DNA of 64,000 nt, taken from IMG/VR virus record IMGVR_UViG_3300021478_000015, positions 64,001 through 128,000 of that record; one strand, 5' to 3'. Both the position numbers and the translations under genes were made by a program. Position 1 is the first letter of the stretch. Each line of letters starts with the position of its first letter. Positions 1-64,000 of this stretch are shown here, piece after piece. The DNA comes from a virus. Below the pieces are notes generated by a model. The model was given only the letters and a program-made list of their open reading frames with translations, was not told the origin of the DNA and did not search any database.

Positions 1-1521
1 CTGCCGGAGTCCCTCCGCAAGATCCTGAAGGAGCGCCAGCCCGAGTGGGAGTACAAGAAGCTGGTCAACGCCTACCCCGAGCTTCTGGCCTTCCTGGCCG
101 ACGACGCCCGCATGCCGGTGTCCAACATCCTGCTCAAGCAGATCAAGTTCAAGGCCGACACCTTCCATCCCCGCGGCGTGCCCATCCTGATGCGAGGCTT
201 CCGGGCCGTCTTCCAGGAGGAGATGCTGAACGCGGCCCAGGACGCCATCGCCTCCCGGCTGTACACCCCGCTCATCCTGGCCAAGATCGGAGCCTCGGCT
301 ACTGATCTGGGCACCCAGTACCCCTTCATCCCCACCTCGGCCGACCTGGCCGACTTCGAGGAGGCCCTGGACGAGGCTCTGGCCGCCGACTTCCGGGTGT
401 TGACCCACCACTTCGCCCTGACCATGGAGTCGGTGTTCGGCCGCGAGGTCATGCCCGATCTCAGCGGGGACTTCGATCGCCTGGCCGAGCGCCAGCTACA
501 GGTCTTCGGCATCTCCAAGACCATGCTATCCGGAGCCCAGAATGGTGAGACCTACGCTGCTGACGCCTTGAACCTGGACATCATGAGTCAGCTATTGGGC
601 GGGGCACAACGGCTGATAAAGAGATTCTTCAAAGAGCGAGCATTGGTGGTAGCCGAAGCTCAGCAGCACTGGGATTACGAGATAAGAGGTGGCAAGAAGT
701 ACCCGGTGATGGAGGAGGTCCTCGAAGTGGATGAGGAGACCGGTGAGAAGCGCATCATCGAGCAGCCCAAGCTGTTGGTGCCTGATCTGGTCCTCAAGTC
801 CATGGACATGAAGAACGACACTCTGCGCCGCCAGCTACTCGAAGAGCTACGCAGCACCGGGGTGCCCATTTCCATGAAGACCCGACTTACCAACATCGAC
901 ATCGATCTGGACGACGAGATCGAGCAAACCCGCGACGAGCAGATCAAGATCGCGGTGGCCACCCAAGAGACCCGCCGGGACACCTTCTCCGCCCTCACCG
1001 CCCAGGGCCTGCCTATCCCCGAGGACCTGGAGACCGACTTCCGGGCCAAGGCCATCGACGCTGAGGAAGGCGGTCCAGCGGCCGAGCAGTTACCCCCGCC
1101 CAACATGGCCATGGATCCCGCCGGAGGAGCCCCCACTGCTCTGGTCCCTGGTCCCGAGGACTATGCCATGGCTGACCAGGCCGAGGAGGAAGGTGGGCTG
1201 CCACCTGACACCGGAGCCGCCACCGGGGCAGTACCACCGAGCCCGCCTCTAGCCACCATCATCCCCCTGCCGCGCCAGCGCATGCGCCCTGAGGAGTCCG
1301 ACGAGCGCCGAGGGGACATGCCCAAGCGATCTGCCCTCTTCAACAGCGATGACATCGTCTTCGATCCCTGGGTGGCCAAGGCGGTCATCAGGGGTGACGA
1401 CGGCGAGGACCATGAAGAGGGTGCCCACCGGCTGATCACCGGCCCGGCTCACATCGGCATGCGCCGCTACGTCCGCCTCGATCCCACCGAGCCCCTGCCG
1501 GACGCTGAATCAGAGCGATGA
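1..1521 (+). CDS. Portal protein, Bxz1/cluster-C-like (5' end lies outside the window)
   Basis: Frame is open from base 1 (LPESLRKILKERQPEWEY...). Motifs PVSNILLKQIKF, HPRGVPILMRGFR and EEMLNAAQDAIASRLYTPLILAK recall cluster-C-type portals; acidic Pro-rich C-terminus; sits upstream of head genes. Confidence 0.75.
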   Translation: MPESLRKILKERQPEWEYKKLVNAYPELLAFLADDARMPVSNILLKQIKFKADTFHPRGVPILMRGFRAVFQEEMLNAAQDAIASRLYTPLILAKIGASATDLGTQYPFIPTSADLADFEEALDEALAADFRVLTHHFALTMESVFGREVMPDLSGDFDRLAERQLQVFGISKTMLSGAQNGETYAADALNLDIMSQLLGGAQRLIKRFFKERALVVAEAQQHWDYEIRGGKKYPVMEEVLEVDEETGEKRIIEQPKLLVPDLVLKSMDMKNDTLRRQLLEELRSTGVPISMKTRLTNIDIDLDDEIEQTRDEQIKIAVATQETRRDTFSALTAQGLPIPEDLETDFRAKAIDAEEGGPAAEQLPPPNMAMDPAGGAPTALVPGPEDYAMADQAEEEGGLPPDTGAATGAVPPSPPLATIIPLPRQRMRPEESDERRGDMPKRSALFNSDDIVFDPWVAKAVIRGDDGEDHEEGAHRLITGPAHIGMRRYVRLDPTEPLPDAESER

Positions 1522-1529
1522 AGGGGTGA
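1494..1529 (+). promoter_or_regulatory. Putative late promoter motif, copy 1
   Basis: CCTGCC-N11-CAG-N5-TGAAG-GGGTGA, same spacing as six other copies; ATG at 1534. Confidence 0.6.
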
Positions 1530-1533
1530 GGCC

Positions 1534-4500
1534 ATGCCTTTCTCTTCCTTCCCTCACCTGCGAAAGACGGCCCGAGCCGAGGCCAACGTGGCCAGCCGCG
1601 ACTACCCCGAGCTTGAAGAGGTGCTGGTCGAGAGGCCCCCGCCTAACTCTCACCAGGCCAAGGGCGTGGACGGCCTGTGCGCCCTCTGTAACGCCGAGCC
1701 TGCCACCCAGGAGATCTCCGGGACCACCGTAGGGGAGCGCTGCGCCGAGCACCTCATGGGCGTCCCTGGGGCCGGTACAGCCCCTCCTGAGTTCGGTCAG
1801 GCCATCTATGGCAGCCGAGAAGTTGTGGATAAGTTGTATCCGAAGACCGGCGGGATCCTGGACTGGCTGGACCGCAAGATCGGTCCTCTGGCCCCTCCCC
1901 AGGGCAACCGATGGAGCTTTGACTGGTGTCGGTACCGCCATGACTCCCACTGCTTCTACCCCTCCGGGCTCGATCCGCAGGCCACCTCCCTGGCGGGCTA
2001 CGCCGTCTGGTCCCCTCAGGACCGAGGCACCTGCCCTCGCATCTCCTGGGAGTCCCAGGAGGCCTGCCCTATCGGCGCGCCCGGTCCCAACTCCGGGGTA
2101 TCCGGAGCCGCCCCCGACGCTTACACCCTGCAGCAACCGGCTCGACCCCGAGGGTTCCTCAACCGGCTCTTTGGATCGCTGGATCAAAAGGATCCGGATT
2201 TCCGTTTTCACTTCATAGCAACCTGGGCTGATGTCAGAGCTAAGGCCAATGAGCTAAAGACAACGGGTTGTGTAAGGATCATCAGTTCTCCCACTGCTAC
2301 GAATCCGTATACGATGGCCGAGGTTAAGAGCGGTGATCGTGTTTATCAAACTACTATTCTTCGCACCCTTGGGGGCAGATCGGTAGCTGGGTGGGAATGC
2401 ACCTGTGCATGGGCGCATTATGCTTGGGGTAGATCAGGTAGATGGCAGAGATTCGAGGGACGTATGTGCTCTCATGCCTTGGCTACTTATATGACTCCGA
2501 AGAAAACCCCGGAGTACGATAAGACTAAGGAAGTGGATGAGAAGAATAAGTGGCCTGAGCCTTATCGAAGTCCCTTAGGACCATCTCCGGTTATCCCTGT
2601 TACTACGCAAACATTCTCACCGGGGGATCCAATACCAGAGTTTAAACCCTCTGACAAAATGCAGAGGTATCTTGAAACAGGCACATCTGCAGAGAAGGAT
2701 CGAGAAGGTAATCCTATTGAGAACTGGAGACAAGACATATCCAAGCGGGAGCCTGAGGTTCTGCAATGGATGGAGGATTACGAGAAGCGGGGCAGCCTTC
2801 ACAAGCTGAGCAACTTCTCCCCTGAGCGACCCATCGCCATGGAGGTCGAGGCTCGCCTGGAGGCCGGTGAGCACCCCAATGTGGTCCTGAGCTACCTGCG
2901 GGAGGCCGGAGCCCCCTGGCCGGAGTACATCCTCACCGAGGCCATGCAGAAGCCCTTCATCGCCCGCGATCCGGCCGATGAGCTACATACCATCGTCCAT
3001 CTGGACGGGGGTGAGGCGGTCACCGACGCTGGGGAGCGGATCCCGGCCGAGCACCTGTTCCATCCGGAGTTCGACTGGCATAGCGGGCTGGAACCTCCGG
3101 CGCAGCTTCAGTCGCATGCTGCGAAGATCCAGCGGGACCCCAGTCCCCACCTCAATGCTGACGGCAGCGTTCACTCCGGGGTCATGATCGCCCTGGTTCC
3201 ACCGGACAAAGTGCGTCAGAACCTGGCGGTTGAAGACGGCGAGACCCCGGAAAACATGCACGTCACCGTTGGGTATCTGGGCAAGAAGGACAGCGTTGAC
3301 CCCGACGCTCTCCATCGAGCCGTCTCTTCCTTTGCCAAGGAGGCCCCGCCGCTTCGGGGCAAGGTCTCCGGCTTCGGCAACTTCGAAGTGGATCCCGATC
3401 GTAACGATGGCTATTCCCATGCCCATGTCGGCCTGGTGGACATCCCCGGCATCTCGGGCTTCCGCTCCAAGCTCGAAGAGCATCTCGGGCGCGAGGGTCT
3501 CAAGATCAACGACGAACATGGTATTCAGCCACATCTGACAGTCGCTTACGGCCATGAGCCTGCCGAGTACGACCAGATGCCCGATACCACCGACCATTTT
3601 GATCTCCCTCACGTCACCGTGGGCCATGGCGGTGAATGGACCCATTATCCCCTCGAAGGCAGCCCGCCCGTGCCAAAAGAGGGCATGCTGCGCTGGGTGG
3701 CGGTGGGAGGCTACGGCGACCTGCTGGCTCCGCACTGGCAGCCCTCTGAGCCAGCCCAGGGCCGGGGCCGCGGTCGGGCGCACAATCCCGATGCCACCAA
3801 GTTCTCCACCTACGACCCGAACTTCCAGAAGAAGATCTCCACTCAGTTCCATGACAACGTGCCGTCCGAACTCGGCGTCAACAGTCATAAGGACTTGGTC
3901 GAGAACATCAAGGGCATGTACCGGGAGGCCAAGAAGACCAATCCCAATGCGGTGCGAGCCGGGATGTCCTGGTACCGGGATGCTCACAACTTCAACAAGC
4001 AGCTAGCCGATAAGCACCCGGATGGGAACCTGAGGAAAGCTCTCGGTATGACGGCGGCTTTGTCGCCGCAGAACCACTGGGAGGAGAACAAGACTCAGGC
4101 CGAGTACATCCACCATCACCTGAGCGCCGATCCGGACTCCGAGGATGGCCGGTTCAACATCTCGACCGAGCACGCCCAGGCGGCCATGGACAAACAAGCC
4201 GAGCAGGCCAGCGTGGTCAAAGGCAATCGTCAGGTGCAGCAACTTACGCCGGGCAAGCGCTTTGCCGACATGAGCCATGAAGAGGCGGCCCACTCCCTCA
4301 AGGCCCAGGCCCAGTACACCCACCAGTTGAAGGTCCCCGGCCGCCTGAAGAACAACGGCGAGCCCTGGTCGGCCACCTTCGCCAACGGCACCGGGGCGAT
4401 CACCAAGGCAGTGCGGATCCATCGCGGCGAGGATCCCGATGATGTCCTGCAGGGTCACAAGGTCCGTTCTTTCTTCAACAACATGGCGGATCACACCAAC

Positions 4501-5964
4501 CGTAAGAAGCAGGACGATCTCACTATCGACACCCATGCAGTCTCGCTGGCGGCCGGAGCCAAGTTCGGAGCCAGCGCCCCGGAGATCAAGACCATGTTCG
4601 CCAATGGGGCCAACAAGGAGCAGAATGTCACCGGCACCTACGGTTACTTGGCCGATGCCTACCGCAAGGCCCACAAGGATCTGGTGGACTCCGGCGAGAT
4701 GCCCAAGACCAGTTCGCCCCATCACCTGCAGGCCGTCACCTGGACCCACTGGCGCGACATCAACGACGAGCCCGGTCCGCTGAAGGAAGCCAACAAGGGC
4801 CGCTTCCGCGACTACTCCGGTGAGAACGCCGCCCGGCTGAAGAAGTTCCGCCAGGAGCGGGCGCAGAGCCAACAGGTGGCCGCCAGCATTCACTGGGCGG
4901 CCGATGACACCGATCCTGACGATTCTGGCGACCTGCTCGATCCCACCGCCTACGACCCCGACGCCATCGATCCGGACTTCGATCCGGACCTGGCTGACGA
5001 GGCCGAGCAGGCTGAGTGGGATGCCGAGCCCGAGGAGATGGCCCAGCGCCAGGCCGAGCGCACCGAGAGCGATGCCCTGGCCCGGCGGAATGACCACGGT
5101 CAGCTACCCCGCATCTCCATGCTGCATTGGTCAAGTGTCCAAGACAGCGGGATTTCCGAGGATGTCGATCCCGGCACCGCCGATGCCATGGACGAGGCCT
5201 CATCGGTGCAGAAGGCCTACAACGACGAGGCGGAGGCGGCTCAGGATGACTGGTACTTCAACCAGCCCAACAACACCAAGCCCTTCGCGGACAACTCGGC
5301 CAACGTCCCCACCTACATGAGCGCCCTCCCCCATGGGGCCTCGATGGTGCGTTGGGGTGCGGAGGCGGCCGAGGAGATGCTCAGAGACGAGCCCGAGGGG
5401 GCCTTGCCCTCTACGGACGGTGGAGCGCCCTCAGAGGACTGGGAGGCCCAGCACTCCACCACGGCCGCCGATCCCATCAGCGCCGGTCCTGCGGGCTTTG
5501 GGAGCCCTTTGGACCCCGGCTACAGCCATGAGGACCTGGGCTACCCCGAAGCCGACGAAGCGGTTCTGCGGCCATCCGGCGGGCCAGGGGCCGGGTCCTT
5601 CATGAACAAGATGGAAGACCAGTTCACATCGCTGGACGCGACAGGCTCTCTGGACCCCGGAGCCGGGAGTAGAGCTTGGCTGCTTCAAGGAGATCCCTCT
5701 CGAAATGCTGGTGGTGACCAGGGCATCAGGGATTCCGACATCGCAGCCATGGCTCGGCGCTTCTTAGATACGGGTGAGCTACCCGAGGGGTCGGGACCGC
5801 AAGCCAAGGTGGCGGCCAAGGTGTTCTCTCCGGCCGAGCAGCAGGAGTTGATCCAGGAGGGCTCAGACGGCACCAGGGCCTCCAACCTCGATCGCCTGCA
5901 GTTGGAGGGCACCCACTACCAGCCGGACGAAGACGAGGAACTTGAGGGGCTCTTTGATGCCTGA
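1534..5964 (+). CDS. Polyvalent head-associated protein: SWIM Zn finger + 2H phosphoesterase + DUF7178/HhH-glycosylase-like domain
   Basis: SWIM motif CTC...CSHALA (about 2395-2485); two HxT motifs HVTV and HLTV (about 3175-3660); WYRDAH...AALSPQNHWEEN...KVRSFFNNM...TIDTHA...LQAVTW (about 3950-4760); acidic linkers. Confidence 0.7.
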   Translation: MPFSSFPHLRKTARAEANVASRDYPELEEVLVERPPPNSHQAKGVDGLCALCNAEPATQEISGTTVGERCAEHLMGVPGAGTAPPEFGQAIYGSREVVDKLYPKTGGILDWLDRKIGPLAPPQGNRWSFDWCRYRHDSHCFYPSGLDPQATSLAGYAVWSPQDRGTCPRISWESQEACPIGAPGPNSGVSGAAPDAYTLQQPARPRGFLNRLFGSLDQKDPDFRFHFIATWADVRAKANELKTTGCVRIISSPTATNPYTMAEVKSGDRVYQTTILRTLGGRSVAGWECTCAWAHYAWGRSGRWQRFEGRMCSHALATYMTPKKTPEYDKTKEVDEKNKWPEPYRSPLGPSPVIPVTTQTFSPGDPIPEFKPSDKMQRYLETGTSAEKDREGNPIENWRQDISKREPEVLQWMEDYEKRGSLHKLSNFSPERPIAMEVEARLEAGEHPNVVLSYLREAGAPWPEYILTEAMQKPFIARDPADELHTIVHLDGGEAVTDAGERIPAEHLFHPEFDWHSGLEPPAQLQSHAAKIQRDPSPHLNADGSVHSGVMIALVPPDKVRQNLAVEDGETPENMHVTVGYLGKKDSVDPDALHRAVSSFAKEAPPLRGKVSGFGNFEVDPDRNDGYSHAHVGLVDIPGISGFRSKLEEHLGREGLKINDEHGIQPHLTVAYGHEPAEYDQMPDTTDHFDLPHVTVGHGGEWTHYPLEGSPPVPKEGMLRWVAVGGYGDLLAPHWQPSEPAQGRGRGRAHNPDATKFSTYDPNFQKKISTQFHDNVPSELGVNSHKDLVENIKGMYREAKKTNPNAVRAGMSWYRDAHNFNKQLADKHPDGNLRKALGMTAALSPQNHWEENKTQAEYIHHHLSADPDSEDGRFNISTEHAQAAMDKQAEQASVVKGNRQVQQLTPGKRFADMSHEEAAHSLKAQAQYTHQLKVPGRLKNNGEPWSATFANGTGAITKAVRIHRGEDPDDVLQGHKVRSFFNNMADHTNRKKQDDLTIDTHAVSLAAGAKFGASAPEIKTMFANGANKEQNVTGTYGYLADAYRKAHKDLVDSGEMPKTSSPHHLQAVTWTHWRDINDEPGPLKEANKGRFRDYSGENAARLKKFRQERAQSQQVAASIHWAADDTDPDDSGDLLDPTAYDPDAIDPDFDPDLADEAEQAEWDAEPEEMAQRQAERTESDALARRNDHGQLPRISMLHWSSVQDSGISEDVDPGTADAMDEASSVQKAYNDEAEAAQDDWYFNQPNNTKPFADNSANVPTYMSALPHGASMVRWGAEAAEEMLRDEPEGALPSTDGGAPSEDWEAQHSTTAADPISAGPAGFGSPLDPGYSHEDLGYPEADEAVLRPSGGPGAGSFMNKMEDQFTSLDATGSLDPGAGSRAWLLQGDPSRNAGGDQGIRDSDIAAMARRFLDTGELPEGSGPQAKVAAKVFSPAEQQELIQEGSDGTRASNLDRLQLEGTHYQPDEDEELEGLFDA

Positions 5965-6310
5965 TGTCGAGCGCCATCCCGAGGGTGATGTCGAGGACGT
6001 GGTCTCCGGCTACCGGGTGTACAAGCCCTTCGTTCCGCATGTCCTGGACGAGGAACTGGCCACCGAGCTTGGCCGGGACAAGGTCGATATCGCCTTTGAG
6101 GGTGATCCGGCCACTGCCTCAGAGGATGAGCCGGTCATCATCTACATCCCTCATGACATCCCGGTCAAGCAGGTCACCCGCATCCTGGCCGCCCATGAGA
6201 CTGCTCCGGCGGTGGATGCCTTGGCTGATGTCAGGGGAAAGTTGGAGCGAGACGAAGAGCTAAGTGATCGTGAGGTCAGGGCTGTTCTCAAGTTCTTGCT
6301 GGGGATCTGA
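5957..6310 (+). CDS. Hypothetical protein, probably virion
   Basis: Overlap-coupled to both neighbours; start moved to ATG 5957. Confidence 0.6.
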   Translation: MPDVERHPEGDVEDVVSGYRVYKPFVPHVLDEELATELGRDKVDIAFEGDPATASEDEPVIIYIPHDIPVKQVTRILAAHETAPAVDALADVRGKLERDEELSDREVRAVLKFLLGI

Positions 6311-7305
6311 TGGCCACATCCATCTCAGCCCGGAACTACTCCTCTACCACTCTGCCCACGCAGATCACCACCAATATCGATAATCAGACCACCACCAATA
6401 ACATTCCGGTGGTATCCACTGCTGGCTATCCTCCGGCTCCTTTCACCGGTTGTTTCGAACGCAATACCATCAATCAAGAGTTCTGTCTGGTCACTGGCAT
6501 TCCTGATGCCTATCACTTCACTGTGGTTCGAGGGTATGACGGTACTCCTCCGGTGCAACACCTGGCCCCGGCCACATTCGAGCATTGTGTCGGAGCCATT
6601 GACTACCGCGAGGCCAACTGGCATCACACCGACAACACCCGCGACGATCACCTCCAGTATCTCCTGACCAACGGGTCGAGGCCCTCCACCGGCCCGCAGG
6701 CCTTTCCGGCTGGGATCAGCACCAACATCCTGTCGGTGGCCGGGAACACCCCTGGCTCCTACGTGGCCACTCGGTACGTCGGAGGGACGGCCGGTCCTGG
6801 GCCGCCGGGAGCGGGGACCTATCAGGTAGGGGACTGGGCGCTCGACACCATCAACTCCCGCTGGCTGTGCGTGCTGGCTGGCACCCCCGGTACCTGGATC
6901 CCTGAGACCGGCCATGTCTACGCCCGTGTCTATGGACCTGCTGCATCTACAGACATCGTCAATACCACCATCAATGTACTGACCTATACCTTCACTGCAG
7001 TGAAGGGCGTGCAGTATGTGGTGGATGCTCGGTTCCAGGCCTCGATAGTCACGGCTCTTCCTAACTACGTCAACTCCGCCTTGTATTGCTCGGGTGGATT
7101 GCTGACGCCTACGGTTTACATCTGCAGCTTCAACTCGGCGGCGTTGGCTGTAGGTGGGGCCTTCAATGGATCAGCGACGGCAGCCTTGAACATTCCGGCG
7201 GCTACGGCCACTGTCACTCTGACCTTGCAAGCCACCTCATCGGGAGCCGGAGCAGCGGCCAGGTGTGGAGGATACAACGGTGAACTGATCTTGAGGAGAG
7301 GCTGA
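6310..7305 (+). CDS. Fibre-like minor virion protein, paralog 1
   Basis: N-terminal GYPxxPFT...EF..VT.....F.VVRGYDGT...H module typical of actinophage minor tail proteins; G/T/A-rich; GPPGAGTYQVGDW...W.C..AGTPGTW motif. Confidence 0.7.
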   Translation: MATSISARNYSSTTLPTQITTNIDNQTTTNNIPVVSTAGYPPAPFTGCFERNTINQEFCLVTGIPDAYHFTVVRGYDGTPPVQHLAPATFEHCVGAIDYREANWHHTDNTRDDHLQYLLTNGSRPSTGPQAFPAGISTNILSVAGNTPGSYVATRYVGGTAGPGPPGAGTYQVGDWALDTINSRWLCVLAGTPGTWIPETGHVYARVYGPAASTDIVNTTINVLTYTFTAVKGVQYVVDARFQASIVTALPNYVNSALYCSGGLLTPTVYICSFNSAALAVGGAFNGSATAALNIPAATATVTLTLQATSSGAGAAARCGGYNGELILRRG

Positions 7306-8300
7306 TGCCCACCGCTATCTCGGCTCGCAACTTCAATAACACCGCTCCTCCCACCAACATCACCGCCAACATCGACAATGCCCTGACCACCACCAACATC
7401 CCGGTCACCTCCACCGCCGGATATCCTCCGGTCCCCTTCACCGGCTGCCTGGAGCGCAACACCCTCAACCAGGAGTTCGTGCTGGTCACCAACGTCATCG
7501 ACGCCAACCACTTCAGCGTGGTGCGCGGCTACGACGGCACCCCGGCCATCAACCACGTCGCCCCAGCCACCTTCGAGCACTGCACCGGAGCCATCGACTT
7601 CCGGGAGGCCAACCAGCACCATACCGACACCACCAGGGACGACCACCTGCAGTACGTGCCGACCAATGGCTCCCGAGCCATCACCGGGCCACAGACCTTC
7701 AACGCCGGGATCAGCGCCCAGACCTTGGCTCTGGCCGGATTCCCCGGTGCCAACATCGCCACCCGATACGTGGGCGGCACTGGTCCTACCGCTCAGGGTC
7801 CGCCAGGAGCGGGGACCTTCCTGGTCGGTGACTGGGTCCGCGACATCGTTGGGGTGGTCTGGACCTGCGTGGTGGCTGGCTCTCCGGGCACCTGGATACC
7901 TGAGTGCGGTCGCACCATATGGAACGTCAAGGGGCCAGGCGCGCCCATGGACGTGGTCAACACCACCCGGACCCTGATCTCTCACACCTTCTCAGCGGTG
8001 AAGAACGTTCAGTACATCGCTAATGTGAGCATCCAGGGAACCATCGTCACGGCTATTCCTGGTTACATCAACTGTGTTGTCACCGGATCAGCCGGGACAT
8101 TGACCGGAAGCATTTTCGTGATGTCCTACAATGCTACGGCGTTGGCGGTAGGTGCTGTCATGGGCGGCAGCTTGACCATTGGGCTCAACGTGCTCGGGGC
8201 TACGGCCAATACCACCATCACGGTGACGGCAGCAGCATCTATTCATGGGGCCTATCGATTGGGTGCAGGGGCGGCGCAGTTGATGATCTGGAGAGGCTGA
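7305..8300 (+). CDS. Fibre-like minor virion protein, paralog 2
   Basis: Co-linear full-length paralog of 6310..7305 (both 331 aa); TGATG coupling. Confidence 0.7.
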   Translation: MPTAISARNFNNTAPPTNITANIDNALTTTNIPVTSTAGYPPVPFTGCLERNTLNQEFVLVTNVIDANHFSVVRGYDGTPAINHVAPATFEHCTGAIDFREANQHHTDTTRDDHLQYVPTNGSRAITGPQTFNAGISAQTLALAGFPGANIATRYVGGTGPTAQGPPGAGTFLVGDWVRDIVGVVWTCVVAGSPGTWIPECGRTIWNVKGPGAPMDVVNTTRTLISHTFSAVKNVQYIANVSIQGTIVTAIPGYINCVVTGSAGTLTGSIFVMSYNATALAVGAVMGGSLTIGLNVLGATANTTITVTAAASIHGAYRLGAGAAQLMIWRG

Positions 8301-9302
8301 ATGGCTACTCCCATCGCGGTCAGGAACTACTCCTCCACCGCTCTTCCCACCCAGATCAGCACCAATATCGACAACCAGTTGACCACCACCAACATCCCGG
8401 TGGTCTCCACGTCGGGATATCCACCGGCTCCTTTCACTGGCTGCTTCGAGCGTAATACCATCAATCAGGAGTTCGTACTGGTCACGGGTGTTCCCGATGG
8501 GTTTCACTTCATCGTGGTGCGGGGTTATGACGGCACGCCTCCAGTGCAGCATCTCGCTCCAGCTACCTTCGAGCACTGTGTGGGTGCCATCGATTATCGA
8601 GAAGCGAACTGGCATCACACTGACACCACTCGGGATGATCATCTGCAGTATGTCCCAGCTAATGGATCGAGGCCTTTCACCGCCCCTATGTCGGCTCCGG
8701 GCGTAGCCTCGAACCTGACCGGCACCAGTGGACGTTATGTCGGTGTGACCCACGGGGCTCCCACCGGAACCAGCGTGACCTATCAGGTCAACGACTACGC
8801 CAGTGATCCTACGAATCATTGCTTCTGGTATTGCACTACGGCAGGCGCGCCGGGGACCTGGACATCTTCCTTGGTCCTCCCCGCCGCCCGACTCTTTGCC
8901 TCAGCGCAGACGGTGATAGGAGTCAACGCCTATGCTCAGGTCGTCTCATTAGCTCAGGATCACGCGGTGGGTGGATGTACGACAGCCTCCAACGCCATCA
9001 AGCTTCCTATCAGTGGGATCTACCGGGTGTCCTGTGCGATCATGTGGCAAACCAGCAACAATCCAGCGGGAGCAGGTCGTTACGTCGCGGCTATCTTTCG
9101 TAATGGAGCCATGGTTCGACAGTACAATCAATACACCTATGGATCGGCATTTGCTCATCCTGGGGGGTCAGATACCGGGCAGTACGCCGCTAATGATCTC
9201 ATTACTCTTTACGGCTGGCAGGGCAGTAGTGGGGTAGAAGGCACTTATGCTGGTTCGCCGTACACGTATATTGCTGTTGAGTTTGTGAGCATGCTCTCAT
9301 GA
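8301..9302 (+). CDS. Fibre-like minor virion protein, paralog 3, with C1q-like C-terminus
   Basis: First about 125 aa nearly identical to 6310; unrelated C-terminus with IKLPISGIYRVSCAI (C1q/TNF-like). Confidence 0.7.
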   Translation: MATPIAVRNYSSTALPTQISTNIDNQLTTTNIPVVSTSGYPPAPFTGCFERNTINQEFVLVTGVPDGFHFIVVRGYDGTPPVQHLAPATFEHCVGAIDYREANWHHTDTTRDDHLQYVPANGSRPFTAPMSAPGVASNLTGTSGRYVGVTHGAPTGTSVTYQVNDYASDPTNHCFWYCTTAGAPGTWTSSLVLPAARLFASAQTVIGVNAYAQVVSLAQDHAVGGCTTASNAIKLPISGIYRVSCAIMWQTSNNPAGAGRYVAAIFRNGAMVRQYNQYTYGSAFAHPGGSDTGQYAANDLITLYGWQGSSGVEGTYAGSPYTYIAVEFVSMLS

Positions 9303-9318
9303 CGCGAAAGGTTGTGGC

Positions 9319-10155
9319 ATGACCATTTACGTGCAGATGGACAACTCGGCTGCCGTCGAGCATTACCGAGATGATCCTGACTCCGAGGAACTCAAGACTC
9401 GCGCCTTGACCGGCGAGCGTATCTTCGAGATCTCCTTTCCCGATGGTGACGAGGAGAACCCCGTCACTCTGCGGGAGATGATCATGACCACCATGGCCAC
9501 CTACCGGCATCACCAGGAGGCCGGGAACACCGAGGGCCGTGCTCTGGTCCGGCCCAGGTGGGTGCGCTCCAATGACGATCGGCTGGAGGCTGCCCTGGTC
9601 GATGAGTACCGCATCACCAAGAACGAGATCCCGAGTGGCTTCGGCTCCGAGCATGGCTCCTGGGATCAGGTGGCCATGCCCTCCCTGCGGACCATCACCC
9701 AGACGGCCAGCTTGCTCAGCCTGAGCTTGTACGTCTTGGCCGCCTGGAGCCTGTTCCGCCTCACCCGGCTCAACCTGAGGACCACGGTCGGGCGCGACTG
9801 GCAGGCCAACCTCATGGGCAACCCGGCCAACAATGGCACCGGGGTCTACGCCGCGGCCGCCTGGATCGGGCTCACCGCCGACAGCACTGCGCCCACCTTG
9901 GCCGACACGGTCTTGCCGGGCGAGATCATCTCAGGTACCTTGACCCGTGCCCAGGGGGCCTACGGGCATACCACCGGAGCAGCCAGCTATACGGTCAGCA
10001 AGCTGTTCGTGTCCGACCAGAGCATCACCATTCCTAAGATCGGAATCTTCAATGGTCCTACCGGTGGGTCACCATTCATCGAGACCATGTTGTCGGCTAC
10101 TGCAGTATTGAACTCGGGGGACCAGTTGCAGATAGTCTCAACTGTCACTTTGTAG
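9319..10155 (+). CDS. Minor virion structural protein
   Basis: C-terminal IGLTADSTAPTLADTVLPGEI...KIGIFN...LNSGDQLQI.. beta-domain of the phage tail/baseplate type. Confidence 0.55.
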   Translation: MTIYVQMDNSAAVEHYRDDPDSEELKTRALTGERIFEISFPDGDEENPVTLREMIMTTMATYRHHQEAGNTEGRALVRPRWVRSNDDRLEAALVDEYRITKNEIPSGFGSEHGSWDQVAMPSLRTITQTASLLSLSLYVLAAWSLFRLTRLNLRTTVGRDWQANLMGNPANNGTGVYAAAAWIGLTADSTAPTLADTVLPGEIISGTLTRAQGAYGHTTGAASYTVSKLFVSDQSITIPKIGIFNGPTGGSPFIETMLSATAVLNSGDQLQIVSTVTL

Positions 10156-10827
10156 ATGCGCTCTGATGGTACCCATTCCGACAATGGTCGGAAGATGTAC
10201 TGCTATGTGTGCGCTCATCCATGGCGGAATCTCATTGATCTAGAGATCCACGAAGATAAGCCGCCGGGCACCATCTGGGGCCATCTGCCGGTCACCCCCT
10301 CAGTCCCGTTGCCCACCATCCCCGAGATCAAGCGCCATCAGCAACGGAGCCACATGCGGCCCAAGGACGTGATCCTGGCTGAGCAGGCCTACAAGCTCAA
10401 GCTGCTCAACGATCTCATCGACGGTCCGGATCCCATCGAGGCTATGCACGCCTCCCTGGTCGCTCCCATCCCCCCTCTTCCACCCCGGCCCAAGCCGCGC
10501 AACACCAAGCCTGCGCCCCGGCTGTCCACCAAGCCTCCAGAGGCGGCCTGGAGCCCCTGGGTGCTCCGCTACCGCCAGACCAAGTCCGGATGGACCCCGG
10601 AGGCCCAGATGGCCCTCAGGGACCTCCAGCACAACCGCTGCTGGGTCTGTGACGCCGACAACCCCACCTGCTTCGATGTCATCACCAAGGACGAAGGCCA
10701 GACGGTGTACGGTTACCTGTGCCAACGCTGTAAGGGGGCGGTGTCCATGCTGGATCACAACCCGATCCTCCTTGGTCGAGCGCAGGATTACCTGTTGAAC
10801 CCCCCGTCGAAAAGGATGCTGCAGTAG
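10156..10827 (+). CDS. Zn-binding protein with degenerate endonuclease VII-like C-terminal domain
   Basis: QHNRCWVC...VYGYLCQRC..AVSMLDHNP.LL.RAQDYL has EndoVII layout but lacks the DHxH and Asn catalytic residues; N-terminal CYVCAH; start may be 10195. Confidence 0.55.
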   Translation: MRSDGTHSDNGRKMYCYVCAHPWRNLIDLEIHEDKPPGTIWGHLPVTPSVPLPTIPEIKRHQQRSHMRPKDVILAEQAYKLKLLNDLIDGPDPIEAMHASLVAPIPPLPPRPKPRNTKPAPRLSTKPPEAAWSPWVLRYRQTKSGWTPEAQMALRDLQHNRCWVCDADNPTCFDVITKDEGQTVYGYLCQRCKGAVSMLDHNPILLGRAQDYLLNPPSKRMLQ

Positions 10828-10847
10828 TCCATAGAAAAGGGGTTGGA

Positions 10848-11510
10848 ATGTCCATGCATCAAGAGCTACAGCCTGAGCATCGAGCCCGATGGGGACCGGC
10901 CTGTGGGGTGGCCTTCGTGGTGCTGCTGGTGGCGAGCTTCCTGGTCGGAAGCACGCCCAACACCAACAAGTCACCCGCCTACATCCTGGCCTGGTACAAC
11001 AAGAGCAGTCACCAGACCCAGTTGAAGGTCTCTCTGCTGCTGACCGACATCGCCATCGTGTTCGCCATCTTCTGGTTCGGCTACCTGCGGGACCGCTGGG
11101 GTCGTACCGACATCGGAGCCCGGTTGGCCCCGGTCCTGTTGGTGGGGGCCGGGATATCGGTCCTCGGAGGTTTGATCTTCTCGGGGACCTCGTTGGCCCT
11201 CTTCGATGAGCCCAAGCACATGACCCCCGACACCGCTCAGACCCTGAACTTCCTCAACTCCGATCTCGGTGCCCTGGCCACCGTCGTCGGGGTGTCGATC
11301 CTCATGTTCGCGGCAGGGTTCATCATCCTGAAGACCAGGATCGTGCCGGTGTGGCTGGCCTGGGTTAGCTTCGTGTTGGCCGTGGTGGCCCTGGCCGGGC
11401 CGATCGGGTTCTTCGCCTTCCTGGGCATGGGCATCTGGACCCTGATCGTGGCCTTTCTGATGTGGCGTTATGAGGAGACCTTGCCAGTGGAGGTAGTCGC
11501 CCCGGCATAG
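10848..11510 (+). CDS. Multi-pass membrane protein (DUF4386-like)
   Basis: About 6 hydrophobic helices; LP.WLAWVS-type C-terminal motif. Confidence 0.6.
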   Translation: MSMHQELQPEHRARWGPACGVAFVVLLVASFLVGSTPNTNKSPAYILAWYNKSSHQTQLKVSLLLTDIAIVFAIFWFGYLRDRWGRTDIGARLAPVLLVGAGISVLGGLIFSGTSLALFDEPKHMTPDTAQTLNFLNSDLGALATVVGVSILMFAAGFIILKTRIVPVWLAWVSFVLAVVALAGPIGFFAFLGMGIWTLIVAFLMWRYEETLPVEVVAPA

Positions 11511-11513
11511 GCC

Positions 11514-11545
11514 GACTTGCGGGCTCTAAGAAAACCTGCTAAGCT
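11514..11545 (+). promoter_or_regulatory. Early sigmaA-type promoter with CTCTAAG box, copy 1
   Basis: TTGCGG-17 bp-TAAGCT with extended TG; ATG 7 nt downstream. Confidence 0.7.
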
Positions 11546-11551
11546 GGTGGG

Positions 11552-11581
11552 ATGACCACCAAACTGAGTAATCCATCATGA
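11552..11581 (+). CDS. Leaderless 9-aa uORF (MTTKLSNPS)
   Basis: Starts at the predicted TSS; its TGA overlaps ATG 11578 (ATGA). Confidence 0.45.
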   Translation: MTTKLSNPS

Positions 11582-12204
11582 GACCGCGTGACAGTCAGCG
11601 GAGCAAGCTCTACGCCGCCGAGGCTATCTTGCAGGGCGCTCCCGACTTTAAGACCGTCCAGGAATGCCAGGCCTTTGCCGATTCGGTTATGGCCAACCGC
11701 TGGGTCCGAGCCCGCTGGAATCGCTACATCGAAGTGCGTCCCGGCAAGGGTCATACCCGAGCCACCGGCAGTCACTCCTCGGGCATCATTCAGCTACCGC
11801 TGTGGTCCCGTCAACGCTTGGTCGTTTTGCATGAAGTGGCCCACGTCCTGACCCCCGGCAACTATGCCCATCACGGCCCGGAGTACGCTGGGGTTCTGCT
11901 CTCCCTGGTCCACCACGTCCTCGGGGCTGAACAAGCGGCCAAGCTGCGAGTCAGCTATCGAGAACACCGGGTCCGGTACAACCTCAAGGGCGTTCCATCT
12001 TCGCCTCGCTATACCGTGCCCACCCAGGCCTCGGTGGCGGCCAAGCAGCGTGAGCGCAACACCCGGCCGTTGTCCTCTGACGAGAAGGTCGCCATGGCGG
12101 CTATGTTGCGCCGGGGAGCCAAGGCCGGTCAGTTCGGTCCCTCGGGACGCAAGCCCCGAGCGAATGCCTTGGCCCTGGCCAGGCTGCTGGAGGTGGCCCC
12201 ATGA
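11578..12204 (+). CDS. HEXXH zinc metallopeptidase-like protein (SprT/TIGR04338-like)
   Basis: RDSQRSKLYAAE N-terminus; VVLHEVAHVL...HHGPEYAG. Confidence 0.7.
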   Translation: MRPRDSQRSKLYAAEAILQGAPDFKTVQECQAFADSVMANRWVRARWNRYIEVRPGKGHTRATGSHSSGIIQLPLWSRQRLVVLHEVAHVLTPGNYAHHGPEYAGVLLSLVHHVLGAEQAAKLRVSYREHRVRYNLKGVPSSPRYTVPTQASVAAKQRERNTRPLSSDEKVAMAAMLRRGAKAGQFGPSGRKPRANALALARLLEVAP

Positions 12205-12674
12205 TGACCCCTCGACGGCGCAGTGAGGCCGAGGTAGTGATGCGCCTGCGCCAGAACCATGATGACTTCCTGGGCTTCAAGCGGGAGGTGCTGGCCGATC
12301 ATCTCAGCGTCGAGGCACTCCGAGAGTTTGCCACCAAGGATTCGGACCTGAGTGACTGGCGGCCCCGTTCTTTGGACCTGGAGCCGGTCATGACCGAGCT
12401 TGGTGACTACATGGAGTTCGCCTGGGGCAAGGTCGCAGATCACCGGGGTATCTCTGCCAATCGCAGCGTGGACAAAGTGGGAGAATATGTCTGGTTACTC
12501 GGACTTGATGACCTGTTGGCTGAGATGGAAGCAGCCGACTATCCTCAATATGGAGCGCCAAAGTTAGCTGTGGTATGCCAAGCCTTGATGCTGGTCATTC
12601 CAGATGATGAAGGCATTCAGCGTATGATCCAGGGTCTACCATGCGAACCTGGATGTGATGAGGGATGTGGCTAG
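12201..12674 (+). CDS. Hypothetical protein
   Basis: ATGA-coupled; YMEFAWGK..DHRGISANRS; C-terminal CxxxCxxGC. Confidence 0.6.
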   Translation: MMTPRRRSEAEVVMRLRQNHDDFLGFKREVLADHLSVEALREFATKDSDLSDWRPRSLDLEPVMTELGDYMEFAWGKVADHRGISANRSVDKVGEYVWLLGLDDLLAEMEAADYPQYGAPKLAVVCQALMLVIPDDEGIQRMIQGLPCEPGCDEGCG

Positions 12675-12787
12675 TTCATCAATATGGCGAGTAGTATGCC
12701 TAAGGTAAATGCCAGTACTCCCGTCAATATCGCAATGCTTAACCAGATCAACAGGATGCCCGTATGCTTCCGCCGGACTTGGGTCAC
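12671..12787 (-). CDS. Small single-TM membrane peptide
   Basis: GTG start; RRKH followed by a hydrophobic run of about 25 aa. Confidence 0.35.
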   Translation of the reverse strand: MTQVRRKHTGILLIWLSIAILTGVLAFTLGILLAILMN

Positions 12788-12833
12788 CCCGTCATCGTAG
12801 AGGTGGCGGGAGTGACCCCCAGGTATAGAGAGC

Positions 12834-12865
12834 GACTTGCGTTCTCTAAGAGATTCTGATAGAGT
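12834..12865 (+). promoter_or_regulatory. Early promoter, copy 2
   Basis: TTGCGT-17 bp-TAGAGT with TG extension and CTCTAAG box. Confidence 0.65.
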
Positions 12866-12874
12866 ACCGATCCT

Positions 12875-12904
12875 ATGACCACCACTCATAATCAGGCCTG
12901 CTAA
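12875..12904 (+). CDS. 9-aa uORF (MTTTHNQAC)
   Basis: Just after the promoter; TAA overlaps ATG 12904 (TAATG). Confidence 0.45.
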   Translation: MTTTHNQAC

Positions 12905-14958
12905 TGGAAGAACTCCATCTGCCGAACAGCGAGCGGTTCGCTGACATCCCACCCGAGGTCCAGGTGGGGTTCAACCGCTTCGTGGGCAAGCTCAAGGATG
13001 TCTCCGGGGCTTGGCCCAAGGACCTAGAAGCTCAGACGACCGTTGTCCTGCGGCTCATCGTTGACGCGAACGAGGAGACGCTCGATGACATCGTTCAGAC
13101 TGAGCGACTGTTCAAGAACTCCGCCAACGTCCGGTGGTACGACGACGTGGTGGAAGCTGATCTACCGGTTGAAGCTCGGGATCCTGACAACGTTCAGTGG
13201 TATGAGCTTCCTGAGTACCATTCCCGTCGTCAACGAGCCCGTCGCTTAGCCAGTTGCTTACAGCACTCCATTGACTCGGCTCAAGCCAGGGTGGATGCCG
13301 AAGTCCTCCAGGAGCATGTGGCCTGGGAGGAGCGGGCTATGAGCTTTATTGAAAAGCTCGGGTTCTGGGACCGACATAATCGTGAGGCCCAGTTAACTGC
13401 TCTGGCTGAGATAGCTCTGGATACTGATGAAGAGACCTTGGCTGCTATTGAAGCCATAGAGGATGGACTCAAGACAGACAACCTGGCTTGGTATCCACTT
13501 CCTGAGGACCATACCAGAGAAGATCGACTGCGTCGTTTGGCCGCCGTATTGCAATGGTTCATAGAGGATCGTGAGGCCCAGGAGTACGTGAAGAACAATC
13601 CTCCTCCTGGTGCCGATCCCTGGATCTGTCCTCGCTGTGGTGGGGACATTCCCATGCCCGGTCGCAAGGGTGAGTACGAGGGAGGAGTGAGTCGTACCAC
13701 TCGCGATGGCCAGGAGGAGATACGGGTCTGCTCCCCCTGTAGCAACGAGGAGGCCTATGAGCAGGCCGCGGGTTGCCTCACTCCTCGAAGCGAGTGGCCC
13801 GTCCCGGCCGAGAAGCTCCTGCCCCGCATGCAGCCGGACCAGTACGCCGGGTGGCGTGACACCTGGGAGGAGTATCGCTCCTCTCATCGCCGGGCCATCG
13901 CCCCTCCGCCCCTGCCCCGAGAGCTACCGGATCTGCGCTTGCACCTGATGGAGCGCTGGATCCCCAAGGGCATGTTCGAGAAGAGCCTGGTGGCCCGTGG
14001 CATCTGGGAGGATCGTGGTCCCGACACCGTCAACCTCATGAGGGAGCGGGCCAGGGGCGAGCGGGAGTCGCTGCGGAAGGCCTCGCTGTGGTGGGTCCGG
14101 GACGAGATGGTCAACCTCACTCTGGCCGGAGCCAAGTCCATCCCCGACGACGTGCGCGGTGGGGATGTCAAGTTCCCCGGTGAGCAACTGTTCGGCCTGG
14201 TAGTGCTCGGCACCCCTTGGCTCGGCATGGACGCCAACGACCCCAACGAGGTGGTCCAGACCGATGCCATCGTCTGGGCTGCTACCAACATCGATGGCGG
14301 GGACTGCATCAGTTTGTCCATGTACCGCTACTTCGATTTCACCGCCGGACTGACCCCGGCTGACATGCGGGAGGCGGTGGCCACCGGAGCTATCCTCGAT
14401 GCCTACCAGGAGGAGGTGGGCAACGGTCCGCCCGATACCCGCGCCAAGCGGCTGCGGGGTGGCTCCTGGATCTTCATGGGCCGGTCTGACTGGCCTCTCA
14501 CCGAGACGCTGGGCGGCTTCGAGGTGCTCAAGGCCGAGTACCCCGAGGGCACGCCTTACGACGAGCTTCGCATGGCCTCCATGATCGAGGACCGCAAGTT
14601 CTTCGCCAGCTTCTGTGTCCTGGTCAATCACAAGCTGAGCCAGACCGAAATGGTCTGGGCTCCCCGCGCCGTTCGCAAACGGGCTGAGAAGGCCGGGGTG
14701 GACTCCGAGAAGGAGCCCTCTCACGTCCGCCTCATCCGCCTGCGGGAAGTCCGCCGGGCGGCAGGGGTCACCGACGAGGAGCATGAGAAGCGCAAGGTGG
14801 AGTGGACGCATCGCTGGATCAGTAGTGCTCACATCGGCTGGCGTCGTTGTGGCCCAGGGAGGAAAGAGCGCAGGCTGTCCTATATCCCAGCTTCGATAAA
14901 GGGACCGGAAGACAAAGAACTGATCATCAAAGAGAATGTGCGAGTGTGGACACGATGA
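12904..14958 (+). CDS. Hypothetical 684-aa protein with Zn ribbon
   Basis: Internal repeat (WY.LPE.H.R..R.RRLA..LQ, twice); CPRC...CSPC; basic C-terminus HRWI...GPGRKERRL.YI....KGP. Confidence 0.7.
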   Translation: MEELHLPNSERFADIPPEVQVGFNRFVGKLKDVSGAWPKDLEAQTTVVLRLIVDANEETLDDIVQTERLFKNSANVRWYDDVVEADLPVEARDPDNVQWYELPEYHSRRQRARRLASCLQHSIDSAQARVDAEVLQEHVAWEERAMSFIEKLGFWDRHNREAQLTALAEIALDTDEETLAAIEAIEDGLKTDNLAWYPLPEDHTREDRLRRLAAVLQWFIEDREAQEYVKNNPPPGADPWICPRCGGDIPMPGRKGEYEGGVSRTTRDGQEEIRVCSPCSNEEAYEQAAGCLTPRSEWPVPAEKLLPRMQPDQYAGWRDTWEEYRSSHRRAIAPPPLPRELPDLRLHLMERWIPKGMFEKSLVARGIWEDRGPDTVNLMRERARGERESLRKASLWWVRDEMVNLTLAGAKSIPDDVRGGDVKFPGEQLFGLVVLGTPWLGMDANDPNEVVQTDAIVWAATNIDGGDCISLSMYRYFDFTAGLTPADMREAVATGAILDAYQEEVGNGPPDTRAKRLRGGSWIFMGRSDWPLTETLGGFEVLKAEYPEGTPYDELRMASMIEDRKFFASFCVLVNHKLSQTEMVWAPRAVRKRAEKAGVDSEKEPSHVRLIRLREVRRAAGVTDEEHEKRKVEWTHRWISSAHIGWRRCGPGRKERRLSYIPASIKGPEDKELIIKENVRVWTR

Positions 14959-15344
14959 GTACGGAGAATGGAGTATCCCATCCAAAGGAAGTGGCCAAGC
15001 ATATTAAGTACTTGCGTAAGCGCATTGCTTATATAGAGAGCCGCATTCGCCATGGTCAAGGCAATATGTACCATGAGCGTGAGCTTGCAGCCATGGAGTG
15101 GGCCATGCCCGTCCTCGAAGCGGAGGAGGCCTGGATTCGCAATCACACCATCTATGCCCATGATCGTCGTCGCGACGATGATCGGGTGGTTGATGAGAAG
15201 TGCCCGGCTTGTGGCTCTCACCCTGGCCAGATCCGCAAGCGGGGCAACCGGGTGAGGTTCACCTGGAGTGGGGAGGCCTCATCCGATGAGGAGCTTGACT
15301 TGTCCGGGGACGCGCCTACCGTGCCAAGTGGTGACGAGGGGTGA
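14955..15344 (+). CDS. Hypothetical protein
   Basis: ATGA overlap at 14955; CPAC motif. Confidence 0.5.
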   Translation: MSTENGVSHPKEVAKHIKYLRKRIAYIESRIRHGQGNMYHERELAAMEWAMPVLEAEEAWIRNHTIYAHDRRRDDDRVVDEKCPACGSHPGQIRKRGNRVRFTWSGEASSDEELDLSGDAPTVPSGDEG

Positions 15345-15394
15345 CCCATCAACTTACTGCCCCTTCGTTGGTGCCGGAGCCTCTCGTCACCCCT

Positions 15395-15426
15395 GACTTG
15401 ACTGCTCTAAGCAAGTCTGCTAACGT
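15395..15426 (+). promoter_or_regulatory. Early promoter, copy 3
   Basis: TTGACT-17 bp-TAACGT with TG extension and CTCTAAG box; ATG 15434. Confidence 0.75.
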
Positions 15427-15433
15427 ATTTCCC

Positions 15434-15943
15434 ATGCAGACCACCACGCAAACCCAAGACCTGCACATCGTGATCGCCGCCCTCGGGGGCCGCAGCGATC
15501 GTGCCCTCATCGGCCACACCGCGGTGTCAGCCCCGCTGACCTGGAGCGATGCTCAGGCCCTCTTCGACCGCCTCGATACCGAGCGTCGCGCTGGCGTGTG
15601 GACCTCCGGCAACGGGGTGCGTCACCCTGGCCACGTCCTCCACTACGCCGTCCGCAGCATCGAGGACCCCCGCTGGGCCAGCCTGGTCGGCCGGGGCTAC
15701 GCCAACGGCATCAGCCGCCGCACCGGCTACCCCAACGGGGACCGGGGCATCGAGAAGGCGGCCAAGGCCTGGGCCAAGGAGTTCGGCTACGAGGGCCGCG
15801 CCGGGGGCTGGATCTACAATCCCTCCGGCCGGACCGTGACCCAGGGATGGGGCAGCTTCGCTGACACCCTCCGCCGCCAGGGCAAGATCGCCCAGGGCTC
15901 GGACGGCCTGTGGTACGTGCTCGACCGGGAGTTGGTGGCCTGA
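15434..15943 (+). CDS. Hypothetical protein (leaderless)
   Basis: Start reassigned to the ATG 8 nt after the -10 box; strong GC3 codon bias. Confidence 0.65.
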   Translation: MQTTTQTQDLHIVIAALGGRSDRALIGHTAVSAPLTWSDAQALFDRLDTERRAGVWTSGNGVRHPGHVLHYAVRSIEDPRWASLVGRGYANGISRRTGYPNGDRGIEKAAKAWAKEFGYEGRAGGWIYNPSGRTVTQGWGSFADTLRRQGKIAQGSDGLWYVLDRELVA

Positions 15944-16194
15944 TGACCAAGCTCACCACCCGCCAGGCCGACAAGCTGATCGAGGCCGCCCAGAACGCCG
16001 TCACCTTCTCCGTAGTCGGTCATGGGGAGTTCCCCGCCGACATGCTGCGCTACGACCTGTGCTGGCCTGCCAGTCATGGTGACTCAGCCCTGCTGGGCTA
16101 CAGCACTGGGACGCGCCGCATCGAACTGAAGGGCCTCAAGCTGCCCACCGCAGCCCGCTGGGAGTCCTTCGGCTGGAAGCTGGTCCAAGCTTGA
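15943..16194 (+). CDS. Hypothetical protein
   Basis: TGATG coupling; FP.DMLRYD.C.P...PT.ARWESFGW motif. Confidence 0.65.
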   Translation: MTKLTTRQADKLIEAAQNAVTFSVVGHGEFPADMLRYDLCWPASHGDSALLGYSTGTRRIELKGLKLPTAARWESFGWKLVQA

Positions 16195-16224
16195 TTCTCC
16201 ACCCCCAACCATTAGGATGAGCCC

Positions 16225-16346
16225 AGATCGCCATCCCAAAGGTCCACCTCAGCGGAATGTACTGTGGTGGTCTGACCGCTGAGGTCACCTACCGCCGCCG
16301 CTCCCCTGGAATAGATACCCAGAGGGGCGGCGGCGGTACATTTTTT
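16225..16346 (+). ncRNA. Candidate small structured RNA ending in an intrinsic terminator
   Basis: Possible TTGATT-16 bp-TAGGAT promoter; perfect 10-bp stem 16246-55/16276-85; then a GC hairpin and T-run. Confidence 0.3.
16291..16346 (+). terminator. Rho-independent terminator
   Basis: ACCGCCGCCGCTCCCCTGG / CCAGAGGGGCGGCGGCGGT imperfect stem followed by ACATTTTTT. Confidence 0.7.
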
Positions 16347-16364
16347 GAACTAGGAATCCGGGGT

Positions 16365-16396
16365 GACTTGCCCTCTCTAGGGAAACCTGCTAACGT
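16365..16396 (+). promoter_or_regulatory. Early promoter, copy 4
   Basis: TTGCCC-17 bp-TAACGT with TG extension and CTCTAGG box. Confidence 0.7.
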
Positions 16397-16404
16397 GGTT
16401 GGTG

Positions 16405-17160
16405 ATGAGCACCGACCACCACAGTGAGGAAATCAAAGTGACCGTGACCATGTCCCGCGACGAGCTTCTGGCCGCCATGAACGCCAACAAGCCCGCTCCC
16501 CGCCTGTCCACCACCCAGCAGTCCGCCGCCGCGGGCTCCAAGTTCGCCCGGCCCGACTTCGATCAGCAGCAGGCTGCGGTCCGGCGCACCGGCCAGCCCG
16601 CCACCGAGAAGCAGTCGGCCTTCATCCGCAAGCTCCTGGCCGAGCGGGTCGGCATCACCGAGGCCGAGGACATCCGCAACGCCCTCAACATCGCCCGTAC
16701 CAACAAGACCCTGGACCGGAGCATGGTCAGCGCCTTCATCACCCGCCTGCTGGCCATCAAGCCCAACCCGGTCGAGGCTCCCCAGGCCCCTCAGGCCCCC
16801 GTCAGCGCCCCCCAGGGCGGCGACGAGGCCTGGAAGCGCCCCAACTGCGTCCCCAACGGCCAGTACGCCCTCAAGGGCGAGGACGGGGTCGTCAAGTTCT
16901 ACTCGGTCAACACCCCCGACGAGGGCAAGTTCGCCGGGACCTGCTTCGTGGCCGTCCACGCCTCCGATGAGCGCCACAACATCAAGGGCCGGGCTCGCCA
17001 CCAGATCCTCGACGCCATCGCCGCCGATCCTCAGGCCGCCGCCATCCTGTTCGGTCATGAGACCAACCACTGCGGGCGCTGCGGCCGGGAGTTGACCGAC
17101 GAGGTCAGTCGGGCCAACGGCATCGGCCCGGTGTGCGCCAAGAAGGCCGGGTGGGCGTGA
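16405..17160 (+). CDS. DUF6011-type Zn-finger domain protein
   Basis: C-terminal CGRCGRELTDEVSRANGIGPVC; ATEKQ..FI..LL motif. Confidence 0.7.
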   Translation: MSTDHHSEEIKVTVTMSRDELLAAMNANKPAPRLSTTQQSAAAGSKFARPDFDQQQAAVRRTGQPATEKQSAFIRKLLAERVGITEAEDIRNALNIARTNKTLDRSMVSAFITRLLAIKPNPVEAPQAPQAPVSAPQGGDEAWKRPNCVPNGQYALKGEDGVVKFYSVNTPDEGKFAGTCFVAVHASDERHNIKGRARHQILDAIAADPQAAAILFGHETNHCGRCGRELTDEVSRANGIGPVCAKKAGWA

Positions 17161-17777
17161 TGGCCTCCCTGGCCATCATCATCGTGGGTTGCTTCGTCCT
17201 CTTCCTGATCATCCGAGCGATGATCAGGAGGGGCGGGGCCAACCTCCCTATCGATGCCCGATCCAACGACTATCGCACGGTCCTTTTCACCAAGCACTAC
17301 ACGGCCTGGGATCCCCAGACGGGTAGCAAGACCCTCCACTTCACTTATCCTGATGGCAGCCGTTACCTTCCTGGCCGTATCCCGCTGAACTACGACGTGG
17401 TCTCTGATATCGAGGGTGTCACCGTGGCGCAGATTGAGGGTCCTATCGTCAATCGCACCTACCCCGCCCAGCCTCCCATGCCGGTTCAGCCCTCCTGGGC
17501 TCCGGCCCTGGCCGCGGGAGCCATCGGATTCATCGCCGGGGAGATGGTCGAGCGCCATCACCACCATAAGGTCGAGGCCCGTGCTCAGGCTCACGCTCAG
17601 TTCCAGGCCGACATGGACCGGATCATCCATCCCCAGCCAGTCCACCATCAGCCTCAGCCGGTCTGGGATGCCGCGGGCGCTGATCATCGTCCCTACTGGG
17701 GTGATGCCCCGAATCAGGCTCCCTTCGATCCCTACAACAGCGATGGTGGCCACCACTTCGGGCACCATTCCTGGTGA
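17160..17777 (+). CDS. Membrane-anchored His/Pro-rich protein
   Basis: N-terminal TM helix; AAGAIGFIAGEM glycine-zipper-like segment. Confidence 0.55.
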   Translation: MASLAIIIVGCFVLFLIIRAMIRRGGANLPIDARSNDYRTVLFTKHYTAWDPQTGSKTLHFTYPDGSRYLPGRIPLNYDVVSDIEGVTVAQIEGPIVNRTYPAQPPMPVQPSWAPALAAGAIGFIAGEMVERHHHHKVEARAQAHAQFQADMDRIIHPQPVHHQPQPVWDAAGADHRPYWGDAPNQAPFDPYNSDGGHHFGHHSW

Positions 17778-17934
17778 CGTGATCAGCTAGGGTCCTCGGG
17801 CTCAGGCTCGATGGGTCGCTGCGAGTACATCTCCTTGGCCATCTGCACCGCCTGGTCGAAGGCCTCCTGCTCCTCCGGGGACAGGGGGATCTTCGGCTTT
17901 AACGGGTCTCCCATATATTCTGAGAGCTACCACT

Positions 17935-18105
17935 ATGTCACCTGATGCAAAAGAGCCCTTTCACGAAGACTATTTTGGGACGTTCTGCATTTACTGCCAA
18001 CGGGACTACAGCACCGAGCGAAAGCTGTTTGCTCACATCAAGCGCAGCCATCCGAACACCTATGCCTTGAACGCGGTGAGGGAGCGGGAGGAGCGCAGGA
18101 AGTAG
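17935..18105 (+). CDS. 56-aa C2H2 zinc-finger protein (below ORF-track cutoff)
   Basis: CIYCQRDYSTERKLFAHIKRSH = C-x2-C-x12-H-x4-H. Confidence 0.6.
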   Translation: MSPDAKEPFHEDYFGTFCIYCQRDYSTERKLFAHIKRSHPNTYALNAVREREERRK

Positions 18106-18184
18106 TTGCGCTCACCGGGCGAAGGGGTATCATCAGATCTTCGATGCCATCGGAGGCCATCTGACGAAAGGTAAGGCGCATACT

Positions 18185-18724
18185 ATGCCTGGTGCTGCCA
18201 CAAAGAAAGCCCGTAAGGACCGCTACACCGGTCCGATCAAGTTAGAGGACACGAAGATGGAGACGGTCGAGCCCCGGACCAACGTTTCCAAGGTGGACCT
18301 GCGCGAGTACATCGAGGGCCTGAAGGCGTCCAAGCAGAGTGGTCAGTCGGTGGGACACACCATCGTGGCGGACTCGGTCAACATCTTGAAGTCCCGGTAT
18401 CGCCAGGCCGCCCAGCAGCTTGGCTACGGGGTGAGCTTCACCCTGGCCCTGCCCGACAGCGACCTGGCCAAGGAGCGGGGCTACGAGCTTGCCCCCGGCG
18501 ATGCCCGGTTGCTTGTCAAAGCCGGACCCAAGCAGGTTCGCAACCGGCCTGCTGCCCCTACCAACGCTGAGACATCTGAGACCACTGACACCGCGGCATC
18601 TGGTACTGATGATGCAGAGACGGCCGAGGTCGCAGAAGGCGCTGAGGAGGCCCCAGAAGCCGCTATGAGCCCCGAGGAGCTTGCGGAGGCAGCCGAGGTA
18701 GTCGCAGCCGCCAACCCGGCCTAG
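18185..18724 (+). CDS. Hypothetical protein, basic N-terminus and acidic tail
   Basis: AAGG SD-like site upstream; coding-like composition. Confidence 0.6.
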   Translation: MPGAATKKARKDRYTGPIKLEDTKMETVEPRTNVSKVDLREYIEGLKASKQSGQSVGHTIVADSVNILKSRYRQAAQQLGYGVSFTLALPDSDLAKERGYELAPGDARLLVKAGPKQVRNRPAAPTNAETSETTDTAASGTDDAETAEVAEGAEEAPEAAMSPEELAEAAEVVAAANPA

Positions 18725-18751
18725 AAACGTCCCCTACTCATGTGAGGACTG

Positions 18752-19144
18752 ATGCCCTCGAAGTTTTGCCGACATCAACGAGGGGCTCCGCTACAGGAGC
18801 TTCCGGTGACTACGGAGATATCCATCGCGGAGCGCACCGCCCTTCTCAACCAGATCCAGCGCATGGTGAACGAAGGGATGTGCGTATCGGCCATGGTCAT
18901 GGCTCGGGATCGCAACGTGCAGTTCAATGCTGACACCTTGCGATCCTGGGCTAAGGACCAGCGTAAGACCCAGCAGTATCGTCATCGCAAGACGTATGCC
19001 TGGCTGGCTCGTAGTGCCGCCCCCATCACCGTGCCTGCTCCGGCCAAGCCTGCCACCGTGACCTCCATCACCACTCCGGTCGTCCATCCCCTATCCATGC
19101 CCAGGAGGCCGTGGTTTGTGAGGCGTCCCTCTAAGGTGGCTTGA
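18752..19144 (+). CDS. Hypothetical, possibly DNA-binding protein
   Basis: Basic; ADTLRSW resembles an HTH recognition helix. Confidence 0.4.
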   Translation: MPSKFCRHQRGAPLQELPVTTEISIAERTALLNQIQRMVNEGMCVSAMVMARDRNVQFNADTLRSWAKDQRKTQQYRHRKTYAWLARSAAPITVPAPAKPATVTSITTPVVHPLSMPRRPWFVRRPSKVA

Positions 19145-19169
19145 TAATCCTGGGTGGACGTGATAACGT
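19129..19169 (+). promoter_or_regulatory. Early promoter variant (CTCTAAG box upstream of -35)
   Basis: CTCTAAG at 19129-35; TTGATA-17 bp-TAACGT with TG extension; ATG 19177. Confidence 0.6.
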
Positions 19170-19176
19170 ACCTCCC

Positions 19177-19470
19177 ATGACCACCACCAACCCTCAGCCC
19201 ATCTCTAACCCTGACCCCTTCGTCAACCGCCCGTCCTGGGAAGAAGTCATCGACCCCCTGGCGGACAGCCCCCTTTGGCCCTTCATCCGTAAGGCCGCCA
19301 CCCTGGTCCTCGAAGCCCGCCTCCACGATGCCGGTGACTACGACAGTGGCATCTCCTCCTCTGACATCAACCACACCATCTTTGCTGTCGCTTCCTGGGT
19401 ACCCCGTACCTCGGCCAGCTACCCCGGCGATGTCCTCACCCGCCTGGTCCATGAGGTGCCCCAGTCATGA
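19177..19470 (+). CDS. Hypothetical protein (leaderless)
   Basis: MTTTNP start 8 nt after the -10 box. Confidence 0.55.
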   Translation: MTTTNPQPISNPDPFVNRPSWEEVIDPLADSPLWPFIRKAATLVLEARLHDAGDYDSGISSSDINHTIFAVASWVPRTSASYPGDVLTRLVHEVPQS

Positions 19471-19655
19471 GCTACCGGGTCGTCCAGTCCTCCTGGGACC
19501 AGAGCGGCCGTCGCACTGACCAGGCCGTCACCGGCCCGGTCCGCGAGGCCCTGGCCACCATCGCCGCTCAAGCCTTAGAGCAGTTCCCGGCCATTGGCTC
19601 GGTGGTCTTCGAGGCCCCCGACCACCACTCCCGCATCACCGTGGTCCATGCCTAG
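19467..19655 (+). CDS. Hypothetical protein
   Basis: ATGA overlap; GC3 bias. Confidence 0.5.
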   Translation: MSYRVVQSSWDQSGRRTDQAVTGPVREALATIAAQALEQFPAIGSVVFEAPDHHSRITVVHA

Positions 19656-20025
19656 CACCCGCATCTATATGTCCTGCCAGGACCCCGCTCACAAGCAGCA
19701 CTGGTACGTGACTCAGCGCAACGGCAATGCCTCGGCCTTCAACGGCTACCGCTGGCAGTGGAGCGCCTACAGCCGGGTCCGCTGTCCTATCGACGGGTTG
19801 ACCTGGCGGACCAAGGCCAAGTTCGTGGACACCCTGCCGGACGCCCCGGCGGGGTGGTCGAAGGATCCTCCTCCAGGTCAACTCTGGGACCCCGAGCATC
19901 CGGTCTGGCGCGAGCACAAGCTGCTCGGCTCCGACCTCCAGTATCACCTCTCCGAGTGCGTGCTCACGCTCATGCCGGTCAGCGACGGCTTCCACTGCAC
20001 CTGCCGGGATTACTCCCCCGATTGA
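19648..20025 (+). CDS. Hypothetical protein
   Basis: W.V.QRN.N.SAFNGYR...S.YS.V.C....WRTKA motif; overlap-coupled. Confidence 0.55.
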   Translation: MPSTRIYMSCQDPAHKQHWYVTQRNGNASAFNGYRWQWSAYSRVRCPIDGLTWRTKAKFVDTLPDAPAGWSKDPPPGQLWDPEHPVWREHKLLGSDLQYHLSECVLTLMPVSDGFHCTCRDYSPD

Positions 20026-20110
20026 CATGGCGACCGACATCGTCCATGCCGCCAACAATCAGGCCTTCATCGAGGAGATGGCCCGGTGGCTCCAGGAGCA
20101 TCCCGAAGGC

Positions 20111-20142
20111 GACTTGCCCTCTCTAGCCTTTTCTGCTAATGT
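20111..20142 (+). promoter_or_regulatory. Early promoter, copy 5
   Basis: TTGCCC-17 bp-TAATGT with TG extension and CTCTAGC box; ATG 20150. Confidence 0.7.
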
Positions 20143-20149
20143 CTCAGTC

Positions 20150-20467
20150 ATGGCCACCACCTTCGCTTGTGCCACCTGCTTCGACACCGAGACCATCGAT
20201 GTAGGCGGGCGTGAGATCGTCTGCCCGGATTGCACCTCGGTCACCATCAAGCTGACTGGCCTGGCCCACGGGCTCGGGCTGGAGGGCGAGCGCTACGCCA
20301 CCGCCACCGCCTGGACCTCCTCGACCATCACCTTCACCGCCGCCACCAAGGCCGCCATCCTGGCCGACGTGACCGCGGTCGAGCGCAAGGCCAAGGCCGG
20401 GACCAAGGGCCGCACCTCGGCCTCGTCCTGGGCCATCGCCATCGCCAAGCGGGTGCGTCGGTCATGA
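20150..20467 (+). CDS. Zn-ribbon hypothetical protein
   Basis: CATC...CPDC; start reassigned to the leaderless ATG. Confidence 0.55.
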   Translation: MATTFACATCFDTETIDVGGREIVCPDCTSVTIKLTGLAHGLGLEGERYATATAWTSSTITFTAATKAAILADVTAVERKAKAGTKGRTSASSWAIAIAKRVRRS

Positions 20468-20655
20468 CCGCCAGCAAGGACGACTTCCGCCGTCACACCC
20501 TGCGGACCTTCGAGCACGATGAGGACCGCTACATCGCCTGCTGCGTGGGCTGTAGCTGGCGCAGTGACCCCGAGGAGACCAAGCGTGACGCCCGCCGGGC
20601 GCACTCCGACCACGTCCTCTCCGAGCGACTCAAGCCCCACACAGGAGAACCATGA
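20464..20655 (+). CDS. Small Cys/His protein
   Basis: ATGA-coupled on both sides; CVGCSW...AHSDH. Confidence 0.5.
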   Translation: MTASKDDFRRHTLRTFEHDEDRYIACCVGCSWRSDPEETKRDARRAHSDHVLSERLKPHTGEP

Positions 20656-21227
20656 CCGTCATCGACACCGAGTTCCTGGAGGGCTGGGGCAATCGCCCGG
20701 ACGCCTTTCGGCCGTTCTTCGTCACCGCCCGCGACGACATCCGCATCACCATGCTGGACGCCCTGATCCACGCCTGTCGCTTCGTGGAGGACGGCGAGTA
20801 CGGCACCTCCGACCCCGATGGTCAAGTCTTGTTGGCCTGGGCGCAACTGTGGCGGCCCAAGCTGCAGCGCTATCGGCACAAGGACTGGATCCCCGGCGGG
20901 GTGGCCGACCGCAACGGGCTCATGGACGTGGTGGCGGACTTCGTGGCCTACGAGGAGACCATCCGCGACTTCGGTGGCTGGGACAAGCTCAAGCGCTACG
21001 AGGACGATCCTCAGGGCGAGTACCTGCCCGACGAGTGCGACCCGGACTGCCTGGAGCGGTACCTGATCTACAGCATCCTGTCGGGCTACCAGATGGTCCT
21101 GGACGCCGACTACATCGGCACCGGTATCCGCAAGCGCCAGGCCGAGGACCAGAGGCGCTACGAGGCCGCTCTGCGCCGCTGGGAGGCCGGTCCTCGCTGG
21201 CTGCCCCAGCCCCAGCCCCCGTCATGA
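20652..21227 (+). CDS. Hypothetical protein
   Basis: GGAG SD site; strong GC3 bias. Confidence 0.65.
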   Translation: MTVIDTEFLEGWGNRPDAFRPFFVTARDDIRITMLDALIHACRFVEDGEYGTSDPDGQVLLAWAQLWRPKLQRYRHKDWIPGGVADRNGLMDVVADFVAYEETIRDFGGWDKLKRYEDDPQGEYLPDECDPDCLERYLIYSILSGYQMVLDADYIGTGIRKRQAEDQRRYEAALRRWEAGPRWLPQPQPPS

Positions 21228-21430
21228 GCCTGCCTCGCTTCTACGTGCGCCAGGAGGGCTCTGTGCGCCACTGGGTGGTCATGGACCGCACCACCGGCAC
21301 CACGGCCACTCTGGGCACCTCACCGACCTTAGATTGGCGCTCAGCCACCCACGTCAGCTTCTCGCAGGCCCTCATGGAGGAGCGTGCCCTGGAGTTGAAC
21401 CGCCGCTTTGACGGCTGGAGGCAACCATGA
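21224..21430 (+). CDS. Hypothetical protein
   Basis: ATGA-coupled (MSLPRFYV...). Confidence 0.5.
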   Translation: MSLPRFYVRQEGSVRHWVVMDRTTGTTATLGTSPTLDWRSATHVSFSQALMEERALELNRRFDGWRQP

Positions 21431-21600
21431 CCACCGAGCCCCAGGAGCCCTCTCAGGACGCCCTGGAGGCCCTCAAGCGCCTGCCGAGGCGTATCGGGTG
21501 GGTGCAAGGCTACCAGCGCCGCCAGCGCCAGCCTGACGGCACCTGGCGGGACGTGCCGGTCAAGGGCCACGTCCGGGTCTACCCCAGGGTCAAGTCATGA
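21427..21600 (+). CDS. Hypothetical 57-aa protein (not in ORF track)
   Basis: ATGA-coupled at both ends; GGAGG SD site. Confidence 0.5.
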   Translation: MTTEPQEPSQDALEALKRLPRRIGWVQGYQRRQRQPDGTWRDVPVKGHVRVYPRVKS

Positions 21601-21887
21601 AAGGGCGCGCAGTTTTGGCTCCAGGTGGATATACGAGGGCTACAACGACCTGGCGGCAACTGCGCCTCCTGGATTGGATGCGCGACCCCCGCCATCCTGA
21701 CTTGCCCACCCATGAGGCCATCCGCTGGTCCGAGGCCCTGTGGCCGGTGTCGGCCTTGGTGCGCCTGTCCGAAGTGGCCGAGCCCTACACCTACGCCCGC
21801 TGCCGACGTGACCTGGAGGCCCTCCAGGCCCAGAATCTGGTCAACCAGATCGTGCCCGGCCGCTGGCGGGTGGGAGCCCTGTCCTGA
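21597..21887 (+). CDS. Possible winged-HTH protein
   Basis: RRDLEALQAQNLV....GRWRV resembles a wHTH C-terminal wing. Confidence 0.4.
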   Translation: MKGRAVLAPGGYTRATTTWRQLRLLDWMRDPRHPDLPTHEAIRWSEALWPVSALVRLSEVAEPYTYARCRRDLEALQAQNLVNQIVPGRWRVGALS

Positions 21888-22123
21888 GCATAGAAGCCCG
21901 CCTGACCGCGCTGGCCCGGCGGACCATCCCCGATCGGTACGGCCGGGAGGGCATCACCGTGAACTGGTACCCGCGCTCGGATGACCGGGGGGAGTGGGTC
22001 ATCCGGCTGGCCGTCTTCCAGGTGAAGGCCGGAGCCAACCGCAGATGGGTCGAGGTGCGTTACCCCAGTCTGGAGGTCGCGGTCTCCGAGGCCGAGAACA
22101 AGCTGACTGCCGAGGGACGATGA
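21884..22123 (+). CDS. Hypothetical 79-aa protein with probable CTG start
   Basis: Fills the gap exactly with 4-bp overlaps (CTGA, ATGA); GGGAG 7 nt upstream; no ATG/GTG/TTG between it and the upstream in-frame stop. Confidence 0.45.
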   Translation: MSIEARLTALARRTIPDRYGREGITVNWYPRSDDRGEWVIRLAVFQVKAGANRRWVEVRYPSLEVAVSEAENKLTAEGR

Positions 22124-22404
22124 GCGACATCGAGGCCGAGCCCATCCGTTTGTGGTTCGAGCCCGATCGCATCGTCATCGAGGGCTCCTGGGTGGCGGTG
22201 CCGTTGACGCTACGGCCGGGTGACTCCCTGCACCTGGCCCACAGCTACCGGCGGGTGCTGGTCTACTACCTGCTGGGCGACGAGGAGTTCCCGCCCGAGA
22301 CCTTGACGCGCCTGGTCCGCTGGGGTGCCGATCGGGGTCTGGACCTGCAGCAGGAAGACTTCCTGGCGCTACTCCGCATCCTGCATGGCGCGGACCTGCC
22401 GTGA
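22120..22404 (+). CDS. Hypothetical protein
   Basis: ATGA-coupled (MSDIEAEP...). Confidence 0.5.
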   Translation: MSDIEAEPIRLWFEPDRIVIEGSWVAVPLTLRPGDSLHLAHSYRRVLVYYLLGDEEFPPETLTRLVRWGADRGLDLQQEDFLALLRILHGADLP

Positions 22405-22412
22405 CAACGAGA

Positions 22413-22437
22413 AGGACCCCCCGAGATGGGGGGTCCT
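22413..22437. terminator. Hairpin between convergent genes
   Basis: AGGACCCCCC-GAGAT-GGGGGGTCCT, perfect 10-bp stem. Confidence 0.6.
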
Positions 22438-22456
22438 CCCTGGTAGCTGGTGGGGA

Positions 22457-22999
22457 TCAGTGCAGGTCGATGAAGCCCACCGCCACCGCGTTGTCGGTCT
22501 CGAAGGCCGAGAACTGGGCATTGAAGTTGCAGTTGCCGTTCAGTAGTCGAGGCTGGAAGCCGTTGACGTTGACGGTGACCACGAAGCCGCCCGTGGCGTG
22601 ACGGTAGAACCCGGTGCCGCCCACCACGCGGGCGGTGATGCCGGTGATGCGAGCGGTGAAGCCGCAGGTGAAGATGTTCTCGCGGCCGGGGAAGAAGTTG
22701 CCCCCGGTGGTGAGCACGGTGATGGAGCCGACCGGATCGATCAGGAGCACCCGACCGCTGTTGACCGGGTCAGTCTTGAGCGACGGAATGCCGGTGATGT
22801 TGCCCCGGTTGGTGGAGATGGGGCCACGGCCGGTCCAGGGGCCGACGCCGAAGCCGGAGCCGACCTCGTACTGGGTGGAGTGGATGACCTCGGGGCCGCG
22901 GGTGGGTATGGCGTTGGCCGAGGCCACCAGGCCTCCGGTGACCGAGCCGACCAGGGCCAGTGCGGATAGGGCGAGCAGCCCTCGTTTCCAGATGTGCAT
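22457..22999 (-). CDS. Secreted protein, dirigent/allene-oxide-cyclase-like beta-barrel
   Basis: Signal peptide MHIWKRGLLALSALAL...ANA; VVGGTGFYRHATG motif. Confidence 0.55.
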   Translation of the reverse strand: MHIWKRGLLALSALALVGSVTGGLVASANAIPTRGPEVIHSTQYEVGSGFGVGPWTGRGPISTNRGNITGIPSLKTDPVNSGRVLLIDPVGSITVLTTGGNFFPGRENIFTCGFTARITGITARVVGGTGFYRHATGGFVVTVNVNGFQPRLLNGNCNFNAQFSAFETDNAVAVGFIDLH

Positions 23000-23090
23000 T
23001 CGGTACCCCTTGCTGCTGAGACGCTGGGCGGATTGTCCGAGCGCACCAGCGACCGTACTGGGAGGACCTTGACCGGTCAATAGTCGGGGT

Positions 23091-23122
23091 GACTGGACTC
23101 CTCTAAGCTAGTCTGCTAATGT
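23091..23122 (+). promoter_or_regulatory. Early promoter, copy 6
   Basis: TGGACT-17 bp-TAATGT with TG extension and CTCTAAG box; ATG 23131. Confidence 0.7.
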
Positions 23123-23130
23123 GCTTGGCG

Positions 23131-23502
23131 ATGACCACCACCCAGTTCCCATCGCTTGTGGTCCTGCGCTCGGGTCGCATCGCTTACGTCGATGCCGATC
23201 GCAAGGCCACCCTAGAGACCTGCCCCTGGCTCGTCCGGGTGCCCTCCAATCATCCCGAGCCCGACTCCGAGGCCGATTGCTGGCTCGAAGTCGCCTGCGG
23301 CGCTCCCCTGTTCGCCATCGACGGTGACATCGAGGCCGGTTGGCATTGCGCCCACGGCCACCGTCACCTGACCTACGGCTCGCCTGCTCAGATCGCGGAA
23401 GAGCGCCTCGAAGCCGAGGTCGAGCTTGCCGCCTCCCACGATCCTCGTATCGCCGCCCGGCTGGACGCGGGCGAGTCCTGGCAGTCGGTGATGTACTCAT
23501 GA
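23131..23502 (+). CDS. Hypothetical Cys/His protein (leaderless)
   Basis: C..CGA...GWHCAHGHRH. Confidence 0.55.
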   Translation: MTTTQFPSLVVLRSGRIAYVDADRKATLETCPWLVRVPSNHPEPDSEADCWLEVACGAPLFAIDGDIEAGWHCAHGHRHLTYGSPAQIAEERLEAEVELAASHDPRIAARLDAGESWQSVMYS

Positions 23503-23690
23503 TCATCCTGGCCACCGGCTTCGTCCGCGACGAGGGCACCCTGGTGCTCTTGTCCGGGCTGACCGAGTACAACCGCCCGGTGATCTTCGCCGTCGAGCAC
23601 CGCTACGCCGGAGACATCCTGGCCGCCGTCGAGGCCGGTGAGGAGCCCGAGTGCGAGGTGCCCCACTACCTGATCGTGAGTAGCTCATGA
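23499..23690 (+). CDS. Hypothetical protein
   Basis: ATGA-coupled. Confidence 0.5.
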   Translation: MIILATGFVRDEGTLVLLSGLTEYNRPVIFAVEHRYAGDILAAVEAGEEPECEVPHYLIVSSS

Positions 23691-23829
23691 CCGCCGAGGA
23701 GATGCTGGCCGCCATGCTGGCCACCCTGGAGGCCTGGCGGGACTCGCTGCCGACCGGCCATCAGGAGAAGCCCGGAGCCATCCGCTCCGTCGAGGTCCTG
23801 CGGGCCTACGGCACCAAGGCGCTGCGGTC

Positions 23830-24048
23830 ATGACCCACTCCCTGTCCCTGGCCATCGCCATCGTGCTGGGTGGTATCGGGGCCTTTGTGGCCCTGTGGTA
23901 CCTGATCGGCATGGGCATCGGCATCGCTCAGCGCGGCTACAACCGCATCGCCCCCTACCGCATCACCACCAAGGTGGTCGAGCCCCCGCCCCTCTCGGGC
24001 ATGCGTCGGCCGCCCTACACCTGGGAGAACTGGGAGTCGAGACGATGA
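23830..24048 (+). CDS. Small membrane protein
   Basis: N-terminal hydrophobic helix. Confidence 0.5.
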   Translation: MTHSLSLAIAIVLGGIGAFVALWYLIGMGIGIAQRGYNRIAPYRITTKVVEPPPLSGMRRPPYTWENWESRR

Positions 24049-24233
24049 GCAATGATGACCCCACCACCAATGTGCTCCTGGCCGACCTGCTCAATCGGGT
24101 CGAGGCCCTCGAAGAGTGGTCCAAGACGGTGCATGATCTGCTGGAGTCGGTCGGCAAGATCCATCAGGAGATGCTGGGCCTGGCCATCGAGTTGGCCGAG
24201 GCCGTCACCAAGCTGCAGGCCAAGCCGTCATGA
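24045..24233 (+). CDS. Small coiled-coil protein
   Basis: ATGA-coupled; heptad pattern. Confidence 0.5.
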   Translation: MSNDDPTTNVLLADLLNRVEALEEWSKTVHDLLESVGKIHQEMLGLAIELAEAVTKLQAKPS

Positions 24234-24490
24234 ACACCTTCTGGGCCGCATTCGTGGGTGGTCTGTCAGGAGCTATGACCACCCAGTTGTTCAACTGGCT
24301 ACGCCAGCGTGATGCCCGGCGTAAGGCCCGGCAGAGATGGATGGAGCGATGAGCCGCGAAGACCAGCGCCGGGAGGATCAGGAAGAGGCCATCGACACCG
24401 CTTGTCGCCGGGTCATCGATGTGACCGGCCTGGTCAAAGCGACCGATGATGTACTGGAGTTCCTCCGAGAGATGGCCGAGAAGTATGACC

Positions 24491-24763
24491 ATGCCTGATG
24501 TCCCCTACAACCGCCGGGCTGAGGCCGGGGCCAAAGCCGCTCGCATGCTGGGCGTCGATGTGTCCTGGCTACCGCACATCGTGCAGGTCTTGTACCGGGA
24601 CTATCCCAACGAGCTTGACACCGCCATTGGCACGGCCGTAACCGAGCATCTCGAAGATCGGAATAACGATCCCGAGCGTCACCCTTATACTGGAGATGGC
24701 ACCAGCAGTTGTGTCTTCTGTAACTATCCCATGAATGCCCACCTAGAAGGAACAGGACTATGA
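24491..24763 (+). CDS. Hypothetical protein
   Basis: C-terminal H.Y......C..C......H motif. Confidence 0.5.
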   Translation: MPDVPYNRRAEAGAKAARMLGVDVSWLPHIVQVLYRDYPNELDTAIGTAVTEHLEDRNNDPERHPYTGDGTSSCVFCNYPMNAHLEGTGL

Positions 24764-24999
24764 CCACCACACCGAACACCGATGACATCCGCCGGGACAT
24801 GATCGAGACCGGCCAGACCAGGGAGGACCTGATGGCCAACATCGGCCCCACCTGGGACACCACGGCCATGCAGAAGGAGTTTGAGCCCCTCGGCTTCGCC
24901 GCCCCCTTCATCGTGGTCCGTCGCCGCTCAGACGGGGCCAAGGGATCCCTGGAGTTCACCCACTCGCCCAGGGTGTACTTCAACTGGGTGGCGGACTGA
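24760..24999 (+). CDS. Conserved phage hypothetical protein
   Basis: WDT..MQ.EFE..GFAAPF.VVRR.SDG.KGSLEF.HSPR.YF motif. Confidence 0.65.
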   Translation: MTTTPNTDDIRRDMIETGQTREDLMANIGPTWDTTAMQKEFEPLGFAAPFIVVRRRSDGAKGSLEFTHSPRVYFNWVAD

Positions 25000-25343
25000 T
25001 GGCCACCACACCTCGCACCAGCTTCGGCTGGGAGACCGACAGTGCCTTCGGACCCCGCGCCATCATCGCCACCCCGGAGCGCTCCATGGCAGGCAACATC
25101 GTGTTGCGGGCTGGACCGGCCTACGAGGATGGTGGCTGGTCGCAATCCCTCCACATCGTCCTCACCCCCACCGAGGCGGCTGAGCTTGTGGCCGCCATCC
25201 AGGCCCAGATCGGAGATGACACCTCGGCTCGTTGGCAACAGCTTGCCCGGCGCATCCTCAAGGCCAACGACGATCCCGAAGAGGCCGCCAAGCTGCACGC
25301 CGACACCATGGCGGCCATCCTGAGTGAGGTCCCGGAGACGTGA
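24999..25343 (+). CDS. Hypothetical protein
   Basis: TGATG coupling. Confidence 0.5.
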   Translation: MATTPRTSFGWETDSAFGPRAIIATPERSMAGNIVLRAGPAYEDGGWSQSLHIVLTPTEAAELVAAIQAQIGDDTSARWQQLARRILKANDDPEEAAKLHADTMAAILSEVPET

Positions 25344-25512
25344 GCGTCTACGAGCCCCACTTCTGGGGCGACCTGTGGTACGAGGTGTTCCCCGAGGACC
25401 GGCCGGAGTCAGAGCCCGGCGGATTGGGCCACGTTGAGCAGCCACCACATGGTGAAGCCGAGCACGATGGCCTCGATCAGCAGGCAGACGAGTAGGACCC
25501 GGCCGGGGTGTC

Positions 25513-26283
25513 TCAGGTCACCGGGGCGGTGAACACCGAGTTCCAGGTCTGGGGACCTACCAGGCCGTCCGCGGTGAGATGCTTCTCGCGTTGGTACTGA
25601 ACGGTGACCTGCTCACTCTGCGGCCCGAATATGCCATCGACACCAATGGCCCAGCCCCGGTTTTTCATCTGCTGCTGGTACGTCCGCACATCGGGCACCG
25701 TCGAGTTGTGGGTGCGGCCAAAGTAGTCCACATGCAGCGGCGGCACCCCCGCTGGAGGCTTGGGGGCCGGGGTGGGAGGCTTGGGATCAGGAGCAGGGGC
25801 GCTGCCCTGAGCGGCGGTCAGGATGGCTTGGCGGCGGTTCTTGCGGAGATCACCAGGGCAACCGGTGTGACCACCCCAGGCCGCCCCGCCCATCCCATGC
25901 CATCCGAAGCCGCGAACACCGGGGCTCTCAGCCAGGCTGTAGGGCCAGCCGTAGACATCGTGGCCCCACTTGTACAGCCGGGCCAGGGTGGCCTCAGCGG
26001 CGGCGGTGAGGGGCTCGGTGGTGTAGCCCTCACTCTCGATGGAGTTGTAGGTGCTGTTGCCCTGGGCTTGTGCCCAGGCCGACACGTTGGCGTCCACGTA
26101 CTGCTCCAGCACGCCGGTCTTGGACACCCACCACGTCGAGGAGGCCCCGGCCCCAGGATTGTTGAACCATCCGGCCAGCGAGTTGTTGCCCTGCTGGACG
26201 TGCAGCACCAGGCCCAGGTGGCTGGCCATGACCCCGCCATGGCCGGACACCGGCTTCCATACTGCGAACGGGCAGACGGTCAT
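25513..26283 (-). CDS. N-acetylmuramoyl-L-alanine amidase (amidase_2) with peptidoglycan-binding domain; endolysin
   Basis: GLVLHV...S.WWV...G.LEQYV...AWAQ..GN....SIE.EG...GWH...HTGCPG; Pro linker; VDGIFGPQS...ADGLVGPQTW. Confidence 0.85.
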   Translation of the reverse strand: MTVCPFAVWKPVSGHGGVMASHLGLVLHVQQGNNSLAGWFNNPGAGASSTWWVSKTGVLEQYVDANVSAWAQAQGNSTYNSIESEGYTTEPLTAAAEATLARLYKWGHDVYGWPYSLAESPGVRGFGWHGMGGAAWGGHTGCPGDLRKNRRQAILTAAQGSAPAPDPKPPTPAPKPPAGVPPLHVDYFGRTHNSTVPDVRTYQQQMKNRGWAIGVDGIFGPQSEQVTVQYQREKHLTADGLVGPQTWNSVFTAPVT

Positions 26284-26450
26284 GCCTGGTCCTCCTCGGG
26301 GATGGGCTGCTCGGGTACGTCGGGCTCATCGGGATGCTCCCCCGAGAACTCGGTGCCGCCCTTGTCATCTACCGGCTCGACATTGCTCATGGCACTCCTT
26401 CCAGCTAGGAAGCTCACCTGTCAGGAGCCTACTCACCTGGGCACGTACCC

Positions 26451-26714
26451 TTGACCATGACCGATGAGGTGCGGCGCAAGCCGCTGGATATCGCTTTAGC
26501 CGAAGAGGCGGCCTGGCGTCAAGGCCTGCTGGTAGTGGGCAACATCAAGAAGGCGTATTTGCGAGAGCGCAAGCATCTGCTTGATGTAGGATTCCCAGCC
26601 GGACACGCCCTGTGTGAGGACTTCGACAAGGGGGCCGAGAAGTGGGCCGCTATCGAGACCAACATGCGACGGGACTACCATAAGCACATCGAGGAGAATC
26701 AGATCCGGATATGA
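26451..26714 (+). CDS. Hypothetical protein
   Basis: First gene of a coupled chain. Confidence 0.5.
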   Translation: MTMTDEVRRKPLDIALAEEAAWRQGLLVVGNIKKAYLRERKHLLDVGFPAGHALCEDFDKGAEKWAAIETNMRRDYHKHIEENQIRI

Positions 26715-26839
26715 GCGAGGAGGAGCCCGAGGAGATGACGTACTTCCTCGGCTGTACCTGTGACCATGACCCGGAGGAGCACGGCTGGGGTCATTGTGAG
26801 GTGGATGGATGTCCTTGCGAGGGAGGGTGGGAGGAATGA
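26711..26839 (+). CDS. 42-aa Cys/His microprotein (not in ORF track)
   Basis: CTCDHDPEEHGWGHCEVDGCPC; ATGA-coupled at both ends. Confidence 0.5.
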   Translation: MSEEEPEEMTYFLGCTCDHDPEEHGWGHCEVDGCPCEGGWEE

Positions 26840-26978
26840 GCGCGGCCTATCACATCCGCTGGACCGACGACGAAGGCGAGCATCGCGAGGTGCGCTGGAA
26901 TCAGGGGGATGCCATTACCCTGTTCGTCCTGGTCATCGCCAAGGGCGAAGCGGAAGATGTCGAACTGGTGTTCTCGTC

Positions 26979-27299
26979 ATGAGCACCTGGGATGAGGTCA
27001 TCGGCCTGGTCAACGCCCAGGCCATGGACGAGGGCTTGTGGTTTCGGGCTGAGACCGTGGCGGAGGCCTACCTGCAGCGAGAGCTACGCCGCCTGCACGC
27101 CGCCGTTGAGGGCCTCTTAGAGGACCGTCGTCACATCGTTCAGTTTGAGGAGGACGACTGGATGATCGCCCATCCCCTGGCCGAGCGCCTGGAGGGATCC
27201 TTGCTCGACTGCCCTATGCGCTGGGATGAGCCCGACCCAGGCTTACGAGGCCGGTACTGGCTGCACGATGACGGCACCCTGGGCGAGGAGATCCCATGA
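26979..27299 (+). CDS. Hypothetical protein
   Basis: QA.DEGLWF.AET..EAYLQ.ELRRLH motif; ATGA-coupled. Confidence 0.55.
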   Translation: MSTWDEVIGLVNAQAMDEGLWFRAETVAEAYLQRELRRLHAAVEGLLEDRRHIVQFEEDDWMIAHPLAERLEGSLLDCPMRWDEPDPGLRGRYWLHDDGTLGEEIP

Positions 27300-27559
27300 G
27301 CTACGGCTGCCGGGACTTGGACGACGGCCGTCACCTGTGCGTAGTCGATCTCACCTATGGGCGCGCCCGGCTGCTGATCTCCTCCAACGCCTGTCACCTC
27401 ACCTATGACGACGCCTACTGATATGACCTCCCTGTGGTTGCGGTCGCAACCATGCATCAATGGGATGGCCAAGGTGAGCCCACTGGCTGGATGCGAAACC
27501 CCATGACCGGACGACGACGGCCGGACGGGGATCCGGAGCGGGAGTACGTGGACCCATGA
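27296..27559 (+). CDS. 87-codon gene with in-frame TGA at codon 42 (selenocysteine candidate or nonsense allele)
   Basis: Frame fills the gap exactly with ATGA overlaps at both ends; reads YDDAY*YD...WDGQGEPTGWMRNPMTGRRRPDGDP; SECIS-like hairpin follows the TGA. Confidence 0.55.
27433..27454 (+). promoter_or_regulatory. SECIS-like stem-loop
   Basis: TGGTTGC-GGTC-GCAACCA plus two G-U pairs; loop begins 21 nt after TGA 27419-21. Confidence 0.4.
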
Positions 27560-27759
27560 GCGCAGCATCATCGACCACGGGGCGTGGATCGCTGGTTGTA
27601 GAGCTACCTGAACCGGTGCAGGTGGCTGACGGTAGATGGCTGGTGGCCGTATGGATCAATGCCCGGCGTCCCGACATCACCGCGGCGAGAGCGGTCCCGA
27701 TGTACGTTCCGAATCGAGATCAGTGGGTGCCCTCTATCGACAGATCCGAGGCATCATGA
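27556..27759 (+). CDS. Hypothetical protein
   Basis: ATGA-coupled. Confidence 0.45.
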   Translation: MSAASSTTGRGSLVVELPEPVQVADGRWLVAVWINARRPDITAARAVPMYVPNRDQWVPSIDRSEAS

Positions 27760-27944
27760 GCGTGTTGCGACCGACTGCCTCCGAGCGCAAGCACCGAGCC
27801 TTCATCCCCCGAGGTGGTGACCGATCGACGTGGACCAGCCTGGACTACGCCTATGAGATCACCGATGCCACCGACACTGGGCACCTGGGCTGGGCCGAGT
27901 TGCTCATGATGGAGTTCCGCCGCAAGTTCCTGGCCAAGCCATGA
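27756..27944 (+). CDS. Hypothetical protein
   Basis: ATGA-coupled. Confidence 0.5.
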   Translation: MSVLRPTASERKHRAFIPRGGDRSTWTSLDYAYEITDATDTGHLGWAELLMMEFRRKFLAKP

Positions 27945-28165
27945 GCGACGAGGACCAGGACCTGCTGCGCTACGGCCCCTGCGAGCACTGTGGCGGCCCG
28001 AGGACGGTCAAGGTCACCGAGCACCCAGACGGCATCAGTCTGGTCTACGAGCTTGGATGCCCGACTTGCGACCAAGAGGGCCAGGAGCGCCGTAAGGCCA
28101 GCGACCTCGAACCCTGGGAACGCTACGCCGGGGAGCGCTTCGGGCTACCGGATCCCTGGGCATGA
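27941..28165 (+). CDS. Small Zn-ribbon protein
   Basis: CEHC...CPTC. Confidence 0.55.
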   Translation: MSDEDQDLLRYGPCEHCGGPRTVKVTEHPDGISLVYELGCPTCDQEGQERRKASDLEPWERYAGERFGLPDPWA

Positions 28166-28320
28166 TCCACGTCGAGGGGAAGGTGGTCATCCGCTACGAG
28201 GTGTGGTGTGACCAGTGCAGTTGGACCGGTGAGTATGCTGATTCGAGAGAAGCTCATGATCGTGGCAACGACCATGAGAAGCATCATCGACAGGCCCGTG
28301 CTGCCCGAGGTGAGAAGTGA
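28162..28320 (+). CDS. 52-aa C2H2-like microprotein (not in ORF track)
   Basis: CDQCSW...DHEKHH; overlap-coupled. Confidence 0.5.
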   Translation: MIHVEGKVVIRYEVWCDQCSWTGEYADSREAHDRGNDHEKHHRQARAARGEK

Positions 28321-28697
28321 TTTTGGCTCCGCATCACATCTTCGGTCCGGCCAGGGAGGGCCACATCACCTGCCTGGCCTGCCATCACACCTACACCGTG
28401 GAGACGGCCTGGCAGGCCCTGGTCGATCCCTGCATCGACGGTGTACCCACCGGCATCACCGAGATCGAGGCCCTGGAGCGTTACCGGGCGGCGCTCAACG
28501 ACACGCAAGGGAGTGTTGTGAGCAAGGACGAGCTACGGGAGCAGATGGCCATGCTGGTGGCCGGGCGTATGGCCCTGCACTGGCCCCTGCAGTGCCCCAT
28601 GTGCCCCGATCGATCGGCCATGGCCATCGACATCGTGGACTCTCTGCTGGCCAGCCGCGACCTGATCATCACCGGCATCGAGAGCCCTCATGACTGA
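28317..28697 (+). CDS. Zn-binding hypothetical protein
   Basis: CLAC...CPMC; GTGA overlap. Confidence 0.55.
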   Translation: MILAPHHIFGPAREGHITCLACHHTYTVETAWQALVDPCIDGVPTGITEIEALERYRAALNDTQGSVVSKDELREQMAMLVAGRMALHWPLQCPMCPDRSAMAIDIVDSLLASRDLIITGIESPHD

Positions 28698-28834
28698 CGC
28701 CGATCCAGTCGAACTACCCGACGCCAGGATCAAGTTCTGGGACTGCCCGGAGGATCACCCCAGAGAGCCCCAGAGGGTCCGTATCGTCTGGGACGGGGAT
28801 CTGGCCACCTGCCTGGACTGCGGGCGCACCAACC

Positions 28835-29023
28835 GTGACTGAGGACTCCTGGGCCAAGTGGCTGGCCCACATCGCCACCTGTGACGCCGCCCACTGCCAG
28901 AACGCCAACGCCCTGCGGCTGGTGCTGGTGGGAGCCGGGCTCGACCCCCGCACCTTCAAGATCGAATCCAAGACGGACGGCACTCATGTGATCAAGACCT
29001 GGGCGGACAGCCATGACCTCTGA
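28835..29023 (+). CDS. Hypothetical protein
   Basis: HIATCDAAHC motif. Confidence 0.45.
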   Translation: MTEDSWAKWLAHIATCDAAHCQNANALRLVLVGAGLDPRTFKIESKTDGTHVIKTWADSHDL

Positions 29024-29207
29024 GCAGATCGTTGACGCCATCATCTCCGACCTGGCCGGTCGCAGTGCGATCGGCAAGGCCTGGGAGCAGATCGATGCTG
29101 ACATCCAGGCTGAGATCCGCGCTATCTGGCTCGGTTATATCGAGGACAAGAGCGAGGTCTTCTTTGGCTCGCAGGGAGATGACCCCCATGGCATCGACCC
29201 GCCATGA
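29013..29207 (+). CDS. Hypothetical protein
   Basis: IVD.II.DL..R..IG.AW.QID.DIQ.EI...W motif. Confidence 0.55.
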   Translation: MTSEQIVDAIISDLAGRSAIGKAWEQIDADIQAEIRAIWLGYIEDKSEVFFGSQGDDPHGIDPP

Positions 29208-29608
29208 GTAGCGCCCCCTGCTCGACCTGCCCTTGGCGCAAGTCCTCGACCCTGGGTGGCTACGACATACCGGGCTTCGGCCTGGATCTCATGAGAGGCC
29301 TCTCCTGCACCGTCTCCGCCCGTGGGATCCGCACCGATGAGTTCCGGCCCACTATGGCCTGCCACGGCTCCTCAGAGGACCACAACCAGATCTGCCGGGG
29401 CTACGCCTATGTCGAGGGCTGGTCCAACCTCAGCTTCCGGCTGATGGCCATGCGGGGAGAGATCGTCCTGGACGAGCTTGACCGGGCCTGCGGGGGGCTC
29501 GACCTGTGGGACAACTTCTGGGAGATGCTAGACGCCTACGAGGAAGTGAGGAGGAATGATAACTCCACAGGATTTTCATCTTCAAGATCTGTTGGTCCTG
29601 TCTGTTGA
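29204..29608 (+). CDS. DUF6283-like Cys-rich protein
   Basis: PCSTCPWRK...MACH......ICRGY. Confidence 0.55.
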   Translation: MSSAPCSTCPWRKSSTLGGYDIPGFGLDLMRGLSCTVSARGIRTDEFRPTMACHGSSEDHNQICRGYAYVEGWSNLSFRLMAMRGEIVLDELDRACGGLDLWDNFWEMLDAYEEVRRNDNSTGFSSSRSVGPVC

Positions 29609-29882
29609 TGATTTTGGTGATTTAGCCATCCATCACCTGGATGCACTTAGAGAGCTTTTCCCATTAGATGTAGATGTGGCAGAGCCTCAGGAGTTCATAA
29701 TAAAGGCGGAGGACTTTGACATTGATAAGATTGATATCATCTTTCTAAAGTCTTTTCGTGAGTACATGCAATCTGGTTCTGATCCACAGGCCAAAGCCAT
29801 TATTGAGCACCTTCTCAAGTGTGTAGCTAATGTTCACGAAACAAGTTCGGGTGGTAGTTTTGATTACAGGCTCAATGACTGA
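29556..29882 (+). CDS. Hypothetical protein (AT-richer)
   Basis: GAGG SD-like site; visibly lower GC than neighbours. Confidence 0.45.
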   Translation: MITPQDFHLQDLLVLSVDDFGDLAIHHLDALRELFPLDVDVAEPQEFIIKAEDFDIDKIDIIFLKSFREYMQSGSDPQAKAIIEHLLKCVANVHETSSGGSFDYRLND

Positions 29883-30051
29883 CGCCACCATCATCGAGCG
29901 CATCAAGGAACTGGGCATTGATGCCACCCGGCTGAAGGCTTGTATGGACTCAAAGGATCATTGGGGCGACATGATCCACGCCTTCGAATACCTCACGGTA
30001 TGTGGGGTGGTTTGTGATGCCATGCTGGCTGCCGAAGCAGAAAGGAAGTGA
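29875..30051 (+). CDS. Hypothetical protein
   Basis: Overlap-coupled. Confidence 0.45.
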   Translation: MTDATIIERIKELGIDATRLKACMDSKDHWGDMIHAFEYLTVCGVVCDAMLAAEAERK

Positions 30052-30058
30052 ACAGGAC

Positions 30059-30235
30059 ATGAATCTGATCATCGATCATCAATGGAAGGTCATTGGTAAG
30101 CCATGGCTACATCGTAAGGAGAGGAATGGAGTCATCCATTATTCGGCTCTTGATCTCTTTACTGGACGTAGGACCAGGCGTATTCAAAGGCCAGGGTACG
30201 AGAACTATGATCGGCTCCTGGAGTTGATGGGATGA
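30059..30235 (+). CDS. Hypothetical protein
   Basis: AGGA SD site; coupled to the next gene. Confidence 0.4.
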   Translation: MNLIIDHQWKVIGKPWLHRKERNGVIHYSALDLFTGRRTRRIQRPGYENYDRLLELMG

Positions 30236-30492
30236 CCTATCAGACGCATCCGGCTGAACGCCGGGATGACAGCGGCAACATCATCCCCATGGATCACCGC
30301 TATCTCCACCTGGCGGAGGCCCGTGGCAAGGCCCATCGTCTCAGCCCTGAGCAGCTAGCCGTGGAGCTTGACACGATGGGCGATGCCATCGAGGCCAACG
30401 TCATCCTGACCCGCAAGTGGCACCAGGCCATAGTCGAGGAAGCCGCCCAGCGCCTGCGGGGCGTGGACGGCTCCCTCAAAGGTCAGGCTTAG
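30232..30492 (+). CDS. Hypothetical protein
   Basis: ATGA-coupled. Confidence 0.5.
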   Translation: MTYQTHPAERRDDSGNIIPMDHRYLHLAEARGKAHRLSPEQLAVELDTMGDAIEANVILTRKWHQAIVEEAAQRLRGVDGSLKGQA

Positions 30493-30803
30493 GGAGCGGG
30501 TGGCGTCTCTGGGGTGGTCAGCCCCTGGACGCTGTCGGTGGCGTTGGTGAGATCAGCGATGGCCTGATCGAGTTCACTCCAGTCCATGTCGGGGTTTTGG
30601 GCCTTGGCCGCGTCCATGGCGGTCTTGACGGCCGCGACGGCTGTGTTCAGGTCCACGATCTCGGCCTGGATCGCGGACACTCGCCTATCGAGGTTCTCCT
30701 GGTTGGACATGAGCCTTGCCACCTGCCTTTCTAGTAAGCGAACTCTCTCCCATATATTCCACCGCTCCCACCGTGTCCACATCCACGCCCACACCGTGGT
30801 CAC
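30489..30803 (-). CDS. Small coiled-coil protein (start uncertain)
   Basis: Heptad-like LDRRVSAIQAEIVDLNTAV; GC3 bias on the minus strand. Confidence 0.5.
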   Translation of the reverse strand: MTTVWAWMWTRWERWNIWERVRLLERQVARLMSNQENLDRRVSAIQAEIVDLNTAVAAVKTAMDAAKAQNPDMDWSELDQAIADLTNATDSVQGLTTPETPPAP

Positions 30804-30934
30804 CTTAGGCGCGGCGGCGAGAAGTTCCCGGCTTCCAGCCTCGGGCGGAGAGATTGAGGACTAGATGGGTGCCGGGTTGCCCCTCGCCGCCAAATCAATC
30901 TTGACACTCCGGACACCAAGCCTCCTTCCTCCGT

Positions 30935-31168
30935 ATGGGAGGAGATGTGAAGGCCAAGTTGGTAACCCGCGCCGAGCTAGCCGCCCTGGTGGGGCCAGGC
31001 CATGCCACCGGGGTGGTCCGCAACGGTTGCTCGCCGGAGGACTGGCGAGTGTGGACCAAGCACGTCGAAGAGCAGGGTCAGCCCACCCAGCCGAACCGGG
31101 CCGGGCGGCGGGCGACCAAGCGCCTCAAGCAGAAGGCCTTGACCAAGAAGCGCATTAGGAGCGCTTGA
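30935..31168 (+). CDS. Small basic protein
   Basis: PNRAGRR motif; probable GTG start at 30947 after GGAGG. Confidence 0.4.
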   Translation: MGGDVKAKLVTRAELAALVGPGHATGVVRNGCSPEDWRVWTKHVEEQGQPTQPNRAGRRATKRLKQKALTKKRIRSA

Positions 31169-32261
31169 ACCGGCGGGTCAGCAGCACGATCACCCCACCG
31201 GCCATGACCAGCAGCAGGCCCGAGCCCAGGCCCAGGCGGGTGTTGGAGCCGGTGAACGGCAGGGTGCCAGAAGCTGACGCCGGGGTGACCAGAGCGGGAA
31301 CAGCGGTCTCCGGGGTGATGGTCTGGACCGCAGGGGTGCCGGGGCCGCCAGGAGTGGTCTGACCCGGCGGGAGCGTGGTGCCCGAAGGGGCAACGGTGGT
31401 GCCCGTGGGGGCAATCGTGGTCGTTGCACTGGGCAGCGTTGTGCCGGTTGGTGCAGTGGTGGTGGCTCCCGGAGCCGTGGTGGTGGTCACCGCGAACTGG
31501 GTGGTGAAGTTGATCACGCACAGGGCGTCCTCACCCTGATCCAGAGTGGTGGAGGCCGGGGTGAAAGAAGCGCTGCCGACACAGGACCAGCCCGAGTTGG
31601 TGTACCCCTCCGACTGGGCCAGAGGAGACAAGGTGTCGAAGAGCCCATAGGTGCCGGGTGGCACCACCGCGAAGGTCACACCAGGGCTATCGGTGATGCC
31701 CGAGAGGCTGACCGGCCCAGAGGCATCCAGAGTGAAGTCAGCCAGGGTGGCCGTACCGCCGTTCACCGTCGCCGCCAGGGTCAGGATGGTCAGGTTGGGC
31801 TGCTCGGTGGTGGTCGTTTCACCAGGCTGCGTGGTAGTGGTCTCGGCCGGTTGGGTGGTGGTCGTTTGCTCCGGCTGAGTAGTGGTGGTCTCCATGGGTT
31901 GCGTAGTGGTGGTCTGTTCCGGCTGAGTAGTAGTGGTTTGCTCTGGTTGGGTGGTGGTCGTTTCGTGTGGCTGAGTGGTGGTGGTCATCTCAGGCTTGGT
32001 GGTGGTGGTCTGGTGCGGCTGCGTGGTGGTCGTTTCCTGCGGTTTGGTCGTTGTCGTTTGATGCGGGTAGGTGGTGGTCGTTTCGTGTGGTGGCTTGGTG
32101 GTGGTGGTCGGATACGTCACCTTGGTGGTGGTGGTGCCGCAGTTGTAGCCACACCCGCCTGGAGGGGCTTGTCCGGCCGAGGCCGTGCTCGGCTGGAACA
32201 ACAGGACCACTCCGAGGAGCCCAGCCAGCACGGTGACGACCTGGACAGCGTATTTCCTCAT
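31155..32261 (-). CDS. Sortase-anchored (LPFTG) Thr-rich surface protein with prealbumin/Ig-like domain
   Basis: Signal peptide; TTTT(Q/K)P repeats; LPFTG + TM + RRFKRS tail. Confidence 0.8.
   Translation of the reverse strand: MRKYAVQVVTVLAGLLGVVLLFQPSTASAGQAPPGGCGYNCGTTTTKVTYPTTTTKPPHETTTTYPHQTTTTKPQETTTTQPHQTTTTKPEMTTTTQPHETTTTQPEQTTTTQPEQTTTTQPMETTTTQPEQTTTTQPAETTTTQPGETTTTEQPNLTILTLAATVNGGTATLADFTLDASGPVSLSGITDSPGVTFAVVPPGTYGLFDTLSPLAQSEGYTNSGWSCVGSASFTPASTTLDQGEDALCVINFTTQFAVTTTTAPGATTTAPTGTTLPSATTTIAPTGTTVAPSGTTLPPGQTTPGGPGTPAVQTITPETAVPALVTPASASGTLPFTGSNTRLGLGSGLLLVMAGGVIVLLTRRFKRS
31800..32140 (-). repeat. 24-bp-period coding tandem repeat (TTTTQPEx)
   Basis: About 13 degenerate copies encoding a Thr-rich mucin-like stalk. 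Confidence 0.7.
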
Positions 32262-32532
32262 GGTGTTCCTTTCAGCCTCGATGCCCTTATTGAGGCGCTG
32301 TTATCTTGGCTCTGGTGCTGGACATTAGCAATGGTCAATAATCCCGAGAGACTGCCGGACTTCGAGGCTGGTCCCTGCCCAGCCTTAGAACGCTGCGTCG
32401 ATCCTGAGACCTGCGTCGAGCCTCTACGCTGCATGATAGATCGGGCCACGGCGGCCATCGGCAACCCCCGCTTCATGATGATCGACACCAAGTTCTACTA
32501 TGTTTATCCCGTTCAGGAGAAATAGAAACAGG

Positions 32533-32727
32533 ATGACCCGTTGGATCATCGAAGTCTCCCATGATGGGGCCATCGATATCATGCGGAATGGCAAGGCCTT
32601 CGCTTATGACCTCGATGACTACGACGAGGCCTTTGCTCGTATCAAGAAGGACAAGCGCTATCAGAAGGGGGATAGAGTGGAGATGGTTGATCCGGATGGA
32701 TACCGGCGTAAGATCACGTCCCTGTGA
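32533..32727 (+). CDS. Hypothetical protein
   Basis: Ends with a GTGA overlap into the next gene. Confidence 0.5.
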   Translation: MTRWIIEVSHDGAIDIMRNGKAFAYDLDDYDEAFARIKKDKRYQKGDRVEMVDPDGYRRKITSL

Positions 32728-33572
32728 AGTGGGCCTCGATAAAGCGTCCGATCATTGCCGCCGGGATTGTCGGATGCTTGATCGGCATCACCTTGCTGAG
32801 CCTGGACGTGACCAAGTCCACAGCCGCTCCCCAGTCGCACGCTGACCCGCTGCTGACCCTGGCCAAGGAGGTCATCAACCTGGAGGGTGGCACCGCCGTG
32901 GCCGCCGACTTCACCTTGATGGCCATCGGCCCGGTCACCGTCTCCGGCCCGGCCAACACCGCCGCGGTCCGTAATCAGCCGGTGCCGATCGGGACCTACC
33001 AGCTACGGGAGTCCGGCCCGGCCAACTACGTCCCCTCGATCTGGGAGTGCCTGGGCAGCTTCGTGTCGTCCACCAGCAACTCGGTGACCCTGGCCGAGGG
33101 CGACAACGCCACCTGCCTGATCACCAACACCTTCCGTCCTCCCACCACCACCACGACCACCACCACCGTGCCGGGCACCACCACCACCACGGTGCCGGGG
33201 GCGACGACGACCACCACACCGGGTGAGACGACCACCACGGTGCCTCGGTCCACCACTACCGCTGTCCCGGCCACCACCGTGCCTGAGACTACGGTGCCGG
33301 GCGCGCCCACCACTACGCTGCCACCCGAGTTCACCGTGCCGACCGTGCCGGGTCAGACCACCACCACCGTGGCCGTCCCTCCTTTGCTGCCTCCTGCACC
33401 GGGGCCAGGCGCGCCTGCGGCCGCCGGGATCCCCCCGGCTACCCTTCCCCTGGCCTCCACCGGCAGCGATACTGGCCAGTACGCCGGGATCGGGGTCCTG
33501 GCCCTGTTGGCCGGACTGGGCTTGGTGGTCCTCGCCCGCGGCAGGAAGAAGAAGGTGGATGACCACGGCTGA
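32724..33572 (+). CDS. Sortase-anchored (LASTG) Thr-rich surface protein, paralog of 31155..32261
   Basis: Signal/TM; shared GGTA..ADFTL...GP....G...VP.GTY.L...W.C.GS...L..G..A.C...T domain; LASTG + TM + RGRKKK. Confidence 0.75.
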   Translation: MKWASIKRPIIAAGIVGCLIGITLLSLDVTKSTAAPQSHADPLLTLAKEVINLEGGTAVAADFTLMAIGPVTVSGPANTAAVRNQPVPIGTYQLRESGPANYVPSIWECLGSFVSSTSNSVTLAEGDNATCLITNTFRPPTTTTTTTTVPGTTTTTVPGATTTTTPGETTTTVPRSTTTAVPATTVPETTVPGAPTTTLPPEFTVPTVPGQTTTTVAVPPLLPPAPGPGAPAAAGIPPATLPLASTGSDTGQYAGIGVLALLAGLGLVVLARGRKKKVDDHG

Positions 33573-33768
33573 GATCCCAGACGGCTTCGAGGAGTGGCTG
33601 CACACCGGCATCGAAGCGGGTTACTGCTCCGAGGTGGTGTGCAACACCCATGATGGGCTGCCTTCGTCCGCAGCCGAGGACGCCGAGTGGGAGGCCGGGG
33701 GTGATCCCTGCGTCCCGGCGGTACGGCTGTTCTGGTCCATGGAGACGGGTCAGCGCACCGATGGCTGA
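33559..33768 (+). CDS. Small Cys/His phage protein
   Basis: FEEWL..GI..GYCS..VC.THDGLP...E...GGDPC...VRL motif. Confidence 0.6.
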   Translation: MTTAEIPDGFEEWLHTGIEAGYCSEVVCNTHDGLPSSAAEDAEWEAGGDPCVPAVRLFWSMETGQRTDG

Positions 33769-33994
33769 CCGGCCCGGCGAGGACGAGCTATTGCAGAAGG
33801 TGGTGAAGGAGGCCGCCTTGAGGTCCGACACCGACCCCCAGGTCCATGCCGAGATCGAGATGGTCCACCAGATGATGGTCAAGATGGTGAACGAGTTCGG
33901 GTGGATCGATGACGACGGCCACCCCCTGATCTACACCGCCGCCGCCCTGGCCATCACCCTGCACGATCCTATGGATGGCCACCCCTTCTTCTGA
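33761..33994 (+). CDS. Hypothetical protein
   Basis: Overlap-coupled; ends immediately before a late promoter motif. Confidence 0.5.
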   Translation: MADRPGEDELLQKVVKEAALRSDTDPQVHAEIEMVHQMMVKMVNEFGWIDDDGHPLIYTAAALAITLHDPMDGHPFF

Positions 33995-34030
33995 CCTGTC
34001 CCTGGTCGAGCCAGACCCCCGAAGGTGTGA
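33995..34030 (+). promoter_or_regulatory. Putative late promoter motif, copy 2
   Basis: CCTGTC-N11-CAG-N5-CGAAG-GTGTGA directly before ATG 34031. Confidence 0.7.
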
Positions 34031-37000
34031 ATGAAGCACTACGCCGCCCTGGAGATCATCAGCGCTGAGTACGGCGATCAGCACTCCCTCCGTCACCTGG
34101 CCCATCGGGCGGACTTCACCTACGCGCCACGTCCCGGCTACCTGTACGTCCGCTCCAGGGCCATCAGTTCACGCACGAATGACAACTTCGATGACTTCCC
34201 GGCCGAGGAGATAGAGAAGGGCTACCGGTCGTTCATCGGGAAGCCAGTGTTCGTTAACCATGTCAACGAGGATCACAAGCGTGCTCGGGGTGTGGTCATC
34301 GATGCCGCCCTGCATCATGATGTGAATCCCAATGGTTCGCCGGATACATGGTGTGAAGTATTGATGGAAGTAGACGCACTACGCTTTCCGAAGTTGGCTC
34401 AAGCGATCGTCCAAGGTCATATCGATCGTACTTCCATGGGTGTTGACGTGGAGTACTCGATCTGTAGTGCCTGTGGTAATAAGGCCACGAACCCGGCGGA
34501 GTATTGTCGTCATATTCCGCAGATGAAGGGCTCGAAGATCGTCCGGCGGAATGCCGCCACCAACCGGCCAGAAGAGACTCTCATCTTTGAGACCTGCTAT
34601 GGGCTGAGCTTCTTCGAGAACTCGTTACTGGTCGAGGATCCCGCCGATCCCACGGCCTACTTCCTGGGCGTGGACGATCGTGGCCTCAGGATGGCCCAGA
34701 AGACCGCACATAGGAAGCTATGTCGGCAATGTCTCACTTCGTCATCATGTGCCGCGTACGGATGTGGGCGTAGCTCAGAGGGCCTGGGAGCTTTCGTGGC
34801 CAGCACACCGGGCAACTTCGACAAGATCCCTCAGCACCACTGGGATTACCTGTCCGATCTGGTGGACCGAGTGGGCCAGCGCGAGAAGACCCCCAAGGTG
34901 TGCTGGCAGGTGTTCTCGGCCATCGATCACAAGCTGGGCTACCCCCAGGAGTCCGGCTACTACCGGGGTGAGGGCCACTACTGGAATCGCCTGCCGGACG
35001 GCTCCATCCTCGATGCCAGCCATGATCAGTTCGAGGAGGACGACGACCCGGTGCGGATCTTCGCCCCTGGTGATCCCGAGCACGGCCATTTTAAGACGGC
35101 TGTGCGCCACCAGGAGGGCCTGGGAGCCTTCGTGGCGGCCCATGACCTGGACGAGGCTGTGACCTCCTTCAAGCCCTATGCCGAAGAGCAAGGTTGGCAT
35201 GATCCGACTTGCGTAGGTGGGCAATGCGACGTGGCCTCGACGGAGTTCGCCCAGCACCTCCATGAGCACGGCATCCCCCATGAGGTGGTGACCCACTATC
35301 CCGAGCCGGGTGGCCCCATGAGCCACAGCGTGGTCGAGGTCGGGGACCACACAGTGGACTGGACGGCTCGCCAGTTTGACCCCAAGGCGGACTTTCCTCA
35401 CATCGAGCCCCATCACGTCACCCGCAGTCGCTGGCACCGCACCGAGCCCTACTACGGTGAGATCGAGTATGGCAAGGATTACCGAGAGGCGTCCTTAGCG
35501 GGTGATAAGTCCTGGATCAAAGAGGAGCATGACTACGAGGGTCGTCATGGGGAGCGCCGTCACATCACCCGCACCATGACGGGAGCATTGCCCACCCATC
35601 TGGTCCAGCACTTGATGGGTGTCAAGGGCGAGATACCCGGTGAGCATCGTAATAAGCAAGGTCAGCAATGGGAGGACTTCAAGTCCGACATCGCTCAGAA
35701 CGGCATCAAGAACCCCATCTTTATCACCCAGGATCCGGGGGAGCGACCCAAGATCTCCGAGGGCAATCACCGCCGGGACGCGGCGGTGGAGCTTGGCCAT
35801 CCCTACGTGCCGGTGGAGATGCGCTACTTCGGTCACGCCGAGCAGGATCCCGACAACCTGGAGGACAAGGCCCAGGCCCACTTCGATCGGGAGAACCAGA
35901 TCCGCAGCTTGGGTACTCGCAGGCTCGCCCGTTACGAGCCCGAGCCCGACGCTCCCGAGGAGGGTGAGTACGAGAAGGAGCCCGATCCTTCGGGTTTCTT
36001 CCCCAACGGCATCGCCACCCGTTGGCGACAAGCGCATAAGCCGCTGGTGGCGGACGCCTTGCACGCCTGGAAGGGCGACCCCGTCAACGCTCTGACTCAC
36101 TGGCACCACGAACTCAACGACGATCCCCAGCCTGACTCGGGCTCGGGCAAGCAGATGCGAGCCCAGTCCGGGGCTCTGCGCTGGGAACTTCAAAATAACT
36201 CCAAGACGTTCGGACGCAAGCTCTATCGAGGAGTGCCCACCGCCCAGGACCGCCTGCCCAAGGTGGGCGACATCATCGACCATGACGACCGGCCGCGGGG
36301 CTACTCTTCCAACCGGGCCACGGCTTGGGCCTTCGCCCGCAAGTCGGGCTCCGACCACCTGCGCCGTCCCCTGGTCCCGGTCACCTACCAGACCGCGCCG
36401 GGCACCCAAGGCCTGCGGATCAAGGACTACGGCACCGGCAGCGGTCTTGATCAGTCCGAGCAGGAGTACGTCCTCCATGGCCAGCATCAGGTCACCCACG
36501 TCGAGTCCACCGACAAGGGCCTCCATGTGCGGACCCGACCGTTACAGAGCTACACGGCCGGGCTCAGAGGCTTTGTGGCCGCACGGGGCGATGACCCTGG
36601 CCTGGATGAGGCCCTGGACCAGTTGGGAGAGATCCTCTCCCGCCCTTCCCATGCTCCTCCCCCGAAGATCCTGCCCGAGGCCCATGAGATGTACGGCGGC
36701 TACATCCATGAGCACCCTTCCGGTCACCTGCACGTCTCTGAGGCCCCTGGAGCGCTGTCTAAGCCCCTGGAGAAGCTCTACCGCATCGTTCACCCTAAGG
36801 AGTGGGAGGAGGCCCAGCAGAAGGGCTACCTGCAGTCCAACACGGCCTTCTCGCCGGGTTACACCAGGGCCTCGGCCCAGCCGGACGAACGCTGGCGGCG
36901 GCAATCGGCTGATCCCTCCGAGATTGCCCCCAAGGGCCACACCATAGAGATCGACTACCACCCCGATGACAACTGGCATGCCTCGGCCGAGGGCTACGCC

Positions 37001-40000
37001 GCCACCCGCTCGAAGATCCCGCTCAGCCGGGTCCGCAAGATGGCCAAGACCGAGGTCTCGGTGGCCGGGCTAGCAGTACTGGCCGCCGATACGGGCCGGG
37101 TGCTGATGCTGCAGCGCGCCAACCATGATGTCAAGGATCCGGCTGCGGGCACCTGGGAGTTCCCCGGTGGTCATCTCAACCCCGACGAAGCGCCAGTCGA
37201 GGGGGCTATACGGGAGTGGAAGGAAGAGCTTGGCTGCAAGCTGCCTGCCGGGCATGTCCAGGGCCATTGGATCTCGAAGAAGATCTATCAAGGCTTCGTC
37301 TATGTCATCGAGCATGAGGACGAGGTTGACATAAACCACGATCATGAGAATCGCCAGGTCCTGAACCCCGATGATCCTGATGGGGATGAGATCGAGGTGG
37401 CGGCCTGGTTCGAGCCCAAGGACCTGCCCGACATGCCTGCCCTGCGCGACGAGGTCAAGAGCGGCACCGACTGGTCCAAGCTCAAGCTCAAGAAGACGGC
37501 CGGACTCGAAGCATTCCTGGCCGCCTACTACCATGTCAGCCCGCACTGGTTGCCATCAGGGACCAAGCTCACCCCCGGCGGGGGCCGTCGCAACTTCGGG
37601 GGCCGGGCCGACAGTGACGCCGTGTACATGGCTGGGTCAGAGGGCGAGGCCGAGCAGTGGGGCAACGCCATGGCCCAGGACGAGCCCACTGGCCATCTGC
37701 ACATCTACGAGGTCCAGCCTCACGGCCCGGTCACCCACAGTCAGGGTCATGTGACCATGGACGACTTCCACGATGTGATCGGCCAGCACGCTGCCCCAGC
37801 GGCCACCATCGTCCGCCATCACTACTCCTACGATCCCGAGAGCGGGGAGGCCTTCTATCCCCATGAGGCCGGGCTTGGAGCCTTGGCGGCGGCCGAACCC
37901 ACCTTCTACCACGGGACCAGCGACGATCTAGAGCCGGGTAGCCAGCTTTCGGTGGAGGAGGCCACTCGGCGGCAACCAGAGGTGGCCAAGGCCTTAGAGG
38001 ATCGGGGTGGTCAGCACATCAGCTTCACCACCGACTACCAGCACGCCCAGATGTACGCCGGGGTCCGCGCCCAGACCCGCGGCGGGACGCCTCGGGTGTA
38101 TCGGGTGCAACCAACCGGGGGCTACGAGCCCAACCCCGCCGACGAGAAGTGGCGGGAGGGCAAGCCGCCCATGTCCTTCAGGACCAAGGAGCCGGTCACC
38201 GTCCTGGGGGAGGCCACGCCACCGAAGCGGCGACGGAAGCAGAGCGGACTGATGGCCTTTGTGGCTGTCAATGCTTCGGATGAGGTCCCGCCTGAGCCTG
38301 GTCTCTCGCCTATCCCTGAGGGCCACGTCCGGCTGTTCCACCAGACCGGCCCGAAGCACGTCGAGTCCATCCGTCAGAACGGGCTGACCATGGAGCATGC
38401 TCGGGCCACCGGAGGGCCGGTCGGGGTGTGGGCCAGCCACGGCACCCGCTTCTATCCCGGCCAGGACCACGCCACGGTGGAGTTCCACGTCCCCTACAAG
38501 GAGCTACAGGACACCGCCGGAGGCCAGTCGCCCCACCGCCATCAGCCCCAGGAGGACTGGGAGCAGTCCAACCACCACACCCTGGTCATCCCCCGCTCGA
38601 TCAAGCCCCATGAGATCACCGCCATCCATGAGCCCTGGCACGATCGCTATCGGTACTTCCACAACGAGGGCATGACCGACGAGGTCAAGCAGGGTGGCTT
38701 CGACAACCTGAAGGACATCCCTGACTACGGCCGGGCCATCGACAAGATCAAGAGCGAGGCCAGCCTGCACCTGGCCATGAACACCGAGGACGAGGTACCC
38801 CCTCGACTGGGCACCGCGCCCATCCCGGAGGGCCATGTGCGCCTCTATCACCACACTTGGTCCAAGAACGTGCCCAGCATCCGCGAGCACGGTCTCCTGG
38901 CCGAGATGGGAAAAGGTGACAGTGGCAAGGGCTACGGCAATGAGCTATCGGCCGGGGTATGGGCGGCTAGTCAGCATCCCGAGCCTGATCCCCAGAGCGA
39001 CCGGCATGTGATCGAGTTCCACGCCCACCCCTCCGAGATCGATGTCAACGGGCCTTCTCCTGGCCAGGATGTCCATAAGTGGCAGCAAGGTGATCACAAC
39101 GTCTTGATGCGGGGCTCGGTCAAGCCCGAGAACATCCTGGCTATCCATGCCCCCTGGCATACCGCTTATCATCAGATCAACGATGATCCCCGCGACCGGG
39201 AGGATGTCAAGAACGGCAAGCTGGACTGGGTCCATAACGATCCCTCCATGCCGGGCGTGAGCAAGGCCGTTCACAAGATCCAGGCCGAGGGGGCGGCCCG
39301 GCCCAACATCGGCAAGGGCTGGTGGCTCACCCCCGAGGGCAAGAAGATCGGCGTGTACGACCACTATGAGACGACGCCTGGCATGGCTCGTCAGATGATC
39401 CGCCCGCACATGGCGGAGAGTGGTCAGGTTAGGGTCCGTAGTTTCAACAATCAACTCAACGTGCAAACGGCCCGTCCCTTCACCGATAAGCAGCGTCAGA
39501 GTTTGCTGATGGATGCGGACCGACATAGCCGCATGTTTGTGGACGTGCTCCACCCCGATACTGAGGAGTCCATCCACTCCGAGTCCGGGGGTCCCGAAGA
39601 AGCCGATCGCATGCTGGCCCGAGCCCATCGCGCTGCCATCCCCCATGAGGCCAAGAGGGCGGTGCAGGGTGCTCGAAAGGTCACTCAGGTGCCCCTGCAA
39701 CACATCCTCACTCACACCGAGCCCACCGACATGGCTAGCTACGGCCACACCTGGCCGGACGCCTTCCGCGACATCGAGGAGAACCATGAGGACTTCGCCC
39801 CCAAGCATTGGGGCAAGTTCCTCGATCACGTCCAGGCTCACGGCATCCAGACTCCGGTGGTGATCCTGCATGACGGGGAGCGCCAGAAGCTGTTCTCCGG
39901 CCATCACCGGGTGTGGGCCGCCCACCGTTTGGGCCTCAGCCATGTCCCCGCCTATCACACCGACGATCCCTCCGAGGCCTATGACTTGATGGACGAGCAG

Positions 40001-43000
40001 GCCGCTCATGAAAGCGATTGGCACAAGCAGGCTGGGCTATCGACCTTCATAGCCATCGAGGCTCACCCTGACAGCTACCATACGCTGTATCGAGGATTGC
40101 ACTTCGGTGAGATTGAGCCACACAATATCGATGACTTCCACAAGAATCCCCAGAAGTACATGGGCCATGAGAAGAATGTTGGGATCCATTGGACCGACAA
40201 TCCGGACTCGGCCTACAACTTTGCCACCGATAGAGATCCCGAAGGCTGGGCGCATGAGGGAGATCCCGATGAGGAGCAGGGACATCTCCACGGCGTGATC
40301 CTGGAGGGAAGAGTCCATCCTCGCCACATCATCGACCCGGAGTCTGAGGAGGGCCAGGGCTATGCCATGTCCGACGCCATCCTGGGCCATGAGCATCCCG
40401 AGAACGAGGTGACGGTGCGCGGCGATGCCCGTGTGCATGTCCACAAGATCCACGCCATCACCGAGCACCCCGAGACCGGTGAGAATCGTTGGACCACCCA
40501 CAACGTCTCAGAGCATCACTTGGCCGTTCAATATGAAGCCCTCGGTCCTTATCGCAAGATCAACGTCGAAGACATCAAGCGCAACATGATCATTCGTCCC
40601 AGTTGGGGGCAACATGATTGGACCCGTACTACTGGTGATGCTCAGCATGATCCCGATCATCCTGACGACACTTCGCGTGAGTTTCCCGATGAGGATGATC
40701 CCGATCACGTCAAGATGTACGTGATCCCCATTCACCGGACCTTCACGCCCCATCAGCCTGAGGGGACTCCCTATCACGTCCGGGTTCGCAAGCAGGCCGG
40801 ATTGGAGGGCTTCATAGCGGCCCAGGGACCTACCTACTACCAGGGGCGGCGCAGCGATGGCAGCCGGGCTCAGATCGGCGGAGAGCGGGGTCAGGGCTGG
40901 GACGAGCATATGTTCGTGTCCCACGATCCCGAGGTGGCCCGCCTGTACGCCGGGCATCAGGGCAGCGTCCACGCCATCCACATGGCCCCCGACACCAAGG
41001 TGCTCAAGATCGACCGGGCCAATGGCCCCACCTGGAAGCGCTACGCCAAGGGCACCGAGGGCCAGGGCCTGCTGGACGAGGCCAAGACCATCGTGGCCCG
41101 TGCCGGAGGAGAGGGCTACCACGTTGTGGAGTTCCACCGGCCGCACGATTACATCGGCCACGTCATCCTGGACCGATCCAAGGTTCAGGGCGAGGAGCAT
41201 ATGGCCGCCGGTCACGGTGATCTCATAGGACGAGGATTACACCTCAATCTCTCCGATGAAGACGGCGATCATGAGCTAGCCAATAAGATCTGGGATCATC
41301 ATCCTGATGCGGCTCGACATCTCCTCCACACTATCCATGACATAGGCGGTGGTCACGCCGGGGCTTGGTGGGGAAGACTTAATCCTCAACATCGTGAGTT
41401 CAGCACCCATGAGGTCAAGGATTACGCCGAAGGAGGCGAAGGCGGCGAGGAGTTGATGAACAAGTGGCATCCTGAGGCCCATGATCCCGAGGAAGGCAAT
41501 CACGGTTTGCACGGTGGTGTGGATGTCGCCTTGATCGCTCACAACACCCATGGCTGGGACCCCGAGAAGAATCCTCTGGTGGCGGGCGGGCTCATGGGTA
41601 GCTCCTACATCCCCGAGGGCCAGGGCAAGGACATGCCCCTGCACTCGATCCATGTCAACGACGGTAGGGGCTGGCGACGGCTGCCTCACCCTCCTGGGCT
41701 GACCGTGACCGCGGCTGACGATGACGAGGATTGGCGGGGCCTGCACCAGCCCTCGATGGGGCCGCCTATCCACAACCTGCTGGAGAAGGACGAGGACGGC
41801 GGCCAGCTAGCCCCTGACGACATCTACACCCACATGCACTACTACACCGATGGCGAGGCCAACTGGGACAACGAGTCCCACGCCGCTATCCGCAAGGCCC
41901 GTGGTGACATGCCGCTACACCAGCGCCCGGCTGCACCGGCCAAGATGTTCTCGGAGCGAGCCGGTGGGGGCGAGATGAGCCCGGCCCGAGAAGCTGAAAG
42001 CGATGAGGCCTTCGCCCAGCGCCAGCAACGGCGCAAAGACGGTGAGCACCACGTCACCATCTACCGGGCTGCCCCCAAGGGGCTCAAGTCCATCGGGCCA
42101 GGGGATTGGGTCACGCCCTCGCCCAGCTACGCCCGCGACCACGCCCGTCAGGCCAGCGACCCCAAGAAGGACTGGCCGGTCTACAAGGCCTCGGTCCCGG
42201 CCAAGCATGTGCGCTGGGCCGGGGACTCCCTCAACGAGTTCGGATATTCGGGGCCTGCGGTTAAGCCCACTTACCACACCAGGGGTGGCACCCAGGCCGA
42301 GCGTCTGGCCGCATTCGTGGTCGAGGCTGATCAGCCTTACGCCGGGGGCTACCAGTTCAAGTTCCGCAAGGCCCAACCCAACTCCATGGAGGCTCAGGCC
42401 GATAAGACGCTGAACTATCACCGCCTGGATGCCTTCCATGAGAACACCCAGGATCTTACCCAGGGTCGCGGTGGTCATGCAGGCTTTCTACTCTGGCATC
42501 ACAAGACCGGTGAGATCGGCAGTATCGAGACCCTGCCCGAGCATCAGCGTCGAGGGCTGGCCACCGAGATGCTGGACCAGGCCCGCCAGATCTCCGCCAC
42601 CACCCGAGGGGTCAAGCCCCCGAAGCACTCCAATCAGCGCACCGACGCCGGGGAGGCCTGGGCACGCTCGACTGGCGACCGGCTGCCTCGCCGGGTGCAA
42701 TCCCTGGCCGCCTTCGTGGCTGCCCTGGACCCCTCCGAGATCTCTGAGACCTCACCGGAGGAGTTCCACCGCAACTTCTCCCGGTCCATCGCCGGTAGCC
42801 CCTTCGAGCGTCATGTCACCAACCACACCCCGGAGGAGATCCGCTCCGAGGGTATGAAGCCGCTTACTATCAACCATGGTACGAGTGGTGTCCTGATCCA
42901 TGATCACGGGGATGGTAGGATAGAGCCGACAGGACTGTACAACGATCGGGAGAAAGGAGTGAAGGGTGCCGGTATAGATCTTCTCAAGCATGCCGTTGAG

Positions 43001-43381
43001 CATCACGGGGCGAACTACTTTGAGTGTTACGGCCCGCAACTGCCGAAGATGTACGAGAAGCTCGGGTTCCATACCACCGAGAAGTATCCGTTCGATCCCT
43101 CCCAGGCCCATCCGGACTGGGATTACGAGCAGCACAACCACCCTGATTACCACATCATGAGACCGAACGATCCCCAGCAGAAGACGGCCGCGCTCCCGGC
43201 TGACGTGATCAGTCTTTCCGACGTGGACTGGGACGACCCGGCGGCGGTGGCCGCGTTCAAGGCCCAGACCGAAGCTGAGCTTGACGCTGAGGGCGGCCAG
43301 GACTGGGTCCACATGACGCCCGAGCAGAAGGAAGCCTCCTGGCAGGCAGCCCTGGCTCAACTCGGGGTCCATCTCCCCTAG
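34031..43381 (+). CDS. Capsid maturation protease fused to a polyvalent effector array (3116 aa)
   Basis: N-terminal 220 aa: RAISSR.NDNFD.FP.EEI...F.GKPVFVNH...RTSMG.DV..S.CSACGN...FFENSLLVE.PADPTA (cluster-C-type protease). Then papain-like x2, ParB/Srx x2, ART-fold x about 8, Nudix, GNAT-like x2, separated by repeated GLxxF(V/I/L)A linkers. Confidence 0.8.
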   Translation: MKHYAALEIISAEYGDQHSLRHLAHRADFTYAPRPGYLYVRSRAISSRTNDNFDDFPAEEIEKGYRSFIGKPVFVNHVNEDHKRARGVVIDAALHHDVNPNGSPDTWCEVLMEVDALRFPKLAQAIVQGHIDRTSMGVDVEYSICSACGNKATNPAEYCRHIPQMKGSKIVRRNAATNRPEETLIFETCYGLSFFENSLLVEDPADPTAYFLGVDDRGLRMAQKTAHRKLCRQCLTSSSCAAYGCGRSSEGLGAFVASTPGNFDKIPQHHWDYLSDLVDRVGQREKTPKVCWQVFSAIDHKLGYPQESGYYRGEGHYWNRLPDGSILDASHDQFEEDDDPVRIFAPGDPEHGHFKTAVRHQEGLGAFVAAHDLDEAVTSFKPYAEEQGWHDPTCVGGQCDVASTEFAQHLHEHGIPHEVVTHYPEPGGPMSHSVVEVGDHTVDWTARQFDPKADFPHIEPHHVTRSRWHRTEPYYGEIEYGKDYREASLAGDKSWIKEEHDYEGRHGERRHITRTMTGALPTHLVQHLMGVKGEIPGEHRNKQGQQWEDFKSDIAQNGIKNPIFITQDPGERPKISEGNHRRDAAVELGHPYVPVEMRYFGHAEQDPDNLEDKAQAHFDRENQIRSLGTRRLARYEPEPDAPEEGEYEKEPDPSGFFPNGIATRWRQAHKPLVADALHAWKGDPVNALTHWHHELNDDPQPDSGSGKQMRAQSGALRWELQNNSKTFGRKLYRGVPTAQDRLPKVGDIIDHDDRPRGYSSNRATAWAFARKSGSDHLRRPLVPVTYQTAPGTQGLRIKDYGTGSGLDQSEQEYVLHGQHQVTHVESTDKGLHVRTRPLQSYTAGLRGFVAARGDDPGLDEALDQLGEILSRPSHAPPPKILPEAHEMYGGYIHEHPSGHLHVSEAPGALSKPLEKLYRIVHPKEWEEAQQKGYLQSNTAFSPGYTRASAQPDERWRRQSADPSEIAPKGHTIEIDYHPDDNWHASAEGYAATRSKIPLSRVRKMAKTEVSVAGLAVLAADTGRVLMLQRANHDVKDPAAGTWEFPGGHLNPDEAPVEGAIREWKEELGCKLPAGHVQGHWISKKIYQGFVYVIEHEDEVDINHDHENRQVLNPDDPDGDEIEVAAWFEPKDLPDMPALRDEVKSGTDWSKLKLKKTAGLEAFLAAYYHVSPHWLPSGTKLTPGGGRRNFGGRADSDAVYMAGSEGEAEQWGNAMAQDEPTGHLHIYEVQPHGPVTHSQGHVTMDDFHDVIGQHAAPAATIVRHHYSYDPESGEAFYPHEAGLGALAAAEPTFYHGTSDDLEPGSQLSVEEATRRQPEVAKALEDRGGQHISFTTDYQHAQMYAGVRAQTRGGTPRVYRVQPTGGYEPNPADEKWREGKPPMSFRTKEPVTVLGEATPPKRRRKQSGLMAFVAVNASDEVPPEPGLSPIPEGHVRLFHQTGPKHVESIRQNGLTMEHARATGGPVGVWASHGTRFYPGQDHATVEFHVPYKELQDTAGGQSPHRHQPQEDWEQSNHHTLVIPRSIKPHEITAIHEPWHDRYRYFHNEGMTDEVKQGGFDNLKDIPDYGRAIDKIKSEASLHLAMNTEDEVPPRLGTAPIPEGHVRLYHHTWSKNVPSIREHGLLAEMGKGDSGKGYGNELSAGVWAASQHPEPDPQSDRHVIEFHAHPSEIDVNGPSPGQDVHKWQQGDHNVLMRGSVKPENILAIHAPWHTAYHQINDDPRDREDVKNGKLDWVHNDPSMPGVSKAVHKIQAEGAARPNIGKGWWLTPEGKKIGVYDHYETTPGMARQMIRPHMAESGQVRVRSFNNQLNVQTARPFTDKQRQSLLMDADRHSRMFVDVLHPDTEESIHSESGGPEEADRMLARAHRAAIPHEAKRAVQGARKVTQVPLQHILTHTEPTDMASYGHTWPDAFRDIEENHEDFAPKHWGKFLDHVQAHGIQTPVVILHDGERQKLFSGHHRVWAAHRLGLSHVPAYHTDDPSEAYDLMDEQAAHESDWHKQAGLSTFIAIEAHPDSYHTLYRGLHFGEIEPHNIDDFHKNPQKYMGHEKNVGIHWTDNPDSAYNFATDRDPEGWAHEGDPDEEQGHLHGVILEGRVHPRHIIDPESEEGQGYAMSDAILGHEHPENEVTVRGDARVHVHKIHAITEHPETGENRWTTHNVSEHHLAVQYEALGPYRKINVEDIKRNMIIRPSWGQHDWTRTTGDAQHDPDHPDDTSREFPDEDDPDHVKMYVIPIHRTFTPHQPEGTPYHVRVRKQAGLEGFIAAQGPTYYQGRRSDGSRAQIGGERGQGWDEHMFVSHDPEVARLYAGHQGSVHAIHMAPDTKVLKIDRANGPTWKRYAKGTEGQGLLDEAKTIVARAGGEGYHVVEFHRPHDYIGHVILDRSKVQGEEHMAAGHGDLIGRGLHLNLSDEDGDHELANKIWDHHPDAARHLLHTIHDIGGGHAGAWWGRLNPQHREFSTHEVKDYAEGGEGGEELMNKWHPEAHDPEEGNHGLHGGVDVALIAHNTHGWDPEKNPLVAGGLMGSSYIPEGQGKDMPLHSIHVNDGRGWRRLPHPPGLTVTAADDDEDWRGLHQPSMGPPIHNLLEKDEDGGQLAPDDIYTHMHYYTDGEANWDNESHAAIRKARGDMPLHQRPAAPAKMFSERAGGGEMSPAREAESDEAFAQRQQRRKDGEHHVTIYRAAPKGLKSIGPGDWVTPSPSYARDHARQASDPKKDWPVYKASVPAKHVRWAGDSLNEFGYSGPAVKPTYHTRGGTQAERLAAFVVEADQPYAGGYQFKFRKAQPNSMEAQADKTLNYHRLDAFHENTQDLTQGRGGHAGFLLWHHKTGEIGSIETLPEHQRRGLATEMLDQARQISATTRGVKPPKHSNQRTDAGEAWARSTGDRLPRRVQSLAAFVAALDPSEISETSPEEFHRNFSRSIAGSPFERHVTNHTPEEIRSEGMKPLTINHGTSGVLIHDHGDGRIEPTGLYNDREKGVKGAGIDLLKHAVEHHGANYFECYGPQLPKMYEKLGFHTTEKYPFDPSQAHPDWDYEQHNHPDYHIMRPNDPQQKTAALPADVISLSDVDWDDPAAVAAFKAQTEAELDAEGGQDWVHMTPEQKEASWQAALAQLGVHLP

Positions 43382-43534
43382 TGGTTAGAACAACCCTACT
43401 GGGAAGGGTTGTGCCATATTGCGGTGCCCCAGGGAGGAGGGACCCCGAAGGGTGTCAGTCCCCATTGGACGGTGCTCAGGCCAAATGCATTCCCCGGAGC
43501 CTCTAGGAGGTCGTTGACGGGTTGCTCTAACCAC
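43381..43534. repeat. 16-bp imperfect inverted repeat enclosing a 122-bp structured spacer
   Basis: GTGGTTAGAACAACCC (43381-96) vs GGGTTGCTCTAACCAC (43519-34), 15 of 16 pairs. Confidence 0.6.
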
Positions 43535-43575
43535 AACTGACAATAGCATCTCGGGCCGGGGGATGTGGGCGCGGG

Positions 43576-43611
43576 CCTGTCGGTGACCGGGTCAGGGCGA
43601 CGAAGGGATGA
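43576..43611 (+). promoter_or_regulatory. Putative late promoter motif, copy 3
   Basis: CCTGTC-N11-CAG-N5-CGAAG-GGATGA; ATG 43613. Confidence 0.7.
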
Positions 43612-43612
43612 G

Positions 43613-45796
43613 ATGTCGGTCTTCACCGCCAAGGAGCAGATCTCGGTCCCGCCCGAGGTGGACACCATGCGGGAGGAGATCTGCCCGGTCTGCGGGTCGG
43701 ATGACTCCTACGTGGGCGACAAGTGCTCGGTGTGCGGCTTCGAGAAGCCCCCGTCGATCTTCATGGACCCCGACACCTCTCTGGCTCAGAACGTCAACCT
43801 GCGCCAGGAGGACCAGGAGGACCAGAACGACGATGGGGCCGGAGAGCTTCAGTGCCCCAACTGCGGTGAGACCTTCCCCTCCGCCGAGGCCCTGAACGCG
43901 GCCGGGGATCCCCATCTGGCCCCCGCCGCCCAGACCATCCCGGCCGAGCAGGACCTGGAGGTCCCAGAAGGGGCGGAGGAGGAGCCTGAGCCCCTCCAGA
44001 GCCCGGACGACAACCAGATGGCCCCGCCGCCCCCAGCGGGCCAGGAGGGGCCTCCTGAGCCCCCTGAGAACGAAGATGAGCAAGTCCCGCCCGGCCAAGA
44101 GGAGGATGAGGATGAGCAGCCTCCGCCTGAGGGCGCAGTCCCGCCGGAGGAGGAGCCCGAGGAGGAGGGTGGCCCACCTGCTGAGCTAGCCGGACCCCCT
44201 GAGCCCGGTGGAGCCCCCGAGGAGGAGTCTCCCGAGCAGGGCCAGGTCGAGCAGGTCGATCCCGAGGCCATGGCCGAGCAGCAGTACGCCGCCGACCAGG
44301 AGGGCATGCAGCAGACCGGCTACGAGGAGGGCGACATCTGCCCCAACTGTGGCCAGGGCCTGCTCCAGCCCCTCGGCACCGAGAACGCCGTGCCGGAGCC
44401 GGGTCAACCGCCCGAGGTCGAGGGCTCTGACGAGATGCCCCAGGGCGGTCCTCGACCCTTCCCGCCCGGCGTGCCCGGCGATGACGAGCCCGAGCCCGAG
44501 GACGAAGAGGAGGAGGGTCCTCCCTCAGCGGCTGCTCCGGACCAGGAGGGCGGCGAAGCCGAAGACGAGCAGGAAGACGACGAAGACGAAGAGGACGAAG
44601 ACGGGGACCAGCCTCCCTGGCTGAACAAGAAGAAATCAGCAGTTCTTTTTAACTACCAAACCAGCAGCATCGAAAGGAGCCTCAGTACGATGCCTACCCG
44701 CCCCCGCCGCCCAGTGCAGCGCCAAGCTACCACTCAGACCCAGCCCGAGCCGACGCCGCGTAGCTCGGTCCGTACCGCCCTGCACGCCTCGCTCAACGCC
44801 CAGGCCAACGTCCTGCGCCGTATGACCGCCGCCTGCCAGCAGGAGCGTCTCCTGCGCCTGGCCGCCGAGGCCCGCATCTTTACCCTGGAGCGGCAGATGT
44901 TCCGCTTCGCCACCTTGGCCGGAGCCGACGCTGACCCCGAGCTTCGAGGCATCAACGAGGAGGGCTATCGGGTCCATGCCTCCTTGATGGCTCGCGCCGC
45001 CTCCTTGCACACCGCCGACCAGAGGGATCCAGCCCAGCCGGTGCCCGAGGGCGCACCCGAGGCCCCCATCGTCACCGAGCAGCAGGCGGCCGAGCCCGCG
45101 GCGCGCACCGACGTGACCCAGCTTGGAGCCACCCCGGTGACCGATGTGTCGGCCGACGCCACCATCGCCGTGGACCAGCCCTACGGCACCGAGGCCTTCG
45201 AGCCCATGAACCTCAACGAGGTGGACGTGACCGCACCCGTACAGAACACCCAGGGGCACCTGCCGCCTGAGCAAACCATCATCCCCGTCGAGGTGCGTGT
45301 CGGTGACCCCGACGATCCCCAGCCCTCCTACGGCTGGACCCTTGATGGTGGCAATCCGTCCGGCCAGACCGGAGGGTCGGTGGGATCCGGGCAGCCCACT
45401 GCAGGCGCGCCGGGCTCGCCTCCGGGGGTCATGCCGGGCACCAGGGCATCCCGTAACGACGGCCAGGTGTCCCTGGGTGCGCTGCGCCTGGCTCGTCTTC
45501 GCATCCAGGCTGGTATTGCCCCGGCCAACCAGGACGACCTGTCCATCGCCGCGAGCATCCAGGACAACCCGGATATGACCGTCGAGGCCGTCAACACCGA
45601 GATCAAGACCCTGACCCAGGTGCTCTCGGTCCAGGTCCCCAACGGCCGGGTGGCCTCGGCCAACCGTCGCCTGGTCCCTCGCTCGGCTACCACCCAGAGC
45701 CCGGCTCCATCCCTGGCTCCCACCGAGATGGAAGGCCCCATCCGCGCCCATGCCTCCACCGGGCAAGTAACCGCGGATGAGATGCTCTTCGAGTAG
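43613..45796 (+). CDS. Head scaffolding-like protein (acidic, Pro-rich, Zn ribbons)
   Basis: VPPEVDTMREEICPVCG...CSVCG, CPNCG twice; lies between protease and capsid genes; C-terminal ALRLARLRIQAG helix; start reassigned to 43613. Confidence 0.6.
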   Translation: MSVFTAKEQISVPPEVDTMREEICPVCGSDDSYVGDKCSVCGFEKPPSIFMDPDTSLAQNVNLRQEDQEDQNDDGAGELQCPNCGETFPSAEALNAAGDPHLAPAAQTIPAEQDLEVPEGAEEEPEPLQSPDDNQMAPPPPAGQEGPPEPPENEDEQVPPGQEEDEDEQPPPEGAVPPEEEPEEEGGPPAELAGPPEPGGAPEEESPEQGQVEQVDPEAMAEQQYAADQEGMQQTGYEEGDICPNCGQGLLQPLGTENAVPEPGQPPEVEGSDEMPQGGPRPFPPGVPGDDEPEPEDEEEEGPPSAAAPDQEGGEAEDEQEDDEDEEDEDGDQPPWLNKKKSAVLFNYQTSSIERSLSTMPTRPRRPVQRQATTQTQPEPTPRSSVRTALHASLNAQANVLRRMTAACQQERLLRLAAEARIFTLERQMFRFATLAGADADPELRGINEEGYRVHASLMARAASLHTADQRDPAQPVPEGAPEAPIVTEQQAAEPAARTDVTQLGATPVTDVSADATIAVDQPYGTEAFEPMNLNEVDVTAPVQNTQGHLPPEQTIIPVEVRVGDPDDPQPSYGWTLDGGNPSGQTGGSVGSGQPTAGAPGSPPGVMPGTRASRNDGQVSLGALRLARLRIQAGIAPANQDDLSIAASIQDNPDMTVEAVNTEIKTLTQVLSVQVPNGRVASANRRLVPRSATTQSPAPSLAPTEMEGPIRAHASTGQVTADEMLFE

Positions 45797-46033
45797 CTAT
45801 TGATCTCCACTCAGGAACTGGACTTCGAGATAGTCCACCGTCTCCGGGAGCATCAACAGGAACATTCGTAGTTCGCTTCGACGCATACGCACGGTAATAC
45901 GAGCCTGTTGATCTGGATTCGGTAGCTCAGGATCCGGGCCGGTAATAGGTGGCAGTGAAGTCATGTCGAGATTGTAGATACCCACGAACTCCGGTCTTCG
46001 GGCCGGGGTTCGTTCACGCTCGGCAGAGAAAAG

Positions 46034-46069
46034 CCTGTCCTCCCGACCACCAGAGCGACGAAGTGGTGA
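46034..46069 (+). promoter_or_regulatory. Putative late promoter motif, copy 4
   Basis: CCTGTC-N11-CAG-N5-CGAAG-TGGTGA, then AGGAGG SD site. Confidence 0.7.
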
Positions 46070-46096
46070 AAGCCACTCATAGGAGGCTGAGCGCCC

Positions 46097-46732
46097 GTGA
46101 TTCGTGTTCCCATCTCCAGGTCGTACATCAAGCGGACGATCCGGCCCAACTATGGGTGGACGCAAGCCACGCCCAAGTCCGGGTATCTGGATCCGGCTTG
46201 GAACCGCTCCGTTCCCATCTGGCCCGGCATGGCCTTCATGCGGACCACGGGCGCGTCCGGTTACACCGGCCCGTATCAGACCTTCGGAGCCACTTCAGGT
46301 GGTCCCAACTACAGCCTTCTCAACGCCACTGGCGTCCCGGCTGGTCTGGTCGGTAACTACATCGGCGGCGAGGGCATCGATGAGCTTCTCGATACCGGTG
46401 TGTCGGCCTTGGCCGTGTGGGTCCTCGACCCTGACGCCGAGTTCGAGATCCTGGCCCCGGCCTTCGACGCCAACCTGACCTGGACCGACCCTGGCAACGG
46501 CACTGACGCCCTGGTCTACGCCCGCACCGCCAACCTGGGTGGAGCGGTAGGTCTCAACGGTCTCGGTGGAGCCATCGCAGGAGGCAGCTACACCGGCACC
46601 TACGGCCTGCAGGGTCAGCTTGTGACCGCCGCGGACGCCAACAAGTCCACCCAGCCGGTGGCCCGGCTCATCGCCGTGAACTCGAACATCTCCATCACTG
46701 TCGGCGGCCTGATGGTCCGCTCCGGCTTCTGA
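46097..46732 (+). CDS. Capsid decoration / minor capsid protein
   Basis: Directly upstream of MCP; KRTIRP.Y..TQATP...LDP.W.RSV.I.PGM and VWVL.PDAEFEILAPAFD motifs recall cluster-C homologs. Confidence 0.65.
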   Translation: MIRVPISRSYIKRTIRPNYGWTQATPKSGYLDPAWNRSVPIWPGMAFMRTTGASGYTGPYQTFGATSGGPNYSLLNATGVPAGLVGNYIGGEGIDELLDTGVSALAVWVLDPDAEFEILAPAFDANLTWTDPGNGTDALVYARTANLGGAVGLNGLGGAIAGGSYTGTYGLQGQLVTAADANKSTQPVARLIAVNSNISITVGGLMVRSGF

Positions 46733-46772
46733 TCGTCCTAGCCCTACCTCGTCACACAAGGAGTCCATCAAC

Positions 46773-47765
46773 ATGAGCATGGTTGCCACCGCAGCGGGGC
46801 TAGCGCCGAAGCGAGCCAAGAAGTCGGACGATTACGTCCAGGAGATCCTCAAGCGCCGCGGTGGGGACGGCAACGTTCCCTCCCTGACCCATGAGGCCAA
46901 GGTCCGCAAGCTCTCGTTGATCCTCCAGGACGAGGTCAACGGCATCCGCCGCCTGGGCGTGGGCATGGTCGGCCCTATCCAGCTAAAGCTGCGCTACCAG
47001 GGCATCGTCCGCAACGTGCTGATCGAGGACCCGGTCACGCCGGGCACCCCGGTGGAGTACGACGTGTGGGACGACCTCGGCCAGGCCTACCTCATGAGTG
47101 GCACCGAAGGCGAGGTCCGGGTCACTCCCTTCGAAGGCAAGCGCCTGCCCATCCGGTTCTGGCGTATCGCCTCCCGTCCGGCCATCCGCAAGGAGGACCT
47201 GTTCTACCTCCGCATCAATGCAGTCGAGCAGGCCCAGGACGAGACCAAGCAGGCCATCATGAAGCAAGAGGACAGCCGGATGATGGTGATCATCCAGGCC
47301 GCCCTCACCGACTACGCCTCCCGGCCGGACCATGTGGTCACCCCCAACCACACCGTGTACGAGGCTTCGGGGTACTTCACCCCGCAGTCCATGTACACCG
47401 CGGTGGCCCAGTCCGACATGCACGAACTGCCTGCCGGGCGCATGTTGGTCAACCCCTTTGACTACCGGGACTTCTTCCGCTGGGACATCAACACCACCGG
47501 CTGGGCCTTCAAGGACCGTATCGTGGCCGGGGAGCAGATCCAGAGCTTCGGTGAGTTCCAGTTCCAGCGTTCCATCATGGTCCCCTCGGGCCAGATGTTC
47601 CTGCTTCCCAACCCTGACTTCCTGGGTGTGTTCCCGGTCCTGTACTCGCTCGATGTGGAGGAGAACCACAACGTCGAGGCCTTCTGGAAGGGCTGGGTGT
47701 TCGATGAGATGGTGTCGATGGCCATCCTCAACCCTCGGGGTATCACCACCGTTCTCAAGGGCTAA
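46773..47765 (+). CDS. Major capsid protein (HK97 fold, Bxz1-like)
   Basis: GPIQLKLRYQGIVRNVLIED, RWDINTTGWAFKD and FLGVFPVLYSLDVEE match the Bxz1-type MCP as recalled; AAGGAG SD site; strong codon bias. Confidence 0.9.
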   Translation: MSMVATAAGLAPKRAKKSDDYVQEILKRRGGDGNVPSLTHEAKVRKLSLILQDEVNGIRRLGVGMVGPIQLKLRYQGIVRNVLIEDPVTPGTPVEYDVWDDLGQAYLMSGTEGEVRVTPFEGKRLPIRFWRIASRPAIRKEDLFYLRINAVEQAQDETKQAIMKQEDSRMMVIIQAALTDYASRPDHVVTPNHTVYEASGYFTPQSMYTAVAQSDMHELPAGRMLVNPFDYRDFFRWDINTTGWAFKDRIVAGEQIQSFGEFQFQRSIMVPSGQMFLLPNPDFLGVFPVLYSLDVEENHNVEAFWKGWVFDEMVSMAILNPRGITTVLKG

Positions 47766-47794
47766 TACTTCGGCCCCCGATGGGGTAGTGGTGC

Positions 47795-48052
47795 ATGGTG
47801 ACTGAACCTGAGGACTATCAGTACCAGAATCCACTACCTGTCGAAGAACCCGTCACTCCGGCCAATAAGCTCTCGTCCAGGGCGCATTTCGCGGCCACCA
47901 GACGGGCGGTGGTCTTCCTCTTGGGCGTGCTGGTAATCATCGATGCCTTTTTTCAAAGTCACCATGTCGTTGCCCAGTTAATCATCGGAACATTTCTGGT
48001 CGGGGTGCTTCCCATTGACGATTTTCTGGTTGCGATCAGACGACGGCGATGA
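47795..48052 (+). CDS. Small 2-TM membrane protein (holin-like)
   Basis: Two hydrophobic helices, basic C-terminus. Confidence 0.45.
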   Translation: MVTEPEDYQYQNPLPVEEPVTPANKLSSRAHFAATRRAVVFLLGVLVIIDAFFQSHHVVAQLIIGTFLVGVLPIDDFLVAIRRRR

Positions 48053-48055
48053 GGA

Positions 48056-48319
48056 ATGCGGAAGCCATCTGTCGATCTGATCGCCTTCATACTGGCGCTG
48101 ACATTGGGTCTTTCTGTGATATTGATCATCGCTGCCGTCATTATCCAGATCTTCGTAGCCTCCAACAACCCGGTGCTGAGTGCGGCTCCCAGCCAGGTGA
48201 TCGACTCAGCCGTGACTGGCATTATTGGCGTGTTGGGCAGCTACGTGGGCTACAGCATGAAACGTAAACACGACGATGACGCAACGGGTGACAATGACCG
48301 TGAGGATCGGGAGACGTGA
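48056..48319 (+). CDS. Small 2-TM membrane protein (holin-like)
   Basis: Two TM helices; IIGVLGSYVG; charged tail. Confidence 0.5.
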   Translation: MRKPSVDLIAFILALTLGLSVILIIAAVIIQIFVASNNPVLSAAPSQVIDSAVTGIIGVLGSYVGYSMKRKHDDDATGDNDREDRET

Positions 48320-48326
48320 TACGTCA

Positions 48327-48366
48327 TTGCTTGCGCCGGTTAGAGATTTGCTTGCGCCGGTTAGAG
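48327..48366. repeat. 19-bp direct repeat, two copies (period 21)
   Basis: TTGCTTGCGCCGGTTAGAG at 48327 and 48348. Confidence 0.75.
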
Positions 48367-48514
48367 GGTGGCGGGGGAACCACTTGATGTGTCAGAGAAA
48401 TCTAAAAAAGTTTCTTAGGGGGCTTTCAGGTTGCTCTTAGCTGAGCTATGGTTCGAATCTGCTGCCCTCATTTGAGGGTGGGGCATCATCACTCAGACAG
48501 AAGGAGCAAGCTGA

Positions 48515-48985
48515 ATGAACATCTTCAAACGGGGGGCTATCGCGCTCGCCGCTCTCGCCATGGCCGGAACTACCGCCGGTTTGGTCACGGCTCAGGCGGC
48601 TTCGGCTGCCCCTCCCACCGTCATCACCGCCACCAGCGTGGAGACCTCGGCCACCTTCCTGGCCCCTGGTCTTGAGGCCCTGACCTTCAACCTGTATCAG
48701 CCCAGCGTGGTCCCGCCTGGCTTCCGTCTCTTTGCCAGCGTCAGCGAACTCTGCTTGGTCGGTCCTCTCGGCAACGCCCGGTGCAACTGGCGTCTGACCA
48801 CCAACGCCCCGCCGCTGCTTCAGCAGCAACTGCGCGGCAACGCTGTCATCCCCCGTATCGGTTTCGGTCAGGCCGGTGCCATCACCGGAGGTACCAGGGG
48901 TTGGACCGGTGCCCGTGGCGTCTTCCGGTCTCTCAACATCGCTCCCAACGTGGCCAGCAACACCTACGTGTTCTCGACCCCGTAA
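48515..48985 (+). CDS. Secreted dirigent/AOC-like protein, paralog of 22457..22999
   Basis: Signal MNIFKRGAIALAALAM...ASA; AITGGTRGWTGARG; AAGGAG SD site. Confidence 0.55.
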   Translation: MNIFKRGAIALAALAMAGTTAGLVTAQAASAAPPTVITATSVETSATFLAPGLEALTFNLYQPSVVPPGFRLFASVSELCLVGPLGNARCNWRLTTNAPPLLQQQLRGNAVIPRIGFGQAGAITGGTRGWTGARGVFRSLNIAPNVASNTYVFSTP

Positions 48986-48998
48986 TCAGCCATTCACT

Positions 48999-49032
48999 GA
49001 CGATGCCCACCTCTTCCGGGGTGGGCATCGTC
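48999..49032 (+). terminator. Terminator-like hairpin
   Basis: GACGATGCCCACC / GGTGGGCATCGTC 13-bp stem just after the stop codon. Confidence 0.6.
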
Positions 49033-49048
49033 GCGTCTACACTCGGTC

Positions 49049-49306
49049 ATGGCCACTGGAGCAACCTTCGCTGTCATCAACGGGCAGATGGTTCAGGTCG
49101 GTCTCGACGGGTCGATAGCCCACAAGGCGGTGGTCGGCACCTGCATCAACTGCGGGCAGGCCAACGTGCAACTGGACACCCACTACGGCCGTCATGAGAA
49201 CGTGCGCTATGTTTGCCTGTCCGCCACCCAGCTTCCCTTCATCGACGCCAACCAGAGCGCTCTGCCCGCCAACCAGAAGGGAGCGGCTCCAAGCAAGCAC
49301 CGATGA
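49049..49306 (+). CDS. Small Zn-binding protein
   Basis: GTCINCGQ...HY...Y.CL. Confidence 0.55.
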   Translation: MATGATFAVINGQMVQVGLDGSIAHKAVVGTCINCGQANVQLDTHYGRHENVRYVCLSATQLPFIDANQSALPANQKGAAPSKHR

Positions 49307-50148
49307 CCAATCTCAAGATCAGTACGCTGGTCGATGACTTCAACAGCGGTACATGGAATCCAGCCTTATGGCAAGTCGTCCCCGCCGATGGTGGAGACAT
49401 GGTGAACGGTGGTTTTGTCGGTAACGGTGGGTCTGTAGCCGTGGTCGGTGGACAACTGTGCATCACCACTGCCATTAGTGCCGGTTCTAACTGGCGGTCA
49501 TTGGAGACTATCGGCCTTTACGATCTGACGAACTCGCAGATCACTATCCAGATGGTTAGTTACGGCGATGATGTCGCGGTGCCACAGTTGGATGCCTATC
49601 CGATGATCATATTTGATCCATCAGGGGCTTACGATTTTATCTGGACAGAGATCTACGATGGAACCTTGGTGATATGGGATGGGCAGGGTATTGGTGCATC
49701 ACTTGCCTACGATCCCGCCGTTCACAAATGGTTTCGGGTGTGGGAGTCCAGTGGTACTTACGGCTTCGACCACTCGATAGATGGCCTGACCTGGACGAAC
49801 ATCTACACCAGCGGCAGTGATCCCTTCGATCTAAGTGCTGTGAAGTTTGCTATCTGTTCCGGCAACGGTCAAGGAGTAGCGACAGCAGCCACAACTTCCA
49901 TCTTCGACAACGTCAATGTTCTGCCCCCACAGAAGCTCCACTACACCGAGCGCAACGGTGTCCTGGTCCAGGATGGGCTCAACCCCCTCCAGGGTATCCA
50001 GGACCCCGGCCCCGGCACCTGCATCAACTGCGGCCAGTACATCCCCAAGCTGAACCATCATTACTCGCAGTACTTCGGCTACATCTGCTTGCCGCCCTGG
50101 CAGCCCAACGGCACCGACCCCAGGCCCATCACCGTTCCCACTTCCTGA
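49303..50148 (+). CDS. ConA/LamG-like lectin domain protein with C-terminal Zn module
   Basis: DDFNSG.....W...YDLT.S...HKWFRV.ES.GT..FD.S.DG.TWT...FDNVN; start 49303 (ATGA). Confidence 0.55.
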   Translation: MTNLKISTLVDDFNSGTWNPALWQVVPADGGDMVNGGFVGNGGSVAVVGGQLCITTAISAGSNWRSLETIGLYDLTNSQITIQMVSYGDDVAVPQLDAYPMIIFDPSGAYDFIWTEIYDGTLVIWDGQGIGASLAYDPAVHKWFRVWESSGTYGFDHSIDGLTWTNIYTSGSDPFDLSAVKFAICSGNGQGVATAATTSIFDNVNVLPPQKLHYTERNGVLVQDGLNPLQGIQDPGPGTCINCGQYIPKLNHHYSQYFGYICLPPWQPNGTDPRPITVPTS

Positions 50149-50183
50149 CTGTCCCTGGCCGCCCCAGAGCGCCGAAGGGGTGA
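50148..50183 (+). promoter_or_regulatory. Putative late promoter motif, copy 5
   Basis: ACTGTC-N11-CAG-N5-CGAAG-GGGTGA; ATG 50185. Confidence 0.7.
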
Positions 50184-50184
50184 G

Positions 50185-50502
50185 ATGGCTACCGTCAACA
50201 AGAACCGGGCCTATCACGGCACCTTGACCGCGGCCACGGTGGACACCGTCAACTTGAGCCGGGTCTACGGCCGGGTCCAGGTCCTCAACCGGGGCGGGGC
50301 CAACGAGATCTACTGGACCACCGATGGCACCGCTCCCACCGTGGGCGGGGACAACTGCTGGGTGGTCCCTTCCCAGGTCGGGGCCTCCGACATCAGGGCC
50401 AACAGCCAGGCCCAGTCCAACACCTGCGTGGTCAAGCTGATCTCCACCGGGACCCCGACCTACTCGGTGCTGGGCGTGGACGAGACCGACATCGACCTCT
50501 AG
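50185..50502 (+). CDS. Small virion structural protein
   Basis: HGTLTAATVDTV...IYWTTDGTAPTVGGD...VKLIS beta-rich protein. Confidence 0.6.
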   Translation: MATVNKNRAYHGTLTAATVDTVNLSRVYGRVQVLNRGGANEIYWTTDGTAPTVGGDNCWVVPSQVGASDIRANSQAQSNTCVVKLISTGTPTYSVLGVDETDIDL

Positions 50503-50504
50503 AG

Positions 50505-50540
50505 CCTGTCCCTGGGCCATCCAGAGCCACGAAGTGGTGA
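50505..50540 (+). promoter_or_regulatory. Putative late promoter motif, copy 6
   Basis: CCTGTC-N11-CAG-N5-CGAAG-TGGTGA. Confidence 0.7.
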
Positions 50541-50567
50541 AGCCCCATCATCGAGGGAGATCTCCAA

Positions 50568-50882
50568 ATGGCGCGTGGTGTCAGAGTCAACAAAGCCAAT
50601 ACCAACTTGCCGAACGGGTTCTACTACCCGGTCAACGCCAACGTGGTGCTCAGCGACGATGAGTTTGCCCGGCTGGCCTTCGACGTGTTCTCCTCGGGCA
50701 CCCTCACCGACTTGGGCCAGCAAGGTGTCGCCGGGCAGCAGGTTACCACCCAGGGCGCGCACGTCGCCCTGACCTCTTCGCAGATCGCCGCTGCTCCCAC
50801 CCAGGCCAACTACAACGCCCTCCAGGCCGATGTGGCGGCCATCGTGGCCTCCCTCTCGGGGGCCGGAAAGGCCATGGCCTGA
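50568..50882 (+). CDS. Head-fibre-like virion protein
   Basis: C-terminal AAPTQANYNALQADVAAIVASL coiled segment typical of head fibres. Confidence 0.55.
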   Translation: MARGVRVNKANTNLPNGFYYPVNANVVLSDDEFARLAFDVFSSGTLTDLGQQGVAGQQVTTQGAHVALTSSQIAAAPTQANYNALQADVAAIVASLSGAGKAMA

Positions 50883-50912
50883 CCTGACGCCCGTCGCCTG
50901 ATCTTCGGCGCG

Positions 50913-50949
50913 AGGCCACACCCCCTTCGTCCTGTTCGGGGTGTGGCCT
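50913..50949 (+). terminator. Terminator-like hairpin
   Basis: AGGCCACACCCC / GGGGTGTGGCCT 12-bp stem. Confidence 0.55.
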
Positions 50950-50958
50950 TCGTCGCGT

Positions 50959-50994
50959 CCTGTCACCGGTTCGACCAGGCCTACGAAGGGATGA
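50959..50994 (+). promoter_or_regulatory. Putative late promoter motif, copy 7
   Basis: CCTGTC-N11-CAG-N5-CGAAG-GGATGA. Confidence 0.7.
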
Positions 50995-51029
50995 AGACCA
51001 TTCAAGTTCATCTCATGGAGGTAATCATC

Positions 51030-51575
51030 ATGTCTGGTTCCGGTGTTCTCATCGTTCGTAACATGCATGGGGGTCCAACCACTTTCCTTCATGAACATGA
51101 TGGGATGAAGACTCCCTACGAATGGTTCGGAGCCGGAGACATAGACGAGCGCGACATCCTCGAAGTGCCTGAGTCCATGGCCATGAGCCCCCACTTTCGC
51201 AAGGCGGTGGCGCGGGGCATCCTCAAGGTCGAGGAGGGTGACGAGGACGTGATCGCCTCGGTGAATCGGGCTGGGATGAGGTGGCAGGAGCGCCAGCTAC
51301 AAAGGCGCAACGAGATCGAGGCCCAGATGGACCGCCAGGAGGATCGCTCCATGGTGGTCATCCCTTGCCAGGCTCCTGGCCCCAGAGGATCCCTCTGTGG
51401 GGCCAGCGTGTTCGAGCGCGAGGCCACCAAGGGGGCCAAGCCCCCACTGTGCTCAGCCCACCAGCATCTCTCGACCAACTTCGTCCAGGTGGAGACGGAT
51501 GAGATCCGCAATGGCAAGGCCGTGATGATCTGGGTCGAAGCCTCCAAGACGGCCCGCAACGAAATCCCCGGATAG
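51030..51575 (+). CDS. Conserved hypothetical protein (C-terminal Cys/His)
   Basis: VRN..GGPT.F...EW.GAGD....D..EVP...F..AV.RGIL; C....CG...PPLC..H; GGAGG SD site. Confidence 0.6.
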   Translation: MSGSGVLIVRNMHGGPTTFLHEHDGMKTPYEWFGAGDIDERDILEVPESMAMSPHFRKAVARGILKVEEGDEDVIASVNRAGMRWQERQLQRRNEIEAQMDRQEDRSMVVIPCQAPGPRGSLCGASVFEREATKGAKPPLCSAHQHLSTNFVQVETDEIRNGKAVMIWVEASKTARNEIPG

Positions 51576-51584
51576 GAGATCCCC

Positions 51585-52415
51585 ATGCCTGACAAGACCG
51601 AAGAGAAGGCCCCTGCTGAAGAGGAAACCTCTGACGAGCCGGTGGTAGACGAGCGAAAGTCGGATGATGAGCCTCGGGTGGAAGGCCGCGCCGCCGAGGA
51701 GGAAGAGGAGGATCTGCGGCCCATCGCAGACCCGGAGGTGGCGGCTCAGATGGCCAAGGCCCGCGACATGGGCATCACCGGGGACCCCGATGCTCCGCCC
51801 GGCTACTTCGTGGACGAGAACCACCGGCCCAACCCCCTGGACGTGGGCACCGTCATCACCACCGAGTACCACGGGGTGTCCAGCTACGACGTGGCCTCCT
51901 ACTCCGGGGCCATCGCCAACGCCGGAGCCGATCCCTTCGAAGGGGTCGAGGTGCCCGAGAGCCCCGAGCCGCCCCCACAAATGGGAGCCACCGACTACGA
52001 CCCCACCCTGGCTCCTGGTGTCCCCACCGAGGAGGCGGTCAAGGCCCACAACGAGTCCATGGTGGCCATGCAGGAGGCGGCCATTCGGACCGCCCCTTCT
52101 GGAGCCAGCGAGTACGACCCCTCTACGCCCGGTGGCATCGCGCCCAGCGGTACCCATGTGGAGGAGTCCGCCCGGTCTGAGGCCGACAAGTCAGCCACGC
52201 CTGAGGGGACCTCGGGTGATCAGGACCCCAAGCTGGCCGAGGCCAGGGCCAAGGCGGAGGAGACCGTAGAGGCCGCCGAGGGGACCGTGGCCGCCGTTGA
52301 TGAGGCTCAGGGGGCTGACAAGGCTCAGGGGGCCAGGAAGGCCGCCAAGGCGGCCGCTCCGGCCTCTCCAGCGGGGACCAAGGACACCGCCCTGGAGGCG
52401 GACCCCAAGAAGTAA
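51585..52415 (+). CDS. Acidic low-complexity protein
   Basis: AGGAG SD site; E/A/P-rich. Confidence 0.6.
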   Translation: MPDKTEEKAPAEEETSDEPVVDERKSDDEPRVEGRAAEEEEEDLRPIADPEVAAQMAKARDMGITGDPDAPPGYFVDENHRPNPLDVGTVITTEYHGVSSYDVASYSGAIANAGADPFEGVEVPESPEPPPQMGATDYDPTLAPGVPTEEAVKAHNESMVAMQEAAIRTAPSGASEYDPSTPGGIAPSGTHVEESARSEADKSATPEGTSGDQDPKLAEARAKAEETVEAAEGTVAAVDEAQGADKAQGARKAAKAAAPASPAGTKDTALEADPKK

Positions 52416-52418
52416 CCG

Positions 52419-53096
52419 ATGCCCACCCCGTCCACCAAGCTGGGGATCAACATCTTCAGCACCGCCGATCAGTTCTCCACGGCTGCCTACAACAACAACT
52501 GGCAGATCCTGGACGGCTTTCCGGGGTTCTACATCTGCACGTCCACCACCCGCCCGGTGTGGGGAGCCAACCAGTACGGCATGCGGATCACCGAAACCGA
52601 CACCGGGCTGACCTGGATGTGGACGGGGACGGGTTGGGTCCGCAACATCGCCGCGGGCTCGGCGCTGGGAGCTTCGGGGGCGCAGGCTCGGGTGACCAGG
52701 ACCTCGAACATCGGCACCACCACCACCTGGACCCCGCCCGGCACCGGCACCTTGACCACGGCGGTGACCCAGACCGTGCATCCCCCCAACGGGGGACGAC
52801 TGCTCATGATCGTGGCCGAGGTCCCCGAGGTCGGCAATCCCAGTGGGCTGTCCTACATCGTGATCCAGCGCGACGCCACCATCTTGAACTCCTACCCGGT
52901 GTGGACCGCCCAGCAGACCGGCTCGGGCAACTCCGGTAAGGCCGGGTCGCCGGGGAACTTCGTCACCTTCGACGTGCCTGGCGAGGCCTCGGCCGTCTAC
53001 ACCCTGGCCTTCGCCGCGGCCACCGTCTCGGGTGGGACCACCACCCTGGTCGCCGCCCCCACCCGGCCCATCAGTTTGACGGTGATCGAGACATGA
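52419..53096 (+). CDS. Minor tail / fibre-like protein
   Basis: N.QILD..PG..ICTSTTRP.W...Q.G..I.ETDTGL...W.GT.W motif. Confidence 0.6.
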   Translation: MPTPSTKLGINIFSTADQFSTAAYNNNWQILDGFPGFYICTSTTRPVWGANQYGMRITETDTGLTWMWTGTGWVRNIAAGSALGASGAQARVTRTSNIGTTTTWTPPGTGTLTTAVTQTVHPPNGGRLLMIVAEVPEVGNPSGLSYIVIQRDATILNSYPVWTAQQTGSGNSGKAGSPGNFVTFDVPGEASAVYTLAFAAATVSGGTTTLVAAPTRPISLTVIET

Positions 53097-53290
53097 TCGA
53101 GACGGTCCGTCCGGGAGCCCCTTTCTATCCCTATCCCGAAGTGGGAGCACCGGTCGTAGACACCACCATCGATCCTGATCTCATACGGCAAGGGAGTGTC
53201 TTATACGCCCTTCCTACCGCCGATAGTCCAGTGGTGGAGAACACGGTAGGAAGCATCATCATAACCGGACAACCAGGCCGAGAGTATTGA
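53093..53290 (+). CDS. Hypothetical protein
   Basis: ATGA-coupled. Confidence 0.45.
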   Translation: MIETVRPGAPFYPYPEVGAPVVDTTIDPDLIRQGSVLYALPTADSPVVENTVGSIIITGQPGREY

Positions 53291-53309
53291 CCAGAACAGG
53301 ATTGAGATC

Positions 53310-53633
53310 ATGACTGATACCCCTCCAGATCCAGAAACCAGAACGTGTGATATTTGTGGTCAGACGGACTCTGATCCACATCATGTTCAGTACGTCGCTT
53401 TCAACCATCCGGTGACCGGGGAGCCGACTGATCTCTCGATTAGCCGACACCTTGATTGCTGCTCCACTGATGGTTGCGAGATTTGCGCTACTGACGTGGC
53501 TGCGGCCACCCAGGCCGGGCTCTCCATCCCGGAGTTCGTCCAGAACCGGCCCGAGGCCAACCTGCAGGCCCTGTTCGAGCAGCACAGCATCGAGACGCCG
53601 GAGTTTTCCATCCCAGGGACCCAGGAGGCATAA
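53310..53633 (+). CDS. Small Zn-binding protein
   Basis: CDICGQTD.DPHH...HLDCC...GCEIC. Confidence 0.6.
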   Translation: MTDTPPDPETRTCDICGQTDSDPHHVQYVAFNHPVTGEPTDLSISRHLDCCSTDGCEICATDVAAATQAGLSIPEFVQNRPEANLQALFEQHSIETPEFSIPGTQEA

Positions 53634-54017
53634 ATGGCCAACCTCGTTACCGTCGAAGCCAATGCCCTGCTGGCGGCCTCCTCGGGGCAAGCGGCATACC
53701 CGGCGGTCACCGCCCCGGTCAAGGTCGCCCTGGTGACCGCCACCGGCACCGCGGCTGCTCCCGGTACCGAGGTGACCGGCGGCTCCTACGCCCGGCAGAC
53801 CATCACCTTCGCGGCTCCCTCGGGTGGCTCGATCGCCTCCAACGTGGCCCTCACCTACACCAACATGCCCGCCTGCACCGTCACCGGAGTGGATGAGTAC
53901 GATAGTACAGCCACACCCGTGAGACGCTGGTTTGGCGCTCTAAGTGCATCAAAAACGGTGAATGCAGGTGATACGTTCTCGATTGCGTCGGGTAGCTATA
54001 CAAAGACCCTGAGCTAG
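53634..54017 (+). CDS. Phage tail-fibre-associated structural protein
   Basis: VAL.TA......GTEVTGGSYARQ.I.F......G.L..SKTV.AGDTF....GS motif. Confidence 0.7.
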   Translation: MANLVTVEANALLAASSGQAAYPAVTAPVKVALVTATGTAAAPGTEVTGGSYARQTITFAAPSGGSIASNVALTYTNMPACTVTGVDEYDSTATPVRRWFGALSASKTVNAGDTFSIASGSYTKTLS

Positions 54018-54020
54018 CCC

Positions 54021-55634
54021 ATGGCGCTGTATCCGCCGCTGTGGATGCAGGAGGGCACCTATCCGGCCAACCTGGACCGGTTCTTCATCCAGGACGCCCT
54101 GGGACCCGGCCCAGCCCTTCTGAGTGGCTCTGGAGCCCTCCAGGTGACCCAACGGGCCGCCGGGACCAATATGTCGGTGGACGTGGCTGCAGGGCGAGCT
54201 TTGATCCCCGGCACCGACATCGCCAACCAGGGGGCCTACACCATCTGGTCCGACACCGTGGTCAACGTGCCCATCGCCGTCGCGCCGGGGGTGGGCACCG
54301 CCCGTATCGATCTGATCGTGGCTCAGGTTCGCGACGACTTCGTCATCGGTGGAGGCCGCAGCGACTTCGTCATCGTCCCCATCCAGGGCACCGCCGCTGT
54401 CACTGGTTCGCAGGTAGCTCCGGCCGTTCCATCTAGCACCTTGGTCTTGGCCCAGATCCTGGTCGGATCCAATGTTCCGGCCATCCTCAACTCCTTCATC
54501 ACCGACGTGCGGCCTTATGCCCGTGCCGCGAACACCCAGCTACTGGTCAGCCGTCCCCTGGCCTCTCTGATCACGGCGGGGTCGCCTTACACGGTCAACC
54601 ACAACCTGAACACCACCAGCCTGATCGTGGATATCTGGGACACGGTGACCAATCAGCGCATCATGGCCAACGTGGCCATCGTGGACGCCAACAACATCTC
54701 GGTGTCGGTGACCCAGAACGCCCCCAACCCGGTCAACGTGGTCATCATGGGCACCTCGGTGGCCCCCACCATGGTGTTGCCCTCGAACCTGGCCACCGTC
54801 CAGTACGTCCAGCAGCAACTGACCCAGGCGTACAACTTCGCCTTCATGCAGACCATTGCTTCGCCCACGGCCGCGGGCTCGCCTTACAGCATCGCCCACA
54901 ACCTCAATACCACCAACGTCTTTGTCGAGATCTGGGACGCCGTCACCAACCAGCTTGTGATGACTCAGATCAACATCGTGGATGTCAATCACATCTCGAT
55001 CACAGTGGCTCAGAACATGCCCAACTCCATCAACGTGGTGGTCATGGGCGTGGGTAATGCCCCTCTGCCACTCAACCCCTCTAACACCGCCACCAAGCAG
55101 TATGTCGATTCTAAGACGCCCACTCTTCCGGCTGCGGTTACCACTGGTGCCACCATTCAGAGCTTCACCGATTCGTTGGGCGATGTGTGGGTGGCTCTCA
55201 ACGGTGTTAACGGTGGGAACTGGAGGCGAGCCCGTGATGTCTTGCACTCCGCCGTTTATCGCAATGCTGCCTGGACTACTTCCAATGCTAATACTCCAAT
55301 AGCCTTTGACACTGTTATTAAGGACGACTACGGCCTCTGGGTTTCTCCTAGCTGGACTGCGCCTGTAGCGGGGTGGTACGACATTTATGGTCAGTATGAG
55401 GCCACGCCTGCGGCTGCTGGTAACTTGTTTAACATCTTCATTGGTGCGGGCGTATCCGCATATCAGTCTACGTTTGCGAGGGCAGTCGAGACCACGGCGG
55501 CTCGAACTCATGCCTCTCTCTACTTGGCCGCGGGTGGACAGGGTCAAGTTGTCCTTCAAACCACGGCGGCCTACACAGGAAGCACTGGTAACCAGTCTAC
55601 TTGTGGCCGCTTTCACTATATGGGATCGGGCTGA
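54021..55634 (+). CDS. Tail fibre protein with C-terminal C1q-like adhesin module
   Basis: N-terminal LQV.QR.AG.NMSVDVAAG...RIDLIVAQVRD anchor; two HNLNT repeats; C-terminal module shared with six downstream genes. Confidence 0.75.
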   Translation: MALYPPLWMQEGTYPANLDRFFIQDALGPGPALLSGSGALQVTQRAAGTNMSVDVAAGRALIPGTDIANQGAYTIWSDTVVNVPIAVAPGVGTARIDLIVAQVRDDFVIGGGRSDFVIVPIQGTAAVTGSQVAPAVPSSTLVLAQILVGSNVPAILNSFITDVRPYARAANTQLLVSRPLASLITAGSPYTVNHNLNTTSLIVDIWDTVTNQRIMANVAIVDANNISVSVTQNAPNPVNVVIMGTSVAPTMVLPSNLATVQYVQQQLTQAYNFAFMQTIASPTAAGSPYSIAHNLNTTNVFVEIWDAVTNQLVMTQINIVDVNHISITVAQNMPNSINVVVMGVGNAPLPLNPSNTATKQYVDSKTPTLPAAVTTGATIQSFTDSLGDVWVALNGVNGGNWRRARDVLHSAVYRNAAWTTSNANTPIAFDTVIKDDYGLWVSPSWTAPVAGWYDIYGQYEATPAAAGNLFNIFIGAGVSAYQSTFARAVETTAARTHASLYLAAGGQGQVVLQTTAAYTGSTGNQSTCGRFHYMGSG

Positions 55635-56227
55635 TGTCGCTCATTCCCACCTACGCCCCTCCGGACAACCTTCCGGCTCCGCTCACATACGGCGGCATCC
55701 AGTCGTACACCGACATCTACGGCGACGTGTGGGTGGCCCTGGTCGGGGTCAATGGAGGAGCCTGGAGACGAGCCAAGGATGTCCTCTTCAGCCACGTCTA
55801 TCGCGTCGCTGCTCTGAACTTGACGGCTGGCGGTGCCACCACGCTTATGGATGGCACGATCTCGGACAACTATAGTCTGTACAATCCCGGCTTCCAAAGC
55901 GGAGTGGGTGCCTACATCATCCCGGTAGCAGGCTGGTACGAAGCTGTCCATCAAGTGGGAGGCACTGCCACTGCGGTCGGTCAGCAGATGGATGCTCGCA
56001 TCTATAACAACGGTGTTTTGATGAGCGTGGCCAGGGTGCATACCACGCTGGCCACCAGTTTCTCAGCCATAACAACGTACTTGGGCCTCTGCAATGTCAA
56101 TGACTACGTGCAGCCTTGGGACTACTGCAGCGCCACCATAGCGGCCATTGTGGGCTCGGGTACCCCGCCGAGCTTCGGTCCAGGGTACTGGACCTATTCC
56201 ATCCTTCGATACCGGGGGACGGGCTGA
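55634..56227 (+). CDS. Adhesin module paralog 1 (C1q-like)
   Basis: LPAP...IQS.TD..GDVWVA..GVNGG.W.RA.D plus PVAGWY; start 55634 (TGATG). Confidence 0.7.
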   Translation: MSLIPTYAPPDNLPAPLTYGGIQSYTDIYGDVWVALVGVNGGAWRRAKDVLFSHVYRVAALNLTAGGATTLMDGTISDNYSLYNPGFQSGVGAYIIPVAGWYEAVHQVGGTATAVGQQMDARIYNNGVLMSVARVHTTLATSFSAITTYLGLCNVNDYVQPWDYCSATIAAIVGSGTPPSFGPGYWTYSILRYRGTG

Positions 56228-56793
56228 TGAGCCTAATCCCCACTTACGCTATCCCCGACAGTCTTCCGCCTCCGGTTATCTCTGGTACCACCGTGCAGTC
56301 ATTCACCGACGTGTGGGGCGATGTGTGGATAGCCAAGAACGGGGTCTATGGAGGAGCTTGGAAACGGGCGCGGGACACCCTCTACGGCAAGTGGTATCGC
56401 AATGCTGCCTTCACGTTGCCAGCGGGGCAGGCCGCGGTCCCACTTGATAGCACTACCCGAGATCCCTACAGCATGTACACCAATCCTGCCGGTAGTGCTG
56501 CGTATCCGCCTATTTCAGGTCTGTATGACATTCTCTGGCAGGTTACGGCTAATGCTACTGCTAGCGGTCAGTGGGTACAACCTCGGTTTTTCATCAATGG
56601 TATGCTGATGGGTGTTTCTCAGTCTTATGCCTCTTCGGTTAACGCCTTTAGCAGTGTCATAAGCCAGCAGTTTGTTCTCCATGTGGGAGATTACATACAG
56701 TTCTACGACAACGCTAGTACTGCGTTGGCAGCAGGAGTAGGCGCTCCGGGTTACTGGACTTACGCCACCGTCGAGTACTACGGAACGGGGTGA
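56227..56793 (+). CDS. Adhesin module paralog 2
   Basis: Same conserved N-terminus; ends YYGTG; start 56227. Confidence 0.7.
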   Translation: MSLIPTYAIPDSLPPPVISGTTVQSFTDVWGDVWIAKNGVYGGAWKRARDTLYGKWYRNAAFTLPAGQAAVPLDSTTRDPYSMYTNPAGSAAYPPISGLYDILWQVTANATASGQWVQPRFFINGMLMGVSQSYASSVNAFSSVISQQFVLHVGDYIQFYDNASTALAAGVGAPGYWTYATVEYYGTG

Positions 56794-56797
56794 TGTC

Positions 56798-57346
56798 ATG
56801 AGCCTTGTTCCTGCCTATGCCATTCCTGATAATCTTCCGGCTCCCGTTACCTCGGGTGCCACCATCCAATCGTTCACCGATGTTTGGGGTGACGTATGGG
56901 TGGCCAAGAACGGTGTCAATGGTGGGAGATGGAAACGGGCACGCGACGCCATCTACGCCAAGTGGTTTCGTAATGCGGCCATTTCCATTGCTGGTGCCGC
57001 TGTTCTTACGCTGGATACTATGACCAAGGACGACTATGGCCTCTACTCTGCGGCGGCGTTCACCGTACCGGTAGCAGGCTGGTACGATGTCGTCTTTCAG
57101 CTAGCCGTCACGGCCACCGCTACGGGACAATGGTGTTCGGCTCGCATCAACGTCAACGCGGCCTTGCAAGGGATTATGCGAGCGCATTCTGGTGCGGCGG
57201 CCGCCATCTCGGCCACCTGCATCCAGCAGCTTGCTTTCAACGCTGGAGACACCGTGAACGCGGTGGCTGAGGCCAGCGTTTCATTGGCTTGTACGCCGTT
57301 GGTTTACTGGACCTACGCCACCTTGCAGTATCGGGGGACGGGCTGA
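56798..57346 (+). CDS. Adhesin module paralog 3
   Basis: Same conserved N-terminus; ends YRGTG. Confidence 0.7.
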   Translation: MSLVPAYAIPDNLPAPVTSGATIQSFTDVWGDVWVAKNGVNGGRWKRARDAIYAKWFRNAAISIAGAAVLTLDTMTKDDYGLYSAAAFTVPVAGWYDVVFQLAVTATATGQWCSARINVNAALQGIMRAHSGAAAAISATCIQQLAFNAGDTVNAVAEASVSLACTPLVYWTYATLQYRGTG

Positions 57347-57915
57347 TGACCATCCAGACCTACGCCCTCATCGATAACCTGCCGCCGCCGGTCACCTCGG
57401 GATCGGGCATCCAGAGCTTTACCGACGCCATGACCGGCGAGGTTTGGATCGCCAAGAACGGTGTCTACGGTGGAGCTTGGCGCAAGGCCCGAGATGTGGT
57501 GCATTTCCATACCTACCGTGCTGCTGCCTACAACTTGCCCACCGCGTCGGCTGTTATCGTTTTCGATACCCCTTGGCATGACACCTGGGGATTTTCTGCT
57601 GGATCTAACTACCAGTTTACGGCCTGGATCCCAGGCTTTTATCGTGTCTTTTCCTACCTGGAAGTCTCGGTAGCGGCAGCGGGTACTTATATCCAGATGA
57701 ACCTCATGCAGAACAACGCCACCAACTGGTCCAGCGACAACTATTTCACCAGCCGTGCCTCCGGTGGTCTGTGTGCCCGGACTCAAGCGCTTATGTATTT
57801 AAGCATAGGAGATCTTGTCAACCTCCATGCTTACCAGCCACAGGGTTACCCATGCATCGTCAGTGGGAGTCCTCCTCCCTGTCATCTTGAAGTCAGTTAT
57901 CTGGGTACCGGATGA
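57346..57915 (+). CDS. Adhesin module paralog 4
   Basis: Same conserved N-terminus; ends YLGTG; start 57346. Confidence 0.7.
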   Translation: MTIQTYALIDNLPPPVTSGSGIQSFTDAMTGEVWIAKNGVYGGAWRKARDVVHFHTYRAAAYNLPTASAVIVFDTPWHDTWGFSAGSNYQFTAWIPGFYRVFSYLEVSVAAAGTYIQMNLMQNNATNWSSDNYFTSRASGGLCARTQALMYLSIGDLVNLHAYQPQGYPCIVSGSPPPCHLEVSYLGTG

Positions 57916-58517
57916 CCATCCAGGCTTATACCGGCGCTGAACTCAACATCCTGCCACCCCCGGTGACCACGGGTGGCATCCAGAGCTTCCTGGACCTCTA
58001 CAGAGAGCTTTGGATAGCAAAACCTGGCGTTAACGGAGGCAACTGGAGGAAGGCTCGCGATGTCCTCCACGCCTCGGTGTACCGTAATGCGGCTCTTGTT
58101 GCTCCCACGGCTAACTCCGTTTTTCCGGCTGACACCGTTATTCGTGACCCGTATGGCATCTGGGTTGGCAGCCCCACCTACGCGTTTGTGTTGCCAGTGG
58201 CGGGCAGTGTTTCAGGTGCGGTATACCCGGCCAGTTGGTGGCGCTTCGCCTTCCACTGGGTCTTGCAATCAGCGACCAGCCCCAACTATGTCGGCTGCCA
58301 GATCTTCCAGAACGGTTCGGGCGTCACCCAGGACAACATGATCATGAATCAAACCTCAGCCGGTAACTGTTCGGCCCGGACGCAGTACATGGGTCTTGGC
58401 TCGGCTAATGACACGTTTCAAGCGTATTATTCGTCCAGTGTTGCCAGCTTGAATGTCTATACTGGTCCGTCTATAAATACCTTCTCCTGCGCCTTCATGG
58501 GATTGTTCTTCGGATGA
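57912..58517 (+). CDS. Adhesin module paralog 5
   Basis: LPPPVT.GGIQSF.D...ELWIAK.GVNGG.WRKARD. Confidence 0.7.
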   Translation: MTIQAYTGAELNILPPPVTTGGIQSFLDLYRELWIAKPGVNGGNWRKARDVLHASVYRNAALVAPTANSVFPADTVIRDPYGIWVGSPTYAFVLPVAGSVSGAVYPASWWRFAFHWVLQSATSPNYVGCQIFQNGSGVTQDNMIMNQTSAGNCSARTQYMGLGSANDTFQAYYSSSVASLNVYTGPSINTFSCAFMGLFFG

Positions 58518-59074
58518 GCATTAACACGGGTGTTCCCGTCAATGGTTTCCCTCCTCCTTGGACGGCCTCGAACGTTGTTCAGTCTTACGTCGATCCATGG
58601 GGCGAAGTATGGGTGGCTAGAAGCAGTGTGGCCGGTGGCCAGTGGGGCAGAGCGCGTGATTGGCTACACGCTGTCATATATCGCAACGCCGCTTACACCA
58701 TGCCCACGTCACAGACCGTTATTCCCTATGACACTCAACTGGCTGACAACTTTGGTCTGTACACTGTCTCTCCCACTTACGGTTTCACCGTTCCGATAGC
58801 AGGCTGGTATTGGGTCCAGGCCACCTGTAATGGCAACTGCAATGCCACCGGGCAGTACATCCAGGGCAGTATCTTTCAAAACAGCACCGGTATCACCAAT
58901 GAGAACAGCATCACTTCTCTTACTGGCGGCGGGTTGTCCTGGCGCACCTGGAATGATGTGTTTTGTGCAGCCGGGGACAAGATCAACGCGCAGGCTTACA
59001 ACCCCACTGGATTGGCGGCCCAGGTGGGTCAGTCGAATACTCGACTAGAGATCTCATACATCGGTACTGGCTAG
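58514..59074 (+). CDS. Adhesin module paralog 6
   Basis: VQSYVDPWGEVWVA...GG.W.RARD; ends YIGTG. Confidence 0.7.
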   Translation: MSINTGVPVNGFPPPWTASNVVQSYVDPWGEVWVARSSVAGGQWGRARDWLHAVIYRNAAYTMPTSQTVIPYDTQLADNFGLYTVSPTYGFTVPIAGWYWVQATCNGNCNATGQYIQGSIFQNSTGITNENSITSLTGGGLSWRTWNDVFCAAGDKINAQAYNPTGLAAQVGQSNTRLEISYIGTG

Positions 59075-59082
59075 GAGAGCCC

Positions 59083-59424
59083 ATGAGCTACCAGACCCAA
59101 GCCCTGCTCAACGAGGACTCGGATTTCACCGGGCGGCGTTGTCGCTCCTGCCTGTTTCAGAAGGCGTCGGAGGTCTATCAGGAGGCCGGATCGGCCTCCG
59201 ATGTCCAGGCCCTGTCCAGCGCCTTGCTGAAGGACGACCCGGCTCCTCTGAGCGCCTTCCTGCGGGCCATTTGTGCCGCTCCGGGATTTGCCGACATGGT
59301 GGACAACGGGGATGGCACCATCGACCAGTCCAAGATCTCCGACGAGGATCTCCTGGCCGCGGTGACCGAGCTTTATCCCGTCATCGCCACGTTGTTCTTC
59401 ACCAGCGATGGCACTCCGGTCTGA
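59083..59424 (+). CDS. Hypothetical protein (possible fibre chaperone)
   Basis: AGGAG SD site; MSY.TQA.L..D.DF..R...I.D..LLAAV motif; follows the fibre genes. Confidence 0.55.
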   Translation: MSYQTQALLNEDSDFTGRRCRSCLFQKASEVYQEAGSASDVQALSSALLKDDPAPLSAFLRAICAAPGFADMVDNGDGTIDQSKISDEDLLAAVTELYPVIATLFFTSDGTPV

Positions 59425-59449
59425 TCGAATGTAGGTGGTGATTTAGCTC

Positions 59450-62400
59450 ATGCCTGGCGGCCGTGTTTACAGCCTCACCTTCAATCGTAACTACGGCCCG
59501 CCGGTAGACGTTGGGATAGCCCCTTTAGCGGCCTCGGCCGGGATGACCATCGGGGCCACCGTCACCGAGATCGCAGCGGTGGCCATGGCGGGTTCGGCGG
59601 CCCTGCAGGTGGCCAGTACCACGCTGGTCGCAGGCAGCAAGATGGCCACGCTCACCGACGCCTTCACCACGGCCGGAGCCCCCGATTCCACCAAGTGGTT
59701 GCCCTACGCCAGTGCCGGGGTCACGGTGGCCAACTCGGGCGGAGCGTTGAGCGTCAGCCTGCCCGCCAATGCCGCCATAGGCGTCGGCGGGGGGATCTAC
59801 TCCGGCACCGCGGCCCAGCCCAACGGGAGCTACTACGACCTGACCGAGAGCTACGCCCTGTTCCAGATGACCAGCGCCGGGAACCAGGCTGACACCACCC
59901 ATCAGGCCCTGGTCACCTTCATGCTCTACGACCAGGACGGCAACGACTTTGGCTGGGCCGTCCAGGGCAACCAGATCTTCTGGCTGGACCAGGACGGCGT
60001 CCATCAGAATCCCCAGCCCTACAACGCCGCCACCTATCAGTGGTTGCGGATCCGCGAGCACGCCGGGACCACCTATTTCGACTACAGCGCGAACGGCAAC
60101 ATCTGGTCGAACTTCGCCGCCGTCCCGGACAGCACCTGGATCTATCCACCCCGGTACCTGCAGCCCACCTTTCAGTTCGACTCGCAGGCGGGCTCGGGGC
60201 TGGTGGCCCAGAGCGCCACCTTCGACAACTTCAACCTGCCTCCGGCCGCGGCCGTGCCTATGTCAGGGACCGCCGGGATGACCATCGGTGGGGCCGTCAC
60301 CAAGGTGGCGGCGACCTCCTTGGCCGCTACTGCCGGGATGACCGTAACCCCGGCGACGGCGACCGTAACGGCCTCCGTCTTTGCTCCCACCCATCTGCTG
60401 ACCGCCGCCGATGCGGACTTCGAGACCGGCGTGGGCTCCTGGGCTCCCCTCCAATACTGCAATGTGGCCCAGACCACGGCCGTGGCCCATACCGGCTCGG
60501 GAGCGCTGGCCATCACCTCGACAACGGCCACCTCGGGGCTCACCGCTTGGCCGACGCGCTACGCCGTTACCCCCGGCCAGATCTACAAGGCCAGCTTCTG
60601 GGCCATGGCCGCCACCAACGCCCGCAACGTGCAATGCCAACTGGTCTTCTACGACGCCAGTCTGGCGGTGATCGCAGGCTCGGGCGGCACCGCCACCATG
60701 GGCGATCAGGTGGGCTCCTGGAATCAGTTCGGGGCTCCACCGATAGCGGTCGCTCCACCCAACGCGGTCTATGCCGCGGTGCTGTTTGTTGGCTTCGGGG
60801 CGATTCCCGTCAACGAAGTCCACTACATCGACACCGTCACCCTTGATCAGCAACCGGGGGGTGTGGCCGCTCTGACGGTCGGGGCCATCGACATCACGGG
60901 TTCTCCCGATCTGCTATCGGCGGAGTCGTCTGGGTTCGAGGGCGGCACCACCGGTAACTGGAGTGGCACCGGGGGGCTGACGCTCACCAACATCACCTCG
61001 CAGGCCCATTCGGGCACTCACGCCCTGCAGATCTCCGCCACTCAGCCTGTCGGGACGGTCCAGGCCAAGCAGTCCACAACCATCCCGGTGACCCCTGGCT
61101 CGGCCTATGTCTTCAGCGGCTGGGCCATGGCCGGTTCGGCTTCGCTCACATCCGCCTTTTTACAGATCTCTTGGCTGACGGCGGCTCAGGCTCCGATCAG
61201 TACGACCAACGGAGTATCCACGCCGATCTCGACCTCGGCATGGGCATATCTGACCGTTAGTGATGTCGCTCCACCTACCGCGGCCTATGCTCAAATACAG
61301 ATCAACTGGCCGGTCACATCCGCCAATCTACCGATTTACTGGGATGACTTTAGCTTCGCCTCGGTACTGGTCAGCATGGGCGCAGTCAATGTGCTGGCCA
61401 CCGACGACTCGACCTTCGAGGGCGGCACCGCTGGATCCTGGATCAATGTGTCCGGTACCACCGTGGCTAATACTACCGCGGTGGCCTCAAGTGGTACTCA
61501 TGCTCTTGCTATCACCGCCACCGGTACCGGGGGTGGCCAGATTTCGACATCACATACGCTTTATCCAGCCATTGCTGGGGTTAGTTACACGGCCAGTTTG
61601 GATTCTCAGGCGGCGACGATTCCTCGGGTTGTTTCTTGTATATTGAACTTCTACAACAATGCGGGAGGTTTTCTAGGTTCTTATACCAGTCCGCAACTCC
61701 CAGATAATACCTGGGTCAGGGTAACCGTATCGGGTGTTGCTCTGGCGAATACTGCCTATGTGGGAGTAGGTTGGAATAATAACAACAATGTCAGTGTCAA
61801 TGGCGAAGTCCATTACATCGACAATGTCAGCCTTTATCAGACGGCTGGTGCGCTAGCCAAACTGAGCATAACGCCAACGGTCAAAGAGGTCGCCACTGTT
61901 GCTCAGTCGGGCACGGCGGGGTTGAGCATCGATACCTCGGTCACCGAAGTGGCTACGGCTCCTCTGAGCGCCAATGCCAGTCTGGCGGTGAGTGGTGCTC
62001 AGGTCACCGAAGTGGCCGCGGCTCCATTGGCCGCTTCGGCAGGCATGTTCGTGGCCACCACCGGCCTGCAGGTGGCCAGCATCACCCTGGCCGGAGGCGC
62101 AACGCTCAACATCAGTGGCCTCTTGACCGAGACCGCCAGCGTGGCCGAGGCGGCCAACGCCAGCATGGTCGTCACCGTCGCCTCCAAGACCATCACCGGC
62201 ACCCCCATCCTGGGCTTGGCCCTCAACGTGCTGGTGGGCGACGACTCCTCCTTCGAGAGCGGCAGCACCGGCACCTGGCAAGGCCAGAACACCACCGTGG
62301 CCAACACCACTGCCGTGGCCCAGAGCGGCACCCACTCCCTGGCCATCACCGCCACCACCACCTCGGGGGGCTCGGCCTCCACGGCCTGGAACCTCTACCC

Positions 62401-64000
62401 GGCTATCGCGGGCAATACCTACGCCGCCAACCTGGGCTCGCTGGCGGCCACCACGCCCCGCAGCTTCATGGTCCAGATCGTTTTCTTCGACGCTGGATCG
62501 AACGTGGTGGGCTCACTCAACGGGGTACCCGCCACCAATCAGACCGGCTCTACCTGGACCATCGCCTCCGCCCAGGGAGTGGCTCCAGCGGGCTCGGTCT
62601 GGATGGCGGTCTACTGGCGCAACAACACGGGCGTGAGCGCCATAGGCGAGGTTCACTACATCGACCTCGTCGTCCTGAAGCAGAACTTCGGGGCGGTGGC
62701 CGGACTCAGCATCGGCACCCCGGTCATCTCCAGGACCGCCTCCGTCCCTCTGGCCGCCACCACGGGCATGGCCATTGGAGGCAAGGTCTCCGAGGTTGCA
62801 TCCGTCCCTCTGGTCGGGAGCGCAGCCCTCACGGTCATACCCGTATGGCCGAAGGTGGAGGTGCTGAGGGATGCCTTCAATGTGAATGGCCCACCAGATC
62901 CGACCAAGTGGGTCATGTATGCCCCGTCTGGTCCGGATCCCGCGGCTGGTGGCGCTGATATTCCCACCGTGGTCAACCAGCAAGTGCAGTGGACGACCGG
63001 TGGTTATTACACGGGATTAGCTTCGGCCCAACCATACACCTTGATCGAGAGTCACATACTCTTCAATCTGGTCAACGCTGGAGACCAAAGTGTTAGCAGT
63101 GACTTGGAACTCTATTTGATGATGACCAACCGGGTACACAATCCGACCCTCTACAACGAGATTAACTGGTACATCAACGAAGGGAAGATCTACTCCAGCG
63201 TCTATGTCAACAACAACCAAGTACCCTGCGGTCCACCAGGAGGCGTCACCTTCGATCCGGTGGCGCATGCCTGGTTACGGTTTCGGGAGACGGGCGGCAC
63301 GATCTACTTTGACACCTCGGCGGATGGGCTTGTCTGGACCAACTTCGCCAGCACTCCTGACATACCTGAGGTAGCCCAACTCAACCTACTTCTCCAAGCC
63401 GGTACCTGGAGCTATCCCTCAACCCATAACGCGGTTGTCGCCTTTGACAACGTCAATAATCCACCTCCAGTTCTCGGTGGAGTACAGCAGTCGGCTACCT
63501 CGGGCCTGAGCATGACCGTTCAGAGCACCTTCTTGGCCTCGATGGATCTGGAGGCCGATGCCTACCTGAACGTCAAGTTCAAGGCCAATACTCTCCAGGA
63601 CAACTTCAACAGCGGAGTGCTTGATCCAAACAAGTGGTGGTTTGATGACGTAAGCGACGGCTATGGCGGCAAGGTCCAGATCGTCAATGGACAGGTCAAC
63701 ATCTCCACTGATCTCACCGCCTCGTATCCTGACCTGGAGGCCATGGGTGGTTACGATCTCACCGAGTCGAATATCACGCTTGAACTGGCCAGCGCCGGTA
63801 ATCAGAACCTGGCCTCATTGCAAGTGTGGATCATCGATGCCGGAGCAGGATGGTTCCTGCAGAACAATACTCTTACGGCTTATCTGGGCAATGTAACCGA
63901 AGTTGGTAATCCGCCTTACGGTCCTCGTTGGACTGGTGCTTACAATCCGGCTGTCCATAAGTGGTTTCGGGTGCGAGAAACGAGTGGCACGCTCTATTGG
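59450..64000 (+). CDS. Large lectin/CBM-repeat virion protein (>1517 aa, runs off the window; absent from ORF track)
   Basis: ATG 59450; the same frame reads ...KWFRVRETSGTLYW at the window end. Three ConA-like repeats and four CBM4/9-like repeats (FE.G..G.W...A.SG..AL.I) joined by Ala/Thr-rich spacers. Confidence 0.75.
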   Translation, partial: MPGGRVYSLTFNRNYGPPVDVGIAPLAASAGMTIGATVTEIAAVAMAGSAALQVASTTLVAGSKMATLTDAFTTAGAPDSTKWLPYASAGVTVANSGGALSVSLPANAAIGVGGGIYSGTAAQPNGSYYDLTESYALFQMTSAGNQADTTHQALVTFMLYDQDGNDFGWAVQGNQIFWLDQDGVHQNPQPYNAATYQWLRIREHAGTTYFDYSANGNIWSNFAAVPDSTWIYPPRYLQPTFQFDSQAGSGLVAQSATFDNFNLPPAAAVPMSGTAGMTIGGAVTKVAATSLAATAGMTVTPATATVTASVFAPTHLLTAADADFETGVGSWAPLQYCNVAQTTAVAHTGSGALAITSTTATSGLTAWPTRYAVTPGQIYKASFWAMAATNARNVQCQLVFYDASLAVIAGSGGTATMGDQVGSWNQFGAPPIAVAPPNAVYAAVLFVGFGAIPVNEVHYIDTVTLDQQPGGVAALTVGAIDITGSPDLLSAESSGFEGGTTGNWSGTGGLTLTNITSQAHSGTHALQISATQPVGTVQAKQSTTIPVTPGSAYVFSGWAMAGSASLTSAFLQISWLTAAQAPISTTNGVSTPISTSAWAYLTVSDVAPPTAAYAQIQINWPVTSANLPIYWDDFSFASVLVSMGAVNVLATDDSTFEGGTAGSWINVSGTTVANTTAVASSGTHALAITATGTGGGQISTSHTLYPAIAGVSYTASLDSQAATIPRVVSCILNFYNNAGGFLGSYTSPQLPDNTWVRVTVSGVALANTAYVGVGWNNNNNVSVNGEVHYIDNVSLYQTAGALAKLSITPTVKEVATVAQSGTAGLSIDTSVTEVATAPLSANASLAVSGAQVTEVAAAPLAASAGMFVATTGLQVASITLAGGATLNISGLLTETASVAEAANASMVVTVASKTITGTPILGLALNVLVGDDSSFESGSTGTWQGQNTTVANTTAVAQSGTHSLAITATTTSGGSASTAWNLYPAIAGNTYAANLGSLAATTPRSFMVQIVFFDAGSNVVGSLNGVPATNQTGSTWTIASAQGVAPAGSVWMAVYWRNNTGVSAIGEVHYIDLVVLKQNFGAVAGLSIGTPVISRTASVPLAATTGMAIGGKVSEVASVPLVGSAALTVIPVWPKVEVLRDAFNVNGPPDPTKWVMYAPSGPDPAAGGADIPTVVNQQVQWTTGGYYTGLASAQPYTLIESHILFNLVNAGDQSVSSDLELYLMMTNRVHNPTLYNEINWYINEGKIYSSVYVNNNQVPCGPPGGVTFDPVAHAWLRFRETGGTIYFDTSADGLVWTNFASTPDIPEVAQLNLLLQAGTWSYPSTHNAVVAFDNVNNPPPVLGGVQQSATSGLSMTVQSTFLASMDLEADAYLNVKFKANTLQDNFNSGVLDPNKWWFDDVSDGYGGKVQIVNGQVNISTDLTASYPDLEAMGGYDLTESNITLELASAGNQNLASLQVWIIDAGAGWFLQNNTLTAYLGNVTEVGNPPYGPRWTGAYNPAVHKWFRVRETSGTLYW

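Follow-up and report, generated by a model that had tools for sequence, protein, structure and literature searches.

An in-frame UGA codon and a downstream SECIS-like hairpin in a family of small phage proteins: evidence for candidate phage selenoproteins

Is a small phage gene that is interrupted by a TGA codon read through, and if so, is the TGA read as selenocysteine? This question is raised by an 87-codon frame in a 64,000-nucleotide stretch of viral DNA (hereafter the window), which comprises bases 64001-128000 of IMG/VR record IMGVR_UViG_3300021478_000015. The record is 156,983 bp in length, has 62% GC content and was rated complete by CheckV. A first-pass annotation had proposed that the frame fills an operon gap with ATGA overlaps at both ends and contains a TGA at 27419-21, and all of these statements about the sequence hold (Table 1). 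The frame opens with the ATG at 27296, ends with the TGA at 27557-59, and contains only one in-frame TGA, in the context YDDAY*YDL; its read-through translation is MSYG...YDDAY*YDLPVVAVAT...EREYVDP*. The flanking ATGA junctions are located at 27296-99 and 27556-59, and the downstream gene is translationally coupled to the recoded ORF by the second of these overlaps. Since the recoded ORF itself ends in TGA, this codon is an ordinary stop in the phage genome.

Table 1. Location of the recoded gene, its proposed recoding signal and the adjoining genes (window coordinates).
Feature	Coordinates	Strand	Description
Upstream gene, DUF6085 match	26979..27299	+	Stop codon TGA shares an ATGA with the start of the recoded ORF
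Recoded ORF	27296..27559	+	41 codons + UGA + 45 = 87, then terminal TGA; small phage protein
In-frame UGA, codon 42, proposed selenocysteine codon	27419..27421	+	Same column is TGA in 62/98 loci
SECIS-like hairpin	27434..27453	+	Minimum-energy fold, 8-bp stem: 7-bp Watson-Crick core 27435-41 / 27446-52 plus a G.U pair
Apical loop GGUC	27442..27445	+	Counted from the U of the UGA, G27443 and U27444 are nt 25 and 26; complementary G27442 and C27445 on either side
Terminal TGA of recoded ORF	27557..27559	+	Overlaps the ATG of the next gene
Downstream gene, 67 codons	27556..27759	+	ATGA overlap with the recoded ORF

No tRNA genes were found in the phage record, and selA, selB, selD and tRNA-Sec were likewise not found in it; a phage-borne suppressor tRNA is absent. 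The host of this phage is not known, but it is probably an actinobacterium, as suggested by the major capsid protein (46773-47765), which shares approximately 56% identity with its counterparts in large Mycobacterium, Gordonia and Rhodococcus phages (such as Myrna, Phabba, Skog and Finch). No near-identical DNA was found among isolated phages.

Among called proteins, 41 full-length homologs were identified, and their alignment with the read-through protein spans the TGA and covers 92-97% of the length. The consensus of these database homologs is YxDxWCY....A..A...WDG...EPTGWxRHPxTGRRRPDGDPxxEY, which matches the family motif that the first-pass annotation had given, with Cys at the position of the TGA. 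In the codon-42 column the called proteins carry C (29), H (3), W (2), E (2), D (2), Q (2) or S (1). Called proteins are biased against internal stops, and the DNA of the loci was hence fetched (27 from IMG/VR, 2 from species genomes and 80 from metagenomes). The column could be mapped in 98 of these loci, on viral, metagenome and MAG contigs, where it reads TGA in 62, TGC in 22, TGT in 6, GAC in 4, TAT in 3 and GAG in 1; neither TAA nor TAG was present at this column in any of the 98. Thus TGA recurs widely and Cys, the residue expected by the first-pass annotation, is found in 28 of the 36 non-TGA loci, so that among recovered loci the Sec-type alleles outnumber the Cys alleles by 62 to 28. 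One of the homologs with an apparent Trp (P0002) really carries TGA, the gene caller having applied table 4, in which TGA is Trp; a second (P0005) is a true TGG.

The TGA alleles are diverse, with 56 distinct proteins showing a median identity of 48% (range 28-99%) and loci of 39-74% GC. The non-TGA relatives are not uniform at the column either, since Asp, Glu, Tyr, His, Gln, Ser and the one true Trp are found there besides Cys, and the residue at codon 42 is therefore not indispensable for the fold. Isolated phages with this family were found only for Caulobacter and Sinorhizobium, and all of them carry Cys alleles; a query with the TGA allele returned no further isolates. A maximum likelihood tree of 85 distinct proteins was poorly resolved; the TGA state is strongly clustered on it, requiring 7 changes as compared to 24 for shuffled labels, and 18 Cys alleles form a separate clade (SH-aLRT 91). 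Such a tree is compatible with a single gain of TGA, and given its poor resolution the case for function is built on covariation and on the long maintenance of the TGA state rather than on its repeated gain.

The hairpin sequence in the window, UGGUUGC-GGUC-GCAACCA at 27435-27452, is positioned as had been claimed, its first loop base (27442) being the 21st nucleotide after the UGA, and G.U pairs lengthen the stem to 8-9 bp. A ViennaRNA fold of this hairpin gave -11.6 kcal/mol with a z-score of -1.41, and 21 of 200 shuffled sequences were equally stable, so the window stem taken alone is thermodynamically not unusual. A loose hairpin scan of the genome was uninformative, with 17% of TGAs followed by some hairpin of at least 6 bp, and the loose published bSECIS constraints were met by 8% of all TGA triplets in the phage genome. 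A strict pattern modelled on the family's elements is matched at only 7 of the 5,093 TGAs of the phage genome. Applied to every locus of the family, it matches 60 of 11,004 TGAs; 55 of these matches are the in-frame TGA of the family itself, leaving only 5 among the approximately 10,940 other TGAs of these loci. As a single hairpin of this kind is unexceptional and the pattern is family-specific, the significance of the element rests on comparison and not on the lone hairpin. The strict scan revealed no second convincing candidate in the phage genome; a match at window position 44823 was rejected, being out of frame with the enclosing 743-codon ORF. A search of the window against Rfam at gathering thresholds gave no match.

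The interval from the TGA to the hairpin is free of indels, which allowed all alleles to be compared in one fixed register. Of the 55 distinct TGA alleles, 53 form a stem of 5 bp or more over a loop of 3-5 nt, and 51 have GU at nt 25-26, counting from the U of the UGA. Stem and GU occur together in 50/55 TGA alleles, as compared to 0/29 distinct non-TGA alleles, and the proposal that the hairpin would track the TGA and be missing from Cys alleles is thereby borne out. The same trend is seen where an allele has departed from TGA: the hairpin is decayed in the TGG relative P0005 and absent from two loci with GAC (L044 and L046). Two structural classes were distinguished, one with a tetraloop N-GU-N (peptide AAVAA) and one with a pentaloop CGUGN (peptide ELAVSE), in which different codon positions are paired. 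The five inner pairs are formed in 33/33 alleles of the tetraloop class and in 17/17 of the pentaloop class. Pair 21:30, in which both bases are third codon positions, is paired in 33/33 alleles by means of six combinations (GC 13, CG 7, UA 7, AU 2, UG 2, GU 2). The bases flanking the GU (N24:N27), both of which are synonymous third positions, are G:C in 23, C:G in 15 and A:U in 11 of the 51 GU alleles. Val (GUN) is encoded at the loop codon in 51/55 TGA alleles vs 4/29 of the others. On an alignment of 11 sequences (A4) the covariation score was 0.488, as compared to 0.19 for shuffles (0/500 reached the observed score) and 0.17 or less for slid controls, and RNAalifold recovered the same stem. 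A further alignment (A5), obtained from covariance model R1, was left out of the pair counts because coding-sequence similarity had drawn Cys alleles into it, and these counts were taken in the fixed register instead.

In the published bSECIS model, the loop is 3-9 nt with a G within its first two positions, the stem is 4-16 bp, the UGA-loop spacing is 16-37 nt and the energy is -7.5 kcal/mol or lower (PMC13188914). These constraints were applied using our own strict, bulge-free implementation, in which the window element has an energy of -10.5 kcal/mol, with a 9-bp stem that contains two G.U pairs, a spacing of 20 nt and the loop GGUC. It meets all of the published constraints (PMC13188914), in agreement with the SECIS-like character first assigned to it, and resembles bacterial SECIS elements both in its small apical loop starting with G and in a spacing that is inside the model range. 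The constraints are passed by 32/55 TGA alleles but by only 1/29 non-TGA alleles, against the genomic background given above; the remaining 23/55 TGA alleles, mostly of the AU-rich pentaloop class, fail the energy limit in this strict implementation.

The closest likeness is to the E. coli fdhF element, whose sequence the first-pass annotation had given exactly: more than 5,400 genomes have an fdhF that matches the 41-nt query at 100% identity. The minimal E. coli SECIS comprises nt 15-31 (17 nt), starts 11 nt from the UGA, contains a bulged U17, and contacts SelB through loop bases G23 and U24 (PMC8659212). The phage GGUC corresponds to fdhF nt 22-25, with the GU flanked by a G:C pair in both, and the 5' arm GGUUGC in the window is identical to fdhF nt 15-20. 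Unlike in fdhF, the phage GU lies at +25/26, 2 nt farther than +23/24, the stem begins 13-15 nt past the UGA, and the family has no conserved bulged U17; its upper stem is continuous over 5-9 bp, which also differs from the bacterial prototype. The phage element therefore departs from the strict fdhF geometry, although it is predicted to act in the same way as the fdhF element. At the level of the gene, the arrangement is that of bacterial selenoprotein genes, with an in-frame UGA where homologs have Cys and an in-ORF stem-loop directly 3' of it (PMC13188914, PMC8659212), and like those genes the phage gene would depend on host selA, selB, selC and selD. It differs from them in being carried by a phage and in encoding a new protein family that is neither Trx-like nor a molybdopterin enzyme.

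Two of the TGA alleles (L029 and L030) are located in Chloroflexota MAGs, both of which contain selA, selB, selD and tRNA-Sec above curated cut-offs, with selB at 316 and 313 bits (cut-off 242) and tRNA-Sec at 70 and 65 bits (cut-off 47). The selD gene of both MAGs carries a TGA of its own. L029 is on a phage-like 6.4-kb contig with ParB, HTH and HNH genes in a Thermomicrobiales MAG, and its link to that MAG is by binning only. L030, in a Chloroflexia MAG, is a decayed copy with a deletion, located at a contig end beside genes for a proline racemase, RmlD and an ABC transporter, and this contig is a physical link to a bacterial chromosome. The FdnG-like formate dehydrogenase and SelD genes of these MAGs (L155, L156, L135 and L136) were compared with the phage element. 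In the FdnG-like genes, ...ARI-UGA-HS... is followed after 11 nt by GGUGCCC-GGUCU-GGGCGCC. These hairpins have the same N-GU-N' loop core GGUC as the phage element, but their loops are 5 nt with the GU at +23/24, and the genes encode host metabolic enzymes; the SelD hairpins of the MAGs have other loops. The MAG evidence on Sec machinery is limited to two genomes. Caulobacter vibrioides and Sinorhizobium are the hosts of the isolated phages with Cys alleles, and no selA match was obtained for Caulobacter in the control set. The presence of Cys alleles in phages of a host that lacked a selA match fits the selenocysteine hypothesis, although few genomes are involved.

On the basis of this comparison, we consider it likely that the gene encodes an 87-residue phage protein in which the UGA at codon 42 is read as selenocysteine. 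What the comparison with relatives shows directly is that the UGA is conserved, that it is strictly coupled to a covarying hairpin with the loop motif of bona fide SECIS elements, that the downstream portion is translated, and that Cys homologs exist. The Sec-insertion interpretation of the first-pass annotation gains support from these points, while selenium incorporation and SelB binding are inferred. According to the proposed mechanism, a hairpin starting 13-15 nt past the UGA would present a G-U, flanked by a base pair, at 25-26 nt. Host SelB carrying Sec-tRNA(Sec) would bind this loop as it does in a bacterial in-ORF SECIS, and, competing with release factor 2, would bring selenocysteine to a ribosome that has paused at the UGA. 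Only the mRNA signal would be contributed by the phage, with selA, selB, selD and tRNA-Sec coming from the host. With slightly less assurance, it is likely that this gene is one of a widespread family of small virus-specific selenoproteins in phages of 39-74% GC, from soil and other metagenomes, which hijack host SelB and tRNA-Sec by means of a phage-borne SECIS.

The main rival to selenocysteine is read-through that does not involve SelB, in which the hairpin would slow the ribosome or hinder release factor 2 and a near-cognate tRNA (Trp or Cys) would insert a standard amino acid. In its favour, the UGA is clearly decoded and the hairpin is required, yet the inserted residue is unidentified; furthermore, one relative has a true TGG, the site tolerates several residues, and the Sec machinery of the window phage's host is unknown. 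A plain roadblock, however, needs no specific loop, and here a GU at a fixed distance is kept together with covarying flanks at synonymous sites in 49/55 alleles. This loop equals the SelB-contact motif of fdhF (PMC8659212) and that of the FdnG-like genes in the MAGs, and both MAGs with TGA alleles use Sec. In addition, the stop is always TGA and the non-TGA alleles are mostly Cys, which is the classic Sec/Cys pattern (PMC13188914). We therefore regard SelB-independent read-through as improbable.

The UGA might also terminate translation, with the hairpin having a regulatory or coupling role and the C-terminal half of the protein being made by re-initiation. The window does contain a GTG 5 codons and an ATG 11 codons past the TGA, and the two halves would each be of about 41-45 codons. 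No restart codon is conserved after the TGA, however, as 21 of 56 TGA alleles lack any within 14 codons and the positions vary in the others. The Cys alleles are single uninterrupted ORFs, and a split gene leaves both the always-TGA stop and the GU-specific loop unexplained. An AlphaFold2 model built from a 42-sequence alignment (pLDDT 95.3, pTM 0.85) also argues against two separate products, in that it predicts a single compact domain with the TGA inside a beta-strand. Four beta-strands and a single helix (46-55) are predicted, together with an ordered C-terminal arm bearing the invariant P62, G64, W65, R73 and R75. Residue 42 is predicted to be in strand 39-43 (motif D-x-W-U/C-Y), just before the only helix, and the start of this helix is encoded by the hairpin. 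With these points in mind, a split gene seems very doubtful.

Translation of the region beyond the TGA is supported by the TGA alleles themselves. When these were compared downstream of the TGA, the median dN/dS was 0.16 and dN was lower than dS in 142 of 142 usable pairs, which shows that the frame behind the TGA is under purifying selection and hence translated. The stretch after the TGA is 45 or 47 codons long in nearly all of the 56 distinct TGA-allele genes, and these end in TGA (27), TAG (22) or TAA (7). An artefact or decay (a sequencing error, a recent nonsense mutation or a pseudogene), or a code in which TGA is sense (table 4 or 25), is scarcely credible: only one base separates TGA from TGC, TGT and TGG, and P0002 had indeed been called with table 4, but TGA is found in 62 independent loci with purifying selection behind it, it serves as the terminal stop of the recoded gene, of its upstream neighbour and of 27 of 56 homologous genes, and the 62% GC window has normal long ORFs under table 11. 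The nonsense mutation or sequencing error that the first-pass annotation had kept as a real alternative is excluded by the retention of the TGA across alleles of 28-99% identity and by the downstream purifying selection; with 61 other loci carrying the TGA, sequencing error becomes irrelevant. That the loci are copies of one contaminated assembly is likewise excluded by this range of identities. The alleles compared thus indicate an old, maintained and site-specific recoding, and not an error, a pseudogene or a reassigned code. In phage stop-codon reassignment, TGA or TAG is read as sense throughout the late genes and suppressor tRNAs are encoded by the phage. The family described here is similar in that a stop inside a phage ORF would be decoded, but unlike such genome-wide reading by tRNAs it involves one site per gene, TGA is still used as a stop, there are no phage tRNAs, and a local RNA element is required.

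The function of the predicted selenoprotein could not be deduced from searches. The read-through protein had no match in Pfam or PHROGs, and 10 of 42 relatives matched phrog_24748, which is of unknown function. Foldseek returned nothing from the PDB at E <= 0.001, the best VIA-align Z was 5.1 with no informative match, and only uncharacterised phage proteins were returned from BFVD. A Cys homolog matched only unnamed viral clusters in the protein atlas. None of the 13 neighbouring window proteins recurs beside the gene in 109 related loci, and since the neighbourhoods are not conserved, context provides no functional clue. The family has no second conserved Cys that could form a redox pair, and Asp, Glu, Tyr, His, Gln, Ser and Trp are tolerated in the column besides Cys; on the alignment, it is therefore unlikely that the protein has a classical two-thiol redox site.

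No phage-encoded selenoprotein was found in the literature searched, and the only viral selenoproteins found in it were those of two poxviruses, namely a GPx1-like protein of molluscum contagiosum and a GPx4-like protein of fowlpox (PMC8310308). A 2026 review of the prokaryotic selenoproteome leaves phages and viruses unmentioned (PMC13188914). As is proposed for the phage gene, the poxvirus selenoprotein genes are virus-encoded and rely on host Sec machinery, and the fowlpox SECIS is in the coding region (PMC8310308). They differ in having eukaryotic-type SECIS elements, captured glutathione peroxidases and eukaryotic hosts, whereas the element described here is of the SelB type and is found in a phage, in a virus-specific family.

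If the selenocysteine reading is true, phages exploit the most specialised decoding pathway of their hosts, and selenocysteine use would be a regular bacteriophage trait. The proteins would constitute a new selenoprotein family of unknown fold and chemistry, with a single Sec and no partner Cys, and the hairpins would provide a compact natural SECIS (approximately 20 nt, with an N-GU-N' loop) in dozens of variants for studies of SelB recognition. There would also be a systematic annotation error, in that such genes are split, missed, or read with the wrong code, as was seen with P0002. The TGA allele would serve as a marker of a Sec-using phage host, and production of both the full-length protein and the product of the coupled downstream gene might hinge on the infected cell's selenium status.

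The operon around the family gene with the in-frame TGA is a succession of tiny ORFs linked by translational coupling. CxxC/CxC pairs are present in several of these ORFs, which therefore look like zinc ribbons, a reading that is predicted from sequence only. The endolysin gene is located just upstream of this small-gene operon on the opposite strand, and a cutinase-type LysB was not recognised in the 356-codon ORF adjoining it. Coordinates of these and other features are listed in the table.

Features of the window and of related loci
Feature	Location	Strand	Remarks
Endolysin	window 25513-26283	-	domains Amidase_2 and PG_binding_1
Small operon ORF	window 26711-26839
DUF6085 protein	window 26979-27299		near recoded ORF
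Small operon ORF	window 27941-28165
Small operon ORF	window 28162-28320
Small operon ORF	window 28690-28842
DUF6283 protein	window 29204-29608		near recoded ORF
Single ORF, 3,116 codons	window 34031-43381		capsid gene 3.4 kb downstream
Decayed family gene copy	L030:3001-3300 (= G002:C562; L148)		contig end, Chloroflexia MAG
Relative P0005	L143:1325-1597		true TGG (Trp) at Sec column

Only one further TGA in the window, at 44823, was found to combine a hairpin of the N-GU-N' type, 6 bp or longer, with frames open on both sides. It was rejected as a second candidate, and its pairing with a hairpin is probably due to chance, since the TGA does not share the reading frame of the enclosing 743-codon ORF.

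Among host genes of two Chloroflexota MAGs that hold TGA alleles, selD (L135, L136) and the FdnG-like genes (L155, L156) each contain one in-frame TGA. The SECIS loops of both FdnG-like genes read GGUCU, with G23/U24, and the selD hairpins are not alike between the two MAGs.

The decayed copy in the Chloroflexia MAG has retained the TGA, has lost the region of the helix and hairpin by deletion, and bears a frameshift ahead of GWHRQPPTGRRRPDGDP. Because typical bacterial genes, for an ABC sugar transporter, RmlD and proline racemase, immediately precede it, this copy looks like a prophage remnant.

At the Sec column (the alignment column of codon 42), some alleles have left TGA. The hairpin of P0005, the homologous protein with TGG, is half-decayed (GGAGGC-AGUU-GCCGCC, 1 mismatch), and this allele appears to have left UGA recently, in a single step. 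Two metagenome contigs, L044 and L046, encode Asp (GAC) at this column; their placement among TGA alleles in the tree, together with the absence of the hairpin, suggests that Sec was replaced by Asp in these loci.

Follow-up and report, generated by a model that had tools for sequence, protein, structure and literature searches.

An array of seven predicted C1q/TNF-type knob modules, one within and six behind a repeat-bearing tail fibre, in an uncultured soil phage

Lactococcal P335-type baseplates (TP901-1 BppU/BppL, Tuc2009 BppA) and T2-type gp38 have short free-standing receptor-binding proteins (RBPs) with a conserved N-terminal attachment part and a variable head, which phages swap with one another at this joint. 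Klebsiella podophages show an anchor-branch RBP arrangement. In the podophages GP4, VP1, and A1002, many small subunits are strung along a "rope" protein that offers docking sites in repeated form (PMC13730344, citing Zheng et al. 2023). The TSP1-4 proteins of the Ackermannviridae form a branched multi-RBP complex (PMC11414711). In branched systems of this kind, anchor and docking domains reside on one protein and the other RBPs attach to it through a short conserved N-terminus, making the particle multivalent.

Heterotrimers are possible in C1q-family proteins, as in human C1q, where the tandem paralogues C1QA, C1QC, and C1QB give one trimeric head on a collagen stalk, a proven ABC heterotrimer. 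Cassette systems, pilS and vls among them, place a main gene before alternative C-terminal modules with a conserved joint; the orphans usually lack translation starts and have near-identical joint DNA. Orphan cassette arrays are also found in the CDI/Rhs polymorphic toxins (PMC3482391). For uncultured phages, Bellas et al. 2020 (PMC7468147, citing earlier marine work) described C1q-like putative receptor-binding proteins encoded in variable islands; the C1q-fold domain there sits at the tail fibre or behind it and is the most variable gene among phages that are otherwise near-identical.

Here we describe an array of seven such modules in the complete 156,983-bp (157-kb) genome of a metagenomic soil phage, which includes a stretch of 64,000 nt (the window). 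Its position resembles that reported in PMC7468147, but those are single genes with population alleles, whereas this one genome holds seven paralogues in fixed order, six of them shaft-less. In P335-type and gp38 systems, likewise, a genome encodes a single RBP, or a single RBP and an accessory, and folds and holders differ. The gene architecture fits the branched-fibre type, the number of free modules tracking the number of repeats as read here from the genes; in place of the T4 gp10-like XD docks and large beta-helix depolymerases of Ackermannviridae and Klebsiella phages there are candidate docks of ~74 aa and C1q knobs of ~185 aa. A likeness to the GP4-type fibre is the Gp80-family gene directly 5' of this fibre, the family to which the subunits of chain-like fibre I of podophage GP4 belong; those are dimers with beta-strand addition, whereas the seven modules here belong to another family than Gp80 and are probably trimers, and a rope protein was not found. 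The modules share the jelly-roll fold of complement C1q on the basis of genes and one monomer model, and lack a collagen repeat. Unlike orphan cassettes, they have coupled starts, protein-level selection, and a diverged joint. What appears to be new is that, across 52 loci compared by sequence, free modules occur almost only behind repeat-bearing fibres.

The phage capsid protein resembles those of Bxz1/Myrna-like actinophages; in the related Gordonia phage Skog, genes following the capsid gene are annotated as tail spike and minor tail. Pfam Phage_sheath_1 has no match in the genome. The array (blastn) and M3 (tblastn) matched none of 50,697 deposited phage genomes, leaving the family without a cultured relative, and a pattern scan with M3 of the GTDB prokaryote genomes gave no relative. 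In metagenomes, the module family comprises 378 sequence clusters at E <= 1e-30, many of them ~185-aa free-standing knobs, though most members are single fused modules. Such proteins set the host range of uncultured soil phages.

Table 1. Features of the fibre locus; positions are counted from the first letter of the window.
Feature	Positions	Strand	Basis or remark
Gp80-family protein, 127 aa	53634..54017	+	Directly 5' of fibre; Pfam PF23140 Gp80, 63.5 bits (cut-off 27)
Fibre, 537 aa: N-terminal anchor, two beta-sandwich repeats, head, C1q-like body (module M0)	54021..55634	+	ORF; PHROG virion-structural/tail-fibre matches; HMM domain map
N-terminal anchor domain, aa 1-170	54021..54530	+	Streptomyces siphophage minor tail protein N-termini, 33% identity
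Beta-sandwich repeat 1, aa 178-251	54552..54773	+	HMM; direct DNA repeat D5; model
Beta-sandwich repeat 2, aa 277-350	54849..55070	+	HMM; direct DNA repeat D5; model
M0 conserved head, aa 369-406 (LPAAVTTG...WRRARD)	55125..55238	+	Alignment
M0 C1q-like body, covalent fibre tip	55239..55634	+	Homology to modelled M3 body
M1, 197 aa, free-standing	55634..56227	+	Orthologues L060/L061 57-60% identity; pN/pS 0.24/0.57; starred tree clade
M2, 188 aa, free-standing	56227..56793	+	Orthologues 62-68% identity; pN/pS 0.21/0.65
M3, 182 aa, free-standing, modelled	56798..57346	+	Orthologues 60-65% identity; AlphaFold2
M4, 189 aa, free-standing	57346..57915	+	Pfam C1q sub-threshold, 18.7 bits; orthologues 50-52% identity
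M5, 201 aa, free-standing, without Y-x-G-T-G end	57912..58517	+	Orthologues 45-46% identity; pN/pS 0.36/0.68
M6, 186 aa, free-standing, most divergent head	58514..59074	+	L060 orthologue 57%; groups with L013 module
113-aa gene closing the cassette	59083..59424	+	Immediately 3' of last module in 21 loci; 85% identity in L060

The last ~180 aa of the 537-aa fibre are homologous to six free-standing genes that follow it, M1-M6 (Table 1), which encode 182-201 aa and show 31-51% identity (31-39% with the fibre tip and at most 51% with one another in the seven-way alignment). A whole-genome search finds exactly seven copies (E 2e-19 to 9e-120). Each free module consists of a 10-14-aa N-terminal stub, a ~40-aa head, and a divergent knob; the alignment has 20 invariant columns, mainly in the head (LP.PVT.G..QS..D..G.VW.A...V.GG.W..A.D). 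Each of the six free modules starts at an ATG of its own, overlapping or abutting the preceding stop: three junctions overlap by 1 nt (TGATG), two by 4 nt (ATGA), and one leaves a 4-nt gap. The junction motif ...GGGACGGGCTGATGA is stereotyped and recurs at many loci, and promoter or terminator signals inside the array do not exceed chance. A sequence-only reading of the window had proposed one fused and six free modules with a conserved ~40-aa head and mostly overlap-coupled genes, and this is borne out by the ORFs, the alignment, the genome search, and the overlaps at five of the six junctions. It had also assigned a Y-x-G-(T/S)-G terminus to six of seven modules, which holds, the exception being M5 (FMGLFFG). 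Its suggestion that the bodies are often AT-richer is borne out in part: GC is 0.53-0.59 in the bodies against 0.624 in the genome and falls below that of the head in six of seven modules, and GC3 does so in five of seven. Across the whole array, GC3 is 0.53-0.80, far under the 0.75-0.91 of the adjacent structural genes.

AlphaFold2 gave a model of M3 with pLDDT 94.9 and pTM 0.87, in which the body is a C1q/TNF jelly roll, with the ten-strand beta-sandwich of ~130 aa characteristic of the superfamily. Foldseek matches it with probability 1.00 to Caprin-2, C1QL, the C1q heads, EDA, and other TNF ligands, PDB 1pk6 included (TM by target 0.73-0.86, rmsd 2.2-2.9 over ~135 columns). Its nearest phage structures are fibre or spike knobs, namely the phi812 central spike, the cyanophage A4 tail, and the A-1(L) short fibre; tail fibres labelled "C1q domain" are also numerous in BFVD. 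The structure model thus agrees with the C1q/TNF-like body proposed from the sequence, while Pfam scores stay sub-threshold: the best module against C1q PF00386, M4, has 18.7 bits (gathering score 23.7), M3 has 23.2 bits against BclA_C (cut-off 38), and the remaining five modules have no match. For two distant members of the family, a precomputed match to PF00386 is on record.

Two close relatives, L060 and L061, have a 1+6 array with the same module order, and each of M1-M6 forms an orthologue clade across relatives, starred in the tree; the array content is thus kept in number and order. The modules are only 45-68% identical to those of these relatives, versus 98% for the capsid protein. In all six free modules pN is well below pS (dN/dS 0.09-0.41), and the head is under stronger constraint than the body; they are therefore selected and presumably expressed proteins and not silent cassettes. 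All six would be made together rather than held as silent swap stock. In L013, a ConA-like lectin domain is joined to the M4 orthologue.

For the fused tip alone, L060 and L061 offer no clear orthologue. Identity of the fibre to L060 is 63-77% through the head and ~20% behind it, and the M0 body has pN 0.52 and pS 0.77 against L060. A quick tree placed the fused tips of this fibre and of L060/L061 in separate clades; a careful tree gave them no firm placement, and the AU test did not reject a single clade (p = 0.19). The pattern is consistent with replacement of the fused tip at the head/body border. It also recalls the alternative raised earlier, that the array is a reservoir recombining into the fibre gene. 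The six genes would then be donor cassettes for the tip, with the conserved head as the site of recombination, comparable to pilS, vls, and CDI/Rhs orphans. In favour of this, there is a main gene with downstream cassettes sharing a conserved joint, fibre identity to L060 drops from 63-97% to ~20% right behind the head, and only the fused tip lacks a clear orthologue.

We nevertheless regard such a reservoir as very unlikely, and as an active mechanism it is not supported. The head DNA is only ~63% identical (reaching 87% over 45 nt at most, and lacking long identical stretches) and is therefore too little alike for homologous exchange; every cassette has its own coupled start and is under purifying selection, order and number are unchanged in L060 and L061, and the AU test leaves simple orthology of the fused tips standing. 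No reverse transcriptase (RVT_1) and no serine or tyrosine recombinase, invertase, or integrase (Resolvase, Phage_integrase) matched in the complete genome, which extends to all 156,983 bp what had been noted for invertase and RT in the window. No near-identical repeat pair such as marks a DGR of BPP-1 Mtd type was found in or near the array, its inverted repeats are short and imperfect, and the modules all lie on the + strand, unlike invertible or shufflon-type systems (Mu G, P1 C, R64). The rearranged junctions at the conserved segment that the sequence-only reading envisaged were sought in Logan contigs of four soil metagenomes (the source and three other samples, X2-X4 covering the array only partly); none was found in these contigs, which are blind to rare rearrangements, and the five contigs that bridge array junctions are all in reference order. 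On evolutionary time only, the head/body border may have been an exchange point. Of the two interpretations first offered, the one that fits is that of expressed interchangeable or extra tips on a multivalent virion, given the coupled ATGs, purifying selection, and positional orthology.

The fibre N-terminus is homologous to those of minor tail proteins from Streptomyces siphophages (E 5e-11 to 7e-10), and this anchor domain occurs in 31 related loci, mostly joined straight to one module. The shaft repeats are modelled as 6-7-strand sandwiches (pLDDT ~80); their best VIA Z of 6.2-7.6 assigns them to no fold family, and the searches made gave no T4 gp10-like match. They are the best-conserved part of the fibre: repeat 1 is 90-97% identical to that of L060, and repeat 2 is 100% identical between L060 and L061 across most of its length. 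The ~74-aa repeat also occurs in other proteins of the same loci. The Gp80-family gene stands directly 5' of the fibre in L060, L012, L013, L064, and L066 as well, and the 113-aa closing gene follows single-module fibres and arrays alike. The 113-aa protein belongs to no family in Pfam, PHROG, NCBIfam, or Atlas, where only unnamed viral clusters were returned; from its position it is a candidate assembly factor. NCBIfam gave no match for the fibre, M3, 113-aa, Gp80-like, or 225-aa proteins. A small stand-alone ConA-like lectin protein without an anchor is encoded at 49303-50148.

Free-standing modules follow a repeat-bearing fibre in 18 of the 52 loci, while in the 34 repeat-less loci, with one exception, the module is only fused. 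Among the 18, the number of free modules rises with the number of repeats (rho 0.57, a value that overstates independence because the loci are related). Related pairs shift together (repeats/modules): L065 has 3/3 versus 4/4 or more in L064, and L066 has 1/3 versus 2/6 in the array under study. The relation is inexact (4/3, 5/4, 4/1, 2/6), and a rule of one repeat per free module was discarded, these exceptions leaving a trend. The link suggests lateral docking and a multivalent fibre, with the shaft beta-sandwich repeats as the likely partner of the free modules. A 1:1 complex prediction of the shaft repeats with M3 scored 0.00, giving no answer either way.

We therefore favour, at somewhat less than even confidence, a model in which one translationally coupled operon would yield seven different host-binding knobs of C1q/TNF fold. 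One would be the covalent tip of the fibre, and the other six, made with it as stand-alone proteins, would be mounted non-covalently, most likely by docking of stub and head on the shaft repeats, so that a single virion would present several receptor specificities on a multivalent or branched fibre. Diversity would build up gradually, as genes duplicate and diverge and a body is now and then replaced at its border with the head, with no programmed switch. Should the repeats indeed be the docks, counting repeats and knob genes in a sequence could tell how many specificities a fibre carries, and the fibre would offer a compact modular scaffold for the study or exchange of RBP domains in laboratory phage-host pairs. 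Several observations count against this model. Repeat and module numbers do not match exactly, and the presence of the repeat in other proteins of these loci also counts against it. The head is equally conserved in repeat-less single-module fibres, and its conservation may therefore be structural or serve another partner. Moreover, no anchor domain can be recognised in the free modules.

All fused fibres have that N-terminal anchor, and the free modules might instead be soluble non-virion lectins, released at lysis or intracellular, that mask receptors on debris or neighbour cells or block superinfection; the ConA-like protein at 49303-50148 shows that the phage does encode other anchor-less products of carbohydrate-binding type. 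We consider this improbable, since the modules lie within the fibre operon, between the fibre and the conserved 113-aa closing gene, the first is coupled to the fibre stop codon, their head is that of the knob-shaft joint of fused fibres, their number varies with a trait of the shaft, and the stubs, read directly, have no evident signal peptide.

Mounted knobs could also be mixed. The six free genes may represent two triplets, M1-M3 and M4-M6, each forming one mixed trimer like the A, B, and C chains of C1q and each perhaps seated on one repeat. M1, M2, and M3 form a clade at 100/97, M4, M5, and M6 form one with the L013 modules at 94/97, and the one-repeat relatives L066 and L013 have three further modules, all closest to M4-M6, compared with two repeats and six free modules here; overlap coupling would favour equimolar synthesis. 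However, many relatives have one, two, or four free modules, L009 has a solitary M1-like module, the triplet count comes from only three or four related lineages, and the majority of the family are single fused modules, which must homotrimerise. Mixed trimers are unlikely, albeit with an appreciable chance, and the fuller version, a branched, address-coded fibre in which each shaft repeat holds one C1q-style heterotrimer knob (M1-M3; M4-M6), is distinctly less probable. If true, the latter would be the phage counterpart of the A/B/C head of complement C1q. In either version, heterotrimeric knobs would bring a new principle to phage adhesins, that of combinatorial binding sites.

Knobs might finally be joined covalently by programmed -1 frameshifting at the junctions, giving multi-knob chains. 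At five of the six junctions the downstream gene is in the -1 frame, which is open 11-37 codons upstream of the start, but open upstream frames are expected at 62% GC, overlaps such as ATGA and TGATG are of the ordinary coupling kind, no X XXY YYZ heptamer precedes any stop, and a G5 run occurs at two junctions only. Frameshift fusion was rejected for want of slippery sites, and its probability is close to nil. What does speak for it is that natural fusions occur in the family: two full modules are joined in L030 (921 aa), and other proteins have up to 11 tandem bodies. In L016, where an in-frame stop appeared to split the fibre from its tip, the gene in fact carries a divergent fused module ending in FMG before the stop.

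ORF calling places a 537-aa ORF and, behind it, six ORFs of 182–201 aa in a row; three of the six starts share one base with the preceding stop (TGATG), two share four bases (ATGA), and the remaining start is separated from the stop before it by 4 nt. The C-terminal ~180 aa of the 537-aa protein and the six short proteins can be aligned end to end at 31–51% identity, with 20 invariant columns that lie mostly within residues 1–50, and a search of the complete genome returns exactly seven copies of this module, which consists of a conserved head of ~40 aa and a divergent body. These observations bear out the sequence-only reading that the fibre end is repeated as six further genes, as does the alignment for its head motif and for the Y-x-G-T/S-G ending in six of the seven modules. 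We refer to the fused fibre tip as M0 and to the free-standing modules as M1–M6.

The IMG/VR record (156,983 bp, of which bases 64001–128000 are the window) is 100% complete according to CheckV, and the window DNA was matched in soil metagenomes only. The window encodes a portal, a 3116-aa multidomain protein, a cement protein, and a major head protein ~56% identical to homologues from large actinophages (Mycobacterium phages Phabba and Myrna, Gordonia phage Skog, and Rhodococcus phage Finch). In Skog, genes after the head gene carry tail spike and minor tail annotations, a position matched by the array here, and residues 1–170 of the 537-aa protein (the anchor) share 33% identity with the N-terminal parts of minor tail proteins from Streptomyces siphophages; because of these similarities in gene position and sequence, the protein can reasonably be called a tail fibre. 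In the 3116-aa ORF, a protease-like N-terminus is combined with several ParB-like segments and a Nudix domain.

Coordinates of the module array, its repeats and junctions, and neighbouring or related features (window nucleotides unless a locus or fibre residues are named)
Feature	Position	Strand	Remark
Fibre ORF and six short ORFs	54021–59074	+	
Six short ORFs (starts)	55634, 56227, 56798, 57346, 57912, 58514	+	
Junction ...GGGACGGGCTGATGA	55622–55636, 56215–56229, 57334–57348		also in many related loci
Shaft repeat copies, ~74 aa	fibre aa 178–251, aa 277–350		
Second paralogue array	6310–9302		three tandem genes
3116-aa ORF	34031–43381		between portal and capsid genes
281-aa lectin-domain protein	49303–50148		
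Gp80-family gene	53634–54017		directly upstream of the fibre
113-aa gene	59083–59424		
Giant ORF	59450–64000		runs off the window
Lectin–module fusion	L013 8230–9399		
Two-module fusion	L030 1881–4643		
Four-repeat fibre cassette	L067 6674–10195		

An AlphaFold2 model of M3, built on a 77-sequence module alignment, has a mean pLDDT of 94.9, and its body (about residues 52–182) belongs to the C1q/TNF jelly-roll superfamily (Foldseek probability 1.00, TM by target 0.73–0.86). Among the matching phage structures are the central-spike knob of phi812, the tail complex of cyanophage A4, and the short-fibre binding domain of cyanophage A-1(L), and BFVD gives numerous tail-fibre and "C1q domain" proteins of phages. 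By sequence, Pfam gives sub-threshold hits only, to C1q for M4 and BclA_C for M3. The head is modelled with high confidence as two short strands and a short helix, following ~10 residues of low confidence. At the sequence level, the module defines a new family of C1q-fold knobs.

An ATG lies at a conserved place in all free modules, in the window and in related loci, and the nucleotide sequence of the stereotyped junction is conserved between distant loci; in L016 its reading frame with respect to the upstream stop differs. In consensus scans of the array, internal promoter and terminator matches did not exceed chance. Of two close relatives, L060 encodes a 540-aa fibre and six modules in window order, and L061, a short contig, encodes a fibre end and five modules, likewise in window order. 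Each window module is closest to its positional counterpart (45–68% identity, versus 30–50% for the others), and a careful tree contains starred clades for each of M1 to M6. In orthologue comparisons pN is far below pS in all six free modules (dN/dS 0.09–0.41, with dS near saturation), and the heads (pN 0.04–0.25) are under tighter constraint than the bodies. Based on the coupled starts, orthology by position, low pN, and lack of internal promoters or terminators, the free modules are selected, co-translated protein genes and not silent cassettes.

The array might alternatively be a reservoir that recombines into the fibre gene, as the sequence-only reading also proposed. Its observation that the window lacks an invertase or reverse transcriptase extends to the complete genome, where searches found neither a reverse transcriptase nor a serine or tyrosine recombinase. 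All seven modules have the same orientation. The heads are ~63% identical in DNA between copies, with a best stretch of 87% over 45 nt, and no long identical tracts are shared by module copies. No joints inside the array were found in contigs of the source run and three other soil runs, which cannot exclude rare variants, and the M1/M2, M2/M3, and M5/M6 junctions are spanned, in reference order, by short contigs of 100% identity from other samples. Because recombinases and reverse transcriptase are absent, the head DNA has diverged, and contigs lack rearranged joints, the data do not support a reservoir or switch that is active today.

Identity between the window and L060 is 98% for the capsid protein, 53–88% for flanking genes, 74% for the fibre shaft, and only 45–68% for the free modules; pS is 0.57–0.74 in the array versus 0.33–0.52 in the flanks. 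GC3 is low in the bodies (0.53–0.70, versus 0.84–0.91 in the shaft and capsid genes) and across the whole array (window 55092–59074; 0.53–0.80, versus 0.75–0.91 in neighbouring structural genes), as expected of fast-evolving or exchanged host-range genes. The fibre and its L060 counterpart are 63–97% identical in shaft and head, then ~20% directly behind ...ARDVL, and the fused tip is 38% identical to the L060 and L061 tips, no nearer than to paralogues. This pattern is consistent with replacement of the fused tip at the head/body border; the tip is unplaced in the careful tree, and an AU test does not reject orthology with the L060 and L061 tips (p 0.19). M1–M3 form one clade (100/97) older in the tree than the split between the window, L060, and L061. 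L013, syntenic with the window on both sides, has four modules and lacks M1–M3: one is M0-like, fused behind a single repeat, and three belong to the M4–M6 clade, two of them placed as M4 and M6 orthologues and the first fused to a ConA-like lectin domain. L066 has a one-repeat fibre and three M4–M6-like modules. Judged by the content of these two loci, the array gains and loses modules in blocks over long times.

The ~74-aa shaft repeats are modelled as small beta-sandwiches (pLDDT ~80) whose nearest folds are generic only (VIA Z ≤ 7.6, R-type pyocin fibre end 6.2, Foldseek filamin-type Ig E 3e-3). They are the best-conserved part of the fibre (90–100% between relatives). With an iterated HMM, the repeat was found in every fibre with free-standing modules behind it (18 loci, six of which were added later as a test) and was absent from the 34 loci with a fused module only, with L055 as the one exception. 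Repeats and free modules number 1/1 in L012, L009 (two fibres), L011, and L015; 2/2 in L008; 3/3 in L065; 4/4 in L016 and 4/4 or more in L064; 4/3 in L010 and L067; 5/4 in L020 and L069; 4/1 in L068; 1/3 in L066 and L013; and 2/6 in the window and L060. The two numbers correlate among these related loci as an inexact rule (rho 0.57), and they shift together in the related pairs L065 versus L064 and L066 versus the window. Since the loci are related, other proteins of these loci also carry the repeat, and the rule is inexact, we regard this relation as a lead. The repeats would be candidate lateral docking sites for the 10–14-aa N-terminal stub and head of the free knobs, by analogy to the lateral docking of branched fibres with multiple receptor-binding proteins.

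C1q itself is an A/B/C heterotrimer, so mixed trimers, instead of six homotrimers, may be considered a live alternative. In favour of mixed trimers, anchor-type fibres have three modules per repeat and the window's six modules form two clades of three, but relatives have one, two, or four free modules, and L009 has a lone M1-like module. A multivalent fibre, as in the multivalent virion of the sequence-only reading, is the best-supported reading, given free modules that are selected and co-translated and whose number tends to rise with that of the shaft repeats. Phage C1q knobs, multiple receptor-binding proteins, and branched fibres are already known; new here is a seven-member array of shaft-less knobs with a common head, stable across relatives and numerically linked to a shaft repeat.

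There are 52 related loci in IMG/VR, most of which encode one ~340-aa anchor and module protein, with a homologue of the 113-aa gene behind it. Searched with a profile, 1.84 billion representatives yielded 378 clusters at E ≤ 1e-30 and 2938 at ≤ 1e-10; these include dozens of free-standing ~185-aa forms and giant proteins in which up to 11 bodies stand in tandem. None of the matches listed has an NCBI origin or a name beyond "hypothetical protein", and no relatives were found in deposited phages by blastn of the array and tblastn of M3, or in GTDB genomes by a pattern scan with M3. Natural fusions (L030, protein P0049) include a 921-aa protein with two complete modules in tandem and metagenomic proteins of 1754–2144 aa with 10–11 tandem C1q-like bodies. 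The L067 cassette comprises a four-repeat fibre, three free modules, and the 113-aa gene; because its contig also encodes two integrases and lysis enzymes, the cassette is also present in temperate-type phages.

The 113-aa gene ends the fibre cassette in 21 loci, with single-module fibres as well as arrays, and is duplicated in L009, L013, and L067. No known family was found for its product, which from its position only is a candidate assembly factor. The gene upstream of the fibre occupies the same place in L060, L012, L013, L064, and L066 and belongs to the Gp80 family, which provides subunits for the chain-like fibre in podophage GP4; no rope-like partner was identified for it. In the second paralogue array, the 331–333-aa products are 51–60% identical, with a nearly invariant first ~200 aa, a variable last ~130 aa, and an N-terminus matching a PHROG tail-fibre family. 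The giant ORF contains CBM_4_9 and ConA-like lectin repeats, and its lectin domain also occurs alone in the 281-aa protein and, in L013, in front of an M4-like module.
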